Shown here: positions 1 through 32,000 of the stretch, one piece after another | Position numbering within the stretch: position 1 is the first letter of the stretch | How the letters are laid out: every line of letters begins with the position of its first letter | Origin: Methanocaldococcus jannaschii DSM 2661 | GTDB lineage: Archaea > AGJL01 > Methanococci > Methanococcales > Methanocaldococcaceae | NCBI RefSeq assembly: GCF_000091665.1 | Contig: NC_001732.1 | Coordinates: 22,128-54,127, forward strand | Direction of reading: 5' to 3' | Length of the DNA stretch: 32,000 nucleotides | The notes under the pieces: model-generated | The model's database searches: none | What the model was told of the DNA's origin: nothing | The model's input: the letters and a program-made list of their open reading frames with translations, nothing else | Made by a program: the position numbers and the translations under genes

Positions 1-672
1 ATTACCTCGATACCATATTATTCGTAAGATTTTAATAAAATAGTAAATTTGATACTGTTGTTAGCTGGATTAAATACTTCATGATACTCTAAATGAGGTG
101 AAGTTACTAACTTGACGATCTTTTTTATTAATATGCAAGCATTATATTATAATATTTGTAGATTTTTGTATTTAGTTTCAGAAAAATTTTTAAGAGACCC
201 AACACATTTTCCTAAAAAAGAAAGATTTATATACCCAACATCGTTCCAAAATTTCTTTAGAAATTAGCATTGGCGATAGATATGCCATACGACATTAAAT
301 GTGGAGAGGCATATAACATTTCATACCAATTGTAGAAAAGAATAGTATATTAATTTCTAATCGTACTCGTATTTTAAATAACTTGATCAAAATGTGTAAT
401 TTGAATATAAAACCAAAAACTGAAGATGATTATAAACGATTCCTATATGATTACTCAAATCAATGTGGAGTAGATTTCAGAAAAGTAGATGTGGGAATAA
501 AATTTTTCAAAAATATGCTGGATATAAAGTAAAAGATTACGGCAGTTCTTGGAAATATTCAGAGTTAGATAATCCTAACTACACAATACAAGATGCGTGC
601 AGAGATTTACTCAAAAATAATGGAGTGAAGTACCTAATTAACAACAGGGCATTAAAGGTATCTTTGAAATAA
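1..672 (+). pseudogene. Decayed, frameshifted paralogue (C-terminal ~2/3) of the 432-aa gene at 1168-2466; runs off the left edge
   Basis: Blocks in different + frames align colinearly with the 432-aa protein. 'EKFLRDPTHF' (nt 181-210, frame 1) matches 'CLFLRDISII'. 'DYKRFLYDYSNQCGVDFRKVDVGIKFFKN' (nt 428-514, frame 2) matches 'PYKIFLYEYSKKCKLDQRYVEMGMWFFNS'. 'NYTIQDACRDLLKNN' (inside track ORF 463-672, frame 1) matches 'KYTIQEACKDLIKRL'. Stops and frame changes lie between the blocks. Confidence 0.6.
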
Positions 673-722
673 CATTATTTGATGTGATTAAAAAGAATTA
701 AGATTGTATTTTAGGTGGCAGT

Positions 723-1166
723 ATGGGAAAATGTAGGCATAATGGAGAGGTTAGTATTTTTGGCGTAAGACCAGCAAGTTTTCCTTACTTTCCATTTAAT
801 TTAATGGATAGGATTGGAGGGTTTGTAATATTGGATGAGTTGTGGTTAAGGAGGTGGTGTGAGATTATAGAATATCCGATGAAAATTCCAACTTTATACG
901 TGCCAATTGAGGATTATGGTATTCCTACAGTTGAGGATATGGATTTGATTGTTGATTTTATAAAGTATCATGTTTCTAATGGGAGAGAAGTCGTTGTCTC
1001 TTGTATCGGTGGACATGGAAGAACTGGAACTGTTTTGGCTATTTGGGCTGGTTTAAATGGCGTTGAAAATCCAATAGAATATGTTAGAGAATGTTACTGT
1101 GAGTGTGCGGTTGAGACAGAAGAACAAGAGGAGTTTGTAATGGAGTATTTGAAAAAGAGATTATGA
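723..1166 (+). CDS. Small Cys-based protein phosphatase (PTP / dual-specificity-like, CX5R)
   Basis: 147-aa ORF with an AGGTGG RBS 4 nt upstream of the ATG. It has the P-loop signature C-X5-R-(S/T) in 'VVSCIGGHGRTGTV' (Cys codon at 1002-1004). An upstream acidic loop 'PIEDYGIPTVEDMD' sits where the general-acid Asp loop is found in this superfamily. Confidence 0.8.
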   Translation: MGKCRHNGEVSIFGVRPASFPYFPFNLMDRIGGFVILDELWLRRWCEIIEYPMKIPTLYVPIEDYGIPTVEDMDLIVDFIKYHVSNGREVVVSCIGGHGRTGTVLAIWAGLNGVENPIEYVRECYCECAVETEEQEEFVMEYLKKRL

Positions 1167-1167
1167 A

Positions 1168-2466
1168 TTAAAAGAAGATTATATCTAAGAGTTCATCATA
1201 TATTTCTATTTCACCTTTAAGGATGAGGTCGATAAGTTCATCTTCACTAACGATAATGATTTTACCGTTAATATTGATTTCAAATTGATTATTTCCAATG
1301 TATCTTATGTTCGTGTTGTTGATAGCTTTTCTTAATCTTTTAATTAAGTCTTTACATGCTTCTTGTATTGTGTATTTACATAACCTCCTATTGTAATACT
1401 TTGCAACTTTGCTGTTAAAGAACCACATACCCATTTCTACATATCTTTGGTCTAATTTGCATTTCTTTGAATATTCATAGAGGAATATTTTATATGGATA
1501 AAGAGTTTTAAAATCATTGCTATCTATTTTTGCATTTTTACGAAGTTTTTGAATACATCTACATTCTGTATAATCAAATTTCTCTAAAACTTCATTAATG
1601 TCAAAATTATAATTTAATTTACATTTACATTTAACTAATTCCTCAATGACTTTTTTAACTACTCTATCAATAGGCTTGTATAACAAATCCCTGCAATCTC
1701 CATATAACATCAAATTGTGAATAATTGAAATATCTCTAAGGAATAGACAAGCTATTTTATCTCCAACTCCTCTAATTCTAATTAAAAAGTTGTATGCGTC
1801 GTAGATATTTCCATTTCTTAATAAATTAAGTAGATAAGACACTAATGAAGCTGTTATTTGAGTATTACTAATAATGTATAATAAACCACATTTATTTGTG
1901 GTAGTTGAATTTATGTTACAACTCGGATTTATATTGTATCTTGGGTCTAAAGTGTCACTTGTATAGAAGCCCAATCCTAACATTCTTAGATTATTTTCAT
2001 AGCAATTGCATATATTACTAATCCAAGTATTGTTATGTAAATTGAAATTTCTATCTATGCAAACTGCCCCAATAAATCCATGGATTCTTACTCTTATGGA
2101 GCTATAACTACTCCCAAAAGGTCTCATATAAGCATAATTTGAAATAAACAATTGCAATGATTCACTTAAATCATTTAAATGATTTGGGAATATTATCTCC
2201 CAAAATGCTTTTAATTCTAGTGCTTCATGTAACCTTCCGACATCTTCAAAGAATTTAAACCATGCACAGATACAATCTTTATTAGCATATTCTCCAGAAC
2301 AATAATTTTTTCTTAATACTTTAAGTATATCTTCAACTTCTTTTTCTATATTTTTTCTCTCTTTAATAACTGGGATAAAGAACTTTTTAATAATATCTCT
2401 TGCTAATGGACAGTTTCTAATCCTGTTGATAAATTGCTGAACTACCATCCCCACTCCTCTCCACAT
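1168..2466 (-). CDS. Cys-rich hypothetical protein with a helix-hairpin-helix-like motif (possible HhH DNA-binding / glycosylase-like)
   Basis: 432-aa ORF. The internal ATG at 2448 is preceded by GGAGTGGGG and is the more likely start. The motif 'IRIRGVGDKIACLFLRDI' fits the h-G-h-G-x-K-x-A helix-hairpin-helix pattern. There are many Cys clusters (CICAW, CNCYENN, KCKCK, TECRC). I recognised no other family. It is convergent with the phosphatase gene, with a 1-nt gap between stops. Confidence 0.75.
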   Translation of the reverse strand: MWRGVGMVVQQFINRIRNCPLARDIIKKFFIPVIKERKNIEKEVEDILKVLRKNYCSGEYANKDCICAWFKFFEDVGRLHEALELKAFWEIIFPNHLNDLSESLQLFISNYAYMRPFGSSYSSIRVRIHGFIGAVCIDRNFNLHNNTWISNICNCYENNLRMLGLGFYTSDTLDPRYNINPSCNINSTTTNKCGLLYIISNTQITASLVSYLLNLLRNGNIYDAYNFLIRIRGVGDKIACLFLRDISIIHNLMLYGDCRDLLYKPIDRVVKKVIEELVKCKCKLNYNFDINEVLEKFDYTECRCIQKLRKNAKIDSNDFKTLYPYKIFLYEYSKKCKLDQRYVEMGMWFFNSKVAKYYNRRLCKYTIQEACKDLIKRLRKAINNTNIRYIGNNQFEININGKIIIVSEDELIDLILKGEIEIYDELLDIIFF

Positions 2467-2639
2467 CTTTCAAATATAAATGTACTGCAGTTCTTAAATA
2501 TAAATTAATATAAATTTTATAAATATTTACACTAAAAGCTCTGCTAATATTTTAACCTCTATTGAGTTTCTATTTTCCTTAACAGAAATCAAATCCATAC
2601 TAAGTGTTTATTATTAGCAACAATTCCTATAGGTGTAGT

Positions 2640-2963
2640 TTCTCTTCTTCAAATTTTTGGTAATATATTTTTAATTACATTGAAATCAAATATATGTACA
2701 TACTCCTTTTCCACATCTTAATATTACAATATTATCAATTCTCGAATTTTCCTTCCTGTTTTTAAATCGATATAAATATGACGTCTTCCATTACATTTTA
2801 ACATCACACGATTATCTTTTATAGATATTGACTCTATATCCCACTCAGTTTTGAACTCCCAAATTTTATCTCCAGTTTTTAGATTAATGGCAGAGATACA
2901 TCTTCTTCCACATTCTAATACTGCAATACCACCTCTAATAGATAAACTTCTTAATTCTAACAT
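2640..2963 (-). pseudogene. Truncated, frameshifted extra copy of the C-terminal PQQ-like propeller blades of the upstream 827-aa gene
   Basis: Track ORF 2724-2963 (79 aa) carries two blade-like units ('SAINLKTGDKIWEFKTEWDIESISIKDNRVMLKC', 'IYIDLKTGRKI'). After its stop, a shifted frame continues 'IDNIVILRCGKGVCTYI*F..N*KYITKNLKK'. This parallels the 827-aa C-terminus 'KDNIVISGCKRGHVYALDFNIIKNYSIIQKIKQVL'. Confidence 0.6.
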
Positions 2964-3005
2964 CTTAACACCATTATCTCTACTGATGTTGAATTAATTT
3001 TTGAA

Positions 3006-5489
3006 TCATAATACTTGTTTGATTTTTTGTATTATTGAGTAGTTTTTAATTATATTGAAATCAAGGGCATAAACATGTCCTCTTTTACATCCTGATATTA
3101 CAATATTGTCTTTGATGGACAAATCTAACACTGCACTTTCTGTTTTAAACTTCCATATTTCCTCACCAGTGTTAATATCAAGAGCATAAAGATAATTATC
3201 ACATCCTAATAATACAGCATCATTTTTAATAGACAAACCATTCACATCCCCATCTGTCTTAAATGCCCATAAATTCTCCCCTGCATTAATATCAAGAGCA
3301 TAGACACATTCTCGATTACATCCCAATATTACAATATCATCTTTAATAGATAATCTTAATACAGACCCTACTACCTTAAATCTTTCCATCTTCTCTCCTG
3401 TATTAATATCAAGAAGATAAACATAACCTCCCCTACATCCCAACAATACATTATCCTTTTTAATAGATAAACTCTTTACCTCTCCTTCTGCCTTAAACCT
3501 CCATAGTTCTCTACCAGTGTCAATATCAAGAGCGTAAAGATAATTATCACATCCAAATAGCAAAATGTCATTTTTTATGGATAAATTCCGTATGGATTTT
3601 CCTGATTTTGCTTTAAACTCCCATAACATATTTCCTGCATTAATATCAAGGGCAAGTATATATCCTTTTTTACATCCCAACACAACAATATCGTCTTTAA
3701 TAGATAAACTCCTTACATCATGCTTTATCTTAGACCTCCATATTTCTCTTCCTGTATTAATATCAAGAGCATAAGCATACCCTTCCTCCAATATTTTTCC
3801 ATTTTTCAACATGACAATGCTCTCAAATATATTTCCACATCCTAATACAACAATATCATCTTTAATAGACAAACCCCATACTGTATCCTCTGCCTTGAAT
3901 TCCCATAATTTCTTACCAGTTTTAATATCAATGGCATAAACATGTCCCGAAACACATCCTAATATTACAATATCACCTTTAATAGATAATAACCTTACAC
4001 CCCCCTCTGCCCTAAACTCCCACAATAACTCATCTACTCTTTTAATCCCTAAAATATCCAATATAAACTTACCAACATTAATTGCTAACTCATCATTTGA
4101 GTTATTTACCAATTCAATTAACTTATTCATATAATAATTAAATACAGCCCTATTTTCATTGAAAATGTTTTTAAATCTGCTGTATATTTCTTTATAGTTT
4201 GATGTGTTTAAATTATCTATCTCTTGTTTTAGGATTTTGTCAATTTTTTCTGGCCTCATGTCATCTACATTATCTCCTTTAAATTTTGTAATTGTTAATA
4301 CTTCTGTAAATCTTTCTTTGTATCGTATGTTAAATTCATCTTCAAACTCTACAACAATATCTATCGGTAGTTTTCCTTTAACTTTTGGATTTATAAAAAG
4401 GTTAATGACTTTTGTGTCTCTTCCTCTAATTTTTATCGGCTCTATGTCTTTAAATAAAATATCTTCTTCGTTTATTATTGAAATTTTCGATATTGTTATA
4501 TCTTTTAATGATTTGTTTGTTATTTGTATTGGTAGTTCATCCCATTCATTCAAATTAAGTGATTTTTTTAATAGGGTTAAATCTATCTTTACTATTTCTT
4601 TCATTATATTAGTTAGTTGTGGCCTAACTCTTTGTATTTTTGAATACAGGTTAGTATCAAGGGCATAGACACACCCCCACATGTCTGCCAATATAGTAAC
4701 ATCCCCACTTATCAATAAATCACTTACATGCCACTCTCCACCAAACTCTAATATTTTCTCACCTGTTTTAATATCAAGGACATAAAAATATTCACACCCA
4801 TATTCATCCTCACATCTCAATATTATTTTATCATCTTTGATAGATAACTCCCATACACACCACTCTGCTTCAAACTCCCACAATTTACCTCCTGTCCTAA
4901 CATCAATAGCATAAATGTATTTATCCCCATCACCCAATATAACAATATTATCTTTGAGAGAAAAACCCCACATACGCTCTCCTACCTTGGACTCCCATAT
5001 TTTATCCCCAGTCATAACATCAAGAACGCAAACATGCCCACCTCTATATTCCAACATTACAATATTATCTTTGATGAATAAACTATCTACATTGTGCTCT
5101 ACTTTATATTCCCATATTTTATTCCCTGTCTTAATATCAAGGGCAAAAAGATGGTTACTACACCCTAATATTATAATATTATCTTTGATATCTTTGATGG
5201 ACAAATCCCATACACTCCCCCCTGCCTTAAACTCCCATATTATGCTATCTTTTAAAATACATAACATAAACTTATCAATTTCAAGTGATAACTCATTATC
5301 ATCTAAATTTTTCATTAACTCAATTAATTTATCCACGTAATAATTAAATATATCTCTATTTTTGCTAAAAACATTTTTAAATTTGTCATATATTTCTTTA
5401 TAGTTTGATACGTTTAAATTATCTATCTCTTGTCTAATGTTTTCAACTCCATTGATTTTATTTTCTACAAAAACCATTCTCATCACCAA
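3006..5489 (-). CDS. Two-module PQQ-like (BamB-like) beta-propeller repeat protein
   Basis: 827-aa ORF. The track start is TTG; the ATG at 5477 follows GGTGAT plus 4 nt and is more likely. It has 13 units of a ~40-aa blade ('Y-A-L-D-I-x-T-G-x-x-h-W-x-F-K ... L-S-I-K-D-x-I-V-h-L-G-C') in blocks of 5 (aa ~75-285) and 8 (aa ~480-815). Each block follows a homologous helical leader ('EIDNLN[VT]SNYKEIY..FKN.F..NR..FNYY..KLIEL'). The blocks are separated by a ~120-aa non-repeat domain. I saw no N-terminal signal peptide. Confidence 0.85.
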   Translation of the reverse strand: MVMRMVFVENKINGVENIRQEIDNLNVSNYKEIYDKFKNVFSKNRDIFNYYVDKLIELMKNLDDNELSLEIDKFMLCILKDSIIWEFKAGGSVWDLSIKDIKDNIIILGCSNHLFALDIKTGNKIWEYKVEHNVDSLFIKDNIVMLEYRGGHVCVLDVMTGDKIWESKVGERMWGFSLKDNIVILGDGDKYIYAIDVRTGGKLWEFEAEWCVWELSIKDDKIILRCEDEYGCEYFYVLDIKTGEKILEFGGEWHVSDLLISGDVTILADMWGCVYALDTNLYSKIQRVRPQLTNIMKEIVKIDLTLLKKSLNLNEWDELPIQITNKSLKDITISKISIINEEDILFKDIEPIKIRGRDTKVINLFINPKVKGKLPIDIVVEFEDEFNIRYKERFTEVLTITKFKGDNVDDMRPEKIDKILKQEIDNLNTSNYKEIYSRFKNIFNENRAVFNYYMNKLIELVNNSNDELAINVGKFILDILGIKRVDELLWEFRAEGGVRLLSIKGDIVILGCVSGHVYAIDIKTGKKLWEFKAEDTVWGLSIKDDIVVLGCGNIFESIVMLKNGKILEEGYAYALDINTGREIWRSKIKHDVRSLSIKDDIVVLGCKKGYILALDINAGNMLWEFKAKSGKSIRNLSIKNDILLFGCDNYLYALDIDTGRELWRFKAEGEVKSLSIKKDNVLLGCRGGYVYLLDINTGEKMERFKVVGSVLRLSIKDDIVILGCNRECVYALDINAGENLWAFKTDGDVNGLSIKNDAVLLGCDNYLYALDINTGEEIWKFKTESAVLDLSIKDNIVISGCKRGHVYALDFNIIKNYSIIQKIKQVL
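4131..4231. repeat. Internal direct repeat, copy A (leader of propeller module 2)
   Basis: The ~100-nt stretch 'ataataattaaatacagccctattttcattgaaaatgtttttaaatctgctgtatatttctttatagtttgatgtgtttaaattatctatctcttgtttta' aligns base-for-base, with scattered substitutions, to 5337-5437. Confidence 0.85.
5337..5437. repeat. Internal direct repeat, copy B (leader of propeller module 1)
   Basis: 'cgtaataattaaatatatctctatttttgctaaaaacatttttaaatttgtcatatatttctttatagtttgatacgtttaaattatctatctcttgtcta' is the nucleotide-level duplicate of 4131-4231, about 1.2 kb away within the same ORF. Confidence 0.85.
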
Positions 5490-5763
5490 AAAAACTTTTA
5501 TTTATTTCAAAATTTTTCTAATAACACACCATTCAATTATCGAAATTAGATTAATAATTCCATTACAAGTGTCTCTAACACTTCACCATATTTTTATTAT
5601 AATTTCATTATACCTTAATAGCATATTAAATTCAATAACCCAACTTTAATTTTGCACTTATTAAGATTTGTAACATTATCAATGCCCCCTACCATAATTC
5701 CATAATGAGTTTTTGGAGGTTTCACTAAAAGAAGTAATCTACAGCATTCTTTAATTATATGTC

Positions 5764-5787
5764 TGAATTGACTTTAAAGTCCATTCA
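5764..5787. repeat. Palindromic element, copy 1 (one arm mismatch)
   Basis: TGAATTGACTT-TA-AAGTCCATTCA. It is intergenic and upstream of parA. It belongs to the family with consensus (G)TGAATTGACTT-YR-AAGTCAATTCA(C). Confidence 0.8.
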
Positions 5788-5828
5788 TCCCTTAACATTC
5801 CTTATAAAGAAATACTCTATAAAAGTTT

Positions 5829-5926
5829 ATTATTACATTATTGCATTAAACAGTTAAACATATAACCAATAATTTAAATATGAAATAATGTAATGCCATA
5901 ATACTGTAATAAAATAATAGAATATC
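5829..5926. repeat. Array of degenerate ~8-bp units (CAATAATA-like) directly upstream of parA
   Basis: 'cattattg cattaaac .. catataac caataatt .. aaataatg taatgc cataatac tgtaataa aataatag' shows C/CA recurring about every 8 nt. The array ends ~15 nt before the parA RBS (GGTGAG). Confidence 0.6.
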
Positions 5927-5941
5927 TAATGGTGAGAGTTT

Positions 5942-6721
5942 ATGGTTGTAATTTCAATTGCAAATCAAAAAGGGGGTGTTGGAAAAACAACAATAGCATT
6001 AAACCTATCATTTACACTTGCAGAAAAGGGGTATGATACTTTAGTAATCGATTTAGACCCACAATTCAACTTATCCTTTGGAATTTTGGGAATGAAATTA
6101 TTAGATTATGCTGATAAAAATATTGGAATACTATTATCAAAAAATTCTGTTAAGAAGAAAGAAATTGAAGAGTCTATTATAAAAATTAATGATAAGTTAG
6201 ATTTAATCCCCTCCCACTTGCAGCTTTCTGCTGTAGAAAAAATGTTAGTTAATGCTTATGCAAGGGAAATGAAGTTGAAAAATATCATTAACCAAATCAA
6301 AGAAAATTATGACTACATAATAATTGATAATGCCCCATCATTAGGACTATTTTTAATAAATTCATTAGTGGCATCTGATTATATTATCATCCCATGTGAG
6401 CCAAGTTATTTTAGTATTGCAGGAGTTCAACTAATGTTAGATACTGTTGAGGAAATAAAAGAATCAAACTTGAATCCAAAACTTAAAGTTTTAGGGTTTA
6501 TTTTCAACAAGTACTCTAAACAATCAAAAATTCCACAAAAGAGGTTAGAACAGTTAAAACAACTCTATCCTAACATTCCAGTAATTGGAGTAATTCCAAG
6601 AACTATTACTGTTGAAAAGGCAGAACGTGAGGGAAAACCTGTGTTTAAATTTGATGCTAATAATCCTGCAAGTGTTGCATTCTCAGAACTTGCTGAGTGG
6701 GTGATAGAAAATGTCAAATGA
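5942..6721 (+). CDS. parA: ParA/Soj-family partition ATPase
   Basis: 259 aa with a GGTGAG RBS. It has the deviant Walker A 'NQKGGVGKTT' (aa 8-17), 'LVIDLDPQ', and the Walker B region 'YDYIIIDNAPS'. The length and layout are those of small (type Ib-like) ParA/Soj proteins. Confidence 0.95.
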   Translation: MVVISIANQKGGVGKTTIALNLSFTLAEKGYDTLVIDLDPQFNLSFGILGMKLLDYADKNIGILLSKNSVKKKEIEESIIKINDKLDLIPSHLQLSAVEKMLVNAYAREMKLKNIINQIKENYDYIIIDNAPSLGLFLINSLVASDYIIIPCEPSYFSIAGVQLMLDTVEEIKESNLNPKLKVLGFIFNKYSKQSKIPQKRLEQLKQLYPNIPVIGVIPRTITVEKAEREGKPVFKFDANNPASVAFSELAEWVIENVK

Positions 6722-7043
6722 TGATTTGAATGCATTAAAAAAATTAAAAGAAATTAGTTCTGGGACAGTAAAACAGATAACTTCACTACCAAAAAAAGAA
6801 CCACAAGAAGAAAAAATGTCAAAAACTCTAAGGATAAAAAACACTACTCATGAAAAAATTATTGAAATGTATGGGAAAAAAGTTGGTAGCCAAGGAGAAG
6901 TTGTAGATAAGGGTGTTGCAGTCCTCTATGCATTATGGAAAATACTTCCAGAAGAACAATTTAAAAGGGTTGTTAAACTGGCTGAAGAAGATAGGTTTGA
7001 AGAATTTGCTGATAGGTTGGGTATTGAAATAAAAGAAGAATAA
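6711..7043 (+). CDS. Small partner of ParA; putative ribbon-helix-helix centromere-binding/adaptor protein
   Basis: ATG 6711 overlaps the parA stop (6719-6721), and a GGTGAT RBS lies within the parA 3' end. The 110-aa protein has a Lys/Glu-rich N-terminal tail. This is followed by 'KTLRIKNTTHEKIIEMYGKKVGSQGEVVDKGVAVLYALW', which fits a strand-helix-helix pattern. The function is inferred from position only. Confidence 0.6.
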   Translation: MSNDDLNALKKLKEISSGTVKQITSLPKKEPQEEKMSKTLRIKNTTHEKIIEMYGKKVGSQGEVVDKGVAVLYALWKILPEEQFKRVVKLAEEDRFEEFADRLGIEIKEE

Positions 7044-7047
7044 ATAA

Positions 7048-8079
7048 TTATTGCATTGCATTTATAATCTCCTTTATAGCATGCCATTCGATAATAGATG
7101 TCGGTTTGATTATTCCATTTATCACATCATAAAACAATATTTCATTCTCAATTAGGAATTTTAAATATTTCATTTCCTCTTTTTTAACTTCCTTATCATA
7201 GGAGATTTTTATCTTGTCCTTGAATTTAGATAAAACATTATAAAGCCCCTCCTCATCTAAATCGGTTGTATCTATAAGGTATTTTAGCCCATCTTTTTCA
7301 ACATTAATCCACTGTTTTATAGTTTGTTCAACAGATAAACCTAACTTCTTATTATTTATCAGTTGAGAAATCTCATAAGGCAATGATAAATAGTCTAAAG
7401 CATAATTAATCTCTTCTTCGCTAAAACCTTCTTCTTTTAAAATATTCCTTATAGTTCCTTTTCTTAACCAGTCAATTAAATAATACTCAGAGGCATTTTT
7501 TAATGTTGAATTCCTATAGATTTCATCAATAAATAATGTATCAGAAGTTAAGCATATAACATGGCATAAATGTTCCATTTTAGTTAGAGAGACGAATAAG
7601 TTAAACAATTCGTTTAATAATGACTTTCCTCCATTAAAATAAATATTCTTCAACTTTTGTAACTCATCAATTATTAAAACTGGCTTTTTTCCTTCTTCAA
7701 CAACTGCGTTAATACTCTCATTTATCTTAGCAAAGACATCATTTAGGCATAAGTTATTAAAGTCAAAATTCTCTTCAATTCCAAACTTACAAACTCCCAA
7801 GTTAAGTTCTAACTTATTTAATAGATATTTTTTATCCGACTTTTCAAAAAATACTCTTAAAAACTCATCCCTTGTTGGTGTTGCATATTTTCTTAAATTA
7901 TAATAGAAAAACACTATATTACTGTTTTCTAACTCCTTAATAACTCTCCTCATTACCGTAGATTTACCAGATGATTTAGGACCATAAACAAAAAGGATAG
8001 AATTAGGTTCTAACTGACAGTAGGTTTTTAGATAGTTGAGTTCTTTCTCTCTATCATAGAATTTCATAATTTCACCCAA
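7048..8079 (-). CDS. P-loop NTPase of the 'archaeal ATPase' type
   Basis: 343-aa ORF. The track start is TTG; the ATG at 8067 follows GGGTGA plus 4 nt. It has Walker A 'VYGPKSSGKST' and Walker B 'PVLIIDELQKL'. The N-terminal 'FYDREKELNYL' lead-in and overall size resemble the ATPase family expanded in Methanococcales. Confidence 0.8.
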   Translation of the reverse strand: MGEIMKFYDREKELNYLKTYCQLEPNSILFVYGPKSSGKSTVMRRVIKELENSNIVFFYYNLRKYATPTRDEFLRVFFEKSDKKYLLNKLELNLGVCKFGIEENFDFNNLCLNDVFAKINESINAVVEEGKKPVLIIDELQKLKNIYFNGGKSLLNELFNLFVSLTKMEHLCHVICLTSDTLFIDEIYRNSTLKNASEYYLIDWLRKGTIRNILKEEGFSEEEINYALDYLSLPYEISQLINNKKLGLSVEQTIKQWINVEKDGLKYLIDTTDLDEEGLYNVLSKFKDKIKISYDKEVKKEEMKYLKFLIENEILFYDVINGIIKPTSIIEWHAIKEIINAMQ

Positions 8080-8210
8080 ATAAACTCTTTATTTTAATTA
8101 AAAATATTATTTTAGAGTATTTAAAAGTTGAACATGCCATATTACATTAGCTGTGAATCTAAAGTTGAAAATTAACCTTTACTGTCTTTATGACATCATA
8201 ACCACACTAC

Positions 8211-8390
8211 CTATTGTATTATTTTATTACATCATAATTTAATTGCATTATAACATAATAACATTATTCCATAATTCTTTATACAATAATTATTTAACAA
8301 TGGCATTAAACAATTACTTAAAAATTTAAATACACAAAACAACATTGCAATATTGCAATAATAAAATAATTCATTAACTAAAAATAATAA
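8211..8390. repeat. Array of degenerate ~8-bp units (CAATAATA-like)
   Basis: Phasing is exact at 8246/8254/8262/8270: 'CATTATAA|CATAATAA|CATTATTC|CATAATTC'. Looser units continue to ~8390 ('caataatt', 'acaattac', 'cattgcaa tattgcaa taataaaa'). Confidence 0.65.
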
Positions 8391-8394
8391 AGTG

Positions 8395-8420
8395 GTGAAT
8401 TGACTTTGAAGTCAATTCAC
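8395..8420. repeat. Palindromic element, copy 2 (perfect)
   Basis: GTGAATTGACTT-TG-AAGTCAATTCAC, with perfect 12-bp arms and a 2-nt centre. It lies 21 nt downstream of the stop of the 162-aa gene. Confidence 0.9.
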
Positions 8421-8440
8421 AGTTATAGATAAATAATGAC

Positions 8441-8929
8441 CTAAAGCTTCTCCAAATCCAATGGAACATATTTTACAATATAAGCCTTATTTACAATAAC
8501 AACATCTCCCTTTCCAACATCAACCAAGACAGTATAAGGGTCCTTACAACAGCATTTGCCCTCCAACACTTCACCATTAGCCAAATGCAACCTAACCTTA
8601 TGATTATGGCAAAAGAATAAAACATAATCTTTTCTCTCTTGAGTACTAACACACGTTTCCCTAACCCTCTTTGGCTGCTTTTTACCTTTGCCCTGTTTTT
8701 TCTGGCCAGTTTGTTTTTTACCATTATTTTTAGATTTTTGACTTTCCAACTTTTTAAGCTCTTTTTCAATCTCTTCTAAATGCTTACTTTTAACGTGTTT
8801 CCTAACAACCTTAGCATCAGCATTAGTATAATCACAAAAAGGACATTTATAAAAACCAATATCATTCTTTTGAAGCTCTAACTTCTCAACATACTCATCA
8901 ACATTCACAATCTCACCTAGAATATCCAA
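8441..8929 (-). CDS. C2H2 zinc-finger / Lys-rich linker / Sm(Hfq)-like domain fusion protein
   Basis: 162-aa ORF with no in-frame ATG. The start is TTG 8929 or GTG 8908 (the latter preceded by GGTGAG). The N-terminal 'YKCPFCDYTNADAKVVRKHVKSKH' has C-x2-C...H-x4-H spacing. The linker is basic: 'KSKNNGKKQTGQKKQGKGKKQPKR'. The C-terminal 'KVRLHLANGEVLEGKCCCKDPYTVLVDVGKGDVVIVNKAYIVKYV' follows the Sm1/Sm2 pattern of Hfq/Sm proteins (h-x-h-x-L-x-N-G-x-x-L-x-G ... D-x-[FY]-x-h-L-h ... h-x-K-x-A-[IY]). Confidence 0.65.
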   Translation of the reverse strand: MDILGEIVNVDEYVEKLELQKNDIGFYKCPFCDYTNADAKVVRKHVKSKHLEEIEKELKKLESQKSKNNGKKQTGQKKQGKGKKQPKRVRETCVSTQERKDYVLFFCHNHKVRLHLANGEVLEGKCCCKDPYTVLVDVGKGDVVIVNKAYIVKYVPLDLEKL

Positions 8930-9403
8930 AATTTGAAAAATAGCAAAATGTCAAATGCAATGTATTCCCCCATACTATCAATATGTAAAGTAATCCATAT
9001 TTAAAACTATCCTAAGCCTAGTAACAAACACAAAGAATGCAAATAAAAAGAAAAGATGAAAAATGTGACATTTAGCACATTAAATGCCATTGTTATAAAA
9101 TAAACAAAGACAAAACTTTCCTCCCTAGCAATTTTGAGTTAAGAGAGACAACCAACCTGCAGCAATTTTTGAGAATTTTAGTAAAGGGAATTATCCCTTA
9201 CATAATACACGCAAAAAGTGCAATCTTGTTGCGGAAATTCATTCTTACTTTTAAATTTATTATCTATTTGTTTGCATAAGATTTAAATGTATTGTTATAT
9301 CTATTAATTTTTGCTAATGTTTATTAATAAAATATTTAAATATATTGATTAATATTATAAAACTCTTAAAATTCATCATCACTTTTTTGTATTGTTGTTT
9401 TAA

Positions 9404-12400
9404 TTAGGTAATCCGCAGCAATCCAGGTTTTGGCTCGTATATTACCCCCAACTTTTTCAACTTTTCTAATGCTTTATAGAATACTTCTTCAACAAACTTC
9501 AATTTTTCAACAATTAGTTCATATAATTCCATTTCTAATATTTCCCCTCCATTTTCTTCAATTTTCTTTTCAATAACTTTTTCACACTTTTCAACACTGT
9601 TAGAGTTAATATTTTGTTTTATAATCTCATATAGCGTTTTAAACTCTTTGTTAAGTTCTTTTATTTCAACTACTGCATTTTCCCCCAGTTTTTTTACTCC
9701 TCTAATTACACAATTAAATATTGCTCTTATCAATCTTCTAACTTCATCCAAGGTTAGAGTGAATCCACATTCTTCTTTTATAACCTCTATTAATTCTCTA
9801 ATTTTGAATTTTTGTCTTTCAATGGCAAAATCTCTAACTTTTATTAACACTTTTGCAACTAATGACCTTAACCCTAACTTTCTCCTATCTAATCTCTCAT
9901 CATCTTCTCCTACTACAATATTCCATACTGCTCTTATAATCCTTTGAATCTTACCCCATTTTGATGGAGGGCATAAGAATGTTTTTAGAATTAGCTCTTC
10001 TATAATTCTTGCCAATGTTGAGAGTTTATCCTTATGTTCCTCTAACAATTTCAAATCAATATGGTAAATTTTCTTTGTTTTTCTATCTTCATTTTCATTA
10101 ATTTCTTTAACAATTTTCTTATACTCGTTAATTTCTTCTAAGCATTTTTTAATAGTATTTTCATCTAAGTTCGATTTTTTATCATCATCTTTTCCTTTAT
10201 TCAACATTAGGTTATACACTTCTATAACTTCTGGAATATTATAAACATCTTTTAACACGTTTATACTCCTGTTAATCCTTTTTGAGTGTTTTTTTATTAA
10301 TTGTGGAGTGTATTCATCCCTACAATCTTTAAATTTCTTATAATTATTATATTCCAAGGCATTTTTGATTTCATTCACTCCATATTCTTTAAATGCAATA
10401 ATTATATGTTTTGCACTAACTTTTTCAAGATATTCGAGATAATTATATTTTAAGAACTTATCCAGCTTACTTTCTTTTAACTCTTTTATTGTTTTAATTG
10501 CAAACTCATAGCCAGTAGTTTTTTCTAAATACTCTTTTAGTAATTTATAATCTCTTGTAATATGGGCCTCTAATAGACTATTATAAATGTGTGCTATTTC
10601 ATCTTCATCTAAAACCCAATCCTTCTTTTCCTCATCATAATATATTGCATTTTGAATTTGAGAAATCAACACTTTCTTATAATTTTTATCCAATTCTTTT
10701 AAAACTTCAATATCCGTTTCTAAATACTCTTTTAATAGTTTATAATTTTCCTTAAACATTTCAATCATTGCATTATAATCAATAATCATTGGCTCTTCTT
10801 CTCTTTCTTTAAAAGGTGCTGTGACAATTAACTCTCCCCCACCATTCCTACATCTGGCAATAAACTGTCTAATGGTGGTAGCACTCTTACAATACAATGC
10901 CCATACCAAATCAACATGATTTTTAATATTAACTCCCTCAGAAATGACTCTTGTGGCTAAAATTAACCCCTCTTCTGGTACTTTTTCTTCATTAATAATC
11001 ATTTTACTTGCCTTGTCAATTCCAACAGTCTCTCTTGTTATAACGTAAATTGGCTTGTTAAAACCATACAATTCTAAAGTATATTTTATATTCTCAATCA
11101 TTTTCTTATTATCAACTAAAACTACAGCATTTTTTATCCATCCCTGTCTAAACATTAGTAGGATGTATTCACAAAACTCTCCAATAATATTTTTTGCAAT
11201 ATGGATAGAACATCTTTCAAATAATTTTTTCTCATCTTTAAATTCCACTTCTATAACTGGATAGTTATTCAAATTAATTAACTCTGGAGTTGCAGTTAGT
11301 AAGACACAACCTCCAGCCCTGTCTATACACTTTTTTACCCCTGTTATTGCCCTTTTTCTAAACTCTTTTTGGATTACTAAATCATGTGCTTCATCTATTG
11401 CCAATAGAATATCCTCTTCATTAGCAACTTGAATTTTCTCCCCTTTATAAGTGTCATAACATAAATCATTAAGCATATTTTCAACTTGGTCGTAGGTCCC
11501 AATGGTCAAATAATGAATAGTATTCTTATCCAATTTTTTCCCATCTTCATAATACATTGGAACTACTACTCCATCAGCGTGTAATCCTGCCCCTACTTGT
11601 AAAACTTGTATTTTATATGGGAATGCCACTGCTATAGCATGTTTTTTAAATACCTCTTTAATTTCTCTTGTATTTCTTGTTAGAGTATAAGTTTTCCCCC
11701 TTCCAGTGTCTGCTTTAAGAAATACTGGAACTCCTTGTTCAATAGATAATTGGTATGCTTTTATTATAGCCTCTTTTGGTAAGTATCCTTCTGCTTCTAT
11801 CTTTATTGTTTCTCTATCGAGTAGTTCATTCATTATCTCTCTAACAGTCCTATAAGTGGATGGCTTTGGATTAATATTGTGTAATTTTAAAAATTCTATT
11901 ATTTTATCCCTAAATTCTTTAATCATCCATAATCCTGCTAATGCAATAAATCTCATATTTGGATCGTGGAAATCTACCATTACTGCATTATATCCCTCAT
12001 TAATGTAAATAGAACAGTCAGGATTTTTCCCATCATCAAAGAATAAACTCCATAAGTCTAATCTGGTTCCATTTTTACCATATTTATAATCAATTCCCAA
12101 GTAGGAGAGGAGTTTTTCAATCCATCTTTTACCCAATTTTTTAGTTAATTTATCTTGTATAGTATATAACCATTTGTAAATTCTTTTATTTATATCTTGC
12201 AATATAGTTTTATTAAGATTTGGTTTTTTTATTAATCTATTAATTGTTGTGGTAATGTTGTTTAATCCTCGCTTATTGTATAATTCTTCTCTTTTTTCAT
12301 TGAATAATACTTCAAATTCTTTATAATTTTCAATAATTCCAAACTTCTCATACAATATTATTGGAGTTAACAATTTTTCAATATCTTCTTCATCTGTCAA

Positions 12401-13222
12401 CTGGGCTATTGTAACACATGGTCTTGGACTACCATATTTTTCCTTATAATTGTAAGTTCCTACCAGCCTATCAACTCTTGCCAAATCATACATTGCAATA
12501 TCTGCCCCTAAATCTTCAGCAATCATTCTTAGTAGTATTAATTCTTCTTCTAAAATAGGTCTTTCAGGATATAATATGAATCTTAATCCTCCCCCAGTAA
12601 ATGCCACTTTATGTGGAAGTATATCCTTCTCTACGAATTTTGATAAATATTTAATCAATTTTTCCATAATTTCTTCTTCTGTAGGCATTTTGTTTGTCTT
12701 CCACTCTTCAACGTCAAAATCAAATGCAATATAACTCCAAGCAGTGGCAGCTCCCGCATCCCCTCTTTTTTCCTTTCTTGGGGCAATTCCGACATAAACC
12801 CCATCTAATCTTCTTTTCTTTTGTTTTTTAATATACTCATACTGTTTTTTTATTAATTTTATGATTTCTTCAGTTTTTTCTAAAATATTATCAACGTGTA
12901 AATCTGAAATATCTATGAAAAATTGTTTTTTACCCTTAAATTTTCCTAAAAATCTAATTTCTAAATACTTAAACTGTTTTACTAATTTTTTCAAAATTTT
13001 TTCTAAATGAGTTTCTCCAAGATATACTGAAAATTCTTCTTTATGTTTGACAATCAAAAATAGCAACTGTGCAATGTGTAATTTTAAATCAGATTCTAAA
13101 ATATCATCTGAGATATTGTAAATTCCACTAACATTTATTTGATACTTATCAAAAATAGCTTTTACAGTTTGATCATCCCAATACCGCAAACTTTTTATAC
13201 TATTAGATAGTATATTATTCAT
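9404..13222 (-). CDS. Replication protein: N-terminal archaeo-eukaryotic primase (prim-pol-like) domain fused to an SF2 DEAH helicase, with a C-terminal winged-helix-like tail
   Basis: 1272 aa with an AGGTGA RBS 7 nt before ATG 13222. AEP motifs: 'YIAFDFDVEEW' (DxD, aa ~165-174), 'VAFTGGGLRFILY' (sGxG, aa ~206-218) and 'RVDRLVGTYNYK' (R-h-x-G-T-x-N-x-K, aa ~249-260). Helicase motifs: I 'KADTGRGKTYT' (~504-513), II 'LLAIDEAHDL' (~606-615), III 'LLTATP', V 'ATRVISEGVNI' and VI 'QFIARCRNGGG'. The C-terminus 'ALEKLKKLGVIYEPKPGLLRIT' looks like a wHTH wing. Confidence 0.8.
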   Translation of the reverse strand: MNNILSNSIKSLRYWDDQTVKAIFDKYQINVSGIYNISDDILESDLKLHIAQLLFLIVKHKEEFSVYLGETHLEKILKKLVKQFKYLEIRFLGKFKGKKQFFIDISDLHVDNILEKTEEIIKLIKKQYEYIKKQKKRRLDGVYVGIAPRKEKRGDAGAATAWSYIAFDFDVEEWKTNKMPTEEEIMEKLIKYLSKFVEKDILPHKVAFTGGGLRFILYPERPILEEELILLRMIAEDLGADIAMYDLARVDRLVGTYNYKEKYGSPRPCVTIAQLTDEEDIEKLLTPIILYEKFGIIENYKEFEVLFNEKREELYNKRGLNNITTTINRLIKKPNLNKTILQDINKRIYKWLYTIQDKLTKKLGKRWIEKLLSYLGIDYKYGKNGTRLDLWSLFFDDGKNPDCSIYINEGYNAVMVDFHDPNMRFIALAGLWMIKEFRDKIIEFLKLHNINPKPSTYRTVREIMNELLDRETIKIEAEGYLPKEAIIKAYQLSIEQGVPVFLKADTGRGKTYTLTRNTREIKEVFKKHAIAVAFPYKIQVLQVGAGLHADGVVVPMYYEDGKKLDKNTIHYLTIGTYDQVENMLNDLCYDTYKGEKIQVANEEDILLAIDEAHDLVIQKEFRKRAITGVKKCIDRAGGCVLLTATPELINLNNYPVIEVEFKDEKKLFERCSIHIAKNIIGEFCEYILLMFRQGWIKNAVVLVDNKKMIENIKYTLELYGFNKPIYVITRETVGIDKASKMIINEEKVPEEGLILATRVISEGVNIKNHVDLVWALYCKSATTIRQFIARCRNGGGELIVTAPFKEREEEPMIIDYNAMIEMFKENYKLLKEYLETDIEVLKELDKNYKKVLISQIQNAIYYDEEKKDWVLDEDEIAHIYNSLLEAHITRDYKLLKEYLEKTTGYEFAIKTIKELKESKLDKFLKYNYLEYLEKVSAKHIIIAFKEYGVNEIKNALEYNNYKKFKDCRDEYTPQLIKKHSKRINRSINVLKDVYNIPEVIEVYNLMLNKGKDDDKKSNLDENTIKKCLEEINEYKKIVKEINENEDRKTKKIYHIDLKLLEEHKDKLSTLARIIEELILKTFLCPPSKWGKIQRIIRAVWNIVVGEDDERLDRRKLGLRSLVAKVLIKVRDFAIERQKFKIRELIEVIKEECGFTLTLDEVRRLIRAIFNCVIRGVKKLGENAVVEIKELNKEFKTLYEIIKQNINSNSVEKCEKVIEKKIEENGGEILEMELYELIVEKLKFVEEVFYKALEKLKKLGVIYEPKPGLLRIT

Positions 13223-13265
13223 TGGTCACTCACCTTACTGTGGGTAGTATATATTCATTGGTCAC
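13208..13265. repeat. 21-22-nt direct repeat spanning the rep gene start codon and its upstream region
   Basis: TAGTATATTATTCATTGGTCAC (13208-13229, which contains start codon 13220-13222) is repeated as TAGTATATATTCATTGGTCAC (13245-13265). A third partial copy, 'cttggtcat', is at ~13270. Confidence 0.75.
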
Positions 13266-13434
13266 ATCTCTTGGTCATACACCTCGACCATGCCTACACT
13301 AAATACTCCCTAATGTTGCAATACCTTAACATATAATGCAATACAATACTGAGCTCTTTTGATACAATCTATGTAATTTAAAGAGTATAAGAAACATTTT
13401 CAGGGGGCGACCATTTCTATATTATTTTTTGAAG

Positions 13435-13604
13435 TATATAAACTTTTAGTTATTTTTTGAATTTGTATATTTGGATTTATATCATATAACTTTTTCTGAA
13501 AATTTTTCCTGACATATCTATTAGGTAGTTAGTATATATATATTTTTCGGATTTTTGCATGTTTTTACACTTTATCTTCTAATTTTATAACTAAAAGTTT
13601 ATAT
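13435..13604. repeat. 18-bp inverted repeat pair flanking a ~130-bp AT-rich spacer (replication-origin candidate)
   Basis: TATATAAACTTTTAGTTAT (13435-13453) is matched by ATAACTAAAAGTTTATAT (13587-13604), which is the reverse complement over 18 nt. It lies in the ~860-bp ORF-free region immediately upstream of the primase-helicase gene. Confidence 0.5.
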
Positions 13605-13982
13605 TTTTCAAATAAAAAGGTTTATATACTATGAAATCATAGTATTGCTTGATTACAAAATTATTTTTTTGATAATAATGCCTATTTTTTCTTAATTCGT
13701 TGTGTGGTTGATAAAATTGTTAGCAGCATTTATGTTTTATATTTTAAAAAGAAAAGCATTAAATCTACATTTATTGTTATTATCTTATTTTTTGTGTCTT
13801 TTTTATCTTCTGTAAACTCTTATAAATCTCTTATATAGTATTATAATTATTCTATAAAAATATGTGGATTAAGTTGGGTAAGAAAAATGTGCGAAATAGG
13901 GGCTAAAATAATATTAAAACATTAATGTCTTTTGTCTAGTGTTACATTTTTAGTTACGTCTTTAACCACTTTTATTAGTACA

Positions 13983-14008
13983 GTGAATTGGCGTTGAATT
14001 CAATTTAC
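13983..14008. repeat. Palindromic element, degenerate copy
   Basis: GTGAATTGGCGT-TG-AATTCAATTTAC. It has the same ends and centre as the family consensus, with several arm substitutions. Confidence 0.55.
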
Positions 14009-14089
14009 AAAAGAGACATTCTATATATATAATTTACTTATAATTATATTCAAAAATAGTGTTATAATAAACAAATGGATAAAATGGGC

Positions 14090-14293
14090 TTATTTCTTTA
14101 AAGCTAATTTTATATCTTCAACTTTTACTGTTTTTCTCTTTGCGTGCTTAGCTAAATCAACTGCTTCCTTAGCAATTTCTAATGCAATTTCTTCAAATGC
14201 CTCTGCTAAGTATTCTGCTGCAGCCCTACTAACTCTTTCAGCTCCAACTTTTTTCAAGATTCTCTCAAATGGTGCAACTGGAAGCTCAGTCAC
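14090..14293 (-). CDS. Archaeal histone (HMf/HMt family, single histone fold)
   Basis: 67 aa: '[66 protein letters not shown]'. This is the canonical archaeal histone pattern (ELP-h-AP...RVS..A......E......A...A.HA.RKTV...DI.LA). It has a GTG start with GAGG 7 nt upstream. Confidence 0.95.
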
Positions 14294-14305
14294 AACACTA
14301 CCTCT

Positions 14306-14329
14306 TTGTATATGTAGAGTGTAGAAGCT
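14306..14329. repeat. Conserved 24-nt box, copy 1 (abuts the histone RBS)
   Basis: TTGTATATGTAGAGTGTAGAAGCT compared with TTGTGTATGTAGAGTGCAGAAACT at 19614-19637. Both are in the same orientation and 21/24 positions are identical. Confidence 0.75.
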
Positions 14330-14410
14330 CTAATAACCTACAAAGTGGGAGTTCAAATTTGCTAAACTTTAAGCTCCCTTAATGGAAACTCGAAACTAAA
14401 ATAAGTAAAA

Positions 14411-14505
14411 CCATAATACAATAATACAATCATTCAATAATATCATAAAATCATAATTTAGTAATGCAATAATCCAATAACTCCACAATAACATAATAAA
14501 ATAAC
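14411..14505. repeat. Array of degenerate ~8-bp units (CAATAATA)
   Basis: Units start at 14412, 14419, 14427, 14435, 14444 and 14452: 'CATAATA|CAATAATA|CAATCATT|CAATAATAT|CATAAAAT|CATAATTT'. The array continues with 'gcaataat ccaataac .. cacaataa cataataa'. Confidence 0.7.
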
Positions 14506-14510
14506 TTTGA

Positions 14511-14533
14511 GTTTCCACTAAAAGAAATTCAAA
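14511..14533. repeat. 22-nt box TTTCCACTAAAAGAAATTCAAA, followed by GGTGGGG
   Basis: 14512-14533 is the exact reverse complement of 16469-16490 ('tttgaatttcttttagtggaaa'). Partial copies are at 5718-5734 ('ggtttcactaaaagaag') and 23033-23050 ('ccatttccactaaaataa'). Confidence 0.8.
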
Positions 14534-14556
14534 GGTGGGGTTAATAAATTTCTTAT

Positions 14557-14582
14557 ATGAATTGACTTCAAAGTCAATTCAC
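14557..14582. repeat. Palindromic element, copy 3
   Basis: ATGAATTGACTT-CA-AAGTCAATTCAC, with 11-bp perfect arms. The centre CA is the reverse complement of the TG centre in copies 2 and 6. Confidence 0.9.
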
Positions 14583-14640
14583 AAAAAAGAAATGTCACCC
14601 ATCACATCATAAACACATCCACCGACATACTAATCAAAAT

Positions 14641-14715
14641 TTAATTATTGAATTATTAAATTAAACAATAACATAATAACATAATTATTACATTATGTTA
14701 TTATTTAAAATAACC
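14641..14715. repeat. Short octamer-type array containing a 13-bp inverted repeat
   Basis: ATAATAACATAAT (14673-14685) and ATTATGTTATTAT (14692-14704) are reverse complements separated by 6 nt. They are embedded in 'aataacataataacataat' units. Confidence 0.6.
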
Positions 14716-14908
14716 ATAAAACTCCAGATAGTATTATTGGGTCCTCGTAAAAATATAGTCGTTCAATTGAACCATAATATTGCTAATATTGGTCATTCTA
14801 CTGAACCAATATATAAATGTTTTTTATCATTAGTTAGGGTTCAAATTGGCAACTTCACCTTATTTATATAGTATTTCATGAAAATGTAGTAATTTTCAAA
14901 CTACTATT

Positions 14909-14932
14909 TGAATTAACTTTAAAATCAGTTAA
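14909..14932. repeat. Palindromic element, degenerate copy
   Basis: TGAATTAACTT-TA-AAATCAGTTAA, with 4 substitutions relative to the 24-nt core consensus. Confidence 0.45.
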
Positions 14933-15020
14933 AAGAAATATTTTATTCTTAATCCTATTGAGGGAACTTTAAAACCACAAAGTTATTTGGTTTGGAATGC
15001 AATAAAAAGAGTACTGTAAA

Positions 15021-15482
15021 TTATTCTTTAATTATCTCAATAAAATCTACTTTTTCAAAGTCAGAATCAAAGGTAGCTAATTTATTTATCCTATAATATT
15101 TACAAGTGGCTATTATGATTGCATCGTTTGTTAAAAGGTTGTATTTTTTACCTATTTCAGGAGCTAATTTTAAAACTTCCCAATTTGTATCTAATATTTT
15201 TAAGTAGTTCATTTTAATCATTTTATCAATTTTTTCTCTAACTTCTTCATATACCCAAGAATATCTATTTAAATTCTTTTTTAAATCATAAACTCCTCTA
15301 ATTCCATCTTCTAATGCTATATGAAATGTCACTTTAAACATTGTTTCAGAAAAGACTATTGGATTTATGCATAACATAAAACCATCATTTATTAGTTTAG
15401 ATAATAATTTATGAGCTTTTTCATCTCCAATAAATAATCCAACCATGACTGAAGAATCAATAAAAACATTAGAAGGACTCAT
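15021..15482 (-). CDS. vapC: PIN-domain ribonuclease toxin (VapC-like)
   Basis: 153 aa with the PIN acidic residues in the expected order: 'VFIDSSVMV' (Asp), 'FSETMF' (Glu), 'LLTNDAIIIA' (Asp), 'ATFDSDF' (Asp). The ATG overlaps the upstream small gene by 14 nt. Confidence 0.85.
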   Translation of the reverse strand: MSPSNVFIDSSVMVGLFIGDEKAHKLLSKLINDGFMLCINPIVFSETMFKVTFHIALEDGIRGVYDLKKNLNRYSWVYEEVREKIDKMIKMNYLKILDTNWEVLKLAPEIGKKYNLLTNDAIIIATCKYYRINKLATFDSDFEKVDFIEIIKE

Positions 15483-15675
15483 AATATGCCTCTTTTAATT
15501 TTTTATAATCGATATCTTTACACTTTTTTATTATCATAGATTTTAAAAACTCTTCTACATCATCATTAACAATTTTAATTTTTAATCTCTTTTTACCCTT
15601 TATTTTTAATGGTTTTAATGGTTTTAAAACTCCATCTTCGTAAATAACTTCAATAATTTCTGACATATAAATCAC
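15469..15675 (-). CDS. Small antitoxin partner of the PIN toxin (AF2212/DUF104-like pattern)
   Basis: 'EVIYEDGVLKPLKPLKIKGKKRLKIKI' matches the 'Y-E-[DN]-G-V-L-K-P-L' signature of the small archaeal antitoxins that pair with PIN genes. The track start is GTG 15675. The ATG at 15666 follows GGTGAT plus 4 nt and is more likely (65 aa). Confidence 0.8.
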   Translation of the reverse strand: MIYMSEIIEVIYEDGVLKPLKPLKIKGKKRLKIKIVNDDVEEFLKSMIIKKCKDIDYKKLKEAYYESF

Positions 15676-15898
15676 CAGAGGCCTTTATTTTTCTATTTTT
15701 CTAAGGTAATATTTAAACCTTCTTTCGAAGTGTATATTATTGTTTTTTGAGAATTGAGAAAAGTTTAATTTGACAGTTTCTTAAATGATAGACAGAGAGT
15801 ATATGATAATTATATATTTAACTTTTTATTATTTTATACTCTTCGTTTATACTCCCTTATCTTGGTTTCTGAACGTGCAGCATTTTTAGGCTGCCACC

Positions 15899-15923
15899 TG
15901 AATTGACTTTAAAGTCAATGCAC
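15899..15923. repeat. Palindromic element, copy 4 (one arm mismatch)
   Basis: TGAATTGACTT-TA-AAGTCAATGCAC. It lies ~95 nt outside the left inverted repeat of the 7.2-kb segment. Confidence 0.8.
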
Positions 15924-16005
15924 TCTCTTTCTAACGATGAATATATAACATATAAACAGAGAAATAATACTACTAAAACATCTATATTTAAAGGTGGTGC
16001 TTACA

Positions 16006-16225
16006 TTTTTCTTATTTTTCTCCCCCTCCCTCTCGGGCTCTCCCCTCCCCCTCTTTTTAATTTTTCTATTTTAAAATTTAAATTAATATAATTATTAATT
16101 TGACAATTTGACAAGTTTTTTTATTTTTTATTATTGTTTTATTTTGATTGTATTTTTTGTTTTTGTTTGTTTTTATCCTATTTTTTTGCTTGTTTTGTTT
16201 TCTTTTGTTTTTTGTTTGATTGTAT
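16006..16225. repeat. Left copy of a ~200-bp inverted repeat (G/C-rich mirror core plus T-rich arm)
   Basis: The core CTCCCCCTCCCTCTCGGGCTCTCCCCTCCCCCTC (16020-16053) is the exact reverse complement of 23195-23228 (34/34). The inward-running T-rich part ('taatttgacaagttttt..attgttttattttgattgtattttttgttt..gttttgttt..ttgtttgatt') aligns with the reverse complement of 23045-23194, with small indels. Confidence 0.9.
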
Positions 16226-16575
16226 TTTGCATCGGTATTTTGTATTTTCTTTAGTAGGAGTTTGTATTATGTTTTTATTGTATTGTTGGATTATGTTGTC
16301 ATGTTATTATTGTATTATTTAGTTATTGTATTATAATTTGTATTTTGTATTTCCTTAATGGAGAGAGGTTATTTATTTTATTGTTTTATTGTATTATTTT
16401 ATTATGTTATTAATTAATAGTTGTATTCTTTTATTATGCAATTATGTTATTCTTATGGTGTTGTTGTGTTTGAATTTCTTTTAGTGGAAATTTGAATTAT
16501 GTTATTGTTGTATTATGTTATTGCAGTGTTATTTAATTGTTGTATTATTTTACTTTGTAATTATGTTGTTCTCGT
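16221..16575. repeat. Long array of degenerate ~8-bp units in the T-rich orientation (TATTATTG)
   Basis: 'GTATTATG|TTTTTATT|GTATTGTT|GGATTATG|TTGTCATG|TTATTATT|GTATTATT|TAGTTATT|GTATTATA' runs from 16264 onward. The array is interrupted by the dyad box 'tttccttaatggagagagg' (16350-16368) and the 22-nt box (16469-16490). Confidence 0.7.
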
Positions 16576-16697
16576 GAGTTTGTTTTTTTAGGTTTTAATA
16601 GAGTGTGTTCAAAAATAGGTTGTAAGATATGGTTAGAATAGTCTTTGCTAAATTAAAAATAATTAGGTGGTAGAAAGATGAGGGTTTATTTTTCTGA

Positions 16698-18014
16698 TTA
16701 GTCTAAGGTAGTTTGCCAACTTTTTATAGCTCCAATTTCTTCTTTACATGATTCTTTAAATTTTCTTGCCATTCTTTTATCTTTAATCACTTTAATTCTC
16801 CATTTTCTTGATACTTTCTTAAGATATCCTTTTAAATTTCTATTACTAAATAACTTTAATGTTTCTTCAATTCGTTTACTGACTATGTTTTTATAATCCT
16901 TATAGAAATAATCAATTATGGAGATACTTGTGCTTCTGTATAATGCATCCATTATAGTCCCTACAGTAAACTCTTTTTCAACAAGTGAGTCCATATTTAT
17001 AGAAATATTGAGAGCATCAATTAACTTAAGAACATTTGCATTTAGAGGTTTATTTTCTGGTAATATTACAATATCTTTATCTACTCTTAATAATTTATTT
17101 TCTTTGTCTATTATACATTTCTTCTTACAAAGTTTTTGTATAATGTTTTCAATTTCTTTAAAATCATCTTCTTTTAAACTTTCTAATGAGTATTCACCTT
17201 TTGGGAGAATAATCTTTTTACTAAATACCATCCCCACTTCTGGCTCATCGTGTCCAGATAATGCCATAGATACGAGTTCTCTAAGTATAAGAATTTTAAA
17301 TAAACTTCCCTCTTTGTCATTCTCAGCATCGCAAATCAGTAAATCATAGGAAGGTTTCTCTTTTTCTCCCCAAGTTATTGGAAATATTTTATTTAGCTTT
17401 TGATTTTCATAATTACCACGTTCGAGTGAAATTTCTCCAGGTGAAACTTTTAAAATTTGAATGTCTTCTGTATCTTTTAAAACAGGATGTGTAGTTAAGT
17501 CATCAAATGACATGTAACTTACATCAGACTTATATAATCTAGGATTTTTTGTGACAGAAATGTATCCTTTGTTTATAATAACATGTAGATTCTCTTTTAA
17601 TTTCAGATATTTTTCTAATTGCTCTTTTTTGATACTTTTAGATTTGCATTCAAAAATAAGAACATGTGTATCATTATCATTAACAAGTATAACATCTGGA
17701 GTTATTTCTGCAGGATTGCCATTTTTAGTATAATATATTCCATCAAGAACGATTCTTACACCAAGAGTACTACCTTTTTTGGGTCGATATCCCAAGTCAT
17801 ATAGATGATGGGGAAAATATTTTATAGGATAAACAAGATTTAATATTATGTTGATTAGTTTAGTATGTTGAGATTGATAATCTTCAAGATTTTCTGAAAT
17901 TAAAGCGGTTATATATTCAATAATATCTTTATATGAAGGTTCTGTTGAGGTTTTCTTCTTTCCATATTTCTCGAAATAAAAATCTAAAGTTCTGTTATCT
18001 AATTCTTTCCCCAT
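16698..18014 (-). CDS. Hypothetical protein with an N-terminal PD-(D/E)xK nuclease-like motif
   Basis: 438 aa. A GAGGTGG RBS lies 6 nt before ATG 18014, inside the 3' end of the upstream gene (20-nt overlap). 'ITPDVILVNDNDTHVLIFECKSKSIKK' (aa ~104-130) gives P-D...E-x-K with the spacing and hydrophobic strands typical of restriction-endonuclease-fold nucleases. I recognised nothing in the remaining ~300 aa. Confidence 0.8.
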   Translation of the reverse strand: MGKELDNRTLDFYFEKYGKKKTSTEPSYKDIIEYITALISENLEDYQSQHTKLINIILNLVYPIKYFPHHLYDLGYRPKKGSTLGVRIVLDGIYYTKNGNPAEITPDVILVNDNDTHVLIFECKSKSIKKEQLEKYLKLKENLHVIINKGYISVTKNPRLYKSDVSYMSFDDLTTHPVLKDTEDIQILKVSPGEISLERGNYENQKLNKIFPITWGEKEKPSYDLLICDAENDKEGSLFKILILRELVSMALSGHDEPEVGMVFSKKIILPKGEYSLESLKEDDFKEIENIIQKLCKKKCIIDKENKLLRVDKDIVILPENKPLNANVLKLIDALNISINMDSLVEKEFTVGTIMDALYRSTSISIIDYFYKDYKNIVSKRIEETLKLFSNRNLKGYLKKVSRKWRIKVIKDKRMARKFKESCKEEIGAIKSWQTTLD

Positions 18015-19221
18015 ACTTTTCCACCTCTAAAATTGTCTCAGAATCATACGTCTGTTGGATATTAGATAGTAATCTTAGAGCAGTGTTTCCACATGAGCCT
18101 TTAGGTAAGTATAGTCTCATCCACCATGGAGTAACTTCTAATGAAAACCTATCTCCATTGTGCAAATCCACTCCTGAAATGTAATACATATCTTCTTCAA
18201 CTTGTTTGGCTAACCCCCAAATTTTAAAAGGTTCTTTTACTGATATTAGTCCCTCTACAAAGTTTTTTAAATCTTCAATTTCTTTTTCAAATTCGTAAAT
18301 TAGTGGTATTCTATCGCCCCAATCACTTGAAGTATAGTCAATTAGAGAATCTTCAATAATTTCAATTTTTTGTTCGTAATTTTCTATAGTTTTATCTACA
18401 ATTTCATTGTGTTTTTCTATTGATGTTCCTTTAACTGTAAATTTCCCCCAATAATAAATATCCTCCAAGACAAATTTATCTTTATCATCTTCTGAAACTA
18501 TCTTTATTTTTGATTTTGTAATTCTCATTAAGTGTTTAAATTCATGTAATTTTTTGATAGTGTTAAATATCTTTTTTATTTTTGTATCATTTAACAATTG
18601 GAAATCCTTAATTAGTTTTTCAAATTCTTGAATCTCATCTGAAGATAATGATTGGATAATTTTAATTAACTCATAGACACTTTCCCCATTACTACTAATT
18701 GATAATTTATTAGCCCTCTCTTCAACATCATTATCTAAGTAAAATGGAGTTTCATCATGTTTAGTTGATAACCCCCTAACATAATCTGCTTTTTTTAGGA
18801 ATTTTTCTAAATCACCTGTGGGCATCCATAGGTTATCTAATCTTGATTTTATTGGACTTATTAATTTATTAAAATATTTATCAGACTCTTCTGATTTTTG
18901 TAATGTGTATAATTTCCAAAATCTTGGGTTTTTAGCATCTATGAAAAAGTAACCTTCATCACCAATACGTAACATGTAGAACTCATATTCATCTAATGGT
19001 TTTATTTTTCCAGTTTTTATTATTCTTGATAATTTTTTGGGATGGATATTCGACTCTAAAATATATGTTTTTACAACATTTTGTTCGGGTTCTAATTTCG
19101 TATCGTCTAAAATGTCTTTATAAGACCTTTCCATGTTTCTTTCTAACCATTCGTATAACTGAGGACGATTTGTTATGTCGGGTATAGCACTTCCAACAAA
19201 TATTGTGTCCATAATTATCAC
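17995..19221 (-). CDS. Hypothetical protein (no recognisable motif), first gene of a two-gene operon
   Basis: 408-aa ORF. The track start is GTG 19221; the ATG at 19212 is preceded by GGAGTGTGAT. Codon and amino-acid usage look like the neighbouring real genes. It is translationally coupled to the 438-aa gene. Confidence 0.75.
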   Translation of the reverse strand: MIIMDTIFVGSAIPDITNRPQLYEWLERNMERSYKDILDDTKLEPEQNVVKTYILESNIHPKKLSRIIKTGKIKPLDEYEFYMLRIGDEGYFFIDAKNPRFWKLYTLQKSEESDKYFNKLISPIKSRLDNLWMPTGDLEKFLKKADYVRGLSTKHDETPFYLDNDVEERANKLSISSNGESVYELIKIIQSLSSDEIQEFEKLIKDFQLLNDTKIKKIFNTIKKLHEFKHLMRITKSKIKIVSEDDKDKFVLEDIYYWGKFTVKGTSIEKHNEIVDKTIENYEQKIEIIEDSLIDYTSSDWGDRIPLIYEFEKEIEDLKNFVEGLISVKEPFKIWGLAKQVEEDMYYISGVDLHNGDRFSLEVTPWWMRLYLPKGSCGNTALRLLSNIQQTYDSETILEVEKYGERIR

Positions 19222-19539
19222 ACTCCTTAATAACAGTAAAAACAGTGTAAGGTATTAAAAAACCGTCCTAATAAATACCAGCTTATTTATTTTTTGAATA
19301 ATTTGTTTTTAATGAATAAAAAATTTTCTTTCTCACTGGTGTGTCCAATATTAGAGTTGTGAGTATTATATACTCATAGCAACAAAAGATGGAAATCAGA
19401 GTCGTGGTTTATTAAACATAGGATAAAATCTTGAAAATATTCGATAATGTCATTAAGAATCTACTTTACTCTTAGATTTGAATTCAATAAATGATAGTGT
19501 TAATGTTATTGTTTTTAAATTTGGGTCTAATAATACTAT

Positions 19540-19565
19540 GTGAATTGACTTTGAAATCAATTCAC
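19540..19565. repeat. Palindromic element, copy 6 (one arm mismatch)
   Basis: GTGAATTGACTT-TG-AAATCAATTCAC. It lies ~320 nt upstream of the 408-aa gene start. Confidence 0.85.
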
Positions 19566-19613
19566 GTGAGGATCTTATCCCCTCATAATACTCCAAAAAA
19601 CAAAAACTATTAC

Positions 19614-19637
19614 TTGTGTATGTAGAGTGCAGAAACT
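19614..19637. repeat. Conserved 24-nt box, copy 2
   Basis: TTGTGTATGTAGAGTGCAGAAACT; see 14306-14329. Confidence 0.75.
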
Positions 19638-19680
19638 ACACCTCAAAGTATGAACTCTAGTCCGCAATTTTGAATTTTCT

Positions 19681-19790
19681 TTAATTATGTTATTATTGCA
19701 TTGTTGAATTATGTTGTTATATTATTATTAAATTATTTATTTATTGTATTATTGTCTTGTAGGCTATTATAAACTTGTATTTTGTACTTC
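19681..19790. repeat. Array of degenerate ~8-bp units (T-rich orientation), ending in a TTCC-N8-GGAA dyad box
   Basis: 'ATTATGTT|ATTATTGC|ATTGTTGA|ATTATGTT|GTTATATT|ATTATTAA|ATTATTTA|TTTATTGT|ATTATTGT' is followed by 'cttccttattaatggaaatc' (19788-19807). Confidence 0.65.
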
Positions 19791-20100
19791 CTTATTAATG
19801 GAAATCATCCATTATTGCTTATGTGGGCGTTATAGTATTATAGGAAGTTTATATTGTTAGAATTAACATTAAAAAGCTCTAAGTATCTATTTTCTAGATT
19901 TTTAGATTTTTATGACTAAACTCAAATTTCAAAAACATGGATTGTGAGTCTATACCGCTACATATAAAAAGTGTGAAAAGATAACAATCTCAATTTTATT
20001 GGATTCTAAATTGCATTACAAAATTAAATTGAAATATTAAATGAGCTTAAAAAAAGAAGAAATTACCAACCACTGAATAAAAATATGATTAAATTTGCAA

Positions 20101-20988
20101 TTATTCTTTGTTTTCGCATTTTTTTTGAATGACTTCTAAGATTTCTTTTTCTAATTTTAGTATTTCATTTATTGTTGTTTTAAAGGTATCTATTTCAGAC
20201 TTTAATGTATTAAATTTAGTATCAAACTTTTCATCAATCTTATTTACTTCTTCGGATAAAATTTCAATTTTATTCCATATTGGAGTTGTTACATCTCTTG
20301 TCGCAACACCGAGTATACCTCTAATGAATTGTTTTGTTACCAACTCTTCCTTATTTATTGGGAAATCATAGATTCTTACAAAACCAGATGCTGATTGCTT
20401 ATAGGATATTATAAAAGCGTGTGCATACTGTACATTATCTATGGCTACAGCTAATGGATTAATTGAAACTCCAGAAACTCCATGAGGTGGTGTCTTATTA
20501 TGAGGTTTTGTACCAACCCATAGGGGAAGACTTAACACTATACCTGATATTGTCAAACTAATACGTTTATTAGTAGTAATATAATTTGGATTCATGCTAA
20601 GCACGTTTTGCATAACTGGCGGATTCAATTTCTGATTATCATCTGCTCTCCCAACATATTGGGGACTATCACCCATCCAAACAATAATTTGACCTGCATT
20701 AAGAAATCTCCTTAGTAGGCTGTTTGATGTAGGATTATCCGGATTATCTAAAACTAAATCAGGAACAACATCTTGAGCAAATACTACCACATATTCTTTA
20801 TTTGTATCTTTAGAACCCTCCCCTAACACCCTCTGCAAACTGGGAGCGTCAATAACTTCAAAATCATATTTTTCTAGTTCTTTAGATATATGCTTAGCCA
20901 CATTATGAGGTATCCAGCTGTAAGGATAACGTTCATCATAGTATACATACAACTTCTTTTCAGTTAGTCCTGGTGTCATATGTTTCAC
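20101..20988 (-). CDS. Hypothetical partner protein of the OLD-family nuclease (globular N-domain plus C-terminal coiled coil)
   Basis: 295-aa track ORF starting at GTG 20988. The ATG at 20979 is more likely (292 aa): GGGTGA (20990-20985), which contains the OLD stop codon, sits 5 nt upstream. The C-terminal ~60 aa ('[49 protein letters not shown]') are heptad-like. The N-domain segment '[12 protein letters not shown]...[19 protein letters not shown]' is reminiscent of flavodoxin/GATase1-like folds, but only weakly. Confidence 0.75.
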
Positions 20989-22877
20989 CCTAGTTCACTA
21001 TCTATATTTAAAATAATCTTCTTGATATCTTCTGGAACTTCAGTAAGTCTTGATACTATCTTTTCTGCGATTTTACATTTCAAATATCGTTCAATCGATC
21101 TACCACTGTCCCACCCTAATGTAATAATAAACTCTTCGTCTACATTTTTTAAAACTGTGAATAATTTTCCACTAAGTTTGTGCAATAAATCTTTTTCATT
21201 TTTACCTTCTTCATTCTTACAAGCACCAAAAATTTTGATTTCATCTATAATAGATTTAATTTCTTCGTCTTGGAGAACTTCTTCATATTTATCTTTGAGA
21301 CATTCTCTTAGTAATTCATCAAGTGCGAGAATGAAATCTTCAGGTTTTATGTATCCTAGTATATCTTTTTTCTCTATTATAAATACTTCAAAATTCTCAC
21401 GTAAGCCCATATCCTTAGCTATTTTAACATTCTTTAATCCCTCTTCATCATTATCAGCAATTAAAAACACTTTAATCCCGTAATCCTCCTTAAATACTTT
21501 TATCATCTCTTTTAGACTTCTTTGAGCATAGGGTATTATAATATAGCTAAATTTAGGAAGATTTTTAAGTTGTTCTATGAGCAAATCTATGTAACCTTGC
21601 AGTATTATCCGATCGCTGTTTCCTTCGACAAGTATTGCGACATCTGAGAAAAGGAAATAACCTGGTACAACACCCAGATCTCTAGCAAGTGATTCACTAA
21701 GCCTGCTACCACGGAATGGATAAAAGATTCTTGTAGCTAGAAGCTCTGTTGGGTATCCTTCAAAGTTAATTTTAATTGAATCTTTTCGAACACCTATAAC
21801 AAACCTCTTATCTTTAAGAGTGGCAATGAAATCTGGAGAATGTGTAACTATGATTAACTGAACATTTAAATTATTAGCTAAGTCTTCCAACACCCTTGCC
21901 AAACGTCTTATATATGCAGGATGTAAGTGAATTTCTGGCTCTTCTATCAAAAATATATGATGTTTTCCTTTAGATATTATTGAAGCTAATATTCCATCAA
22001 TAATCTGATCTCCACTTCCAAAAAGTTCATAATTTAATGACATACCTTCATATGATTTTGTTAAAATTTCAGTTCTATCAGGTTGTTCATACGTGTCTAC
22101 ACTTCCTTTTATCTCTCTAAGACAATCATATAACATTCTAAGTCGTGCAAAATCTTTTATCGTGTTTTTAATGACATTTATTAATTCAGAAGATACCATA
22201 GGATGGGCAAAAAGGCCTTTAATTGGGATATTTACCATTTTATAGATCTCAGGGAATGTATTCACATAGCATATCTTATTTTTTATAAGATCTATGAATA
22301 TATTAAAGACATCTTTATTTTTTATAGTACCGCTTTCCACAATTACACATGGCACTAAAGAATCTCCAGTCTTTGACTCGATATTATGCCCTGTCACCTT
22401 ACTGTGGATTTCTTTCATTTTCTTTAAAGCTTCTTTTGCAATCTTGGATGTCTCTGATACGTAACCAAATATTATCACATTTTGGAGCTTCCATATAATT
22501 TGATTATTATTACTCTCAATGGATACTTCAATATATGCTTTCTTAACATTACTTTCTAAACCACATACCTCCCTCAATTTGTCGCCTTCTCCTTCATCAA
22601 AGTTTAGCCATACAGCAAGTTTTATAGGGTAATTCTGGTAAGTGTAAAACCATAATCTTCTAATTTGATCTTTTAAGTTTTGTTCAGTTATGGTAGTGAT
22701 ATTAAGATTTTTCTCAGTAGAATTAGTGTCGAGATTTTCAAATATGATCCTTATAACATTAAGTATCGATGTTTTTCCAGAACTATTTTTGCCTATAAGC
22801 ACTGTAACTTTCCCAAATTCTACAGTTAGATCATAAATGCTTCTAAAGTTTTCTATTTTAACCTGTTCTATTTTCAT
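20985..22877 (-). CDS. OLD-family nuclease: ABC-type ATPase fused to a C-terminal TOPRIM domain
   Basis: 630 aa. The N-terminal '[32 protein letters not shown]' contains Walker A. 'ELFGSGDQ' is signature-like, '[15 protein letters not shown]' is Walker B/D-loop, and '[10 protein letters not shown]' is the H-loop. TOPRIM motifs are '[14 protein letters not shown]' (Glu) and '[12 protein letters not shown]' (DxD). Confidence 0.88.
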
Positions 22878-23044
22878 ACACTACAACCCCTTAGTAGATT
22901 GTAGATATAACATAAAAAATATACTAATATCATTAATTTAAAAATTTTCATTATTATTAAATTTACTATTATTCTAGAAATTTGTTATAGAGTGCTATGG
23001 TTCTTCATTAAGCAATAAGAAGAAGCTTTCTACCATTTCCACTA

Positions 23045-23243
23045 AAATAAACATAAAAAATCAAACAAAAAAACAAAACAAAATAAAAATAAGTACAAAC
23101 AAAAAATACAATCAAAAATAAAACAACAATAAAATAAAAACTTGTCAAAATAAGTAAATTAATAATTTTTAAACTAAAAAATAAAAAATTAAAAGAGGGG
23201 GAGGGGAGAGCCCGAGAGGGAGGGGGAGGAAACAGAAAGAAAA
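23045..23243. repeat. Right copy of the ~200-bp inverted repeat
   Basis: The core GAGGGGGAGGGGAGAGCCCGAGAGGGAGGGGGAG (23195-23228) is at the outer end. The A-rich arm runs inward to ~23045 and ends in 'ccatttccactaaaa'. This copy is shorter than the left one and has no long octamer array. Confidence 0.9.
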
Positions 23244-23263
23244 TAAAAACAGAAAACAGTAAA

Positions 23264-23707
23264 CTAATTCCCCACAATCAACTTATAATCCTCCTCAGGA
23301 ATCTCCCTCATAGCCTTACCCATCAAATGCCCACTCCACCTCTTCTTATTAGTAATAAATTTAAGCTTCGGGATCAACTCCTTAAAATTAATTGGTGGTT
23401 CAAAGACTTTAATTTCCTTTAATTTAACTCTATATGGAAACTTCTCATTAGGATTTCTTGGAGTTGGCTTAAAAATTTTTGAACTATCCTTATAAACCTC
23501 TGAAACAACCTCATAAACTCCTCTTATGTATGGGGGTTTATAATCCTTTCCACTCCTCTGAATCTCATAAATAATCAGCTTATCTCCTACTTTAACTTTG
23601 TTTATGGTGTTTTTGTACCTCTCTGCTACACCCCAAATCTTCTTCTCTTTTATAACCTTCCAGTTATCCTCGTTGGTTATACAGAGCCAGTATGCCATAA
23701 GATCCAC
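23264..23707 (-). CDS. EVE / PUA-like (ASCH-superfamily) domain protein
   Basis: 147-aa track ORF starting at GTG; the ATG at 23698 gives '[13 protein letters not shown]...'. The pattern 'YWL..t......v......WGV.....N.i.[11 protein letters not shown]......GV.EVVSE...D' matches stand-alone EVE/PUA-like domain proteins. From memory this is the UPF0310 family. Confidence 0.75.
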
Positions 23708-23812
23708 TATAATTAACTTTTTAATAACTTTTTCAATAAAAAATATTTTTAGAGCTTTTGTAATATATAACCTATTAGATTTGGGAGGTACTTTCTATAT
23801 TTGGTGGTTGTT

Positions 23813-23971
23813 ATGAGATTTTTAACGCTTGTGGTAGTAATTATTTTGCTGTTATTCCCAGTATTTGCTGGTTGTATTGGTAGAGTTTGGGATAATGACT
23901 CTGGGGGAGGTTTTTTGTTAATACTTTTAGAAAATGAGACTTCAAATATACATTTAATACATCTGATGTAG
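23813..23971 (+). CDS. Small ORF with signal-peptide/lipobox-like N-terminus (not in the supplied track; 52 aa)
   Basis: My own translation gives 'MRFLTLVVVIILLLFPVFAGCIGRVWDNDSGGGFLLILLENETSNIHLIHLM*'. GGTGG lies a few nt upstream of ATG 23813. The sequence has a hydrophobic core followed by 'FAGC'. It sits directly upstream of, and on the same strand as, the 237-aa ORF. Confidence 0.3.
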   Translation: MRFLTLVVVIILLLFPVFAGCIGRVWDNDSGGGFLLILLENETSNIHLIHLM

Positions 23972-24027
23972 ACATTTTTAAATTCTGTAATATTTCTAAT
24001 AATGAAACCTGTATTGTAATTGGGAAA

Positions 24028-24741
24028 ATGAATAATTTTAGTAAAAATTTAGAAGAATGTTTTCAAAAATATGGATATGAGAATTTTACACTTTTATTGG
24101 CTGGATATATTGCAAAATATCCTAAATATGAAGAAATCTCTAACAATACCAAATTTCTAAATGAATATCATAATGAAGTATCAAATATTACTACTTGCCT
24201 ACATGTTTATAAAAACTTAGCAGAGGGTGTTAAAAGAGATTTCAACCTTGATTTACTATATCTTAATGATTATGAAATTAAAAAAGTAAAATCTATGGTT
24301 GAGCCTAACGTAATTAGTGATGCAATAACCGTTGTAACACTTGTTAATGATTATAATAATCTTATTGATGCTGCAAGAAATGTTAAAAAGGGAGATAAAG
24401 AATCCTATACAAAATTCTATATTGCATTGGGAATTGTAGTGTTTGATGTAATTTTAATAAAAGAGAATGTGGCTTATAAGGTAAGTTATAAACTTGTAGG
24501 AATTTTAATTAGTAAAACGGGCTTCTATAAAGTTATTTACAAGTATGGTGGAAGCACAGCATTAAAACCTATAGAGAGTTGTACACATTGGATATCTCGA
24601 GGAGAAATTAATAGTATGCCCAGTAAATTGTATAACAATTCAGATAAATTAACAAACATTTCAATAAAAATTAACACTTCAAAACTGTATAACAAGAGTA
24701 TAAACACTATAAGAAGTAAAATAATGGAGGTTTCAAGTTAG
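24028..24741 (+). CDS. Hypothetical protein with one or two hydrophobic segments
   Basis: 237-aa ORF with coding-like composition. The hydrophobic stretch 'FYIALGIVVFDVILI' and 'YKLVGILISKTGF' suggest membrane association. I recognised no motif. Confidence 0.55.
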   Translation: MNNFSKNLEECFQKYGYENFTLLLAGYIAKYPKYEEISNNTKFLNEYHNEVSNITTCLHVYKNLAEGVKRDFNLDLLYLNDYEIKKVKSMVEPNVISDAITVVTLVNDYNNLIDAARNVKKGDKESYTKFYIALGIVVFDVILIKENVAYKVSYKLVGILISKTGFYKVIYKYGGSTALKPIESCTHWISRGEINSMPSKLYNNSDKLTNISIKINTSKLYNKSINTIRSKIMEVSS

Positions 24742-25062
24742 ATAATAGAATGTTTGATTGTTGGGTCTGTAACTCTCTAATTTTTTTATTTCGTTAATTG
24801 TTTTAGTTGTTCTATAAAACAAATATCCAACAGCTTTTATGTTAAATTTTACAAATAATAATAAGGGTTCTAAAATGTTTTTTACACTTTTAATCAATTT
24901 TAGGAACATATTTTTGATTTCTTTAATAGTTTCTTTAATTGAGTCTATTATTTTAGATTTATTTGTTAAGAAGATAACGAATAAAACTCCAAATAGAATA
25001 ATTAAGAAATCTTCGGGGATTTTTGATAGTGAGTTAATTCCTTCTGTGATTATTGTTATCAA
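24733..25062 (-). CDS. Small hypothetical membrane protein downstream of the PIN gene
   Basis: 109-aa track ORF. It begins at TTG 25062, 5 nt after the PIN gene stop, and the first ATG is only at codon 52. It has a TM-like segment 'FLIILFGVLFVIFL'. The start and the reality of the gene are uncertain. Confidence 0.35.
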   Translation of the reverse strand: MITIITEGINSLSKIPEDFLIILFGVLFVIFLTNKSKIIDSIKETIKEIKNMFLKLIKSVKNILEPLLLFVKFNIKAVGYLFYRTTKTINEIKKLESYRPNNQTFYYLT

Positions 25063-25066
25063 TATT

Positions 25067-25846
25067 TCAATTAGTTTTTTTTATAATGCTTGTAACAATT
25101 TCAAGTATTGTGATAATAATAGACGTGCATATTTTAAATGCTAAAGGTGCTGTAACATTCATAATGCAAAATGAAAATGAACCTTGACTTAGTTCAGTGA
25201 GTACAACTTTTACTTCTCCAACTTTCCAAATTTTTATAATTTTTTGGTCTTTAAAATCTTTATCACGTGTTATAATTCCATGGGTATCAAGTGAAAGAGC
25301 TAAAGTTACAAAAGGAATATCCTTTACATCCCTATGACCTATCAGATTATATGCAATTTTACTCCAATTATTTGATTTTTTATCATTTATTATTTTAATA
25401 TTGGACAGTATAATATTAGCAATTTTTATTGCCTTAGATTTTGCTTTATTTTCGTCAATATTCTTCTTTTTACATTTTTTTGGGAGAACATTCTCAATCT
25501 TATTTTTTAACTCATCTACAATTAATTGTGGAGCATATAATTCTATAAAAGGATTATTGATAAAATCCAATATCCATGGGAGTTCACCTTTTGTAACATA
25601 GGATAATACTTGTGAGAATATAATATTAGTATCAACAACTAACTTTAATTTAAACTCTTTACCTAACATATATACTAAATTCTTCTGGAAATAAGCACTA
25701 AGATAATTAATAAAGTCTCTTCCTAAAGTTTTTTCTATTTCATTCCATAATTTGTTAAATTCATCATCAAACTCCTTAAAATACTCCCACTCACAATCAT
25801 GAAACCTTTGAACTTCAATATTTGTGAGAGATTGCATATTAGCCAC
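25067..25846 (-). CDS. PIN-domain protein with a ~65-aa N-terminal extension and a hydrophobic C-terminal tail
   Basis: 259 aa. '[14 protein letters not shown]' carries the first PIN Asp, '[15 protein letters not shown]' the Glu region, and '[25 protein letters not shown]' the Asp...T-x-D pattern. The C-terminus '[32 protein letters not shown]' is TM-like. The start is GTG 25846 or ATG 25837. Confidence 0.7.
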
Positions 25847-25917
25847 ATTTAAAGATTTATTAGTATTTATCTAAAACTTTGATATTATAATTGCTATAAC
25901 ATGTAAGGATTGATGAG

Positions 25918-26067
25918 TTATTTGATTACCTGATTTCTGTTATTCCCTAAACTATGTCTAACTATATCCATTAGAGTATATCTCTTGTCATGAAACTTAA
26001 TTATTTCTAATAACTTTTCATTTTCTTTAGTTTTCATTTTCACATATTCCTCATTGTAATTGACCAT
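25918..26067 (-). CDS. Small ORF upstream of the PIN gene (49 aa; possible RHH-like antitoxin/regulator; not in the supplied track)
   Basis: My own translation gives 'MVNYNEEYVKMKTKENEKLLEIIKFHDKRYTLMDIVRHSLGNNRNQVIK*'. GGGTGAT lies 3 nt before ATG 26067. The ORF ends 71 nt upstream of the PIN gene on the same strand. Confidence 0.4.
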   Translation of the reverse strand: MVNYNEEYVKMKTKENEKLLEIIKFHDKRYTLMDIVRHSLGNNRNQVIK

Positions 26068-26198
26068 TTTATCACCCTTTCATTGTTGTTGGATAATATT
26101 TTATTTAACTTTAACAACATTATAAAATATATGTTCTATATATTTAAATGATTATATATTTAAATAAATAGAATAATTATTATAAGAGTGTAAACTTC

Positions 26199-27254
26199 TC
26201 ATTTAGAGTTAGGAATAGAATTAGGAATTTCATAATATACATTTACAGCAAATTTACCTTCATCTTTTTTTATTTCAATATTGGATACATTTTTAATATT
26301 CGTTAAGAATTTATTGTAAATTTCTTTAGAAATTACCCTTACAATAGAGTAATGTGTTATTTCATCATAGTTCTCAATCGGAATTGATAATTTTACTGGT
26401 ATTGGTTCAACTTTCTTATTATATTGCTCTGCATTTTTAATTTGTAGTTCTTTTTTAACATCTTCTTCTATTTTTCTAAGAATGTCATCACTAATTTCAC
26501 TTTTAAGGTTATTTTCATTTTTATAGTACTTTTCAACAAATTTCAATTTTGAGTTGTATATATCAACTGGAGTATAAATTTTTACTTTTTCTTTTCCTAA
26601 TTTTTTTAACCATACATCTATTTTGTATATGGGCAATTTTTGGTCAATTACATAATAATAATCATCTATTTTTACAGCAACTGCAACGTGAGTTGGATAA
26701 ACCAAAAAGTAATGCTTTATATTTAAATTATGAAGAATTGCAGAAGTTAATTTTGCATAATCTCTACAAATTGCATATTTGGTCTTTAATATGGTTTTTA
26801 AAGATGTAGATATCCAAATTAGACTTAATGTAGTAAATAATCCTTCCTTTAATTTTAATATTTTACTGTCACATTTTGATAAAGTAAAGAACGTAGCCCA
26901 TAAGTGTAAGAATGTTCCTACCACCCCACATAAGAACAAGAATAGTATTATAGTAATTATAAAATATAAACAGCATATTATAATGTGTATTGTAGGTGAT
27001 ATGCAAAATACTTGTTCGCACCATAACCAAACTTCTGGAAATATTGCCCATACTAACCCTACTATAATGAAAAATGTAATAAAGTAATATACATTCGACT
27101 TTTCATAACAATAACGTATATTACTATCTTCCCATTCTAAAACATTAATTATTGTTTTAATGCTGTTGTTTTTGTATTTTAATATTTCAGCAAGATGTTT
27201 TGTGTCCTTCAAATCCTCATCATTTAATTGAATATGCTCTAATAAAATAGGCAC
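26199..27254 (-). CDS. Membrane-anchored transglutaminase-like (Cys-His-Asp) superfamily protein
   Basis: 351 aa with a GTG start preceded by GGTGA plus 6 nt. There are three to four TM segments (aa ~55-150). These are followed by 'YAICRDYAKLTSAILHNLNIKHYFLVYPTHVAVAVKIDDYYYVIDQ'. This fits the transglutaminase-core order Cys (C-R-D-[YF]-A), His (T-H-V-A-V) and Asp (V-I-D). Confidence 0.6.
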   Translation of the reverse strand: MPILLEHIQLNDEDLKDTKHLAEILKYKNNSIKTIINVLEWEDSNIRYCYEKSNVYYFITFFIIVGLVWAIFPEVWLWCEQVFCISPTIHIIICCLYFIITIILFLFLCGVVGTFLHLWATFFTLSKCDSKILKLKEGLFTTLSLIWISTSLKTILKTKYAICRDYAKLTSAILHNLNIKHYFLVYPTHVAVAVKIDDYYYVIDQKLPIYKIDVWLKKLGKEKVKIYTPVDIYNSKLKFVEKYYKNENNLKSEISDDILRKIEEDVKKELQIKNAEQYNKKVEPIPVKLSIPIENYDEITHYSIVRVISKEIYNKFLTNIKNVSNIEIKKDEGKFAVNVYYEIPNSIPNSK

Positions 27255-27325
27255 AACACTTCACCCTGTAGTTCCCGAATGTAATTTTCCTACATCTTTA
27301 AGTCTCATGAATTTTGATTCTACTC

Positions 27326-30300
27326 TTATATTGCATATATATTTTTTGCATATTCAAATAAATCATCTGAAATCTTATTTATAAGTGAATAATCTTTTAT
27401 CCCTTCCTTCATTAGAATGATTTTAAGTTTAGCTCGTATTTTAGATTGGAGATTTTTCTTCTTTTTCCAATCACGAGCTTTAATATAACCAGACATCATT
27501 CTTGCAATTTCTTTTGCAATTTTTTCTACTCTTTTTTTATCTGTTAGGGGTATATTGGGATATGAAAGTAAAAGGTCATAAAATGCCAACTCCTCTTCAG
27601 TTAGTCCCAATTCTTTACCTTCTTCAGCAGCTTTTCTAATTTCTTTAGCCAAATTAACTAGTTCTTCAATCATTTCGGCAGTGGTTATTACCTTTATACG
27701 GTATTTCTCTATAACTTCATTTAACCTTTCTGAAAACTTTTTAAATCTTATCGGATTCTTTGCCATACGAACTCTTATATCATCATTTAGAATTTTGATA
27801 AGAACATCTCTTACATAATCTTTGTATTCTATTTTAGCAATCTCAGATAAAAATTCATCAGATAAAACGGAAAGCTCCGGTTTTTCTTTTTTTAGCATTT
27901 CAAAGACGTCTACTAGCTCTTTAGCACTAATACTTTTAGATATTAAACTTTGTATGTCATTTTCAAGGTCTTGAGAAATCTCACGGATTTTTTTAGTGGA
28001 ATATTTAACAATCATCTTTTTTATCATTTCAAAGAATTCTAAATCATCTTTAATACCTATTGTTTCAGGATGAGGTCGAGCAAGTAAGTAAAGCTTTTTT
28101 AATGCTATAACATTCCTAACAAATTCTTTTTTGGTATTATCATCTTTTGCTACTCTTTGATAAGCTTTTACTGTAAGTAGGGATAAGTCTTCTGAAGATA
28201 ACTTTTTCCAATCTTTGTAATTAATATTTTTAAAGTATGATGTTACCTTTTCATATCTACGCTTCATCTCTTCAATAACTACTTTAATGTCAGTCATTAA
28301 ATCCTTTCTCGCCTCACTTGAATATTTAGAAAGGGATTTAGATAAATCATCGGCAATTCCTATATAATCTACAATAAGCCCTCCTGGTTTATCTTTAAAT
28401 ACTCTATTCACCCTTGCTATTGCCTGTGCTAATGAATGATTTTTCATCGGTTTTAAGAAATACATCGTATGTAAGCAGGGAACATCAAAACCTGTAAGCC
28501 ACATATCGACAACTATAACCATCTTTAAATCTGACTCTGGGTCTTTGAATTCTTTGGCTAAGTTTTCAAGCTCCTTTTTTGTTCTTATATGTGGGTGGAA
28601 ATCTTCAGGGTCTTTTGATTTATTCCCAGACATTACAACGGCAATCTTTGGAGCATTTGGCTGTTTAGTAATCCATTTATATAATTCTACTGCTACTTTT
28701 CTACTAATAGTAACTACCATAGCCTTTCCATCGAAATCTTGAAGACGTTTGTTAAAATGCTCTATAATATCCTTTGAAACCTTGGAGAGATAATCCTCTG
28801 TAAGCATGATTTTTTCAAGTTTGGCAAATACTTCTTTTATACTCTCTTTTGTTTCTGGGTCATTGGCTACTCTTTCAGAGATTTCATCAAACTCTAAATC
28901 AATGAATTCATTTGTAAGATGTAATTCTACAAGTCGGGCTTCATAATAAATTGGAACAACTACTCCATGCCTCTTTGCCTTATCAATTGGATAGGCACTT
29001 ATATAATCTCCAAATACTAAGAATGTTGAACGGTCTTTGTAGTCTATTGGAGTGGCTGTGAATGCCAAAAATGATGCGTTAGGAATAGCTTTTCTAAGAT
29101 TTTGAGCTAATGTTCCATAATGGCTTCTATGGGCTTCATCTGCAATTATGATTATGTTGTTTCTATCAGTTAGGAAAGGGTAGTGTTCATCTTTTGACTT
29201 TCTACCAAATTTTTGTATTGTAGCAAAAATTATTCCTCCAGGTGTTTTCTTAATGAGTTCTTGAAGCTCAGCTATACTTTCAGCTCTTTCAGCCTCTGAA
29301 AAAACACTTGAAAAAACATTATATAGTTGTTCATCAAGTTCTAATCTATCTGTGAGGAATACTAAGAGGGGATAATTTAATTCTTTCTGTTTAAGTGCTT
29401 TTTTGGCATAAAATAACATTGTTATAGATTTACCTGTCCCTTGTGCATGCCATACAATACCGATTCTCCTATCTTCAGGAGTTTCTCCATAAAGTACGGA
29501 TTTTATTGTTCTATCTACGGCTTTTTTAACTGTATAAAATTGATAATAAGTGGCTATAATCTTTTTCTTATCATGGATGATAAAGTCCTCGAGGAATTCA
29601 ATAAGATGTTCTTTTTTAAATAAACCCATTAAAAGTATGTCTAAGCTTGTATATGGGTTTCCTTTATATTTATACATTGTATTTCCATAATTATCAACTT
29701 CTATAACTTCAACATCGTCATCACTTTCAACTCCTTCCCAAACAAAGAATCTATCCCAATCACTTGTTGGAGAACCGTATTTTGTTTCTAAACCGTCGCT
29801 AACAACGAGTATTTGGGCATATTGGTATAGTTGAGGAATATCTTTCATTTTTGTTTTATGGTCGTTAAATGCATCTTTGGCTGTTTGATTGGATTTTGGG
29901 CTTTTAAATTCAAAAATTGCAATGGGAATTCCATTTATAAATACAACTAAGTCGGGTCTTCTAAATCTTCCATTTTCATAATAGTATTCAACCTCAAATT
30001 GATTGGCTACTAAAAATTCATTTTTATTTATATTTTCAAAGTCTATCAATTTTACAAATCTTGTTTTCTTTTCTCCATTTTCTTTAAATTCTAATTTAAC
30101 TCCATTAATTAGCATTTCATAAAATATTTTTCCACGCATATTGAAATCTGGGTTATCTATGTTGGTTACAGTTTTATAAACTTTAAGTGCTAATTCTTCA
30201 GTAAGCCATGGGTTGATATTCTTTATAGCTTTTATAAATCGGTTTTTAAGTATTGCATCTCTGTAAGATTCCCTCTCATTATATTCTGGAGTTAGTTCAG

Positions 30301-30454
30301 AACCATGTTTATAGGAATAACCAAGATTTTTGAGTCTTTGTATCGCTGCATTTTCTACAACGTAATCTTCATTTAATTTTGCAGCTTCTTTTTTCATTTT
30401 ATCACCAATGAATACCCCCACTAATAAAAAATATTTATTTGCAGATATTGGCAT
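27326..30454 (-). CDS. hsdR: Type I restriction enzyme, R (restriction/translocase) subunit
   Basis: 1042-aa track ORF. The ATG at 30397 ('MKKEAAKLNED') follows GGTGAT plus 3 nt and is more likely. It has an N-terminal PD-(D/E)xK motif 'RPDLVVFINGIPIAIFEFKSP'. SF2 motifs are 'HAQGTGKSITM' (I), 'IIIADEAHRSH' (II), 'FTATP' (III) and 'QAIARVNR' (VI). A long helical C-terminal region follows. Confidence 0.95.
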   Translation of the reverse strand: MPISANKYFLLVGVFIGDKMKKEAAKLNEDYVVENAAIQRLKNLGYSYKHGSELTPEYNERESYRDAILKNRFIKAIKNINPWLTEELALKVYKTVTNIDNPDFNMRGKIFYEMLINGVKLEFKENGEKKTRFVKLIDFENINKNEFLVANQFEVEYYYENGRFRRPDLVVFINGIPIAIFEFKSPKSNQTAKDAFNDHKTKMKDIPQLYQYAQILVVSDGLETKYGSPTSDWDRFFVWEGVESDDDVEVIEVDNYGNTMYKYKGNPYTSLDILLMGLFKKEHLIEFLEDFIIHDKKKIIATYYQFYTVKKAVDRTIKSVLYGETPEDRRIGIVWHAQGTGKSITMLFYAKKALKQKELNYPLLVFLTDRLELDEQLYNVFSSVFSEAERAESIAELQELIKKTPGGIIFATIQKFGRKSKDEHYPFLTDRNNIIIIADEAHRSHYGTLAQNLRKAIPNASFLAFTATPIDYKDRSTFLVFGDYISAYPIDKAKRHGVVVPIYYEARLVELHLTNEFIDLEFDEISERVANDPETKESIKEVFAKLEKIMLTEDYLSKVSKDIIEHFNKRLQDFDGKAMVVTISRKVAVELYKWITKQPNAPKIAVVMSGNKSKDPEDFHPHIRTKKELENLAKEFKDPESDLKMVIVVDMWLTGFDVPCLHTMYFLKPMKNHSLAQAIARVNRVFKDKPGGLIVDYIGIADDLSKSLSKYSSEARKDLMTDIKVVIEEMKRRYEKVTSYFKNINYKDWKKLSSEDLSLLTVKAYQRVAKDDNTKKEFVRNVIALKKLYLLARPHPETIGIKDDLEFFEMIKKMIVKYSTKKIREISQDLENDIQSLISKSISAKELVDVFEMLKKEKPELSVLSDEFLSEIAKIEYKDYVRDVLIKILNDDIRVRMAKNPIRFKKFSERLNEVIEKYRIKVITTAEMIEELVNLAKEIRKAAEEGKELGLTEEELAFYDLLLSYPNIPLTDKKRVEKIAKEIARMMSGYIKARDWKKKKNLQSKIRAKLKIILMKEGIKDYSLINKISDDLFEYAKNIYAI

Positions 30455-30482
30455 TATCTAATTTAGCAATTAAAAAAAATTT

Positions 30483-31781
30483 TTATAATTCTTCAACTCT
30501 CAACTCTCCAAATACCAATTTTGGTAATAAAGCATCTCTAATTTTTTTCAAAACCATAATTTGTTTTTGATTGTTTATAATTTTTTCGAACAATGGTTGA
30601 ACTAATGAATGGAATTTTTGTAGTATTGGTTGTGGTGGGATAATTATATATTTATTTTCAATATCTGAAATTTTTAAATAAGGTAAAGTAGTTCCTTTTA
30701 CACTATATACAATTTCTTTTAGTAAAAATCTCAAAAGACAGTAAATAAAGTAATGCTTTTCATTTAGCATGCTACTATCTATAACAGCAAGATGATTTAC
30801 TGCAGTAAATTTAAAAGGAACTATATTTACTCGAGCTTCTTTCAAAGACTCTCCACTTTTTTGAAATATGATACTTTTTTCATTATATAATTTCATTTTA
30901 TAATCTTTTAAAGCCAATTCATTTATAAAATCTGAAGATTCAATACAAACTCCTTTTACTAAATGTTTTACTCTTACAAATGGGATTTTAGCGTTTTCAA
31001 AGTATATTTCTCTTTGTGGTGCATTACTTCCAGATTCAACTTTTAAAATATCTCCCAATCTCTTGACTTCCCAACCCTTCGGAATCTCTTTATCCAATTC
31101 ATCATTATAAACAAACTCTTCATTTTTAAACGGCTCAAAATCTATAAACCAATTTTTAAATAATTCTAAAGCTATTTTTTCTAAAATTTCATTTTGTTTT
31201 TTCTTATTTTCAATTAAATCATCAAAATATGATAAAACAGTTGCTATTTTTTGTTGTTCTTCTGGTGAAGGATATGGTATTTCAACTTCTTTTAATGTGC
31301 TACCTTTTAATTCTGGAAATGTAGAACCTCCAGAAATATCTTTCAAATATTCACTCATTGTTTTTGTCTTAAATAAATAGTAAAGATATTCACTAACCAC
31401 GCCATCCTTTGGAATAATATTTCTAAATCCTTGATTTGTTGTTAGTGGATTTTTTGCAATAGCCACATAACCAATAGGTGCTCTTGATGTTAGTAAGATT
31501 GTTCCTTTTGGAAATATTCTCAATGAACACTCTTTAACAGCTTTTTCTGTAATGTTTCTTTCCCCTCTTGAAATGTAAATATACTCATAATTAGCAAGGT
31601 CTTTTGGAGTTATCCAAGGAATATCCCCTCCCCAATATTCTTTAATTTTTGTAGAAGGTGTTGAACCACCAGCAACTTCGCCAATATCTTTAATTTTCTT
31701 AACATCCCAATCCTTAGGAATTTTCCCAATATCTGTTTCTTTAAATTCTGTTTCCCATCTAAATTTAACCATAAATAACAC
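30483..31781 (-). CDS. hsdS: Type I restriction-modification specificity (S) subunit, two target-recognition domains
   Basis: 432-aa track ORF starting at GTG; the ATG at 31772 follows GAGGTG plus 6 nt. The two halves each open with 'IPKDWDVKKIKDIGEV..GGSTPST' and 'IPKGWEVKRLGDILKVESGSNAP'. Conserved helical spacers are 'EEQQKIATVLSYFDDLIENKKKQNEILEKI' and 'QKFHSLVQPLFEKIINNQKQIMVLKKIRDALLPKL'. Confidence 0.93.
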   Translation of the reverse strand: MLFMVKFRWETEFKETDIGKIPKDWDVKKIKDIGEVAGGSTPSTKIKEYWGGDIPWITPKDLANYEYIYISRGERNITEKAVKECSLRIFPKGTILLTSRAPIGYVAIAKNPLTTNQGFRNIIPKDGVVSEYLYYLFKTKTMSEYLKDISGGSTFPELKGSTLKEVEIPYPSPEEQQKIATVLSYFDDLIENKKKQNEILEKIALELFKNWFIDFEPFKNEEFVYNDELDKEIPKGWEVKRLGDILKVESGSNAPQREIYFENAKIPFVRVKHLVKGVCIESSDFINELALKDYKMKLYNEKSIIFQKSGESLKEARVNIVPFKFTAVNHLAVIDSSMLNEKHYFIYCLLRFLLKEIVYSVKGTTLPYLKISDIENKYIIIPPQPILQKFHSLVQPLFEKIINNQKQIMVLKKIRDALLPKLVFGELRVEEL

Positions 31782-31782
31782 C

Positions 31783-32000
31783 TCAATATGTAATTGCTCC
31801 CCAGAGTAAAACTAAACCAGTTATAAATGATGAACCAATGGATGCTATAATGTAAAATTCTTTTGGTAATGAAATTCTAAAAATATAGCTAAAAAAGGCA
31901 ACAATCCCTATAATTGTCATAATATCTATATAAATAACTAACCAAAGAGGCAAAGGATGCAAATTATAAAAGTAAGTAATTAAAGCAACAAAATTTAAAA
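31783..32000 (-). CDS. 3' end of a hydrophobic (membrane) protein ORF immediately upstream of hsdS; 5' end beyond the window
   Basis: My own translation is open to the window edge: 'LNFVALITYFYNLHPLPLWLVIYIDIMTIIGIVAFFSYIFRISLPKEFYIIASIGSSFITGLVLLWGAITY*'. The stop TGA (31785-31783) is embedded in the hsdS RBS (tGAGGTG). It is not HsdM-like. Confidence 0.5.
   Translation of the reverse strand, partial: LNFVALITYFYNLHPLPLWLVIYIDIMTIIGIVAFFSYIFRISLPKEFYIIASIGSSFITGLVLLWGAITY

Follow-up and report, generated by a model that had tools for sequence, protein, structure and literature searches.

The extrachromosomal elements of Methanocaldococcus jannaschii have been known since the 1996 genome, and no description of a replication protein for them was found in the literature searched. 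In Sulfolobus, pRN1 ORF904 is a plasmid replicase that unites an N-terminal prim-pol, a central SF3 helicase and a C-terminal winged helix in one polypeptide, and in herpesviruses UL9 has an SF2 helicase and, at its C-terminus, a domain that binds the origin. ORF904 is described in PMC4158269. Replicases of the PrimQH type are built from a primase, a PriCT or Zn-binding module, an NTPase/helicase and a C-terminal winged helix (PMC5862659). One chain holding both an N-terminal AEP and a C-terminal SF2 DEAH domain is found in the IS-excision enhancer IEE of E. coli O157 (Z1568-like; PMC9943667), and some AEPs of the All3500 family are fused to remote SF2-like domains (Prim+SF2_VOG3399-like; PMC5862659).

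The window analysed here, 32,000 nucleotides long, covers positions 22128–54127 of the 58,407-bp element, the large plasmid of M. jannaschii. A single ORF on its minus strand (9404..13222) encodes 1272 amino acids and a stop. By gene order it should correspond to MJECL28 of the large extrachromosomal element, the neighbours on both sides being named MJECL27 and MJECL29 in PMC2926602 and PMC10516927. We regard the ORF as genuine and not a chance frame, because collinear homologues of 28–90% identity retain all its catalytic motifs. The shorter public gene call begins at Met179 and so misses motif I of the primase, which may be why the primase was overlooked; no report of a Methanococcales family combining AEP and SF2 was found in the literature searched.

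Within its 1272 residues the protein unites a DNA primase with a helicase of SF2 type and, probably, a DNA-binding tail, and we give a probability of about 0.75 to the reading that it is the element's replication protein (Rep), a modular primase-helicase replicase in a single polypeptide. Its AEP domain (residues 39–295; 12338..13108, minus strand) carries the motifs at the positions given in the original prediction: motif I is FDFD (167–170, with D168 and D170), motif II TGGGLRF (209–215, containing GGGLR, with R214 in the usual place of His) and motif III GADIAMYD (239–246, with D241), and RVDRLVGTYNYK at 249–260 forms the motif IV region (R249/R252-G255-T256-N258-K260). Aligned with distant AEP proteins, D170, G210, G212, D241, R249, R252, G255, N258 and K260 are invariant and D168 nearly so, and the metal triad expected of an AEP (D168/D170/D241) is kept both across the family and in these distant relatives. 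Motif II departs from the sGxGxH pattern, Arg214 standing in place of His in 8/8 members. This falls within known AEP variation because the same position holds Arg or Lys in the DR0530-like family and Gln or Tyr in others (PMC5862659); non-family proteins closest in sequence show Gln or His there.

Comparison of the structure model of residues 39–295 in VIA-align gave Z scores of 15.6 to 6zp9 (178/185 residues, rmsd 2.8), 12.0 to 3h25 (RepB'), about 10 to PriS and Prim-PolC and about 8.5 to LigD PolDom, and Foldseek matched the model of the domain to 3h20 with E 4.8e-6. RepB' is also the best sequence-profile match in the PDB, aligned over the motif III/IV region, and Pfam RepB_primase is carried by the distant relatives. 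HMM transitivity and the structure model agree in assigning an AEP fold to the N-domain, as had been claimed. The closest proteins outside the family are of RepB_primase type and carry fusions to NrS-1 HBD, PriCT_2 or D5_N/DUF5906; they are typical replicases of mobile elements.

Between primase and helicase lies a middle domain (residues 366–455; 11858..12127, minus strand) at the position where related AEP replicases have a PriCT or zinc-binding domain. No other stretch of the family is as conserved: 28.9% of its columns are invariant vs 21.8% in the AEP domain. Part of it, residues 390–420, had been likened to a CHC2 zinc finger that has lost its ligands. The absence of a ligand set was borne out both in that stretch and in the whole domain, which holds a single Cys (403; Thr in the member P0008) and two His (419 and 448). 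Homology to CHC2 is unproven: residues 366–455 gave zero Pfam matches at E ≤ 10, scanning the genome in six frames with PF01807 gave no match, hhalign against 20 DnaG N-termini returned a probability of 0.4% (a weak test, the DnaG set being shallow at 66–100% identity), and local alignments were not significant against shuffles (z ≤ 2.6). The leads in its favour are that primase zinc-ribbon families make up 51/100 of the nearest language-model clusters, with scores of 0.79–0.83 that lie under the trust level, and that a structure-atlas cluster of RepB_primase plus Zn_ribbon_DnaG aligns to model residues 36–433 (TM 0.60 by match).

The helicase is SF2, not SF3. Its core of two RecA-like domains (residues 484–815; 10778..11773, minus strand) contains motif I ADTGRGKT (504–511; GRGKT, K510), the stretch FPYKIQV (534–540), motif II DEAHD (610–614; DEAH 610–613), motif III TATPE (643–647; TAT), motif V, LATRVISEGVNI at 755–766 and motif VI QFIARCRNGG (786–795; QxxxRxR with Q786, R790 and R792). 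Together these supply the two RecA-like domains and the motifs I, Ia, II (DExH), III, V and VI that define SF2, and they are invariant across the family, including members at 28–39% identity. Pfam ResIII matches with 25.4 bits, above its cut-off of 22.5, and DEAD and Helicase_C both stay under their cut-offs; relatives score higher (ResIII up to 54.8 bits, DEAD 46–47 bits). A Foldseek search with the helicase model returned 467 PDB matches at E ≤ 0.001, the best 50 of which are SF2 proteins, and VIA-align gave Z 14–16 to DinG, HrpB and DEAD-box proteins. No SF2 subfamily is favoured, since DinG, DEAH/RHA, DEAD-box, RIG-I-like and Swi2/Snf2 proteins score alike in Foldseek and VIA-align. NCBIfam and PHROGs were uninformative (fragments of RapA and DpdE; phrog_2478 at E 0.016), and Herpes_ori_bp was not listed among Pfam matches at E ≤ 1. 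An SF3 helicase of the pRN1/D5 type is ruled out: SF3, D5 and AAA+ replicase families are absent among the Pfam, PDB-sequence and structure matches to residues 470–1272. The full SF2 motif set of the original prediction was therefore confirmed, and the HMM and structure searches produced neither a non-AEP N-domain nor an SF3 or other helicase.

AF2 predicts residues 816–1272 to be helical with low pLDDT, in agreement, at low confidence, with the predicted helical tail of ~450 residues. Up to residue 1180 (816–1180; 9683..10777, minus strand) this tail is poorly conserved, with 3.6% of columns invariant and a part of ~60 residues absent from two family members (P0007 and P0135). The winged-helix-like end that had been proposed for it finds an echo in the last ~90 residues (1181–1272; 9407..9682, minus strand), which weakly resemble the C-terminal winged helix of MCM: Pfam MCM_WH_arc (PF21120) matches there with E 0.029, its 15.5 bits lying under the curated cut-off of 26.1, and the atlas places WHD_MCM clusters at ranks 2, 4 and 5 (score 0.76). 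A six-frame scan of the whole genome with MCM_WH_arc gave 7 matches in total, one of them this segment and three in long chromosomal frames (683–772 aa) that were taken to be MCMs. We presume the segment to be an origin-binding module. The sub-threshold winged-helix call and the low confidence of the helicase-plus-tail model (mean pLDDT 59) count against the reading as Rep.

Relatives were found solely in Methanococcales and in vent metagenomes. A bacterial plasmid collection, searched by blastn and tblastn, held no relative (its lone match is an unrelated DEAD/DEAH helicase at 23% identity), and neither did the IMG/VR viral contigs. A Methanothermococcus sp. Ax23 record of 7,732 bp, entitled “plasmid”, has ends that overlap by 98 bp and closes to a circle of 7,634 bp; the largest ORF is a family member of 1210 aa that takes up about half of the plasmid, with no second replication-type gene. 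Four Methanococcaceae chromosomes also carry a member. The chromosomal copies adjoin tRNA-Leu(TAA) in 3/3 scanned loci and have a 320-aa ORF immediately upstream in both loci examined, shown in one of them to be a tyrosine integrase; no attachment-site repeat bounding the Ax23 integrated element was found with 14-nt seeds. A replicase is likely because one member is the largest ORF of a 7.6-kb plasmid and others lie between tRNA-Leu and integrase. These contexts strengthen the claim of an atypical replicon design. Most likely, the protein is the Rep of a small, previously undescribed Methanococcales family of plasmids and integrated elements.

The same contexts bear on whether the protein might instead process DNA as IEE does, its AEP polymerase and SF2 motor driving excision, end joining or rearrangement of the element rather than replication. 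The order of the two domains matches IEE (PMC9943667) and integrated copies directly adjoin the integrase, but a free 7.6-kb plasmid needs a replicase, the closest AEP relatives are of replicase type, and IEE has neither the extra middle domain nor the winged-helix-like tail. There is moreover no specific similarity to IEE (BLASTP E 0.48; hhalign probability 4.8% with the AEP part, 0.6% with the helicase part), and we consider this reading very unlikely. IEE as ancestor of the fusion was rejected on the same scores, and in view of this lack of a specific sequence relation an independent origin of the fusion is probable.

On the 58-kb element the gene sits in the maintenance region, near ParA and a ZF-Hfq gene common to archaeal plasmids. 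The window also contains type I R-M, OLD-family nuclease, EVE and PIN genes, a neighbourhood that, together with the frequency of ResIII-type helicases in defence systems, might point to a component of defence or plasmid competition. No partner gene travels along, however, the neighbours of family members differing in every context, and the intact AEP catalytic site and the small-plasmid and integrase contexts indicate replication; such a role is highly improbable.

Another gene of the large element codes for an MCM that has OB, P-loop and lid domains, and among the element's scanned ORFs of at least 120 aa there is neither an Orc1/Cdc6 nor a DNA polymerase. The presence of this MCM counts against the reading as Rep in that the SF2 domain need not be the fork helicase there, nor the protein the sole initiator. 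With MCM and host factors initiating and unwinding, the protein could be an accessory primase or restart enzyme that primes, or re-primes stalled forks, its SF2 domain being a translocase for loading it onto DNA or stabilising it there. A full SF2 motif set is compatible with no unwinding, as in IEE, where the SF2 domain stabilises DNA binding instead (PMC9943667). Neither an MCM nor another initiator candidate was found on the compact tRNA-Leu elements and the 7.6-kb plasmid, which nonetheless have the protein, and the winged-helix-like C-terminal module and fixed collinear architecture fit an origin-specific Rep, making an accessory role unlikely.

Repeat DNA without ORFs lies upstream of the gene on the 58-kb element. 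In this ORF-less gap sits a candidate origin element, the inverted repeat I5 (13422..13618), with 32-nt arms that are 88% complementary and a 133-nt AT-rich spacer. The leader and putative promoter (13223..13443) are placed on the minus strand, as are the presumed transcription start and a TATA-like TTTATATA at 13443–13436. An SD sequence, GGTGA, precedes the ATG, and D11, a 14-nt direct repeat, copies the sequence around the start codon and begins a uORF of 7 codons. RNA-library contigs are very deep at 13223–13380, which is no proof of transcription of the gene body, and the raw reads of run X6 were uninformative (23 on a 7-kb stretch). Folding of the leader RNA gave no structure above shuffles (z +0.6), and a search of the leader against Rfam gave no match.

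For a Rep we infer origin binding, helicase activity with its polarity, primer synthesis and hand-over to the host. The winged-helix-like C-terminus, perhaps together with the helical tail, would recognise an origin within the neighbouring DNA, which is rich in repeats and has no ORFs; the SF2 DEAH motor, driven by ATP, would open or translocate on origin DNA, like herpesvirus UL9; and the N-terminal AEP, aided by the conserved middle domain (366–455), would make the first primer and may extend it. Host polymerases and PCNA would then take over, and on the 58-kb element the resident MCM may join. Tentatively, and with some doubt, one may go further and see a self-contained, origin-recognising primosome, in which the SF2 DEAH motor acts as replicative or origin-opening helicase and the middle domain is a zinc-free descendant of a primase zinc ribbon, now the most conserved part. 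If true, archaeal plasmids would have their first replicase family of such a design, with an SF2 motor and not an SF3, SF4/DnaB or MCM hexamer, and Methanococcales genetics would gain a compact minimal replicon consisting of one gene and about 1.7 kb of non-coding DNA.

A probable replicase can now be assigned to the large element of M. jannaschii, and it defines a small family, so far confined to Methanococcales, suggesting that the primase-helicase replicase plan can accept an SF2 motor. The Ax23 7.6-kb Methanothermococcus plasmid is a candidate minimal replicon for shuttle vectors of thermophilic methanogens. AEP priming chemistry could be probed through two variations found in this family, the Arg-for-His replacement in motif II and a middle domain that is conserved and zinc-free.

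Among known systems, UL9 offers a functional analogy, compared by description alone, to the pairing of an SF2 motor with a C-terminal DNA-binding part. pRN1 ORF904 has the same layout, with its AEP at the N-terminus, its helicase in the centre and its DNA-binding part at the C-terminus, but its helicase is SF3 whereas the one here is SF2, and the AEP here is closest to RepB'/S-2L-type domains, not to pRN1. RSF1010 RepB' (3h20/3h25) and cyanophage S-2L PrimPol (6zp9) are the best solved-structure matches to residues 39–295, at 12–15% identity; RepB' is stand-alone, with separate helicase and initiator, and neither of the two is fused to SF2. IEE, 786 aa long, is a characterised precedent for combining AEP with SF2, its role being IS excision and end joining and not replication. 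The All3500 fusions likewise pair an AEP with an SF2-type motor in replicases of mobile elements; compared by description alone, their SF2 domains are remotely SF2-like, whereas the domain here matches ResIII/DEAD directly. The AEP–SF2 fusion is thus atypical yet precedented, by IEE/Z1568-like proteins (PMC9943667) and some All3500 proteins (PMC5862659). PrimQH proteins (PrimPol-PV1 supergroup; Kazlauskas et al. 2018, PMC5862659), such as the Prim+DUF927 of the Methanococcus voltae A3 provirus, share the same modular plan and occur on mobile elements, and their conserved Arg-hydrophobic “motif IV” is also present in the protein described here. Module order and mobile-element context fit the PrimQH architecture, the identities of the middle module and winged helix being weakly supported. 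PrimQH proteins have Gln or His in motif II, in contrast to Arg214 here in 8/8 members, a PriCT or Zn-binding module where the middle module here lacks zinc ligands, and RepA/DnaB, MCM, DUF927, VirE or D5 in the helicase slot instead of a canonical SF2 DEAH core. The PrimPol-PV1 lists in the available part of the PMC5862659 supplements do not include the M. jannaschii protein, and judging by its motif II we call it PrimQH-like rather than a PrimQH member. Its overall plan is the standard PrimPol-PV1/PrimQH plan, with SF2 in the helicase slot.

The M. jannaschii genome comprises three contigs (1,664,970, 58,407 and 16,550 bp), the latter two being its large and small extrachromosomal elements, and the window occupies bases 22,128–54,127 of the 58.4-kb one. 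A single ORF of 1272 residues, here called rep, lies on the minus strand at window positions 9404–13222, and its ATG is preceded by an SD-like GGTGA. The adjacent ZF-Hfq gene (8441–8929) is MJECL27 (PMC2926602) and the 67-residue ORF upstream of rep (14090–14293) is the plasmid histone MJECL29 (PMC10516927), so we infer that the gene between them is MJECL28, for which no mention was found in the literature searched. The public protein collection also holds a 1094-residue call of the same protein (P0004, residues 179–1272) without motif I: searches using it would miss the primase active site because its start, Met179, lies downstream of AEP motif I.

The N-terminal domain is not recognized by Pfam or NCBIfam. 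When residues 1–480 were run exhaustively through HMMER against 1.84 billion cluster representatives, only eight proteins matched, three of them full-length relatives: P0003, P0007 (1192 residues) and P0008 (1222 residues). The other five are more distant (E 5e-9 to 8e-4) and all match Pfam RepB_primase, three above and two below the cut-off; four of these five also carry NrS-1 HBD, PriCT_2, or D5_N with DUF5906. D170, G210, G212, D241, R249, R252, G255, N258 and K260 are invariant in the joint alignment with the distant relatives, and D168 nearly so. An AlphaFold model of the N-terminal part (mean pLDDT 77, above 85 across most of residues 20–310) resembles only AEP structures in Foldseek, with RepB' first (E 4.8e-6), followed by S-2L PrimPol, CAPP, LigD PolDom and PriS; VIA-align of model residues 39–295 gave Z scores of 15.6 for S-2L PrimPol, 12 for RepB' and about 10 for PriS. 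Because RepB_primase relatives, invariant motif residues and exclusive structural matches to AEPs coincide, we regard the assignment to the AEPs as secure at the level of sequence and predicted structure. All eight family members have Arg (Arg214) in the usual His position of motif II. In the nearest relatives outside the family this residue is Gln or His, the hallmark of PrimQH proteins (Kazlauskas et al., 2018; PMC5862659), and Arg or Lys is recorded only in the DR0530-like family (PMC5862659).

In the helicase region, Pfam ResIII scores above its cut-off and DEAD and Helicase_C below theirs; scores are much higher in the relatives. The model of residues 470–1272 is mediocre overall (pLDDT 59), with 70–89 across much of the helicase core. 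It has 467 PDB matches at E ≤ 0.001, the best 50 of which are SF2 proteins, and no SF3 or AAA+ protein is among the matches listed for this domain. Scores are alike for DinG, HrpB, DEAD-box, RIG-I-like and Swi2/Snf2 proteins (VIA-align Z 14–16) and lead to no assignment to an SF2 subfamily. Motifs I, Ia, II, III, V and VI are kept across the family; motif II is DEAH, but DESH or DEYH in two members. The original prediction of an AEP joined to an SF2 rather than an SF3 helicase is thus borne out, the former by HMM relatives, alignment and structure model, the latter by ResIII and the structural matches; all motifs it quoted are found at the residues it gave.

Between the two domains lie residues 366–455, which are conserved more strongly than any other part of the protein, with 28.9% invariant columns (21.8% in the AEP domain) and 44% identity to three distant members versus 38% for the AEP domain. 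A CHC2 primase zinc finger that has lost its ligands had been proposed here. The ligands are indeed absent, while homology to DnaG-type zinc ribbons is weak at best: a Pfam search with this segment at E ≤ 10 gave no match, PF01807 has none in a six-frame scan of the genome, hhalign against 20 DnaG N-termini (a shallow alignment) returned a probability of 0.4%, and local alignments to DnaG-type zinc ribbons do not stand out from shuffles (z ≤ 2.6). In favor of the idea, primase zinc-ribbon families make up 51 of the 100 nearest clusters in a language-model search, at scores (0.79–0.83) below the trust level, and a cluster of 321-residue proteins with RepB_primase and Zn_ribbon_DnaG superposes on model residues 36–433 (TM 0.60 by match). 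PrimQH replicases have a PriCT or zinc-binding domain at exactly this position (PMC5862659). We consider a zinc-free primase zinc ribbon a tentative option with the odds somewhat against it.

The tail (residues 816–1180) is helical in the predicted model and poorly conserved; judging from the alignment it is partly dispensable, as about 60 of its residues are missing in the relatives P0007 and P0135. Its end had been described as wHTH-like, and the last 60–90 residues do match MCM_WH_arc, albeit weakly (E 0.03), with WHD_MCM atlas clusters at ranks 2, 4 and 5 for this segment. Scanned in six frames, the whole genome has only seven matches to MCM_WH_arc, including this C-terminus, a 1064-residue protein of the small element and three long chromosomal frames (683–772 residues) that are presumably MCMs. 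The C-terminus is likely a winged helix.

Word-indexed and exhaustive searches define an eight-member family that falls into three or four clusters; the proteins are 1190–1272 residues long, collinear over their full length, and derive from hydrothermal-vent metagenomes and Methanococcales genomes; no relatives were found in IMG/VR or the bacterial plasmid collection. Of the 40 genomes of the class, five gave a match; four of these belong to the order's other family. The Methanothermococcus sp. Ax23 record "plasmid unnamed1" (NZ_CP157523.1; 7,732 bp) ends in a copy of its first 98 bases, giving a circle of 7,634 bp in which the largest ORF is a 1210-residue family member; the remaining ORFs (233, 216 and 122 residues) have no replication domains. 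As deposited, the record breaks this rep gene across its ends. The plasmid also has a 1.7-kb stretch without ORFs (3994–5713) containing repeat pairs about 165 nt apart (about 4207–4335 and 4371–4500). The chromosomal copy of Ax23 (1186 residues) adjoins tRNA-Leu(TAA), with a 320-residue tyrosine integrase immediately upstream. In both other genomes scanned (G021 and G023) tRNA-Leu adjoins the copy, and G021 has a 320-residue ORF in the same place. In these Methanococcaceae chromosomes (L012, 7974–12928; L013, 6661–11755; L014) the order reads tRNA-Leu(TAA), rep, 320-residue tyrosine integrase. This arrangement resembles an integrated element of very compact build; in Ax23, a search with 14-nt seeds turned up no att repeat.

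The simplest reading is that the protein is a mobile-element replicase with the known plan of primase, small domain, NTPase and winged helix, in which an SF2 motor fills the NTPase slot. The strongest arguments for this come from two contexts: a family member as the sole large gene on a plasmid of 7.6 kb, and others that share compact elements at tRNA genes with an integrase.

On the 58-kb element, a ParA gene is found 2.4 kb away from rep, and rep adjoins the ZF-Hfq gene, which is present on several archaeal plasmids (Krupovic et al.). The 867-bp gap upstream of rep has no listed ORF of at least 60 residues and contains a 32-nt inverted repeat (13422–13453/13587–13618) with a 133-nt AT-rich spacer between its arms. 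Two arrays of a degenerate octamer (ATAATACA, complement TTGTATTA) at 14400–14710 and 16115–16570 stand in inverted orientation around a VapBC-like PIN module; per kb, TGTATTAT occurs about 3.5 times more often on the large element than chromosomally, with its copies concentrated at these arrays. On sequence grounds, arrays and inverted repeat together form a candidate origin region. The element also encodes HerA–NurA and a 602-residue MCM with OB, P-loop and lid domains (locus L001 on contig C2, 4558–7391 and 10678–12486), and therefore two helicases are candidates for replicating it. Scanning its ORFs of 120 residues or more revealed neither Orc1/Cdc6 nor a DNA polymerase. The 16.5-kb element has a split counterpart (L004, 7425–11929, minus strand), where a 1064-residue protein overlaps the start of a 441-residue one. 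The former has a C-terminal wHTH (HTH_24, E 1e-5) besides its MCM_WH_arc match, and the latter exceeds the Pfam cut-off for DNA_primase_S and narrowly misses that for LigD_Prim-Pol; similarity to the large-element protein was not detectable for either.

Two small RNA libraries yielded a contig across 8511–13252 at modest depth, no higher than over intergenic DNA, and it is therefore not proof of rep transcription. Just upstream of the start codon (13223–13380) depth in the same libraries is 10^4 to 5 × 10^4 versus about 50–60 over the gene body, 100- to 1000-fold above that of the contig. Adapter junctions fall at 13241/13262 and 13353/13363/13403, and a TATA-like box at 13443–13436 (minus strand) would put the transcription start near 13403–13412. 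A 14-nt direct repeat (13216–13229 and 13252–13265) duplicates the start-codon context of rep; its upstream copy starts a uORF of 7 codons, the stop of which lies directly against the rep SD. No RNA fold in 13223–13443 exceeds shuffles. The abundant short RNA at 13223–13443 could derive from either strand, as a stable leader of rep or as an antisense regulator involved in copy control. At the histone gene MJECL29, over 14084–14317, both libraries reach their highest depth in the region, about 10^5.

From its domains and what is established for pRN1 ORF904, RepB' and UL9, the replicase would bind the origin through its C-terminus, open the DNA by its ATP-driven SF2 core, prime with the AEP domain helped by the middle domain, and hand over to host polymerases. 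The role proposed for the SF2 domain is the least certain step: IEE, despite a complete set of SF2 motifs, fails to unwind DNA (PMC9943667), and an MCM is encoded on the large element itself.

AEP–SF2 fusions have precedents in the characterized IEE (Z1568-like family; PMC9943667) and in some All3500 proteins with remote SF2-like domains (PMC5862659). Comparison with IEE from the Sakai genome revealed no specific similarity in either domain, which suggests that the fusion described here probably arose independently. No description of the present family was found in the literature searched, and the PrimPol-PV1 tables in the available supplements of PMC5862659 do not list the M. jannaschii protein. 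The order of its modules fits the plan of PrimQH replicases; it differs from them in the Arg at motif II and in the lack of zinc ligands in residues 366–455.

What the first reader, a model, noticed from the sequence alone, without database searches (positions are those of the whole stretch)
16006..23243. ~7.2-kb four-gene segment bounded by ~200-bp inverted repeats: candidate mobile or invertible defence cassette
The left repeat (16006-16225) and right repeat (23045-23243) are reverse complements. They share a 34/34-identical G/C-rich core at the outer ends (16020-16053 / 23195-23228) and alignable T/A-rich arms running inward. Between them lie only two coupled gene pairs, all on the minus strand: 408 aa + 438 aa PD-(D/E)xK, and OLD nuclease + ~292-aa partner. 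They are separated by a repeat-module spacer (19222-20100). No transposase or integrase lies inside. The repeats could therefore mark a recombination-delivered cassette, a substrate for inversion by homologous recombination, or the ends of a non-autonomous element.
Basis: seen in the sequence. Interest (0 to 1): 0.7.

Follow-up and report, generated by a model that had tools for sequence, protein, structure and literature searches.

The report
Inverted junction repeats around two nuclease modules
The inverted repeat is real, but it is two copies of a conserved non-coding junction module of an archaeal plasmid family, bracketing two independently inherited nuclease gene pairs; there is no sign of a transposon or a proven invertible cassette.

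Summary
Window 16016-16213 and 23232-23046 are reverse complements (80% over 201 nt, E=5e-42). They share a 38-nt perfect core, and exactly four minus-strand genes lie between them. The window is the Methanocaldococcus jannaschii large extrachromosomal element (genes MJECL32-35).

The "mobile cassette" reading is not supported.
- The segment is a composite. MJECL33+32 occurs alone in Methanotorris igneus as a 2,649-bp block, 92% identical, that ends about 460 nt and 3.7 kb short of the two arms.
- OLD+MJECL34 occurs alone in other archaeal contigs, without any flanking repeats.
- There is no target-site duplication, no transposase or recombinase in the window, and no tRNA/att signature.

Vent-metagenome relatives of the plasmid (87% identical) are informative. 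One carries a third copy of the repeat in a different gene context. Its core is conserved 34/35 (a perfect mirror repeat and G-quadruplex motif), while its T-rich arm is only 59-71% identical. Another relative has a different OLD nuclease in the slot next to the EVE gene.

Best reading: a conserved junction/boundary module (core + TTGACAAG + oligo-T array + D1 head) that marks joints between exchangeable gene modules. The inverted orientation allows inversion but not deletion. Inversion itself could not be tested.

The parts
15900..15921 (.). Palindrome P (GAATTGACTTTAAAGTCAAT), about 100 nt outside the left core. It belongs to a 5-6-copy family in the window.
   Evidence: 11 strand-matches against 0.02 expected. 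Copies at 5765, 8397, 14559, (14910, weak), 15900 and 19542. The five clear copies lie about 160-320 nt upstream of an operon start.
15996..16019 (+). Left module: T-rich pre-core tract (TTTTTCTTATTTTT)
   Evidence: Partly conserved in all three module copies (alignment A5; 60-70% identity).
16020..16057 (+). Left core: 34-nt polypyrimidine near-mirror repeat plus TTTT (38 nt identical to the right copy). The G-rich strand is the minus strand and carries a G-quadruplex motif.
16058..16115 (+). Left module: about 90% A+T spacer with TATA-like strings, then duplicated TTTGACAA/TTTGACAAG
   Evidence: TTTGACAAGTTTTT is invariant in all three copies.
16116..16229 (+). Left module: oligo-T array (about 10-nt unit GTTTGTTTTT). 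11 runs of T>=5 on the + strand and none on the - strand.
16239..16567 (+). Three tandem D1 modules. Each has a head (TTTCTTTAGTRGR) and about 9 copies of an 8-nt unit (TTGTATTA/TGTTATTA). There are 13 TTGTATT motifs, all on the + strand.
   Evidence: D1a (16239-16334) is 95% identical to L065.
16698..18014 (-). MJECL32, 438 aa, with a PD-(D/E)xK-type motif (TPDVIL...FECKS)
   Evidence: No Pfam, NCBIfam, PADLOC or PDB sequence hit.
17995..19212 (-). MJECL33, 405 aa from the ATG. Its 3' end overlaps the MJECL32 start by 20 nt. Function unknown.
   Evidence: phrog_22469 E=1e-47. AF2 model pLDDT 84 with no convincing fold match.
16687..19331 (-). Self-contained MJECL33-32 module (110-nt promoter region plus 2 genes) shared with the Methanotorris igneus chromosome
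   Evidence: 92.1% identity over 2,649 nt. The flanks are unrelated.
19213..20100 (.). Spacer between the two modules: palindrome P (19542-19563), a short C-box (CCCCTC) and D1c (19657-19762, + strand)
20101..20979 (-). MJECL34, 292 aa, the conserved partner of the OLD nuclease. It has a glutamine-amidotransferase/ThuA-like alpha/beta domain plus a long C-terminal helix.
20985..22877 (-). MJECL35, 630-aa OLD-family ATPase-TOPRIM nuclease
23033..23056 (-). Right module: D1 head only (TTTTAGTGGAAAT). The repeat ends here, about 155 nt upstream of the OLD start.
23044..23140 (-). Right module: oligo-T array. 9 runs of T>=5 on the - strand and 1 on the + strand.
23136..23148 (-). Right module: invariant TTGACAAGTTTTT
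23191..23228 (-). Right core (38 nt identical to the left). The G-rich strand is the + strand. L001 reads it as the 35-nt perfect mirror form.
23229..23250 (-). Right module: T-rich pre-core tract, starting about 15 nt after the EVE stop codon
23264..23707 (-). Flank: MJECL36, an EVE/YTH-like protein (PDB 2P5D). In relative L074 the homology breaks 10 nt before its stop codon.
15021..15675 (-). Flank: VapB-like (AF2212-like) and PIN (VapC) toxin-antitoxin pair

Best explanation
The two arms are inverted copies of a conserved, non-coding 'junction module' of the M. jannaschii large-ECE plasmid family.

Anatomy of the module, read inward from each outer end:
- a T-rich tract;
- a 34/35-nt polypyrimidine mirror-repeat core (a G-quadruplex motif on the opposite strand);
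- a roughly 45-nt A+T spacer with TATA-like strings;
- an invariant TTTGACAAGTTTTT;
- a 100-115-nt oligo-T array;
- the head of a D1 module.

The 7.2 kb between the arms is not one element. It is two independent two-gene nuclease modules that landed side by side in a variable slot of a defence-rich plasmid region. One is OLD MJECL35 with its GATase-fold partner MJECL34. The other is MJECL33 with the PD-(D/E)xK protein MJECL32.

How it most likely works:
- Inferred: the module is a boundary element. Its oligo-T arrays face any RNA polymerase entering the segment from outside, and oligo-T is the archaeal termination signal. The arms would therefore insulate the nuclease modules from read-in transcription: read-through from EVE on the right, antisense transcription on the left.
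- Supported by comparison: together with palindrome P and the D1 arrays, it is one of a small set of shared intergenic sequences. These are kept while the genes between them are swapped among related plasmids. They therefore act as homologous linkers at which modules are exchanged.
- Inferred: two copies in inverted orientation can only invert the enclosed DNA, not delete it. That would explain why this arrangement persists.

Shown: the repeat, its uniqueness in the window, core conservation in a relative, the independence of the two gene pairs, and the variable slot. Inferred: the terminator/insulator role, the linker role, and any role of DNA structure at the core.
For: - The repeat is real and non-random.
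- Source: MJECL34 is 100% identical to an M. jannaschii protein on a 58,407-bp contig.
- Composite content. M. igneus shares only window 16687-19331 (92%, 2,649 nt). Thermococcus has the MJECL33-32 pair alone. OLD+MJECL34 occurs alone next to GmrSD, Mrr, DUF499/DUF1156 or IS1 fragments, with no inverted repeats and no arm similarity.
- Relatives: 21 stretches found by scanning metagenomes for palindrome P, most of them AT-rich contigs that align to the window, at 87% mean identity over 17 kb in total.
- L065 shares mainly the non-coding modules and a histone gene with the window. It holds a third copy of the module, next to different genes (a 105-aa protein and a TrmB-like protein).
- Within the module, identity is 34/35 for the core, 95% for D1a and only 59-71% for the T-array. 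Invariant blocks sit in fast-evolving filler.
- L074 has a different, 912-aa OLD nuclease between EVE and palindrome P, so the slot is variable.
- L007 and L084 switch context exactly at P copies.
- The arms are the two densest T>=5 clusters in the window, on opposite, inward-reading strands: 11/0 on the left and 9/1 on the right.
- No target-site duplication, no recombinase homologue in the window, no tRNA, no Rfam family.
Against: - Function is inferred from anatomy only; no transcript or termination data were available.
- The core itself is unexplained by a terminator role. The C-strand has no significant hairpin (z from -0.3 to -1.9).
- TATA-like strings plus the invariant TTGACAAG could equally mean a promoter reading inward.
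- The left region, with its iteron-like arrays, also looks like a plasmid origin.
- Only three copies of the module are known, so the 'junction' role rests on few instances.
- My 22-mer scans of genomes and metagenomes spanned the variable C-run. They were blind to the 35-nt form and did miss L065. Other copies in the host chromosome or in the rest of the plasmid are therefore not excluded.
- Only about 25 of the 35 kb of the L065 contig was seen, so a second inverted copy there cannot be ruled out.
Confidence: 0.5

Rival explanations
1. Plasmid-maintenance element. The left region (P palindrome, GC-rich core, about 90% A+T stretch, strand-asymmetric T-array, three arrays of 8-nt iterons) is the replication origin or a partition/copy-control locus of the ECE. 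The right arm is a truncated duplicate, for example a handcuffing or incompatibility site.
For: - 15667-16697 is the largest non-coding region in the window.
- 13 TTGTATT motifs, all on one strand, lie within 400 nt, where about 0.25 are expected. TRF finds 8/16/24-nt arrays.
- The architecture of GC-rich block, AT-rich stretch and iterons resembles iteron-plasmid origins (established knowledge).
- The non-coding modules are the part best shared with relative L065, whose genes differ.
- P also sits upstream of ParA.
Against: - No recognisable Rep gene adjoins the region.
- D1 arrays also occur at 14413-14504 and 19683-19755, without a core.
- There is no skew inflection at the site beyond local composition.
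- The right copy lacks the iterons.
- Nothing was tested experimentally.
Confidence: 0.18
2. Invertible segment. Recombination between the two arms flips the 7.2 kb, producing two isomers. It could be homologous recombination seeded by the 38-nt identical core, or a site-specific recombinase encoded outside the window.
For: - Inverted geometry with a 38-nt perfect core.
- Related plasmids and M. igneus carry a small tyrosine recombinase + HTH_7 pair near these modules.
- The L065 copy resembles the right arm slightly more before the core (19/27 vs 18/30) and neither arm clearly after it, apart from carrying D1a as the left arm does. This is weak evidence for past crossovers at the core.
Against: - No recombinase homologue in the 32-kb window (best tblastn E>2).
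- Inversion would not switch a promoter or a gene end, because each pair keeps its own promoter region inside the segment.
- All four genes are co-oriented with their neighbours.
- No contig crosses a core, so no isomer was seen.
- Only 38 nt are identical, with about 80% identity beyond.
Confidence: 0.12
3. Neutral relic. An inverted duplication of a roughly 240-bp intergenic stretch arose as a by-product when the gene modules were inserted. It has no present function, and the perfect core reflects recent gene conversion or slower decay of complex GC-rich sequence than of slippage-prone T-runs.
For: - The T-arrays are microsatellite-like and differ by many indels.
- With 87% background identity, at most one change in 35 nt between the ECE and L065 is not extreme, about 0.1 (my own estimate from the 87% identity).
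Against: - Within the window, a 38-nt perfect run against 80% arms has p about 2e-4.
- The same blocks (core, TTTGACAAGTTTTT, D1 head) are invariant in all three copies while the filler falls to 59-71%, well below the 87% background.
- The mirror symmetry is never matched in 20,000 composition-matched shuffles.
Confidence: 0.13
4. Mobile cassette. The arms are the terminal inverted repeats of a non-autonomous transposon, or the ends of an integrated linear element, that carried all four genes in together.
For: - The inverted repeats have their best-conserved part at the outer ends, and no other genes lie inside.
- The right edge of the L074 polymorphism lies about 20 nt from the right arm's outer end.
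Against: - The two gene pairs have separate histories.
- No target-site duplication and no transposase.
- The module occurs singly in another context.
- The left edge of the L074 polymorphism is at P (14582), 1.4 kb outside the left core.
- Homologous loci lack the repeats.
Confidence: 0.04

Closest known systems
Conserved linker/boundary sequences between exchangeable modules in mosaic mobile genomes (Botstein's modular theory for lambdoid phages; recombination hot-spot slots in defence islands)
   Same: Short non-coding sequences are retained between otherwise different gene modules in related replicons, and rearrangement breakpoints fall at them (L007, L074, L084 at P; L065 shares mainly the P/D1/core modules).
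   Different: Here the linker is elaborate: a mirror-repeat/G4 core, an invariant TTGACAAG, an oligo-T array and 8-nt arrays. It is present as an inverted pair, and the host is a hyperthermophilic methanogen plasmid. No recombination was observed directly.
Terminal inverted repeats of transposons, MITEs and composite transposons
   Same: Two inverted copies, best conserved at their outer ends, bracketing cargo genes.
   Different: No target-site duplication, no transposase, and no multi-copy family. The cargo is two separately inherited modules, and the repeat also occurs singly elsewhere.
Programmed invertible segments (Hin/Gin/Cin, shufflons, the fim switch)
   Same: Inverted repeats flanking a few kb of DNA.
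   Different: No adjacent recombinase, no promoter or gene end positioned to be switched, and the arms are far longer and more degenerate than typical recombinase sites.
Archaeal oligo-T intrinsic terminators
   Same: Dense T>=5 runs on the strand read by incoming polymerase. The right arm starts about 15 nt after the EVE stop codon.
   Different: Arrays of 9-11 T-runs over about 200 nt, plus a conserved GC-rich core, go far beyond a normal terminator. The left copy has no upstream gene on its strand.
OLD-family nuclease systems (class 1 standalone; class 2 Gabija GajA/GajB; class 3 retron-linked; class 4 PARIS; class 5 Cran1)
   Same: MJECL35 has the ABC-ATPase + TOPRIM architecture and hits the GajA, AriA and Old models.
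   Different: Its conserved partner MJECL34 has a GATase/ThuA-like fold with a long helix. By fold it is neither a UvrD helicase nor a reverse transcriptase. Its model is a soluble alpha/beta domain plus a helix, unlike the membrane partner of class 5, though no transmembrane prediction was run (classes from PMC12796447).
Iteron-type plasmid replication origins
   Same: A GC-rich block, an AT-rich stretch and arrays of short direct repeats in the left region.
   Different: No adjacent initiator gene. The arrays recur at other sites, and the right copy lacks them.

Membership tests
Transposon / MITE / composite transposon | Terminal inverted repeats at the element ends | tested here: met
   80% over 201 nt with a 38-nt perfect outer core
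Transposon / MITE / composite transposon | Target-site duplication directly outside the ends | tested here: not met
   No direct repeat of 6 nt or more within 30 nt of either core end
Transposon / MITE / composite transposon | A transposase inside, or multiple dispersed copies mobilised in trans | tested here: not met
   No transposase or integrase domain in the four proteins. There are only two copies in the window. None was found in the genome scans, although the 22-mer used was blind to the 35-nt form.
Transposon / MITE / composite transposon | The bounded unit is present or absent as a whole, with breakpoints at the repeat ends | tested here: not met
   The two gene pairs occur separately. 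The L074 polymorphism runs from the EVE stop to P at 14582, not core to core.
Programmed invertible segment | A cognate site-specific recombinase encoded nearby | tested here: not met
   No Pfam or PHROG recombinase in the window. tblastn with the relatives' tyrosine recombinase/HTH pair gives E>0.06 for every hit. The other 26 kb of the plasmid was not seen.
Programmed invertible segment | Both orientations coexist in a population | not testable with these tools
   No contig crosses either core. L001 runs exactly core to core, and the JGI contigs stop at 15914, 22906 and 23033.
Gabija (class 2 OLD system) | GajA-type OLD ATPase-TOPRIM nuclease | tested here: met
   PADLOC GajA 5e-32, AriA 1.9e-34, Old 8.7e-31. 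Pfam AAA_15 + OLD-like_TOPRIM.
Gabija (class 2 OLD system) | An adjacent GajB UvrD/SF1 helicase partner | tested here: not met
   The partner MJECL34 has no helicase domain. The AF2 model (pLDDT 88) matches GATase/ThuA-like folds at E from 3e-4 to 0.07.
PD-(D/E)xK nuclease (MJECL32) | A conserved D...(D/E)xK catalytic motif | tested here: met
   TPD[VI][IL]L ... FECKS is conserved in all four full-length homologues.
PD-(D/E)xK nuclease (MJECL32) | The restriction-endonuclease-like alpha-beta-beta-beta-alpha-beta fold | not tested
There were no sequence hits to PDB.
G-quadruplex motif | Four G-runs of at least 3 with loops of 1-12 nt | tested here: met
   G5-A-G4-N11-G3(4)-A-G5. These are the only two such motifs in 32 kb. 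The 35-nt form gives a four-layer prediction. Formation in vitro or in vivo was not testable.
H-DNA-type mirror repeat | A homopurine/homopyrimidine tract with mirror symmetry | tested here: met
   31 of 34 bases are pyrimidines. 33 of 34 bases pair in the mirror alignment, which carries a 1-nt shift. The 35-nt form is a perfect mirror. 0 of 20,000 shuffles reach this.
Archaeal oligo-T terminator | Runs of at least 5 T on the non-template strand downstream of a gene | tested here: met
   9 runs on the minus strand starting 17 nt after the EVE stop, and 11 runs on the plus strand of the left arm. These are the highest densities in the window. Actual termination was not testable.
Iteron plasmid origin | Iteron arrays next to an AT-rich unwinding region and an initiator gene | tested here: inconclusive
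   Arrays and an AT-rich stretch are present on the left only. No identifiable initiator lies adjacent.
Integrative element att sites | Direct repeats derived from a tRNA gene, plus an integrase | tested here: not met
   The repeats are inverted. There is no tRNA in the window and no integrase.

The most novel reading that the evidence does not exclude
The conserved perfect-mirror/G-quadruplex core is a functional DNA-structure element. In this reading it is a polar boundary, or a crossover site, at which a family of hyperthermophile plasmids exchanges and insulates toxic nuclease (defence) modules. It might be recognised by a plasmid-encoded factor, such as the small tyrosine recombinase + HTH pair seen in relatives or the C2H2 zinc-finger protein at 8441-8929. 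The paired, inward-facing copies would then be a deliberate 'bracket' around the cargo.
Probability: 0.12. Interest if true: 0.7.

Novelty: new variant of a known kind. Interest (0 to 1): 0.42.

Why it matters
If the junction-module reading is right, the first sequenced archaeal plasmid belongs to a family whose conserved backbone is largely non-coding (palindrome P, D1 arrays and the core module), while its genes are swapped in and out. These genes include several nuclease-based candidate defence systems. That would give a concrete, testable handle on how defence modules are shuffled in hyperthermophilic archaea, where almost nothing is known.

The core is also a rare thing in itself: a deeply conserved G4/H-DNA motif in a 31%-GC genome growing at 85 C.

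Two by-products have separate value. One is an unclassified OLD-nuclease system with a GATase-fold partner. The other is a 92%-identical two-gene module shared across genera. If instead the repeat is a relic, the main value is negative: this is not a new mobile element.

Tried and rejected
- Structured RNA. Rfam at E<=1 over 13000-24500 found nothing. Folding of the C-strand gives z from -0.3 to -1.9.
- tRNA-derived att site. No tRNA in the window.
- Coding repeat. The arms differ by 1-, 3- and 12-nt gaps and are 61% T. The small ORFs in the D1 modules vary in length (17/30/32 aa) and look like T-rich codon noise, although D1a is identical in L065.
- Alternative junction in L009. Its first 21 nt are TruSeq adapter, so it is an artefact.
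- Dispersed family. The core 22-mer gave 0 hits in genomes, metagenomes and viral contigs, but that pattern spanned the variable C-run and missed L065. The shared 23-mer was rescanned only in viral contigs, with 0 hits. The arm 21-mer gave 40 chance hits in unrelated taxa (mostly AT-rich bacteria), none in Methanococcales.
- PLSDB and INPHARED hold nothing related.
- The bacterial promoter/terminator scan was uninformative, with counts equal to shuffles.
- Literature. No paper in the library describes this repeat.
- MJECL33 fold search. No convincing match; TMq stays below 0.2 except one hit at 0.20.
- The afdb50 fold library was unavailable.

Full report
**1. Observation**

The repeat is real. 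An unbiased search returns arms 16016-16173 / 23075-23232. Gapped BLAST of the window against itself gives 16016-16213 vs 23232-23046, 80.1% over 201 nt, E=4.8e-42. This is the strongest non-coding self-match in the 32 kb.

The 34-nt core is exact on opposite strands at 16020-16053 and 23195-23228. It has no third copy at up to 3 mismatches, with 0 expected in shuffles. Perfect identity runs 38 nt. With 80%-identical arms, that has a probability of about 2e-4.

Between the arms lie exactly four minus-strand genes in two tightly linked pairs. None has a transposase or integrase domain.

**2. Source**

Neighbouring gene calls carry the Pfam names MJECL32/33/34. The 292-aa protein is 100% identical to an M. 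jannaschii protein on a 58,407-bp contig. The window is therefore the large extrachromosomal element (ECE). The genes are MJECL32 (16698-18014), MJECL33 (17995-19212), MJECL34 (20101-20979) and MJECL35 (20985-22877). The flank at 23264-23707 is MJECL36, the EVE/YTH-like protein of PDB 2P5D.

The wider window is a defence-rich plasmid region: VapBC, type I R-M, a PIN_2 protein and a large helicase, together with ParA.

**3. Gene content**

- MJECL35 is an OLD-family ABC-ATPase/TOPRIM nuclease (Pfam AAA_15 9.6e-30, OLD-like_TOPRIM 1.2e-9; PADLOC AriA/GajA/Old 1e-31 to 1e-34; PDB 6p74).
- MJECL34, its partner, belongs to a tiny family of 15 clusters. In every locus fetched, the homologue follows an OLD gene directly. 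A confident model (pLDDT 88) shows an alpha/beta domain plus a 60-residue helix. Its fold hits are weak but consistent, to class-I glutamine-amidotransferase/ThuA-like domains (E from 3e-4 to 0.07, TMq 0.35-0.40). The partner's fold does not match the partner of any of the partnered OLD classes 2-5 listed in PMC12796447.
- MJECL32 has a conserved TPD...FECKS (PD-ExK) motif.
- MJECL33 matches only a virus/provirus family of unknown function (phrog_22469, 1e-47). It has no convincing structural relative.
- 'Defence' is plausible from the families and neighbourhoods but untested. At least one archaeal OLD protein, Cran1, is reported not to act in defence.

**4. The 7.2 kb is a composite, not a unit**

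- MJECL32 has an 88%-identical homologue, and MJECL33 a 95%-identical one, on the Methanotorris igneus chromosome.
- At the DNA level the two genomes share a single block, window 19331 to 16687, 92.1% over 2,649 nt. It starts 110 nt upstream of the MJECL33 start and ends 11 nt after the MJECL32 stop. The flanks are unrelated.
- The block stops about 460 nt inside the left arm's inner edge and 3.7 kb short of the right arm. It excludes the D1 arrays and palindrome P.
- In M. igneus the pair lies among integrase, IS and PCNA genes, with no OLD or MJECL34. Thermococcus sp. 18S1 also has the pair alone.
- Conversely, OLD+MJECL34 pairs in eight fetched loci (three sets of contigs) sit next to GmrSD, Mrr, DUF499/DUF1156, IS1 fragments or glycosyltransferases. 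They lack MJECL32/33, have no flanking inverted repeats, and show no similarity to the arms.
- No direct repeat of 6 nt or more flanks the cores, and there is no tRNA.

**5. Relatives of the plasmid**

Palindrome P (GAATTGACTTTRAAGTCAATTC) occurs 5-6 times in the window. The clear copies lie 160-320 nt upstream of an operon start. Scanning metagenomes for P recovered 21 stretches of DNA. Most of these are AT-rich vent-type contigs that align to the window, at 87% mean identity over 17 kb in total. Three results bear on the finding.

(a) L065 carries a third copy of the module, at 892-1170.
- Its core is CTCCCCCTCCCCTCTCGGGCTCTCCCCTCCCCCTC. That is the window core plus one C, a perfect 35-nt mirror repeat. 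It is followed by TTTGACAAGTTTTT, a T-array and a D1 module.
- Its flanks differ from both window copies. A convergent 105-aa gene and a TrmB-like gene come next, then P, then an HTH_7 + tyrosine-recombinase pair.
- L065 otherwise shares mainly non-coding modules (plus short stretches of a histone and an ATPase gene) with the window.

(b) L074 joins EVE (88% identical) to a convergent, different 912-aa OLD-family gene after only 31 nt. P and the D1 region of window 14582-14423 follow.
- Homology to the window breaks 10 nt before the EVE stop.
- The slot beside EVE is therefore variable and holds different OLD nucleases in different plasmids. The replaced region runs from EVE to P at 14582, so it includes VapBC. 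It does not run core to core.

(c) L007 and L084 change context exactly at P copies.

**6. Anatomy and conservation of the module**

A three-way alignment shows invariant blocks in fast-evolving filler: the pre-core TTTTCTT tract, the core, TCTTTT-AATT, TTTGACAAGTTTTT, TTTTATTRTTG and the D1 head. Identities are 34/35 for the core, 95% for D1a and 59-71% for the T-array, against the 87% background.

- Core. 31 of 34 bases are pyrimidines and it is mirror-symmetric; 0 of 20,000 composition-matched shuffles do as well. Its complement, G5-A-G4-N11-G3/4-A-G5, gives the only two G-quadruplex motifs in the window. It has no significant Watson-Crick fold and no Rfam match.
- Arms. They are the densest clusters of T>=5 runs in the window, each on the strand read by a polymerase entering the segment: 11 vs 0 on the left and 9 vs 1 on the right.
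- Left arm. It continues into three tandem D1 modules, each with about nine 8-nt units. Thirteen TTGTATT motifs lie on one strand, where about 0.25 are expected.
- Right arm. It keeps only a D1 head.
- D1 elsewhere. D1 also occurs with P but without the long core at 14407-14533 and 19657-19762. In both places a short C-box (CCCCACC / CCCCTC) sits where the core would be.

**7. Interpretation**

The arms are two inverted copies of a conserved non-coding junction module of this plasmid family. They are not the ends of a mobile element.

Oligo-T is the archaeal termination signal (established knowledge). The inward-facing T-arrays would therefore stop read-through from EVE on the right and antisense read-in on the left, which amounts to an insulator role (inference).

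The comparative data show that P, D1 and the core module persist while the genes between them are exchanged, and that breakpoints fall at them. That fits homologous linkers for module shuffling (supported by few instances). Inverted copies can invert the enclosed DNA but cannot delete it, which may be why this pair survives (inference). The role of the core itself is unknown; DNA structure, a protein-binding site and a crossover point are all possible.

**8. Rivals**

- Replication/partition locus. This is a serious rival because the left region has an iteron-like architecture. It lacks an adjacent initiator, and the arrays recur elsewhere.
- Inversion. It is physically possible. However, no recombinase homologue lies in the window, nothing would be switched by flipping, and no data could show isomers.
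- Neutral relic. It fits poorly with the block-wise conservation.
- Transposon. This reading fails four of its five membership rows.

**9. Limits**

- No assembly crosses a core. L001 runs exactly 23228 to 16034, and the JGI contigs stop at 15914, 22906 and 23033.
- L009 has adapter fused at 16019. The core is probably hard to sequence.
- My first core pattern spanned the C-run that varies between the 34- and 35-nt forms. The negative genome and metagenome scans therefore exclude only the 34-nt form, and those scan quotas are exhausted.
- The window's own record appears to be masked in the collections.
- The other 26 kb of the plasmid and the host chromosome were not examined directly.
- L001 reads the right core as the 35-nt form. 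The 1996 reference may carry a homopolymer miscall.

Noticed in passing
window 5765-5786, 8397-8418, 14559-14580, 14910-14929 (weak), 15900-15921, 19542-19563: A 22-bp palindrome (GAATTGACTTTRAAGTCAATTC) recurs 5-6 times; the five clear copies lie 160-320 nt upstream of an operon start, including parA. It is also on 21 metagenome stretches, several with 2-3 copies, and rearrangement breakpoints fall at it. It is a candidate operator or centromere site for a plasmid-encoded binding protein.
   Followed up: partly
window 14413-14504(-), 16262-16334, 16369-16437, 16492-16567, 19683-19755(+): There are five arrays of an 8-nt unit (TTGTATTA/TGTTATTA, about 9 copies each). Most are preceded by a head like TTTGAATTTCTTTTAGTGGAAA, which contains an ORB-like AGTGGAAA. 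Short hydrophobic ORFs (17-32 aa, e.g. MFLLYCWIMLSCYYCII with a GGAG upstream) overlap them. The 17-aa one is identical in relative L065, but ORF length is not conserved among copies.
   Followed up: partly
window 20101-22877 (MJECL34 + MJECL35): An OLD nuclease with a conserved 292-aa partner that has a GATase/ThuA-like fold and a long helix. This two-gene system does not fit OLD classes 1-5. There are only 15 partner clusters, all from archaeal or hydrothermal-type sequences.
   Followed up: partly
window 16687-19331 vs L022 8684-11328 (Methanotorris igneus CP002737): A 2.65-kb promoter-plus-two-gene module is 92% identical between a Methanocaldococcus plasmid and the chromosome of another genus. 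That implies recent horizontal transfer of MJECL33-32 as a self-contained unit. In M. igneus it lies in an integrase/IS240/PCNA region.
   Followed up: yes
L074 2020-4758: In a related plasmid, the slot downstream of the EVE gene holds a different, 912-aa OLD-family nuclease on the opposite strand. This is a variable defence slot.
   Followed up: partly
L001 1-35 vs window 23195-23228: An independent Illumina assembly of the same strain, and the natural relative L065, both read the core with an extra C (CCCC rather than CCC). That makes it a perfect 35-nt mirror and a four-layer G4 motif. The reference may have a homopolymer miscall, or the run may slip.
   Followed up: partly
L009 1-21; ends of L001-L013: TruSeq adapter is fused exactly at window 16019, the outer edge of the core. 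Every short-read contig ends at or before a core or T-array. This suggests the core or arms block sequencing or PCR (a structure-forming sequence), or that coverage there is simply low.
   Followed up: no
L065 4358-5546; L022 4962-6028: A small tyrosine recombinase plus an HTH_7 protein form a conserved pair (44% and 58% identity) in a related plasmid and in the M. igneus island. No homologue exists in this 32-kb window.
   Followed up: partly
L007 1455-3770: A contig identical to the window from 16011 down to 14558 then continues into DUF3226 and split AAA_15 genes that are absent from the window. The switch comes right after a P copy, so it is either another genomic copy of P or an assembly chimera at the repeat.
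   Followed up: no
L002 4213-4228 (window 18616-18681); L006 2824-2904 (window 20061-20209): Two mock-community assemblies differ from the window by small replacements inside MJECL33 (which splits the ORF) and at the MJECL34 3' end. These are either strain variants or assembly errors.
   Followed up: no
window 8441-8929: A C2H2 zinc-finger protein of 162 aa, probably the MJECL27 mentioned in PMC2926602 (identity not checked). C2H2 fingers often bind G-rich DNA, so it is a speculative candidate binder of the core.
   Followed up: no
window 3006-5489: An 827-aa beta-propeller (PQQ/BamB-like) protein gene with extensive internal DNA repeats (65-78% identity). It dominates the self-similarity map of the window.
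   Followed up: no

Follow-up and report, generated by a model that had tools for sequence, protein, structure and literature searches.

Genes MJECL33 (A) and MJECL32 (B), both on the minus strand of the 58-kb extrachromosomal element (large plasmid) of Methanocaldococcus jannaschii, constitute an autonomous, horizontally mobile two-gene module that is transferred at the level of a cassette. We give about an even chance to the reading that the pair is an autonomous nuclease-based anti-invader module, which would protect its carrier (plasmid, integrated element or host) from incoming DNA. The A and B families are missing from the PADLOC catalogue of known defence systems.

Gene arrangement and the mobile cassette

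The window, i.e. the whole stretch of element DNA that was analysed, comprises 32,000 nucleotides, and its coordinates are used throughout. Within it, the cassette is organized as follows.

16687..19331, minus strand: whole mobile cassette, consisting of the putative promoter region, A and B, delimited by alignment to the chromosome of Methanotorris igneus
19213..19331, minus strand: conserved 5' region of the cassette, shared with M. igneus, the DNA further upstream not being shared
17995..19212, minus strand: gene A (MJECL33, Pfam PF25924), 405 aa from the ATG
18021..18027, minus strand: GAGGTGG, Shine-Dalgarno sequence of gene B, located inside gene A, 6 nt upstream of the ATG at 18014
17995..18014, minus strand: 20-nt overlap of A and B with translational coupling, from the ORF coordinates and the sequence
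16698..18014, minus strand: gene B (MJECL32, Pfam PF27326), 438 aa

The window version of B is identical to UniProt Q60289/AAC37101, while that of A belongs to the 90% identity cluster of Q60290/AAC37102 (408 aa, GTG start) and equals the 405-aa form in RefSeq. The annotated form of A spans 17995..19221 and starts with a GTG at 19221. The ATG at 19212 is the more likely start, since the Shine-Dalgarno sequence AAGGAG (19223-19228) lies 10 nt before the ATG and only 1 nt before the GTG, and since this is also where RefSeq places the start and where the orthologue of M. igneus begins. The two genes are the name-giving members of PF25924 (A) and PF27326 (B), two uncharacterised families whose entries give no function. 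A PF25924 domain is precomputed in all 16 of the 16 A homologues, and B homologues carry PF27326. In the searched literature MJECL32 and MJECL33 are absent, and the A homologue TK0593 (45.8 kDa) is present only in pull-down tables. Given that both ORFs exceed 400 codons in DNA of 28% GC and have 811 homologue clusters, the ORF pair is not a product of chance.

The initial annotation had described the two genes as translationally coupled, and the 20-nt overlap, with GAGGTGG 6 nt ahead of the ATG of B, bears this out. The identical 20-nt overlap is found in T. kodakarensis, Thermococcus sp. 18S1 and both M. igneus copies (L001, L003, L007 and L062), and an overlap of this length with the internal Shine-Dalgarno sequence is kept in five loci. 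Most Actinomycetota loci, where the gene order is reversed, have 4-nt overlaps.

The cassette is the only DNA of the window in common with the M. igneus chromosome (2,649 bp, 92% identity), and the flanks are unrelated. This unit of about 2.6 kb moves as a whole between elements of Methanocaldococcus, Methanotorris and Thermococcus. Its autonomy follows from the lack of a conserved third gene and from this 2.65-kb block being all that M. jannaschii and M. igneus share here. The 5' region, with a TATA-like sequence TTTTTTAATA (19253-19262) and AAGGAG, is probably the promoter. The pair had previously been placed inside a larger segment bounded by inverted repeats. This boundary is unconvincing: the arms (16016-16213 and 23046-23232) are 72-73% complementary and consist of T-run and A-run low-complexity DNA, and the real mobile unit is the cassette itself. 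As its ends are also devoid of repeats, a transposon or an element bounded by terminal repeats was rejected. Neither tRNA genes nor Rfam RNAs are present in the window.

Structure of protein B

By its D ... (D/E)-x-K motif, B is a predicted nuclease of the PD-(D/E)xK type. Its features are the following.

17505..17882, minus strand: predicted PD-(D/E)xK nuclease domain, B residues about 45-170, from conserved motifs
17643..17699, minus strand: putative catalytic motif P106-D107 ... H117 ... E122-C123-K124, from conservation
17607..17621, minus strand: Q132-x-x-x-Y136 motif, of the kind found in RecB/Cas4-type nucleases, at least 90% conserved
16980..17252, minus strand: insertion, B residues about 255-345, a gap of the alignment in all other lineages, confidently modelled
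16719..16979, minus strand: C-terminal helical domain and beta-hairpin (W405-R-I-K motif), B residues about 346-432, from conservation and the model

The nuclease motif noticed in the initial annotation persists across the family. P106-D107 ... E122-C123-K124 is invariant in 9 B sequences, and 90% or more of a highly diverse set of 34 homologues retain D107, K124, Q132 and Y136, with a minor clade showing ExT instead of ExK. A Q-x-x-x-Y motif following the ExK strand defines the RecB/Cas4-like subgroup of nucleases, and that of B presumably resembles motif IV of the RecB family. In the AlphaFold model, the predicted helix-3 strands-helix order of this domain fits the alpha-beta-beta-beta-alpha-beta core of PD-(D/E)xK nucleases at a pLDDT below 50, so that the Foldseek matches of the region are to be read as hints only; these comprise XisH, SduA (8ps5), Card1 (6xl1) and cap-snatching endonucleases (E 0.07-0.3). 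At the profile level, the PDDEXK-clan matches are likewise weak, with HSDR_N_2 in 2 B homologues (3e-4) and YhcG_C in a single member (5e-3). The PD...ECKS segment of B aligns in register with RPD...FEFKS of the HsdR encoded in the same window, at an hhalign probability of 2.5%. A profile search of the PDB with the 34 homologues returned noise only, and no significant match of B to the Cas4, RecB or AddB families was found in Pfam, NCBIfam or the PDB.

The insertion at residues of about 255-345 is restricted to the Methanococcales and Thermococcales versions of B. A stretch of 83 residues in the model superposes on the N-terminal fold of ribosomal protein L10/P0 with an rmsd of about 3 Å, and probably lies within this insertion, judging from the confidently modelled part of the protein. 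The C-terminal domain yields weak matches of the MksE/MukE type and may resemble a winged helix.

Structure of protein A

The AlphaFold2 model of A (pLDDT 84, pTM 0.85) points to a TBP-like multi-domain fold, composed of repeated strand-helix-4 strands-helix units.

18652..19074, minus strand: TBP-like repeats 1 and 2, A residues 47-187, from the secondary structure of the model and Foldseek matches to the RnlA NTD and NRD and to TBPs
18529..18642, minus strand: helical hairpin insertion, A residues 191-228 (helices 191-203 and 210-228), from the alignment gap and the model
17998..18525, minus strand: C-terminal half, A residues 230-405, including a further TBP-like unit at 304-388, from the model and alignments

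Repeats 1 and 2 bear the conserved residues K48, E53, D92, R97, D126 and W129, the helical hairpin is missing in most homologues, and the C-terminal half contains the motifs GKFTxKG, PFRxWG, D349-L-H351-x-G and C374-G-N376-T..R380. Across 158 sequences, about 15 polar residues are near-invariant, including E53, D92, R97, D126, Y279, E287, D349, H351, C374, N376 and R380. A had been set down as a protein without any recognisable motif. This description is superseded by the confident model, with its apparently TBP-like fold, and by the near-invariant polar set. In direct domain scans, the PHROG family phrog_22469 of unknown function (1e-47) was the sole match of A. Apart from it, scans of Pfam (in a version without PF25924 and PF27326), NCBIfam and PADLOC and a PDB sequence search gave nothing usable for A or B, and hhalign detected no internal sequence repeats in A.

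With Foldseek, A matches RnlA (6y2s) at an E-value of 4.5e-3 and a probability of 0.90, with a low TM-score of 0.13-0.17 and an rmsd of 14 Å, and matches a phage RNaseLS-like protein with a probability of 0.97. Furthermore, it matches archaeal, eukaryotic and giant-virus TBPs.

Distribution and genomic context

Of 58 loci from Archaea and Bacteria, about 50 have the two genes side by side, with A first in most lineages and B first in Actinomycetota. Their pairwise divergences are correlated (Mantel r 0.94, 0 of 999 permutations as high), at a mean distance of 0.68 for A and 0.77 for B. The A family forms 811 clusters (50% identity) in 1.84 billion and is patchy across both domains; the pair is also present in haloarchaea, Thaumarchaeota, Bacillaceae plasmids and many Actinomycetota. 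Solo A genes exist, and no clear solo B was seen. A viral origin was rejected, as a single one of 2.9 million viral contigs carries the pair and no phage record does. A tblastn search of PLSDB with B gave no match, the B homologues of bacteria and haloarchaea having diverged too far to be reached with one query sequence; the search with A also missed the record of this very element. No third gene is conserved among the 270 neighbouring proteins of about 50 loci, compared with Pfam and PADLOC.

The pair resides on plasmids, among them haloarchaeal and Bacillaceae plasmids, in integrated elements of the pT26-2 type, in variable islands and at chromosomal sites that lack nearby element genes. One such plasmid is pBFR_2 of B. 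cereus, where a MazF-like gene precedes the cassette. The integrated elements are those of T. kodakarensis, T. guaymasensis and M. igneus, where the pair occupies variable regions; the pT26-2 family consists of variable and core parts, and the pair falls in the former (PMC6972569). Defence, mobile-element and housekeeping functions all occur among the 270 neighbouring proteins. Genes often found in the same islands encode RM, Hachiman, HmaA, McrB, OLD and TA systems, and other neighbours include McrB/UvrD-like genes, HmaA/DrmD-type SNF2 helicases together with type I RM, and OLD, PIN and methylase genes. The defence-type neighbours reported for the window itself were recovered: an OLD-type ATPase/TOPRIM protein, an EVE protein, PIN toxins and the type I subunits HsdR and HsdS.

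Searches of PADLOC-DB v2.0.0, candidate PDC families included, returned no match for the window proteins at E-values up to 0.1. For 119 diverse family members (85 A and 34 B), only 4 singleton matches were obtained, all with E above 7e-4, and no system was recognised. The earlier statement that the pair corresponds to no named defence system holds for PADLOC. The proteins themselves are not unmatched, since two Pfam entries are named after these genes.

Comparison with known systems

The best structural match of A is to RnlA and LsoA (RNase LS), the toxins of the anti-phage TA systems RnlAB and LsoAB, of which RnlA acts in conflict systems. The NTD and NRD of RnlA are TBP-like domains (PMC8266594). 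In contrast to these toxins, A is devoid of the HEPN ribonuclease domain (0 of 85 A homologues match HEPN or RnlA Pfam models) and has no RnlA match in PADLOC. Moreover, the locus encodes no RnlB-like antitoxin, and its predicted nuclease is a separate PD-(D/E)xK protein. Compared to the TBP superfamily, the fold units of A look alike in the model, whereas sequence similarity to TBP is lacking and the invariant acidic, His and Cys residues are atypical of the DNA-binding saddle of TBP.

In B, the putative PD-(D/E)xK effector, its small cassette and its occurrence in defence islands are reminiscent of Shedu SduA, Hachiman HamA (with HamB) and Card1/Can2. However, the PADLOC models of these systems match none of the 34 B and none of the 85 A homologues; the cassette is without the helicase of Hachiman, the CARF domain of Card1 and the DUF4263 of Shedu, and none of the three systems has a counterpart of A. 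RecB/Cas4-type nucleases and the N-terminal nuclease domain of HsdR show the same motif set and spacing as B, with all matches below significance, but B carries no helicase or ATPase domain. An Fe-S cysteine cluster is typical of Cas4 or AddB and was not seen in the B alignment. In contrast to restriction-modification systems, no cognate DNA methyltransferase is conserved together with the predicted nuclease, A and B being the only conserved genes.

Proposed function and alternative explanations

We postulate that B would be the effector, in which an N-terminal PD-(D/E)xK nuclease with the Q-x-x-x-Y motif is followed by a winged-helix-like domain at the C-terminus. A would be a scaffold of TBP-like repeats with a conserved polar pocket, made at about the level of B through translational coupling. 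In a putative A-B complex, A may bind nucleic acid or an invader-derived cue and, acting as a sensor, target or license DNA cleavage by B, the predicted DNase. A defence phenotype of the cassette is suggested by its genomic context. The candidate anti-invader role put forward in the initial annotation is consistent with this context and with conservation: the pair is co-conserved across Archaea and Bacteria, often on mobile elements and close to defence genes, matches no housekeeping system and no defence system catalogued in PADLOC, and retains the PD-ExK residues. The step to defence itself is a contextual one, in neighbourhoods that are heterogeneous and contain housekeeping genes. A more specific proposal, which we advance only tentatively and consider rather doubtful, is that the pair represents a new defence family in Archaea and Bacteria, in which the multi-TBP-fold A, with a conserved catalytic or ligand pocket of its own, senses the invader for a RecB-like DNase B or licenses its activity.

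Owing to this heterogeneity, roles in addiction or in DNA metabolism also have to be weighed. As a toxin-antitoxin-like addiction or stabilisation module, the pair would combine B as a nuclease toxin with A as its stoichiometric inhibitor, such that a cell losing the element would be killed or arrested by the B that is set free, and any anti-virus effect would be secondary, by way of abortive infection. We regard this as unlikely, although the tight coupling of two genes in either order, the strong tie to plasmids and integrated elements, the PIN, MazF and MazE-like genes that often adjoin the pair and the N-terminal domains of RnlA, the toxin of RnlAB, as the closest apparent structural relatives of A all accord with it. 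So do the weak fold matches of B, which include XisH, a small nuclease-like protein encoded alongside its partner XisI. Typical antitoxins are small and labile, whereas A is large (about 370-400 aa), diverges more slowly than B, has enzyme-like invariant residues and shows no detectable HTH autoregulator domain; the occurrence of solo genes for A, and not clearly for B, likewise speaks against the toxin-antitoxin scheme. Quite unlikely, in our judgement, is an accessory role in the DNA metabolism of mobile elements (recombination, repair or processing of replication intermediates), where A, as a DNA-binding factor of TBP fold, would bring the B nuclease to structures formed when the element replicates or recombines. 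QxxxY nucleases, among them RecB, AddB, Cas4 and lambda Exo, do include recombination and repair enzymes, and in pT26-2-type elements the pair is located between the conserved core module and PCNA, replication and integrase genes. Furthermore, in T. kodakarensis TK0593 co-purified with His-tagged Cdc6, Fen1, RPA2 and GAN, the nuclease associated with GINS (PMC2962436, PMC3152336). The pull-down scores are low, however (MASCOT 73-153), and recovery with four unrelated baits suggests that TK0593 is sticky or abundant. The chromosomal copies with no element genes nearby, the position in the variable rather than the core part of the pT26-2 family, the near-absence from viruses and the want of a conserved recombinase or SSB-type partner weigh further against such a role.

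Least expected is a restriction-modification-like system in which A would put a mark on self DNA, or take one off, and B would cut DNA depending on it, a mechanism that we consider improbable. The 15 near-invariant polar residues of A do resemble an active site, B has predicted nuclease and DNA-binding-like domains, and RM genes often adjoin the pair. On the other hand, A is unlike any methyltransferase, glycosylase, kinase or other known DNA-modifying fold, and we know of no catalytic precedent for a TBP-like fold. Among the 270 neighbouring proteins, methyltransferases are few and show no linkage to the pair. Solo A genes would be awkward for a marking system only if A alone is harmless.

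Significance

Experimental tests exist for few archaeal systems of defence or conflict, and the plasmids of hyperthermophiles are poorly understood. Owing to its wide spread, the pair is accessible in tractable hosts of both domains, namely T. kodakarensis (TK0592/TK0593) and B. subtilis or B. cereus. Should the anti-invader reading apply, the pair would bring a new partner architecture, TBP-fold repeats, into nuclease-based immunity, and may clarify the role of the unexplained N-terminal domains of RnlA-type toxins. If A indeed serves as the sensor or licensing subunit of a new family, it would be, RnlA aside, the first TBP-fold protein to act as an immune sensor, and the cassette would be a plasmid-borne weapon in the competition of mobile elements among hyperthermophiles. 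Even as an addiction or DNA-processing module, the pair would still provide a function for two genes that have stood as 'hypothetical' for 30 years in the first archaeon to be sequenced.

Gene structure and database standing of the pair

The pair is formed by two long minus-strand open reading frames, here called A (MJECL33) and B (MJECL32), which lie exactly where the initial annotation had placed them. The ORF reading of the window gives:

17995..19221, minus strand, ORF of A, GTG start, 408 aa
16698..18014, minus strand, ORF of B, 438 aa

The 20-nt overlap between the genes and the GAGGTGG ribosome-binding site within A (18021-18027, 6 nt 5' of the ATG of B), both described initially, are present. 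The start of A is more probably the ATG at 19212, giving 405 aa, than the GTG, because the sequence AAGGAG (19223-19228) is spaced 10 nt from this ATG and just 1 nt from the GTG, and because the ATG is also the start in the RefSeq model of A and in the orthologue from M. igneus.

Exact-sequence look-up identifies A as Q60290 and B as Q60289, carried by the large extrachromosomal element of M. jannaschii DSM 2661 (58,407 bp). In precomputed Pfam annotations, homologues are assigned to PF25924 "MJECL33" and PF27326 "MJECL32", placing A and B in recognised, uncharacterised families bearing their names. Sequence searches of both proteins against PADLOC, NCBIfam and the PDB gave no match, and PADLOC v2 gave no meaningful match for 119 diverse A/B family members. 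The sole direct match was that of A to a PHROG of uncharacterised function, with none for B, and a literature search found no paper naming MJECL32 or MJECL33. The initial view that no named defence system matches is borne out by PADLOC, but both proteins give their names to uncharacterised Pfam families and are individually already known as hypothetical proteins.

Family distribution and co-conservation

The A family comprises 811 clusters at 50% identity in an exhaustive profile search of 1.84 billion representatives. Members listed are nearly all ~350-440 aa long, and none of the top 150 matches is a fusion of A. Scanning one genome per species with a single pattern yielded 50 loci, distributed over archaea (Methanocaldococcus, Methanoregula, Methanoperedens, Halobacteria, Thermoplasmatales, Altiarchaeales, Thaumarchaeota, Bathyarchaeia) and bacteria (many Actinomycetota, also Dehalococcoidia, Planctomycetota and others). 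One haloarchaeal plasmid and plasmids of Bacillus, Lysinibacillus and Metabacillus came from plasmid searches.

Co-occurrence across archaea and bacteria was checked by HMM scans of all ORFs of the loci, in which B immediately adjoins A in ~50 of 58, in both orders; the remaining loci lie at contig ends, hold degraded copies or, in a few Acidimicrobiia cases, carry A alone. A comes first in archaea, in Bacillota and in several further phyla, and B precedes A, mainly with 4-nt overlaps, in 20 of 20 loci of an Actinomycetota-dominated group. Adjacency kept despite this swap is strong evidence for functional coupling of A and B. Their pairwise divergences are correlated (Mantel r = 0.94, 0/999 permutations), with B evolving somewhat faster.

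The solo A genes (L043/L051 6025-7062; L053 5965-7020) lie in islands holding SNF2 helicase, large methylase, OLD-like and PIN genes; locus L053 additionally carries a complete B-A pair on the opposite strand.

Protein B as a predicted nuclease and the partner A

The PD-(D/E)xK motif initially recognised in B proved to be conserved. P106-D107, H117 and E122-C123-K124, followed by Q132-x-x-x-Y136, are invariant in 9 B homologues, and at least 90% of a set of 34 homologues, whose identity to B of the window is just 12-39%, retain D107, K124, Q132 and Y136. A minor clade has ExT instead, with a basic insertion nearby. The AlphaFold model of B has pLDDT below 50 over the motif region, where the predicted order of strands and helices fits a PD-(D/E)xK core. 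HSDR_N_2 was matched by two B homologues and YhcG_C by one, both PDDEXK-clan families, and Foldseek returned low-significance matches to XisH, SduA, Card1 and cap-snatching endonucleases. In hhalign, TPDVILV...LIFECKS of B stands in register with RPDLVVF...IAIFEFKS of the window's own HsdR nuclease domain. These independent lines agree in direction and weakly suggest that B is a PD-(D/E)xK nuclease.

Outside Methanococcales and Thermococcales, core B measures ~290-340 aa; these two orders have an extra insertion of ~90 residues, which probably contains a short L10/P0-like fold match. A C-terminal helical domain that ends in a hairpin and resembles a winged helix is common to all versions of B.

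The fold of A is probably TBP-like. Its T. kodakarensis homologue TK0593 (45.8 kDa; L001 10001-11164) was detected with low scores in the Cdc6, Fen1, RPA2 and GAN pull-downs, all four Ni-affinity experiments with replication-protein baits, and the B homologue TK0592 is not among their proteins (PMC2962436, PMC3152336). A is therefore expressed; its recovery may reflect DNA or replisome association, or a sticky protein or common contaminant.

Cassette transfer and genomic context

The only DNA that the M. jannaschii plasmid has in common with the chromosome of M. igneus is window 16687-19331 (2,649 bp, 92% identity), beginning ~120 nt upstream of A and stopping 11 nt past the stop of B. No terminal repeats were found at the cassette ends, and the flanks are unrelated. 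As only promoter, A and B are shared, this comparison indicates that they are exchanged as one unit. No conserved third gene occurs among 270 flanking proteins from ~50 loci. The cassette is part of integrated elements in T. kodakarensis (TKV3), T. guaymasensis and M. igneus. These elements carry core genes of pT26-2 type, or integrase and PCNA genes, and its place in them is the counterpart of the region that the literature terms variable in the pT26-2 plasmid family (PMC6972569).

M. igneus holds a second, divergent pair (L007 10001-12377, CP002737 ~1.43 Mb), with an A ~55% identical to that of the window and the 20-nt overlap retained. It adjoins McrB, a RecD/UvrD-like helicase, a TPR protein and an HFX_2341-like protein.

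Around the pair, the window contains an OLD operon, EVE, two PIN modules and type I RM; the OLD-type ATPase/TOPRIM, EVE protein, PIN toxins and HsdR/HsdS named initially are all real. Elsewhere, the pair lies alongside Hachiman HamAB and a MazF-like gene (B. cereus), HmaA/DrmD-type SNF2 helicases (four matching flanking proteins), type I RM, NmeDI-like and UvrD/PDDEXK genes, OLD, PIN and a large methylase, and integrases and transposases. Many neighbours are ordinary metabolic genes, and the defence neighbours are sightings rather than an enrichment over background. In searches of viral sequences, the pair is essentially absent.

On two Bacillaceae plasmids, B. cereus pBFR_2 (L010 4869-5606) and Metabacillus pB218 (L064 5409-6125), the gene directly upstream of A-B encodes a ~240-aa protein with a PemK/MazF-family toxin annotation. 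The two proteins are 46% identical, the outer plasmid flanks differ, and the protein may be a lineage-specific third component.

Other features of the window

The inverted repeat initially taken to bound the segment was rejected as a boundary, because its arms are low-complexity T-run/A-run DNA with 72-73% complementarity. Such weak repeats arise from T-run/A-run tracts (16016-16213, 23046-23232) and AT-rich arrays of 8-nt period (ATTATGTT/ATTATTGT...; 14405-14500, 16242-16588, 19660-19776). The arrays border the cassette and other gene blocks, with a possible iteron-like or nucleoid-protein binding role. A 26-nt intergenic palindrome, GTGAATTGACTTTGAAGTCAATTCAC, occurs at 5763, 8395, 13983, 14557, 14908, 15898 and 19540 (four sites at ≤3 mismatches versus 0 expected by chance, seven at laxer identity). 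One copy lies ~330 nt upstream of A, outside the block shared with M. igneus; the palindrome may serve as an operator or recombination site, or be a MITE-like repeat.

A separate minus-strand operon (20101-22877) encodes a 630-aa OLD-family protein (AAA_15 and OLD TOPRIM; top PADLOC matches AriA, GajA and Old) and, overlapping by 4 nt, a 295-aa partner that has no family match and is not GajB-like; it may constitute an undescribed OLD-associated system. The large, uncharacterised 1272-aa protein at 9404-13222 (minus) is recognisable only in its central ResIII/DEAD helicase core, has no PADLOC match, and may act as helicase either in the element's replication or in defence. The gene at 3006-5489 (minus), in which a 117-nt unit is repeated ~10 times (60-75% identity), encodes an 827-aa PQQ/beta-propeller repeat protein. 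At 5942-8079, a ParA-type ATPase (259 aa) and its downstream 110-aa partner, probably a plasmid partition module, are adjoined by an archaeal ATPase_2/MJ1010-like protein.

Interpretation

The best-supported reading, to which we give an even chance, is that the pair is an autonomous nuclease-based conflict module guarding its carrier against incoming DNA. B would be the DNase effector, and A, its partner of TBP fold, would direct it to its target or license its action, the two putatively acting as a complex. The analysis establishes gene structure, conservation of the motif, co-inheritance, transfer of the cassette and context, and with less certainty the fold of A; the complex, the DNase activity, the role of A and the phenotype are putative. 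A TA-like addiction module is unlikely, and a DNA-processing accessory of mobile elements appears less likely still. Least probable is an RM-like system with A as an unconventional modifier.

Compared with known systems, the pair has none of the partners that define Hachiman, Shedu, Card1, RnlAB or RM. We file it as a small nuclease-centred conflict cassette of unusual partner architecture. Although one among many uncharacterised candidate systems, and of putative function, the A-B pair is well conserved, found in both domains and tractable.

Follow-up and report, generated by a model that had tools for sequence, protein, structure and literature searches.

An archaeal OLD nuclease gene coupled to a gene for an amidotransferase-like partner: a candidate two-gene defence module

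Nucleases of the OLD family are a recurring effector in prokaryotic immunity, and their classes differ in the logic of control: Gabija senses nucleotides, retrons rely on msDNA and PARIS works by a triggered release. The roles of archaeal OLD proteins are, to our knowledge, almost unexplored. The locus considered here lies in a window of 32,000 nucleotides (the whole stretch of DNA that was analysed) and raises the question of whether an OLD gene, MJECL35, and the gene behind it, MJECL34, constitute a functional pair, and what kind of system such a pair might represent. Both genes are located on the 58,407-bp extrachromosomal element (large plasmid) of Methanocaldococcus jannaschii.

The OLD protein and its junction with the next gene

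The full OLD architecture that the original prediction had ascribed to the 630-aa product of MJECL35, with a large ATPase insertion and a TOPRIM domain bearing E and DxD, is borne out by Pfam, motifs and AF2/Foldseek in agreement. ABC ATPase motifs, the TOPRIM Glu and DxD, and the OLD fold with helical insertion were all found when applied as tests of family membership.

20985..22877, minus strand: MJECL35, OLD-family ABC-ATPase/TOPRIM nuclease, 630 aa (Pfam, AF2, Foldseek)
22770..22793, minus strand: Walker A, GKNSSGKT, MJECL35 residues 29-36 (clade alignment)
21918..21956, minus strand: Walker B / D-loop, MJECL35 residues 308-320 (clade alignment)
21351..21653, minus strand: TOPRIM core, MJECL35 residues ~409-509 (clade alignment)
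21624-21626, minus strand: TOPRIM E418 of MJECL35 (read from the sequence)
21447-21455, minus strand: TOPRIM D475-N-D477 of MJECL35 (read from the sequence)

Pfam matches AAA_15 to residues 1-351 (1e-29) and OLD-like_TOPRIM to residues 409-477 (1e-9). Within the ATPase, an insertion of about 250 residues separates Walker A (G29-T36) from the signature/Walker B region (G287...E312-E313); the AF2 model (pLDDT 84) shows inserted helices at 142-162, 188-198 and 230-257, as well as a helical C-terminal region of ~120 residues after the TOPRIM core. The PDB structures closest to the model in Foldseek are TsOLD 6p74 (3e-18), GajA (2e-17) and the retron-Eco8 OLD, each aligned over more than 630 columns.

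MJECL35 belongs to a discrete OLD clade (E <= 1e-51 among members, E >= 1e-16 beyond) in which the catalytic motifs are strictly kept. G29, N31, G34 and K35 are invariant in Walker A, K35 being the alignment counterpart of TsOLD K34, and E312, E313, P314, E315, H317, H319 and P320 are invariant in the Walker B / D-loop. E312 aligns with TsOLD E276, a residue essential to the ATPase activity of that enzyme (PMC7049728). In the H-loop motif T345-H346-S347-P348, the residues T345, S347 and P348 are invariant, while H346, aligned with TsOLD H310, is replaced by Gln in 7 of the 12 members. The original prediction was to fall if careful alignment revealed loss of the TOPRIM catalytic residues; these are invariant in the clade, along with their surroundings (E418, G419, D422, D475, D477, G480, D505).

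The two genes meet in a way that suggests coupled translation.

20985..20990, minus strand: GGGTGA, MJECL35 stop codon within the MJECL34 ribosome-binding site (sequence)
20101..20979, minus strand: MJECL34, partner protein, 292 aa (295 aa from GTG 20988) (Pfam PF27344, AF2)
20045..20100, minus strand: oligo-T tracts past the MJECL34 stop codon (sequence)
23264..23707, minus strand: EVE-domain gene, upstream of MJECL35 on the same strand (Pfam EVE 1e-28)

The junction reads GGG-TGA-AACAT-ATG (20990-20977, minus strand), so that the tight coupling foreseen from an OLD stop inside the GGGTGA of the next gene is directly visible: the TGA forms part of a Shine-Dalgarno-like GGTGA situated 5 nt ahead of the MJECL34 ATG. 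The other possible start, GTG at 20988, overlaps the MJECL35 stop by 4 nt and yields the 295-aa GenBank version. Of the 26 related loci with OLD-homologous sequence, 22 have a gap of -23 to +11 nt (commonest -4) separating the OLD and partner genes. The oligo-T tracts probably mark the end of the transcription unit. In one other locus (L019) an EVE gene and the OLD start share 26 nt, in another (L001) an EVE gene is 8 kb away, and none stands upstream of the OLD gene in ~11 further related loci; the EVE gene is possibly a facultative accessory of the pair, outside the core. Rfam returned no match in the window, hence no retron-like or other known RNA is indicated there.

A partner with an amidotransferase-like fold

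The partner had been described as a ~292-aa protein with a globular N-domain and a ~60-aa C-terminal coiled coil, and the AF2 model (pLDDT 88) agrees, showing a globular alpha/beta domain at 7-227 and then a single long helix at 232-291.

20299..20961, minus strand: glutamine-amidotransferase-like alpha/beta domain, MJECL34 residues 7-227 (Foldseek, alignments)
20107..20286, minus strand: amphipathic C-terminal helix of 60 residues, MJECL34 residues 232-291 (DSSP on the AF2 model)

The structure search proposed at the outset shows the domain to be folded like class I glutamine amidotransferases, at Foldseek probabilities of 0.95-1.0 and a TM on target of at most 0.54, with matches to TrpG 1i1q, the GuaA GATase 7d97 (TM on target 0.54) and 7vky (3e-4), and further to ThuA and to GH42/GH164 middle domains. 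The helix is coiled-coil capable, with a hydrophobic fraction of 0.71 at heptad a/d positions, and carries a F-x-T-L-K-S-E motif conserved among the partners. The contention that the partner is of unrecognised family holds in part: its domain is catalogued as Pfam PF27344 "MJECL34" and its fold is recognizable, but it is no known OLD-associated family. MJECL34 matched no PADLOC-DB v2 family at E <= 0.1, no NCBIfam model and nothing in a Pfam version predating PF27344; it exhibits neither a transmembrane segment nor a helicase or P-loop motif. A search of the literature found no mention of MJECL34, MJECL35 or PF27344. The idea of MJECL34 as an acidic DNA mimic was discarded, the domain pI being mostly 8-9.4.

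What the domain might do is informed by its conservation. D15, D70, G103-D104-x-P106, P159, R202 and D205 stand out, and 46 columns are invariant across partners only 38-66% identical to MJECL34, among them D15, E16, E62, D70, D78, S87, R90, D104, Q124, H187, R202 and D205. In the model, D15, D70, D104 and D205 are each located just past the C-terminal end of a beta-strand, and strand C-terminal ends are the usual active-site edge in amidotransferase-like folds. Such polar invariance could equally signal an enzyme active site. By analogy with Gabija, in which GajB depletes nucleotides and GajA is thereby released, MJECL34 might synthesise or break down a nucleotide or other small molecule on which gating of the OLD nuclease depends. 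Besides the invariant columns and the Asp/His/Arg pocket so positioned, this reading draws on the retention of a core subset of the invariant residues throughout PF27344 and on the match of the fold to real amidotransferases and acyltransferases. We nonetheless regard it as rather unlikely. No Cys is conserved in the 15 partner proteins, and the sole Cys of MJECL34, C288, lies in the tail; because of this the partners have no Cys-His-Glu triad, and at the elbow after beta-4, where amidotransferases place the nucleophile Cys, MJECL34 has G103-D104-x-P106. Many members of the fold class, such as GH42/GH164 middle domains and ThuA-like proteins, are moreover non-catalytic or oligomerisation domains, and no sequence similarity was detectable between MJECL34 and any enzyme family, amidotransferases included.

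Recurrence of the pair and its proposed role

The partner gene lies directly downstream of OLD, on the same strand, in all six individually inspected neighbourhoods from different lineages, and OLD-homologous sequence stands directly upstream, again on the same strand, in 26 of 28 partner-anchored metagenome loci, the related loci coming mostly from a few hydrothermal metagenome series and thus sampling narrowly. The clade is not one of usually solitary OLD genes, the circumstance that would have made the partner a chance neighbour, as every locus with enough sequence has the partner gene immediately downstream of the clade OLD. A PF27344 gene occurred in none of 80 generic OLD loci examined, a set in which the canonical UvrD partners of two loci (L053, L057) served as positive control. 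Pairwise identities of OLD and partner are correlated (r = 0.90; 13 pairs, down to ~30% identity). There is no third conserved gene: upstream and downstream ORFs are locus-specific in the related loci, where the 408-aa and 438-aa neighbours in the window have no homologues. Conserved order, strand, coupling, co-divergence and clade specificity together argue that the pairing is not due to chance.

The pair is rare and patchy, a set of 5.8 billion proteins containing 15 clusters of the partner. It occurs in distant archaeal lineages (the Methanocaldococcus plasmid; a 397-kb, apparently chromosomal contig of Thermofilum), at loci of 32-48% GC, which in combination indicates horizontal spread. 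Megablast of PLSDB plasmids with window positions 19000-24000 and tblastn of plasmids and phages with MJECL34 returned no matches; a partner-alignment scan of GTDB species genomes gave 25 pattern matches, none confirmed, and an OLD-alignment scan of GTDB species representatives gave only distant OLDs among the matches listed, the best at 25% identity. In other hot-vent archaea the pair recurs in defence-gene clusters. The genes flanking related loci vary from locus to locus and are typical of defence: type I, IIG and IV restriction, GmrSD, Mrr and PLD nuclease genes, together with HerA-like ATPases, nSTAND NTPases, DUF499/DUF1156, EVE and PIN.

From this context we infer a defence function. 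Given that the partner is absent from described OLD systems and that the pair recurs in defence clusters, it probably represents a variant, not described before, of an immune system of known type. On balance, we favour a two-gene archaeal module, with MJECL35 as nuclease effector and MJECL34 as obligatory accessory sensor/regulatory subunit, whose task is most likely antiviral or anti-foreign-DNA defence. The module would be self-contained, translationally coupled and proper to hyperthermophilic archaea. In the mechanism proposed, the ABC-ATPase head of MJECL35 would control the TOPRIM nuclease, which would act by a two-metal mechanism to nick or degrade DNA. MJECL34 is suggested to form a complex with it, joining the OLD oligomer, or oligomerising OLD, via the amphipathic C-terminal helix. 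The amidotransferase-like domain, non-catalytic on this proposal, may act as sensor or regulatory module through its conserved acidic pocket (D15, D70, D104 and D205 with R90 and R202), and would license the nuclease once an invader cue is bound.

The PF27344 family at large suggests a broader possibility. It is a widespread domain (601 representative clusters; membership is the precomputed Pfam assignment, for P0001-P0015 and the distant relatives P0196-P0207). MJECL34-type domains occur as fusions with TIR (P0108, P0133, P0147) and with a DpnII-MboI-type endonuclease (P0077), and 2-3 C-terminal transmembrane helices follow the domain in ~17 of 90 short relatives; these arrangements match the usual sensor-plus-effector layout. 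Tentatively, the domain could be an unrecognised immunity sensor/oligomerisation module recruited repeatedly to different effectors, and the pair a sixth OLD class with its trigger in the acidic pocket. The effectors would then be the OLD nuclease via the coiled coil and, by fusion, TIR, the DpnII-MboI-type endonuclease and transmembrane pores; the sixth class would so far be confined to hyperthermophilic archaea. The family also extends beyond defence: it includes many giant secreted proteins that carry dockerin, PA14 or LamG domains, and the genes of three archaeal relatives in which the domain stands alone have housekeeping or unremarkable neighbours, none of the three adjoining an OLD gene.

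Other roles for the pair appear less plausible. A plasmid-stabilisation (addiction/toxin-antitoxin-like) module, in which MJECL34 restrains a toxic OLD protein and a cell that loses the element dies, would suit the extrachromosomal location, the ParA and PIN genes nearby and the tight translational coupling typical of toxin-antitoxin pairs. It is improbable considering that relatives lie in restriction-rich islands on long, apparently chromosomal contigs such as that of Thermofilum, and that the MJECL34 gene comes second, after that of the nuclease, with a product devoid of a DNA-binding autoregulator domain. A housekeeping function, whether in DNA repair, in chromatin or in the cell cycle, could be envisaged by analogy with class 5 Cran1, an archaeal OLD with a conserved neighbour which demonstrates that such a protein need not be immune (PMC12796447). 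The pair is, however, rare and patchy, with no close OLD relative among the GTDB species-representative matches listed, and it is plasmid-borne here and found in variable defence islands across archaeal phyla, the opposite of Cran1 conservation; we consider this role very improbable. Adjacency as chance or annotation artefact is refuted by the co-occurrence data and is given virtually no credence.

If the favoured module of nuclease effector and sensor subunit is correct, a compact, thermostable two-protein pair with a new partner would offer a tractable structural and biochemical model of the licensing of an OLD ATPase-nuclease. The pair would also provide PF27344, widespread and uncharacterised, with a first functional context.

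Comparison with described OLD classes

Classification of OLD systems in the field is by gene neighbourhood (PMC10568477, PMC12796447), and a search of the literature found no class described past class 5. As originally proposed, the partner is unlike those of described OLD contexts, being neither a UvrD helicase, a reverse transcriptase, AriB nor a membrane protein. Class 1 (P2 Old, TsOLD 6p74) shares with MJECL35 the single polypeptide that combines an ABC ATPase, its inserted helical domain and TOPRIM, and a similarly short spacing from Glu to DxD in TOPRIM (57 residues); TsOLD is the best match in both sequence (profile E 4e-20) and structure (3e-18). However, identity to TsOLD is just ~15%, MJECL35 is ~100 residues longer, and its ~120-residue C-terminal helical region has no counterpart in TsOLD (PMC7049728). 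By definition a class 1 gene stands alone, whereas the MJECL35 clade has an obligatory downstream partner, which sets it apart.

Gabija (class 2, GajA-GajB) is likewise a two-gene operon of defence islands in which OLD comes first and the accessory next. MJECL34 differs from a UvrD/PcrA/Rep helicase in its amidotransferase-like fold and coiled coil, and GajA models of PADLOC match MJECL35 at superfamily level only (5e-32 or weaker, partial coverage), which places the pair outside class 2. Class 3, the retrons, does not apply, with no reverse transcriptase among flanking genes and the Rfam scan of the window empty. PARIS (class 4, AriA-AriB) resembles the pair in having two components and OLD-family modules, AriA being the best PADLOC match over the ATPase half (1.9e-34), and in the concept of an ATPase scaffold that restrains a nuclease until triggered. 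ATPase and TOPRIM are on separate proteins in PARIS, in contrast to the one 630-aa MJECL35, and MJECL34 contains neither; class 4 is thus not indicated.

Cran1 (class 5, Sulfolobales) is likewise an archaeal OLD, whose gene shares a conserved putative operon with a small uncharacterised neighbour (PMC12796447). It is the only characterised archaeal OLD, and not a defence protein (PMC12796447). Its partner is a membrane protein, unlike MJECL34, and Cran1 is vertically inherited, Sulfolobales-wide, essential and without defence link (PMC12796447), whereas the pair is patchy, mobile and situated in defence islands; class 5 is accordingly excluded. M. jannaschii is not mentioned in the supplements of the Cran1 paper (PMC12796447). 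With regard to the partner fold, MJECL34 7-227 has the class I amidotransferase-like architecture in common with TrpG, the GuaA GATase, HTS/MetA, ThuA and GH42/GH164 middle domains, yet compared to class I glutamine amidotransferases it lacks the nucleophile Cys and triad and has the 60-residue C-terminal helix added. The MJECL35 clade may coincide with one of the 11 uncharacterised OLD clades, U1-U11, of Yang et al. 2025, U3 among them being archaeal. The original prediction of a candidate undescribed system is supported: by neighbourhood the pair is outside OLD classes 1-5.

A recurrent two-gene unit

The OLD-family gene MJECL35 and its downstream partner MJECL34 lie on the large extrachromosomal element of Methanocaldococcus jannaschii (58,407 bp) as follows.

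20985-22877, minus strand: MJECL35 (Q60291), ORF of 630 aa, RefSeq name 'ATP-dependent endonuclease'
20101-20979, minus strand: MJECL34 (Q60258), ORF of 292 aa (295 aa if the GTG at 20988 is the start)
19222-20100: non-coding gap between MJECL34 and the next operon, ~880 nt

The junction reads GGG-TGA-AACAT-ATG, confirming the original prediction that the MJECL35 stop falls inside the ribosome-binding site of the next gene: it is embedded in a GGTGA motif, 5 nt ahead of the MJECL34 ATG. The MJECL34 stop codon is followed by oligo-T tracts, and the gap beyond, without Rfam match or long internal repeats, holds one copy of a 22-nt palindrome and one AT-rich repeat array.

The survey of co-occurrence that had been proposed was carried out, and a metagenome scan by partner alignment gave 28 loci, in 26 of which sequence homologous to OLD immediately precedes the partner gene in the same orientation; the gap between the genes is -23 to +11 nt in 22 of these 26, a 4-nt overlap being commonest. 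Among individual loci, L034 is frameshifted, L040 and L041 are one locus in two samples with a decayed OLD, L033 has just 307 nt of sequence upstream, and L042 is a partial match from another subfamily. Neighbourhoods anchored on the partner have an OLD gene (622-654 aa) directly upstream in three of three distinct lineages (Thermofilum sp., a second vent archaeon and a Methanocaldococcus-like relative), and those anchored on OLD have a gene of PF27344, the Pfam family named after MJECL34, directly downstream in three of three further clade members. A small number of hydrothermal metagenome series supply most of the homologues. No PF27344-family gene occurs within 4 kb of any of 80 generic OLD loci among the GTDB genome matches listed (tblastn, hmmsearch), the same 80 in which a UvrD helicase downstream of OLD was recovered at two loci (L053, L057) as positive control. 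Across 13 pairs, the pairwise identities of OLD track those of the partner (r = 0.90), and the MJECL35 clade is set apart from all other OLDs by an E-value gap from 1e-51 to 1e-16. Since the flanking genes are not conserved, the module comprises two genes, and co-divergence, discrete clade and unconserved flanks together fit such a unit.

The OLD protein and its partner

The full OLD architecture, with TOPRIM E and DxD, is borne out for MJECL35: residues 1-351 match Pfam AAA_15 (1e-29), residues 409-477 match OLD-like_TOPRIM (1e-9), and in a 12-member clade alignment E418, G419, D422, D475, D477, G480 and D505 are invariant, as is K600 in the C-terminal region. The same holds for Walker A G29/K35, signature-like G287/G289/Q291, Walker B E312/E313, H319 and, in the H-loop, T345, S347 and P348. 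Position 346 is His in M. jannaschii (THSP) and Gln (TQSP) in seven of the 12 members, although all other ATPase motifs are invariant. K35, E312 and H346 align with K34, E276 and H310 of the Thermus scotoductus enzyme (TsOLD), which were shown to be essential for ATP hydrolysis (PMC7049728). The AF2 model (pLDDT 84) matches TsOLD (3e-18), GajA (2e-17) and retron-Eco8 OLD (1e-13) over its full length, and the best PADLOC models (AriA, GajA and Old; 1e-31 to 1e-34) are superfamily-level hits of partial coverage. After the TOPRIM core, the model has ~120 residues of helices; TsOLD has no C-terminal helical domain of this sort and class 2 enzymes do (PMC7049728), a likeness that need not mean homology.

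The partner had been described as a globular N-domain of unrecognised family with a ~60-aa C-terminal coiled coil. The layout holds: the AF2 model (15 homologues, pLDDT 88) has an alpha/beta domain (residues 7-227) and a single helix (232-291) with an unbroken heptad (a/d positions 0.71 hydrophobic) and a conserved F-x-T-L-K-S-E motif. The lack of a family stands for the local Pfam, NCBIfam and PADLOC libraries, which give no match, and falls with the precomputed protein-database assignment to PF27344 'MJECL34', a newer Pfam family. The partners (38-66% identical to the query) share 46 invariant alignment columns; D15, D70, D104 (W-x-G-D-x-P) and D205 (G-F-x-R-x-Y-D) each directly follow a beta-strand in the model, and a core of these conserved residues is kept throughout PF27344. 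Two partners of 487 and 473 aa (L012 7689-9152; P0015) carry an added domain of ~190 residues after the coiled coil, without Pfam match, whose sequence suggests a beta-sandwich or lectin.

Searched by profile, 1.84 billion representatives yielded 601 proteins at E <= 1e-3, of which just about a dozen include the coiled coil. The rest comprise very large secreted proteins carrying dockerin, PA14, LamG or CBM domains; cytoplasmic proteins of ~280-350 aa (2-3 C-terminal transmembrane helices in ~17 of 90); fusions to TIR_2 (P0108), CAP12/Pycsar-type TIR (P0133, P0147) or a DpnII-MboI-type endonuclease (P0077); and stand-alone relatives, three of which, when inspected, had ordinary neighbourhoods and no OLD gene. 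From this composition, the OLD link is a property of the coiled-coil subfamily, and other conflict effectors have recruited the domain too.

Genomic setting

What surrounds the pair varies between loci, with defence genes in the majority: type IIG/MmeI-like enzymes, Dam methylases and an Upf1-like helicase (L001); GmrSD with Rad50/Mre11 (L007); Mrr-TPR and DUF499/DUF1156 (L008); a PLD/NgoFVII-like nuclease and HerA-like ATPase (L010); and nSTAND NTPases (L012). In the window, the pair is flanked by an EVE gene, PIN genes and a type I restriction system, the remaining neighbourhood (24028-31781) being defence-like.

9404-13222: helicase, 1272 aa
15021-15482: PIN gene
16698-19221, minus strand: two ORFs of 408 and 438 aa that share 20 nt, downstream of the OLD pair
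23264-23707, minus strand: EVE-domain gene directly upstream of MJECL35, same strand, 387-nt gap
25067-25846: PIN_2 protein
26199-27254: transglutaminase-like DUF553 protein
27326-30454: type I restriction HsdR
30483-31781: type I restriction HsdS

The 408- and 438-aa ORFs have neither family assignment nor homologue in any related locus; the latter gives faint nuclease-like Pfam hints (HSDR_N_2 and DUF234, E ~0.06). EVE domains are readers of modified bases. At an unrelated locus (L019, 2117-2614) an EVE gene and the OLD start share 26 nt, and a third EVE gene lies 8 kb away at L001; such a gene could serve as an optional third component, or its presence could simply reflect defence-island clustering. 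At L013, genes for a TFB-like zinc-ribbon protein and TBP (2259-3433) lie directly upstream of the pair, which suggests that it rides a mobile element with its own basal transcription factors.

Inverted-repeat arms of ~190 nt, 72% complementary, enclose a 6.8-kb segment with the OLD pair and the two unassigned genes. Each bears a G/C-skewed mirror repeat, GAGGGGGAGGGGAGAGCCCGAGAGGGAGGGGGAG, and one of the two GGGGNNGGGG sites in the whole 28% GC window (0.05 expected); the arms may mark the ends of a cassette or form a structured DNA element. The 22-nt palindrome GAATTGACTTYRAAGTCAATTC has five copies in the window (0.01 expected by chance), one just upstream of ParA and every one near an 8-nt-periodic AT-rich array; their appearance is that of plasmid operators, centromeres or iterons.

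16016-16213 and 23046-23232: inverted-repeat arms
5765, 8397, 14559, 15900, 19542: GAATTGACTTYRAAGTCAATTC copies, all intergenic
5855-5931, 8205-8281, 14407-14504, 16242-16588, 19660-19776: AT-rich arrays, 8-nt period

Proposed function and relation to known OLD systems

We lean towards a module for defence, whose effector would be the OLD enzyme, a two-metal nuclease under ATP control, with MJECL34 as a sensory or regulatory subunit joined through its C-terminal helix. The MJECL34 domain may work through ligand-induced oligomerisation, which would account for the TIR, endonuclease and membrane fusions too. That MJECL34 is instead an enzyme, the nuclease being gated through a metabolite, is doubtful. 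The proposed structure search found class I glutamine-amidotransferase-like domains (Foldseek against PDB), namely the beta-1,2-glucosyltransferase 7vky (E 2.7e-4), TrpG 1i1q and the M. jannaschii GuaA GATase 7d97 (TM on target 0.54), besides homoserine O-succinyltransferases, ThuA and GH42/GH164 middle domains; the amidotransferase catalytic triad is absent, with no conserved Cys among partners (C288 is the sole Cys of MJECL34). A plasmid-addiction module seems improbable for this plasmid-borne pair, a Cran1-like housekeeping role still more so, and chance adjacency can be dismissed given the recurrent pairing.

OLD classes are drawn largely by neighbourhood: class 1 is solitary, class 2 occurs with UvrD/GajB, class 3 with a retron, class 4 is split into AriA/AriB, and class 5 is Cran1 with a membrane protein, next to 11 further uncharacterised clades (PMC10568477, PMC12796447). 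At the haloarchaeal generic locus L081, the OLD gene is followed by a 650-aa HATPase_c_3 (GHKL ATPase) gene (5849-7801), not a UvrD helicase, and may be another undescribed partnership. We found no published description of the MJECL35-MJECL34 pair and no PADLOC model covering it; since it has the features of the OLD family and lacks the defining feature of each of classes 1-5, it is understood as an undescribed OLD variant rather than a new kind of system.
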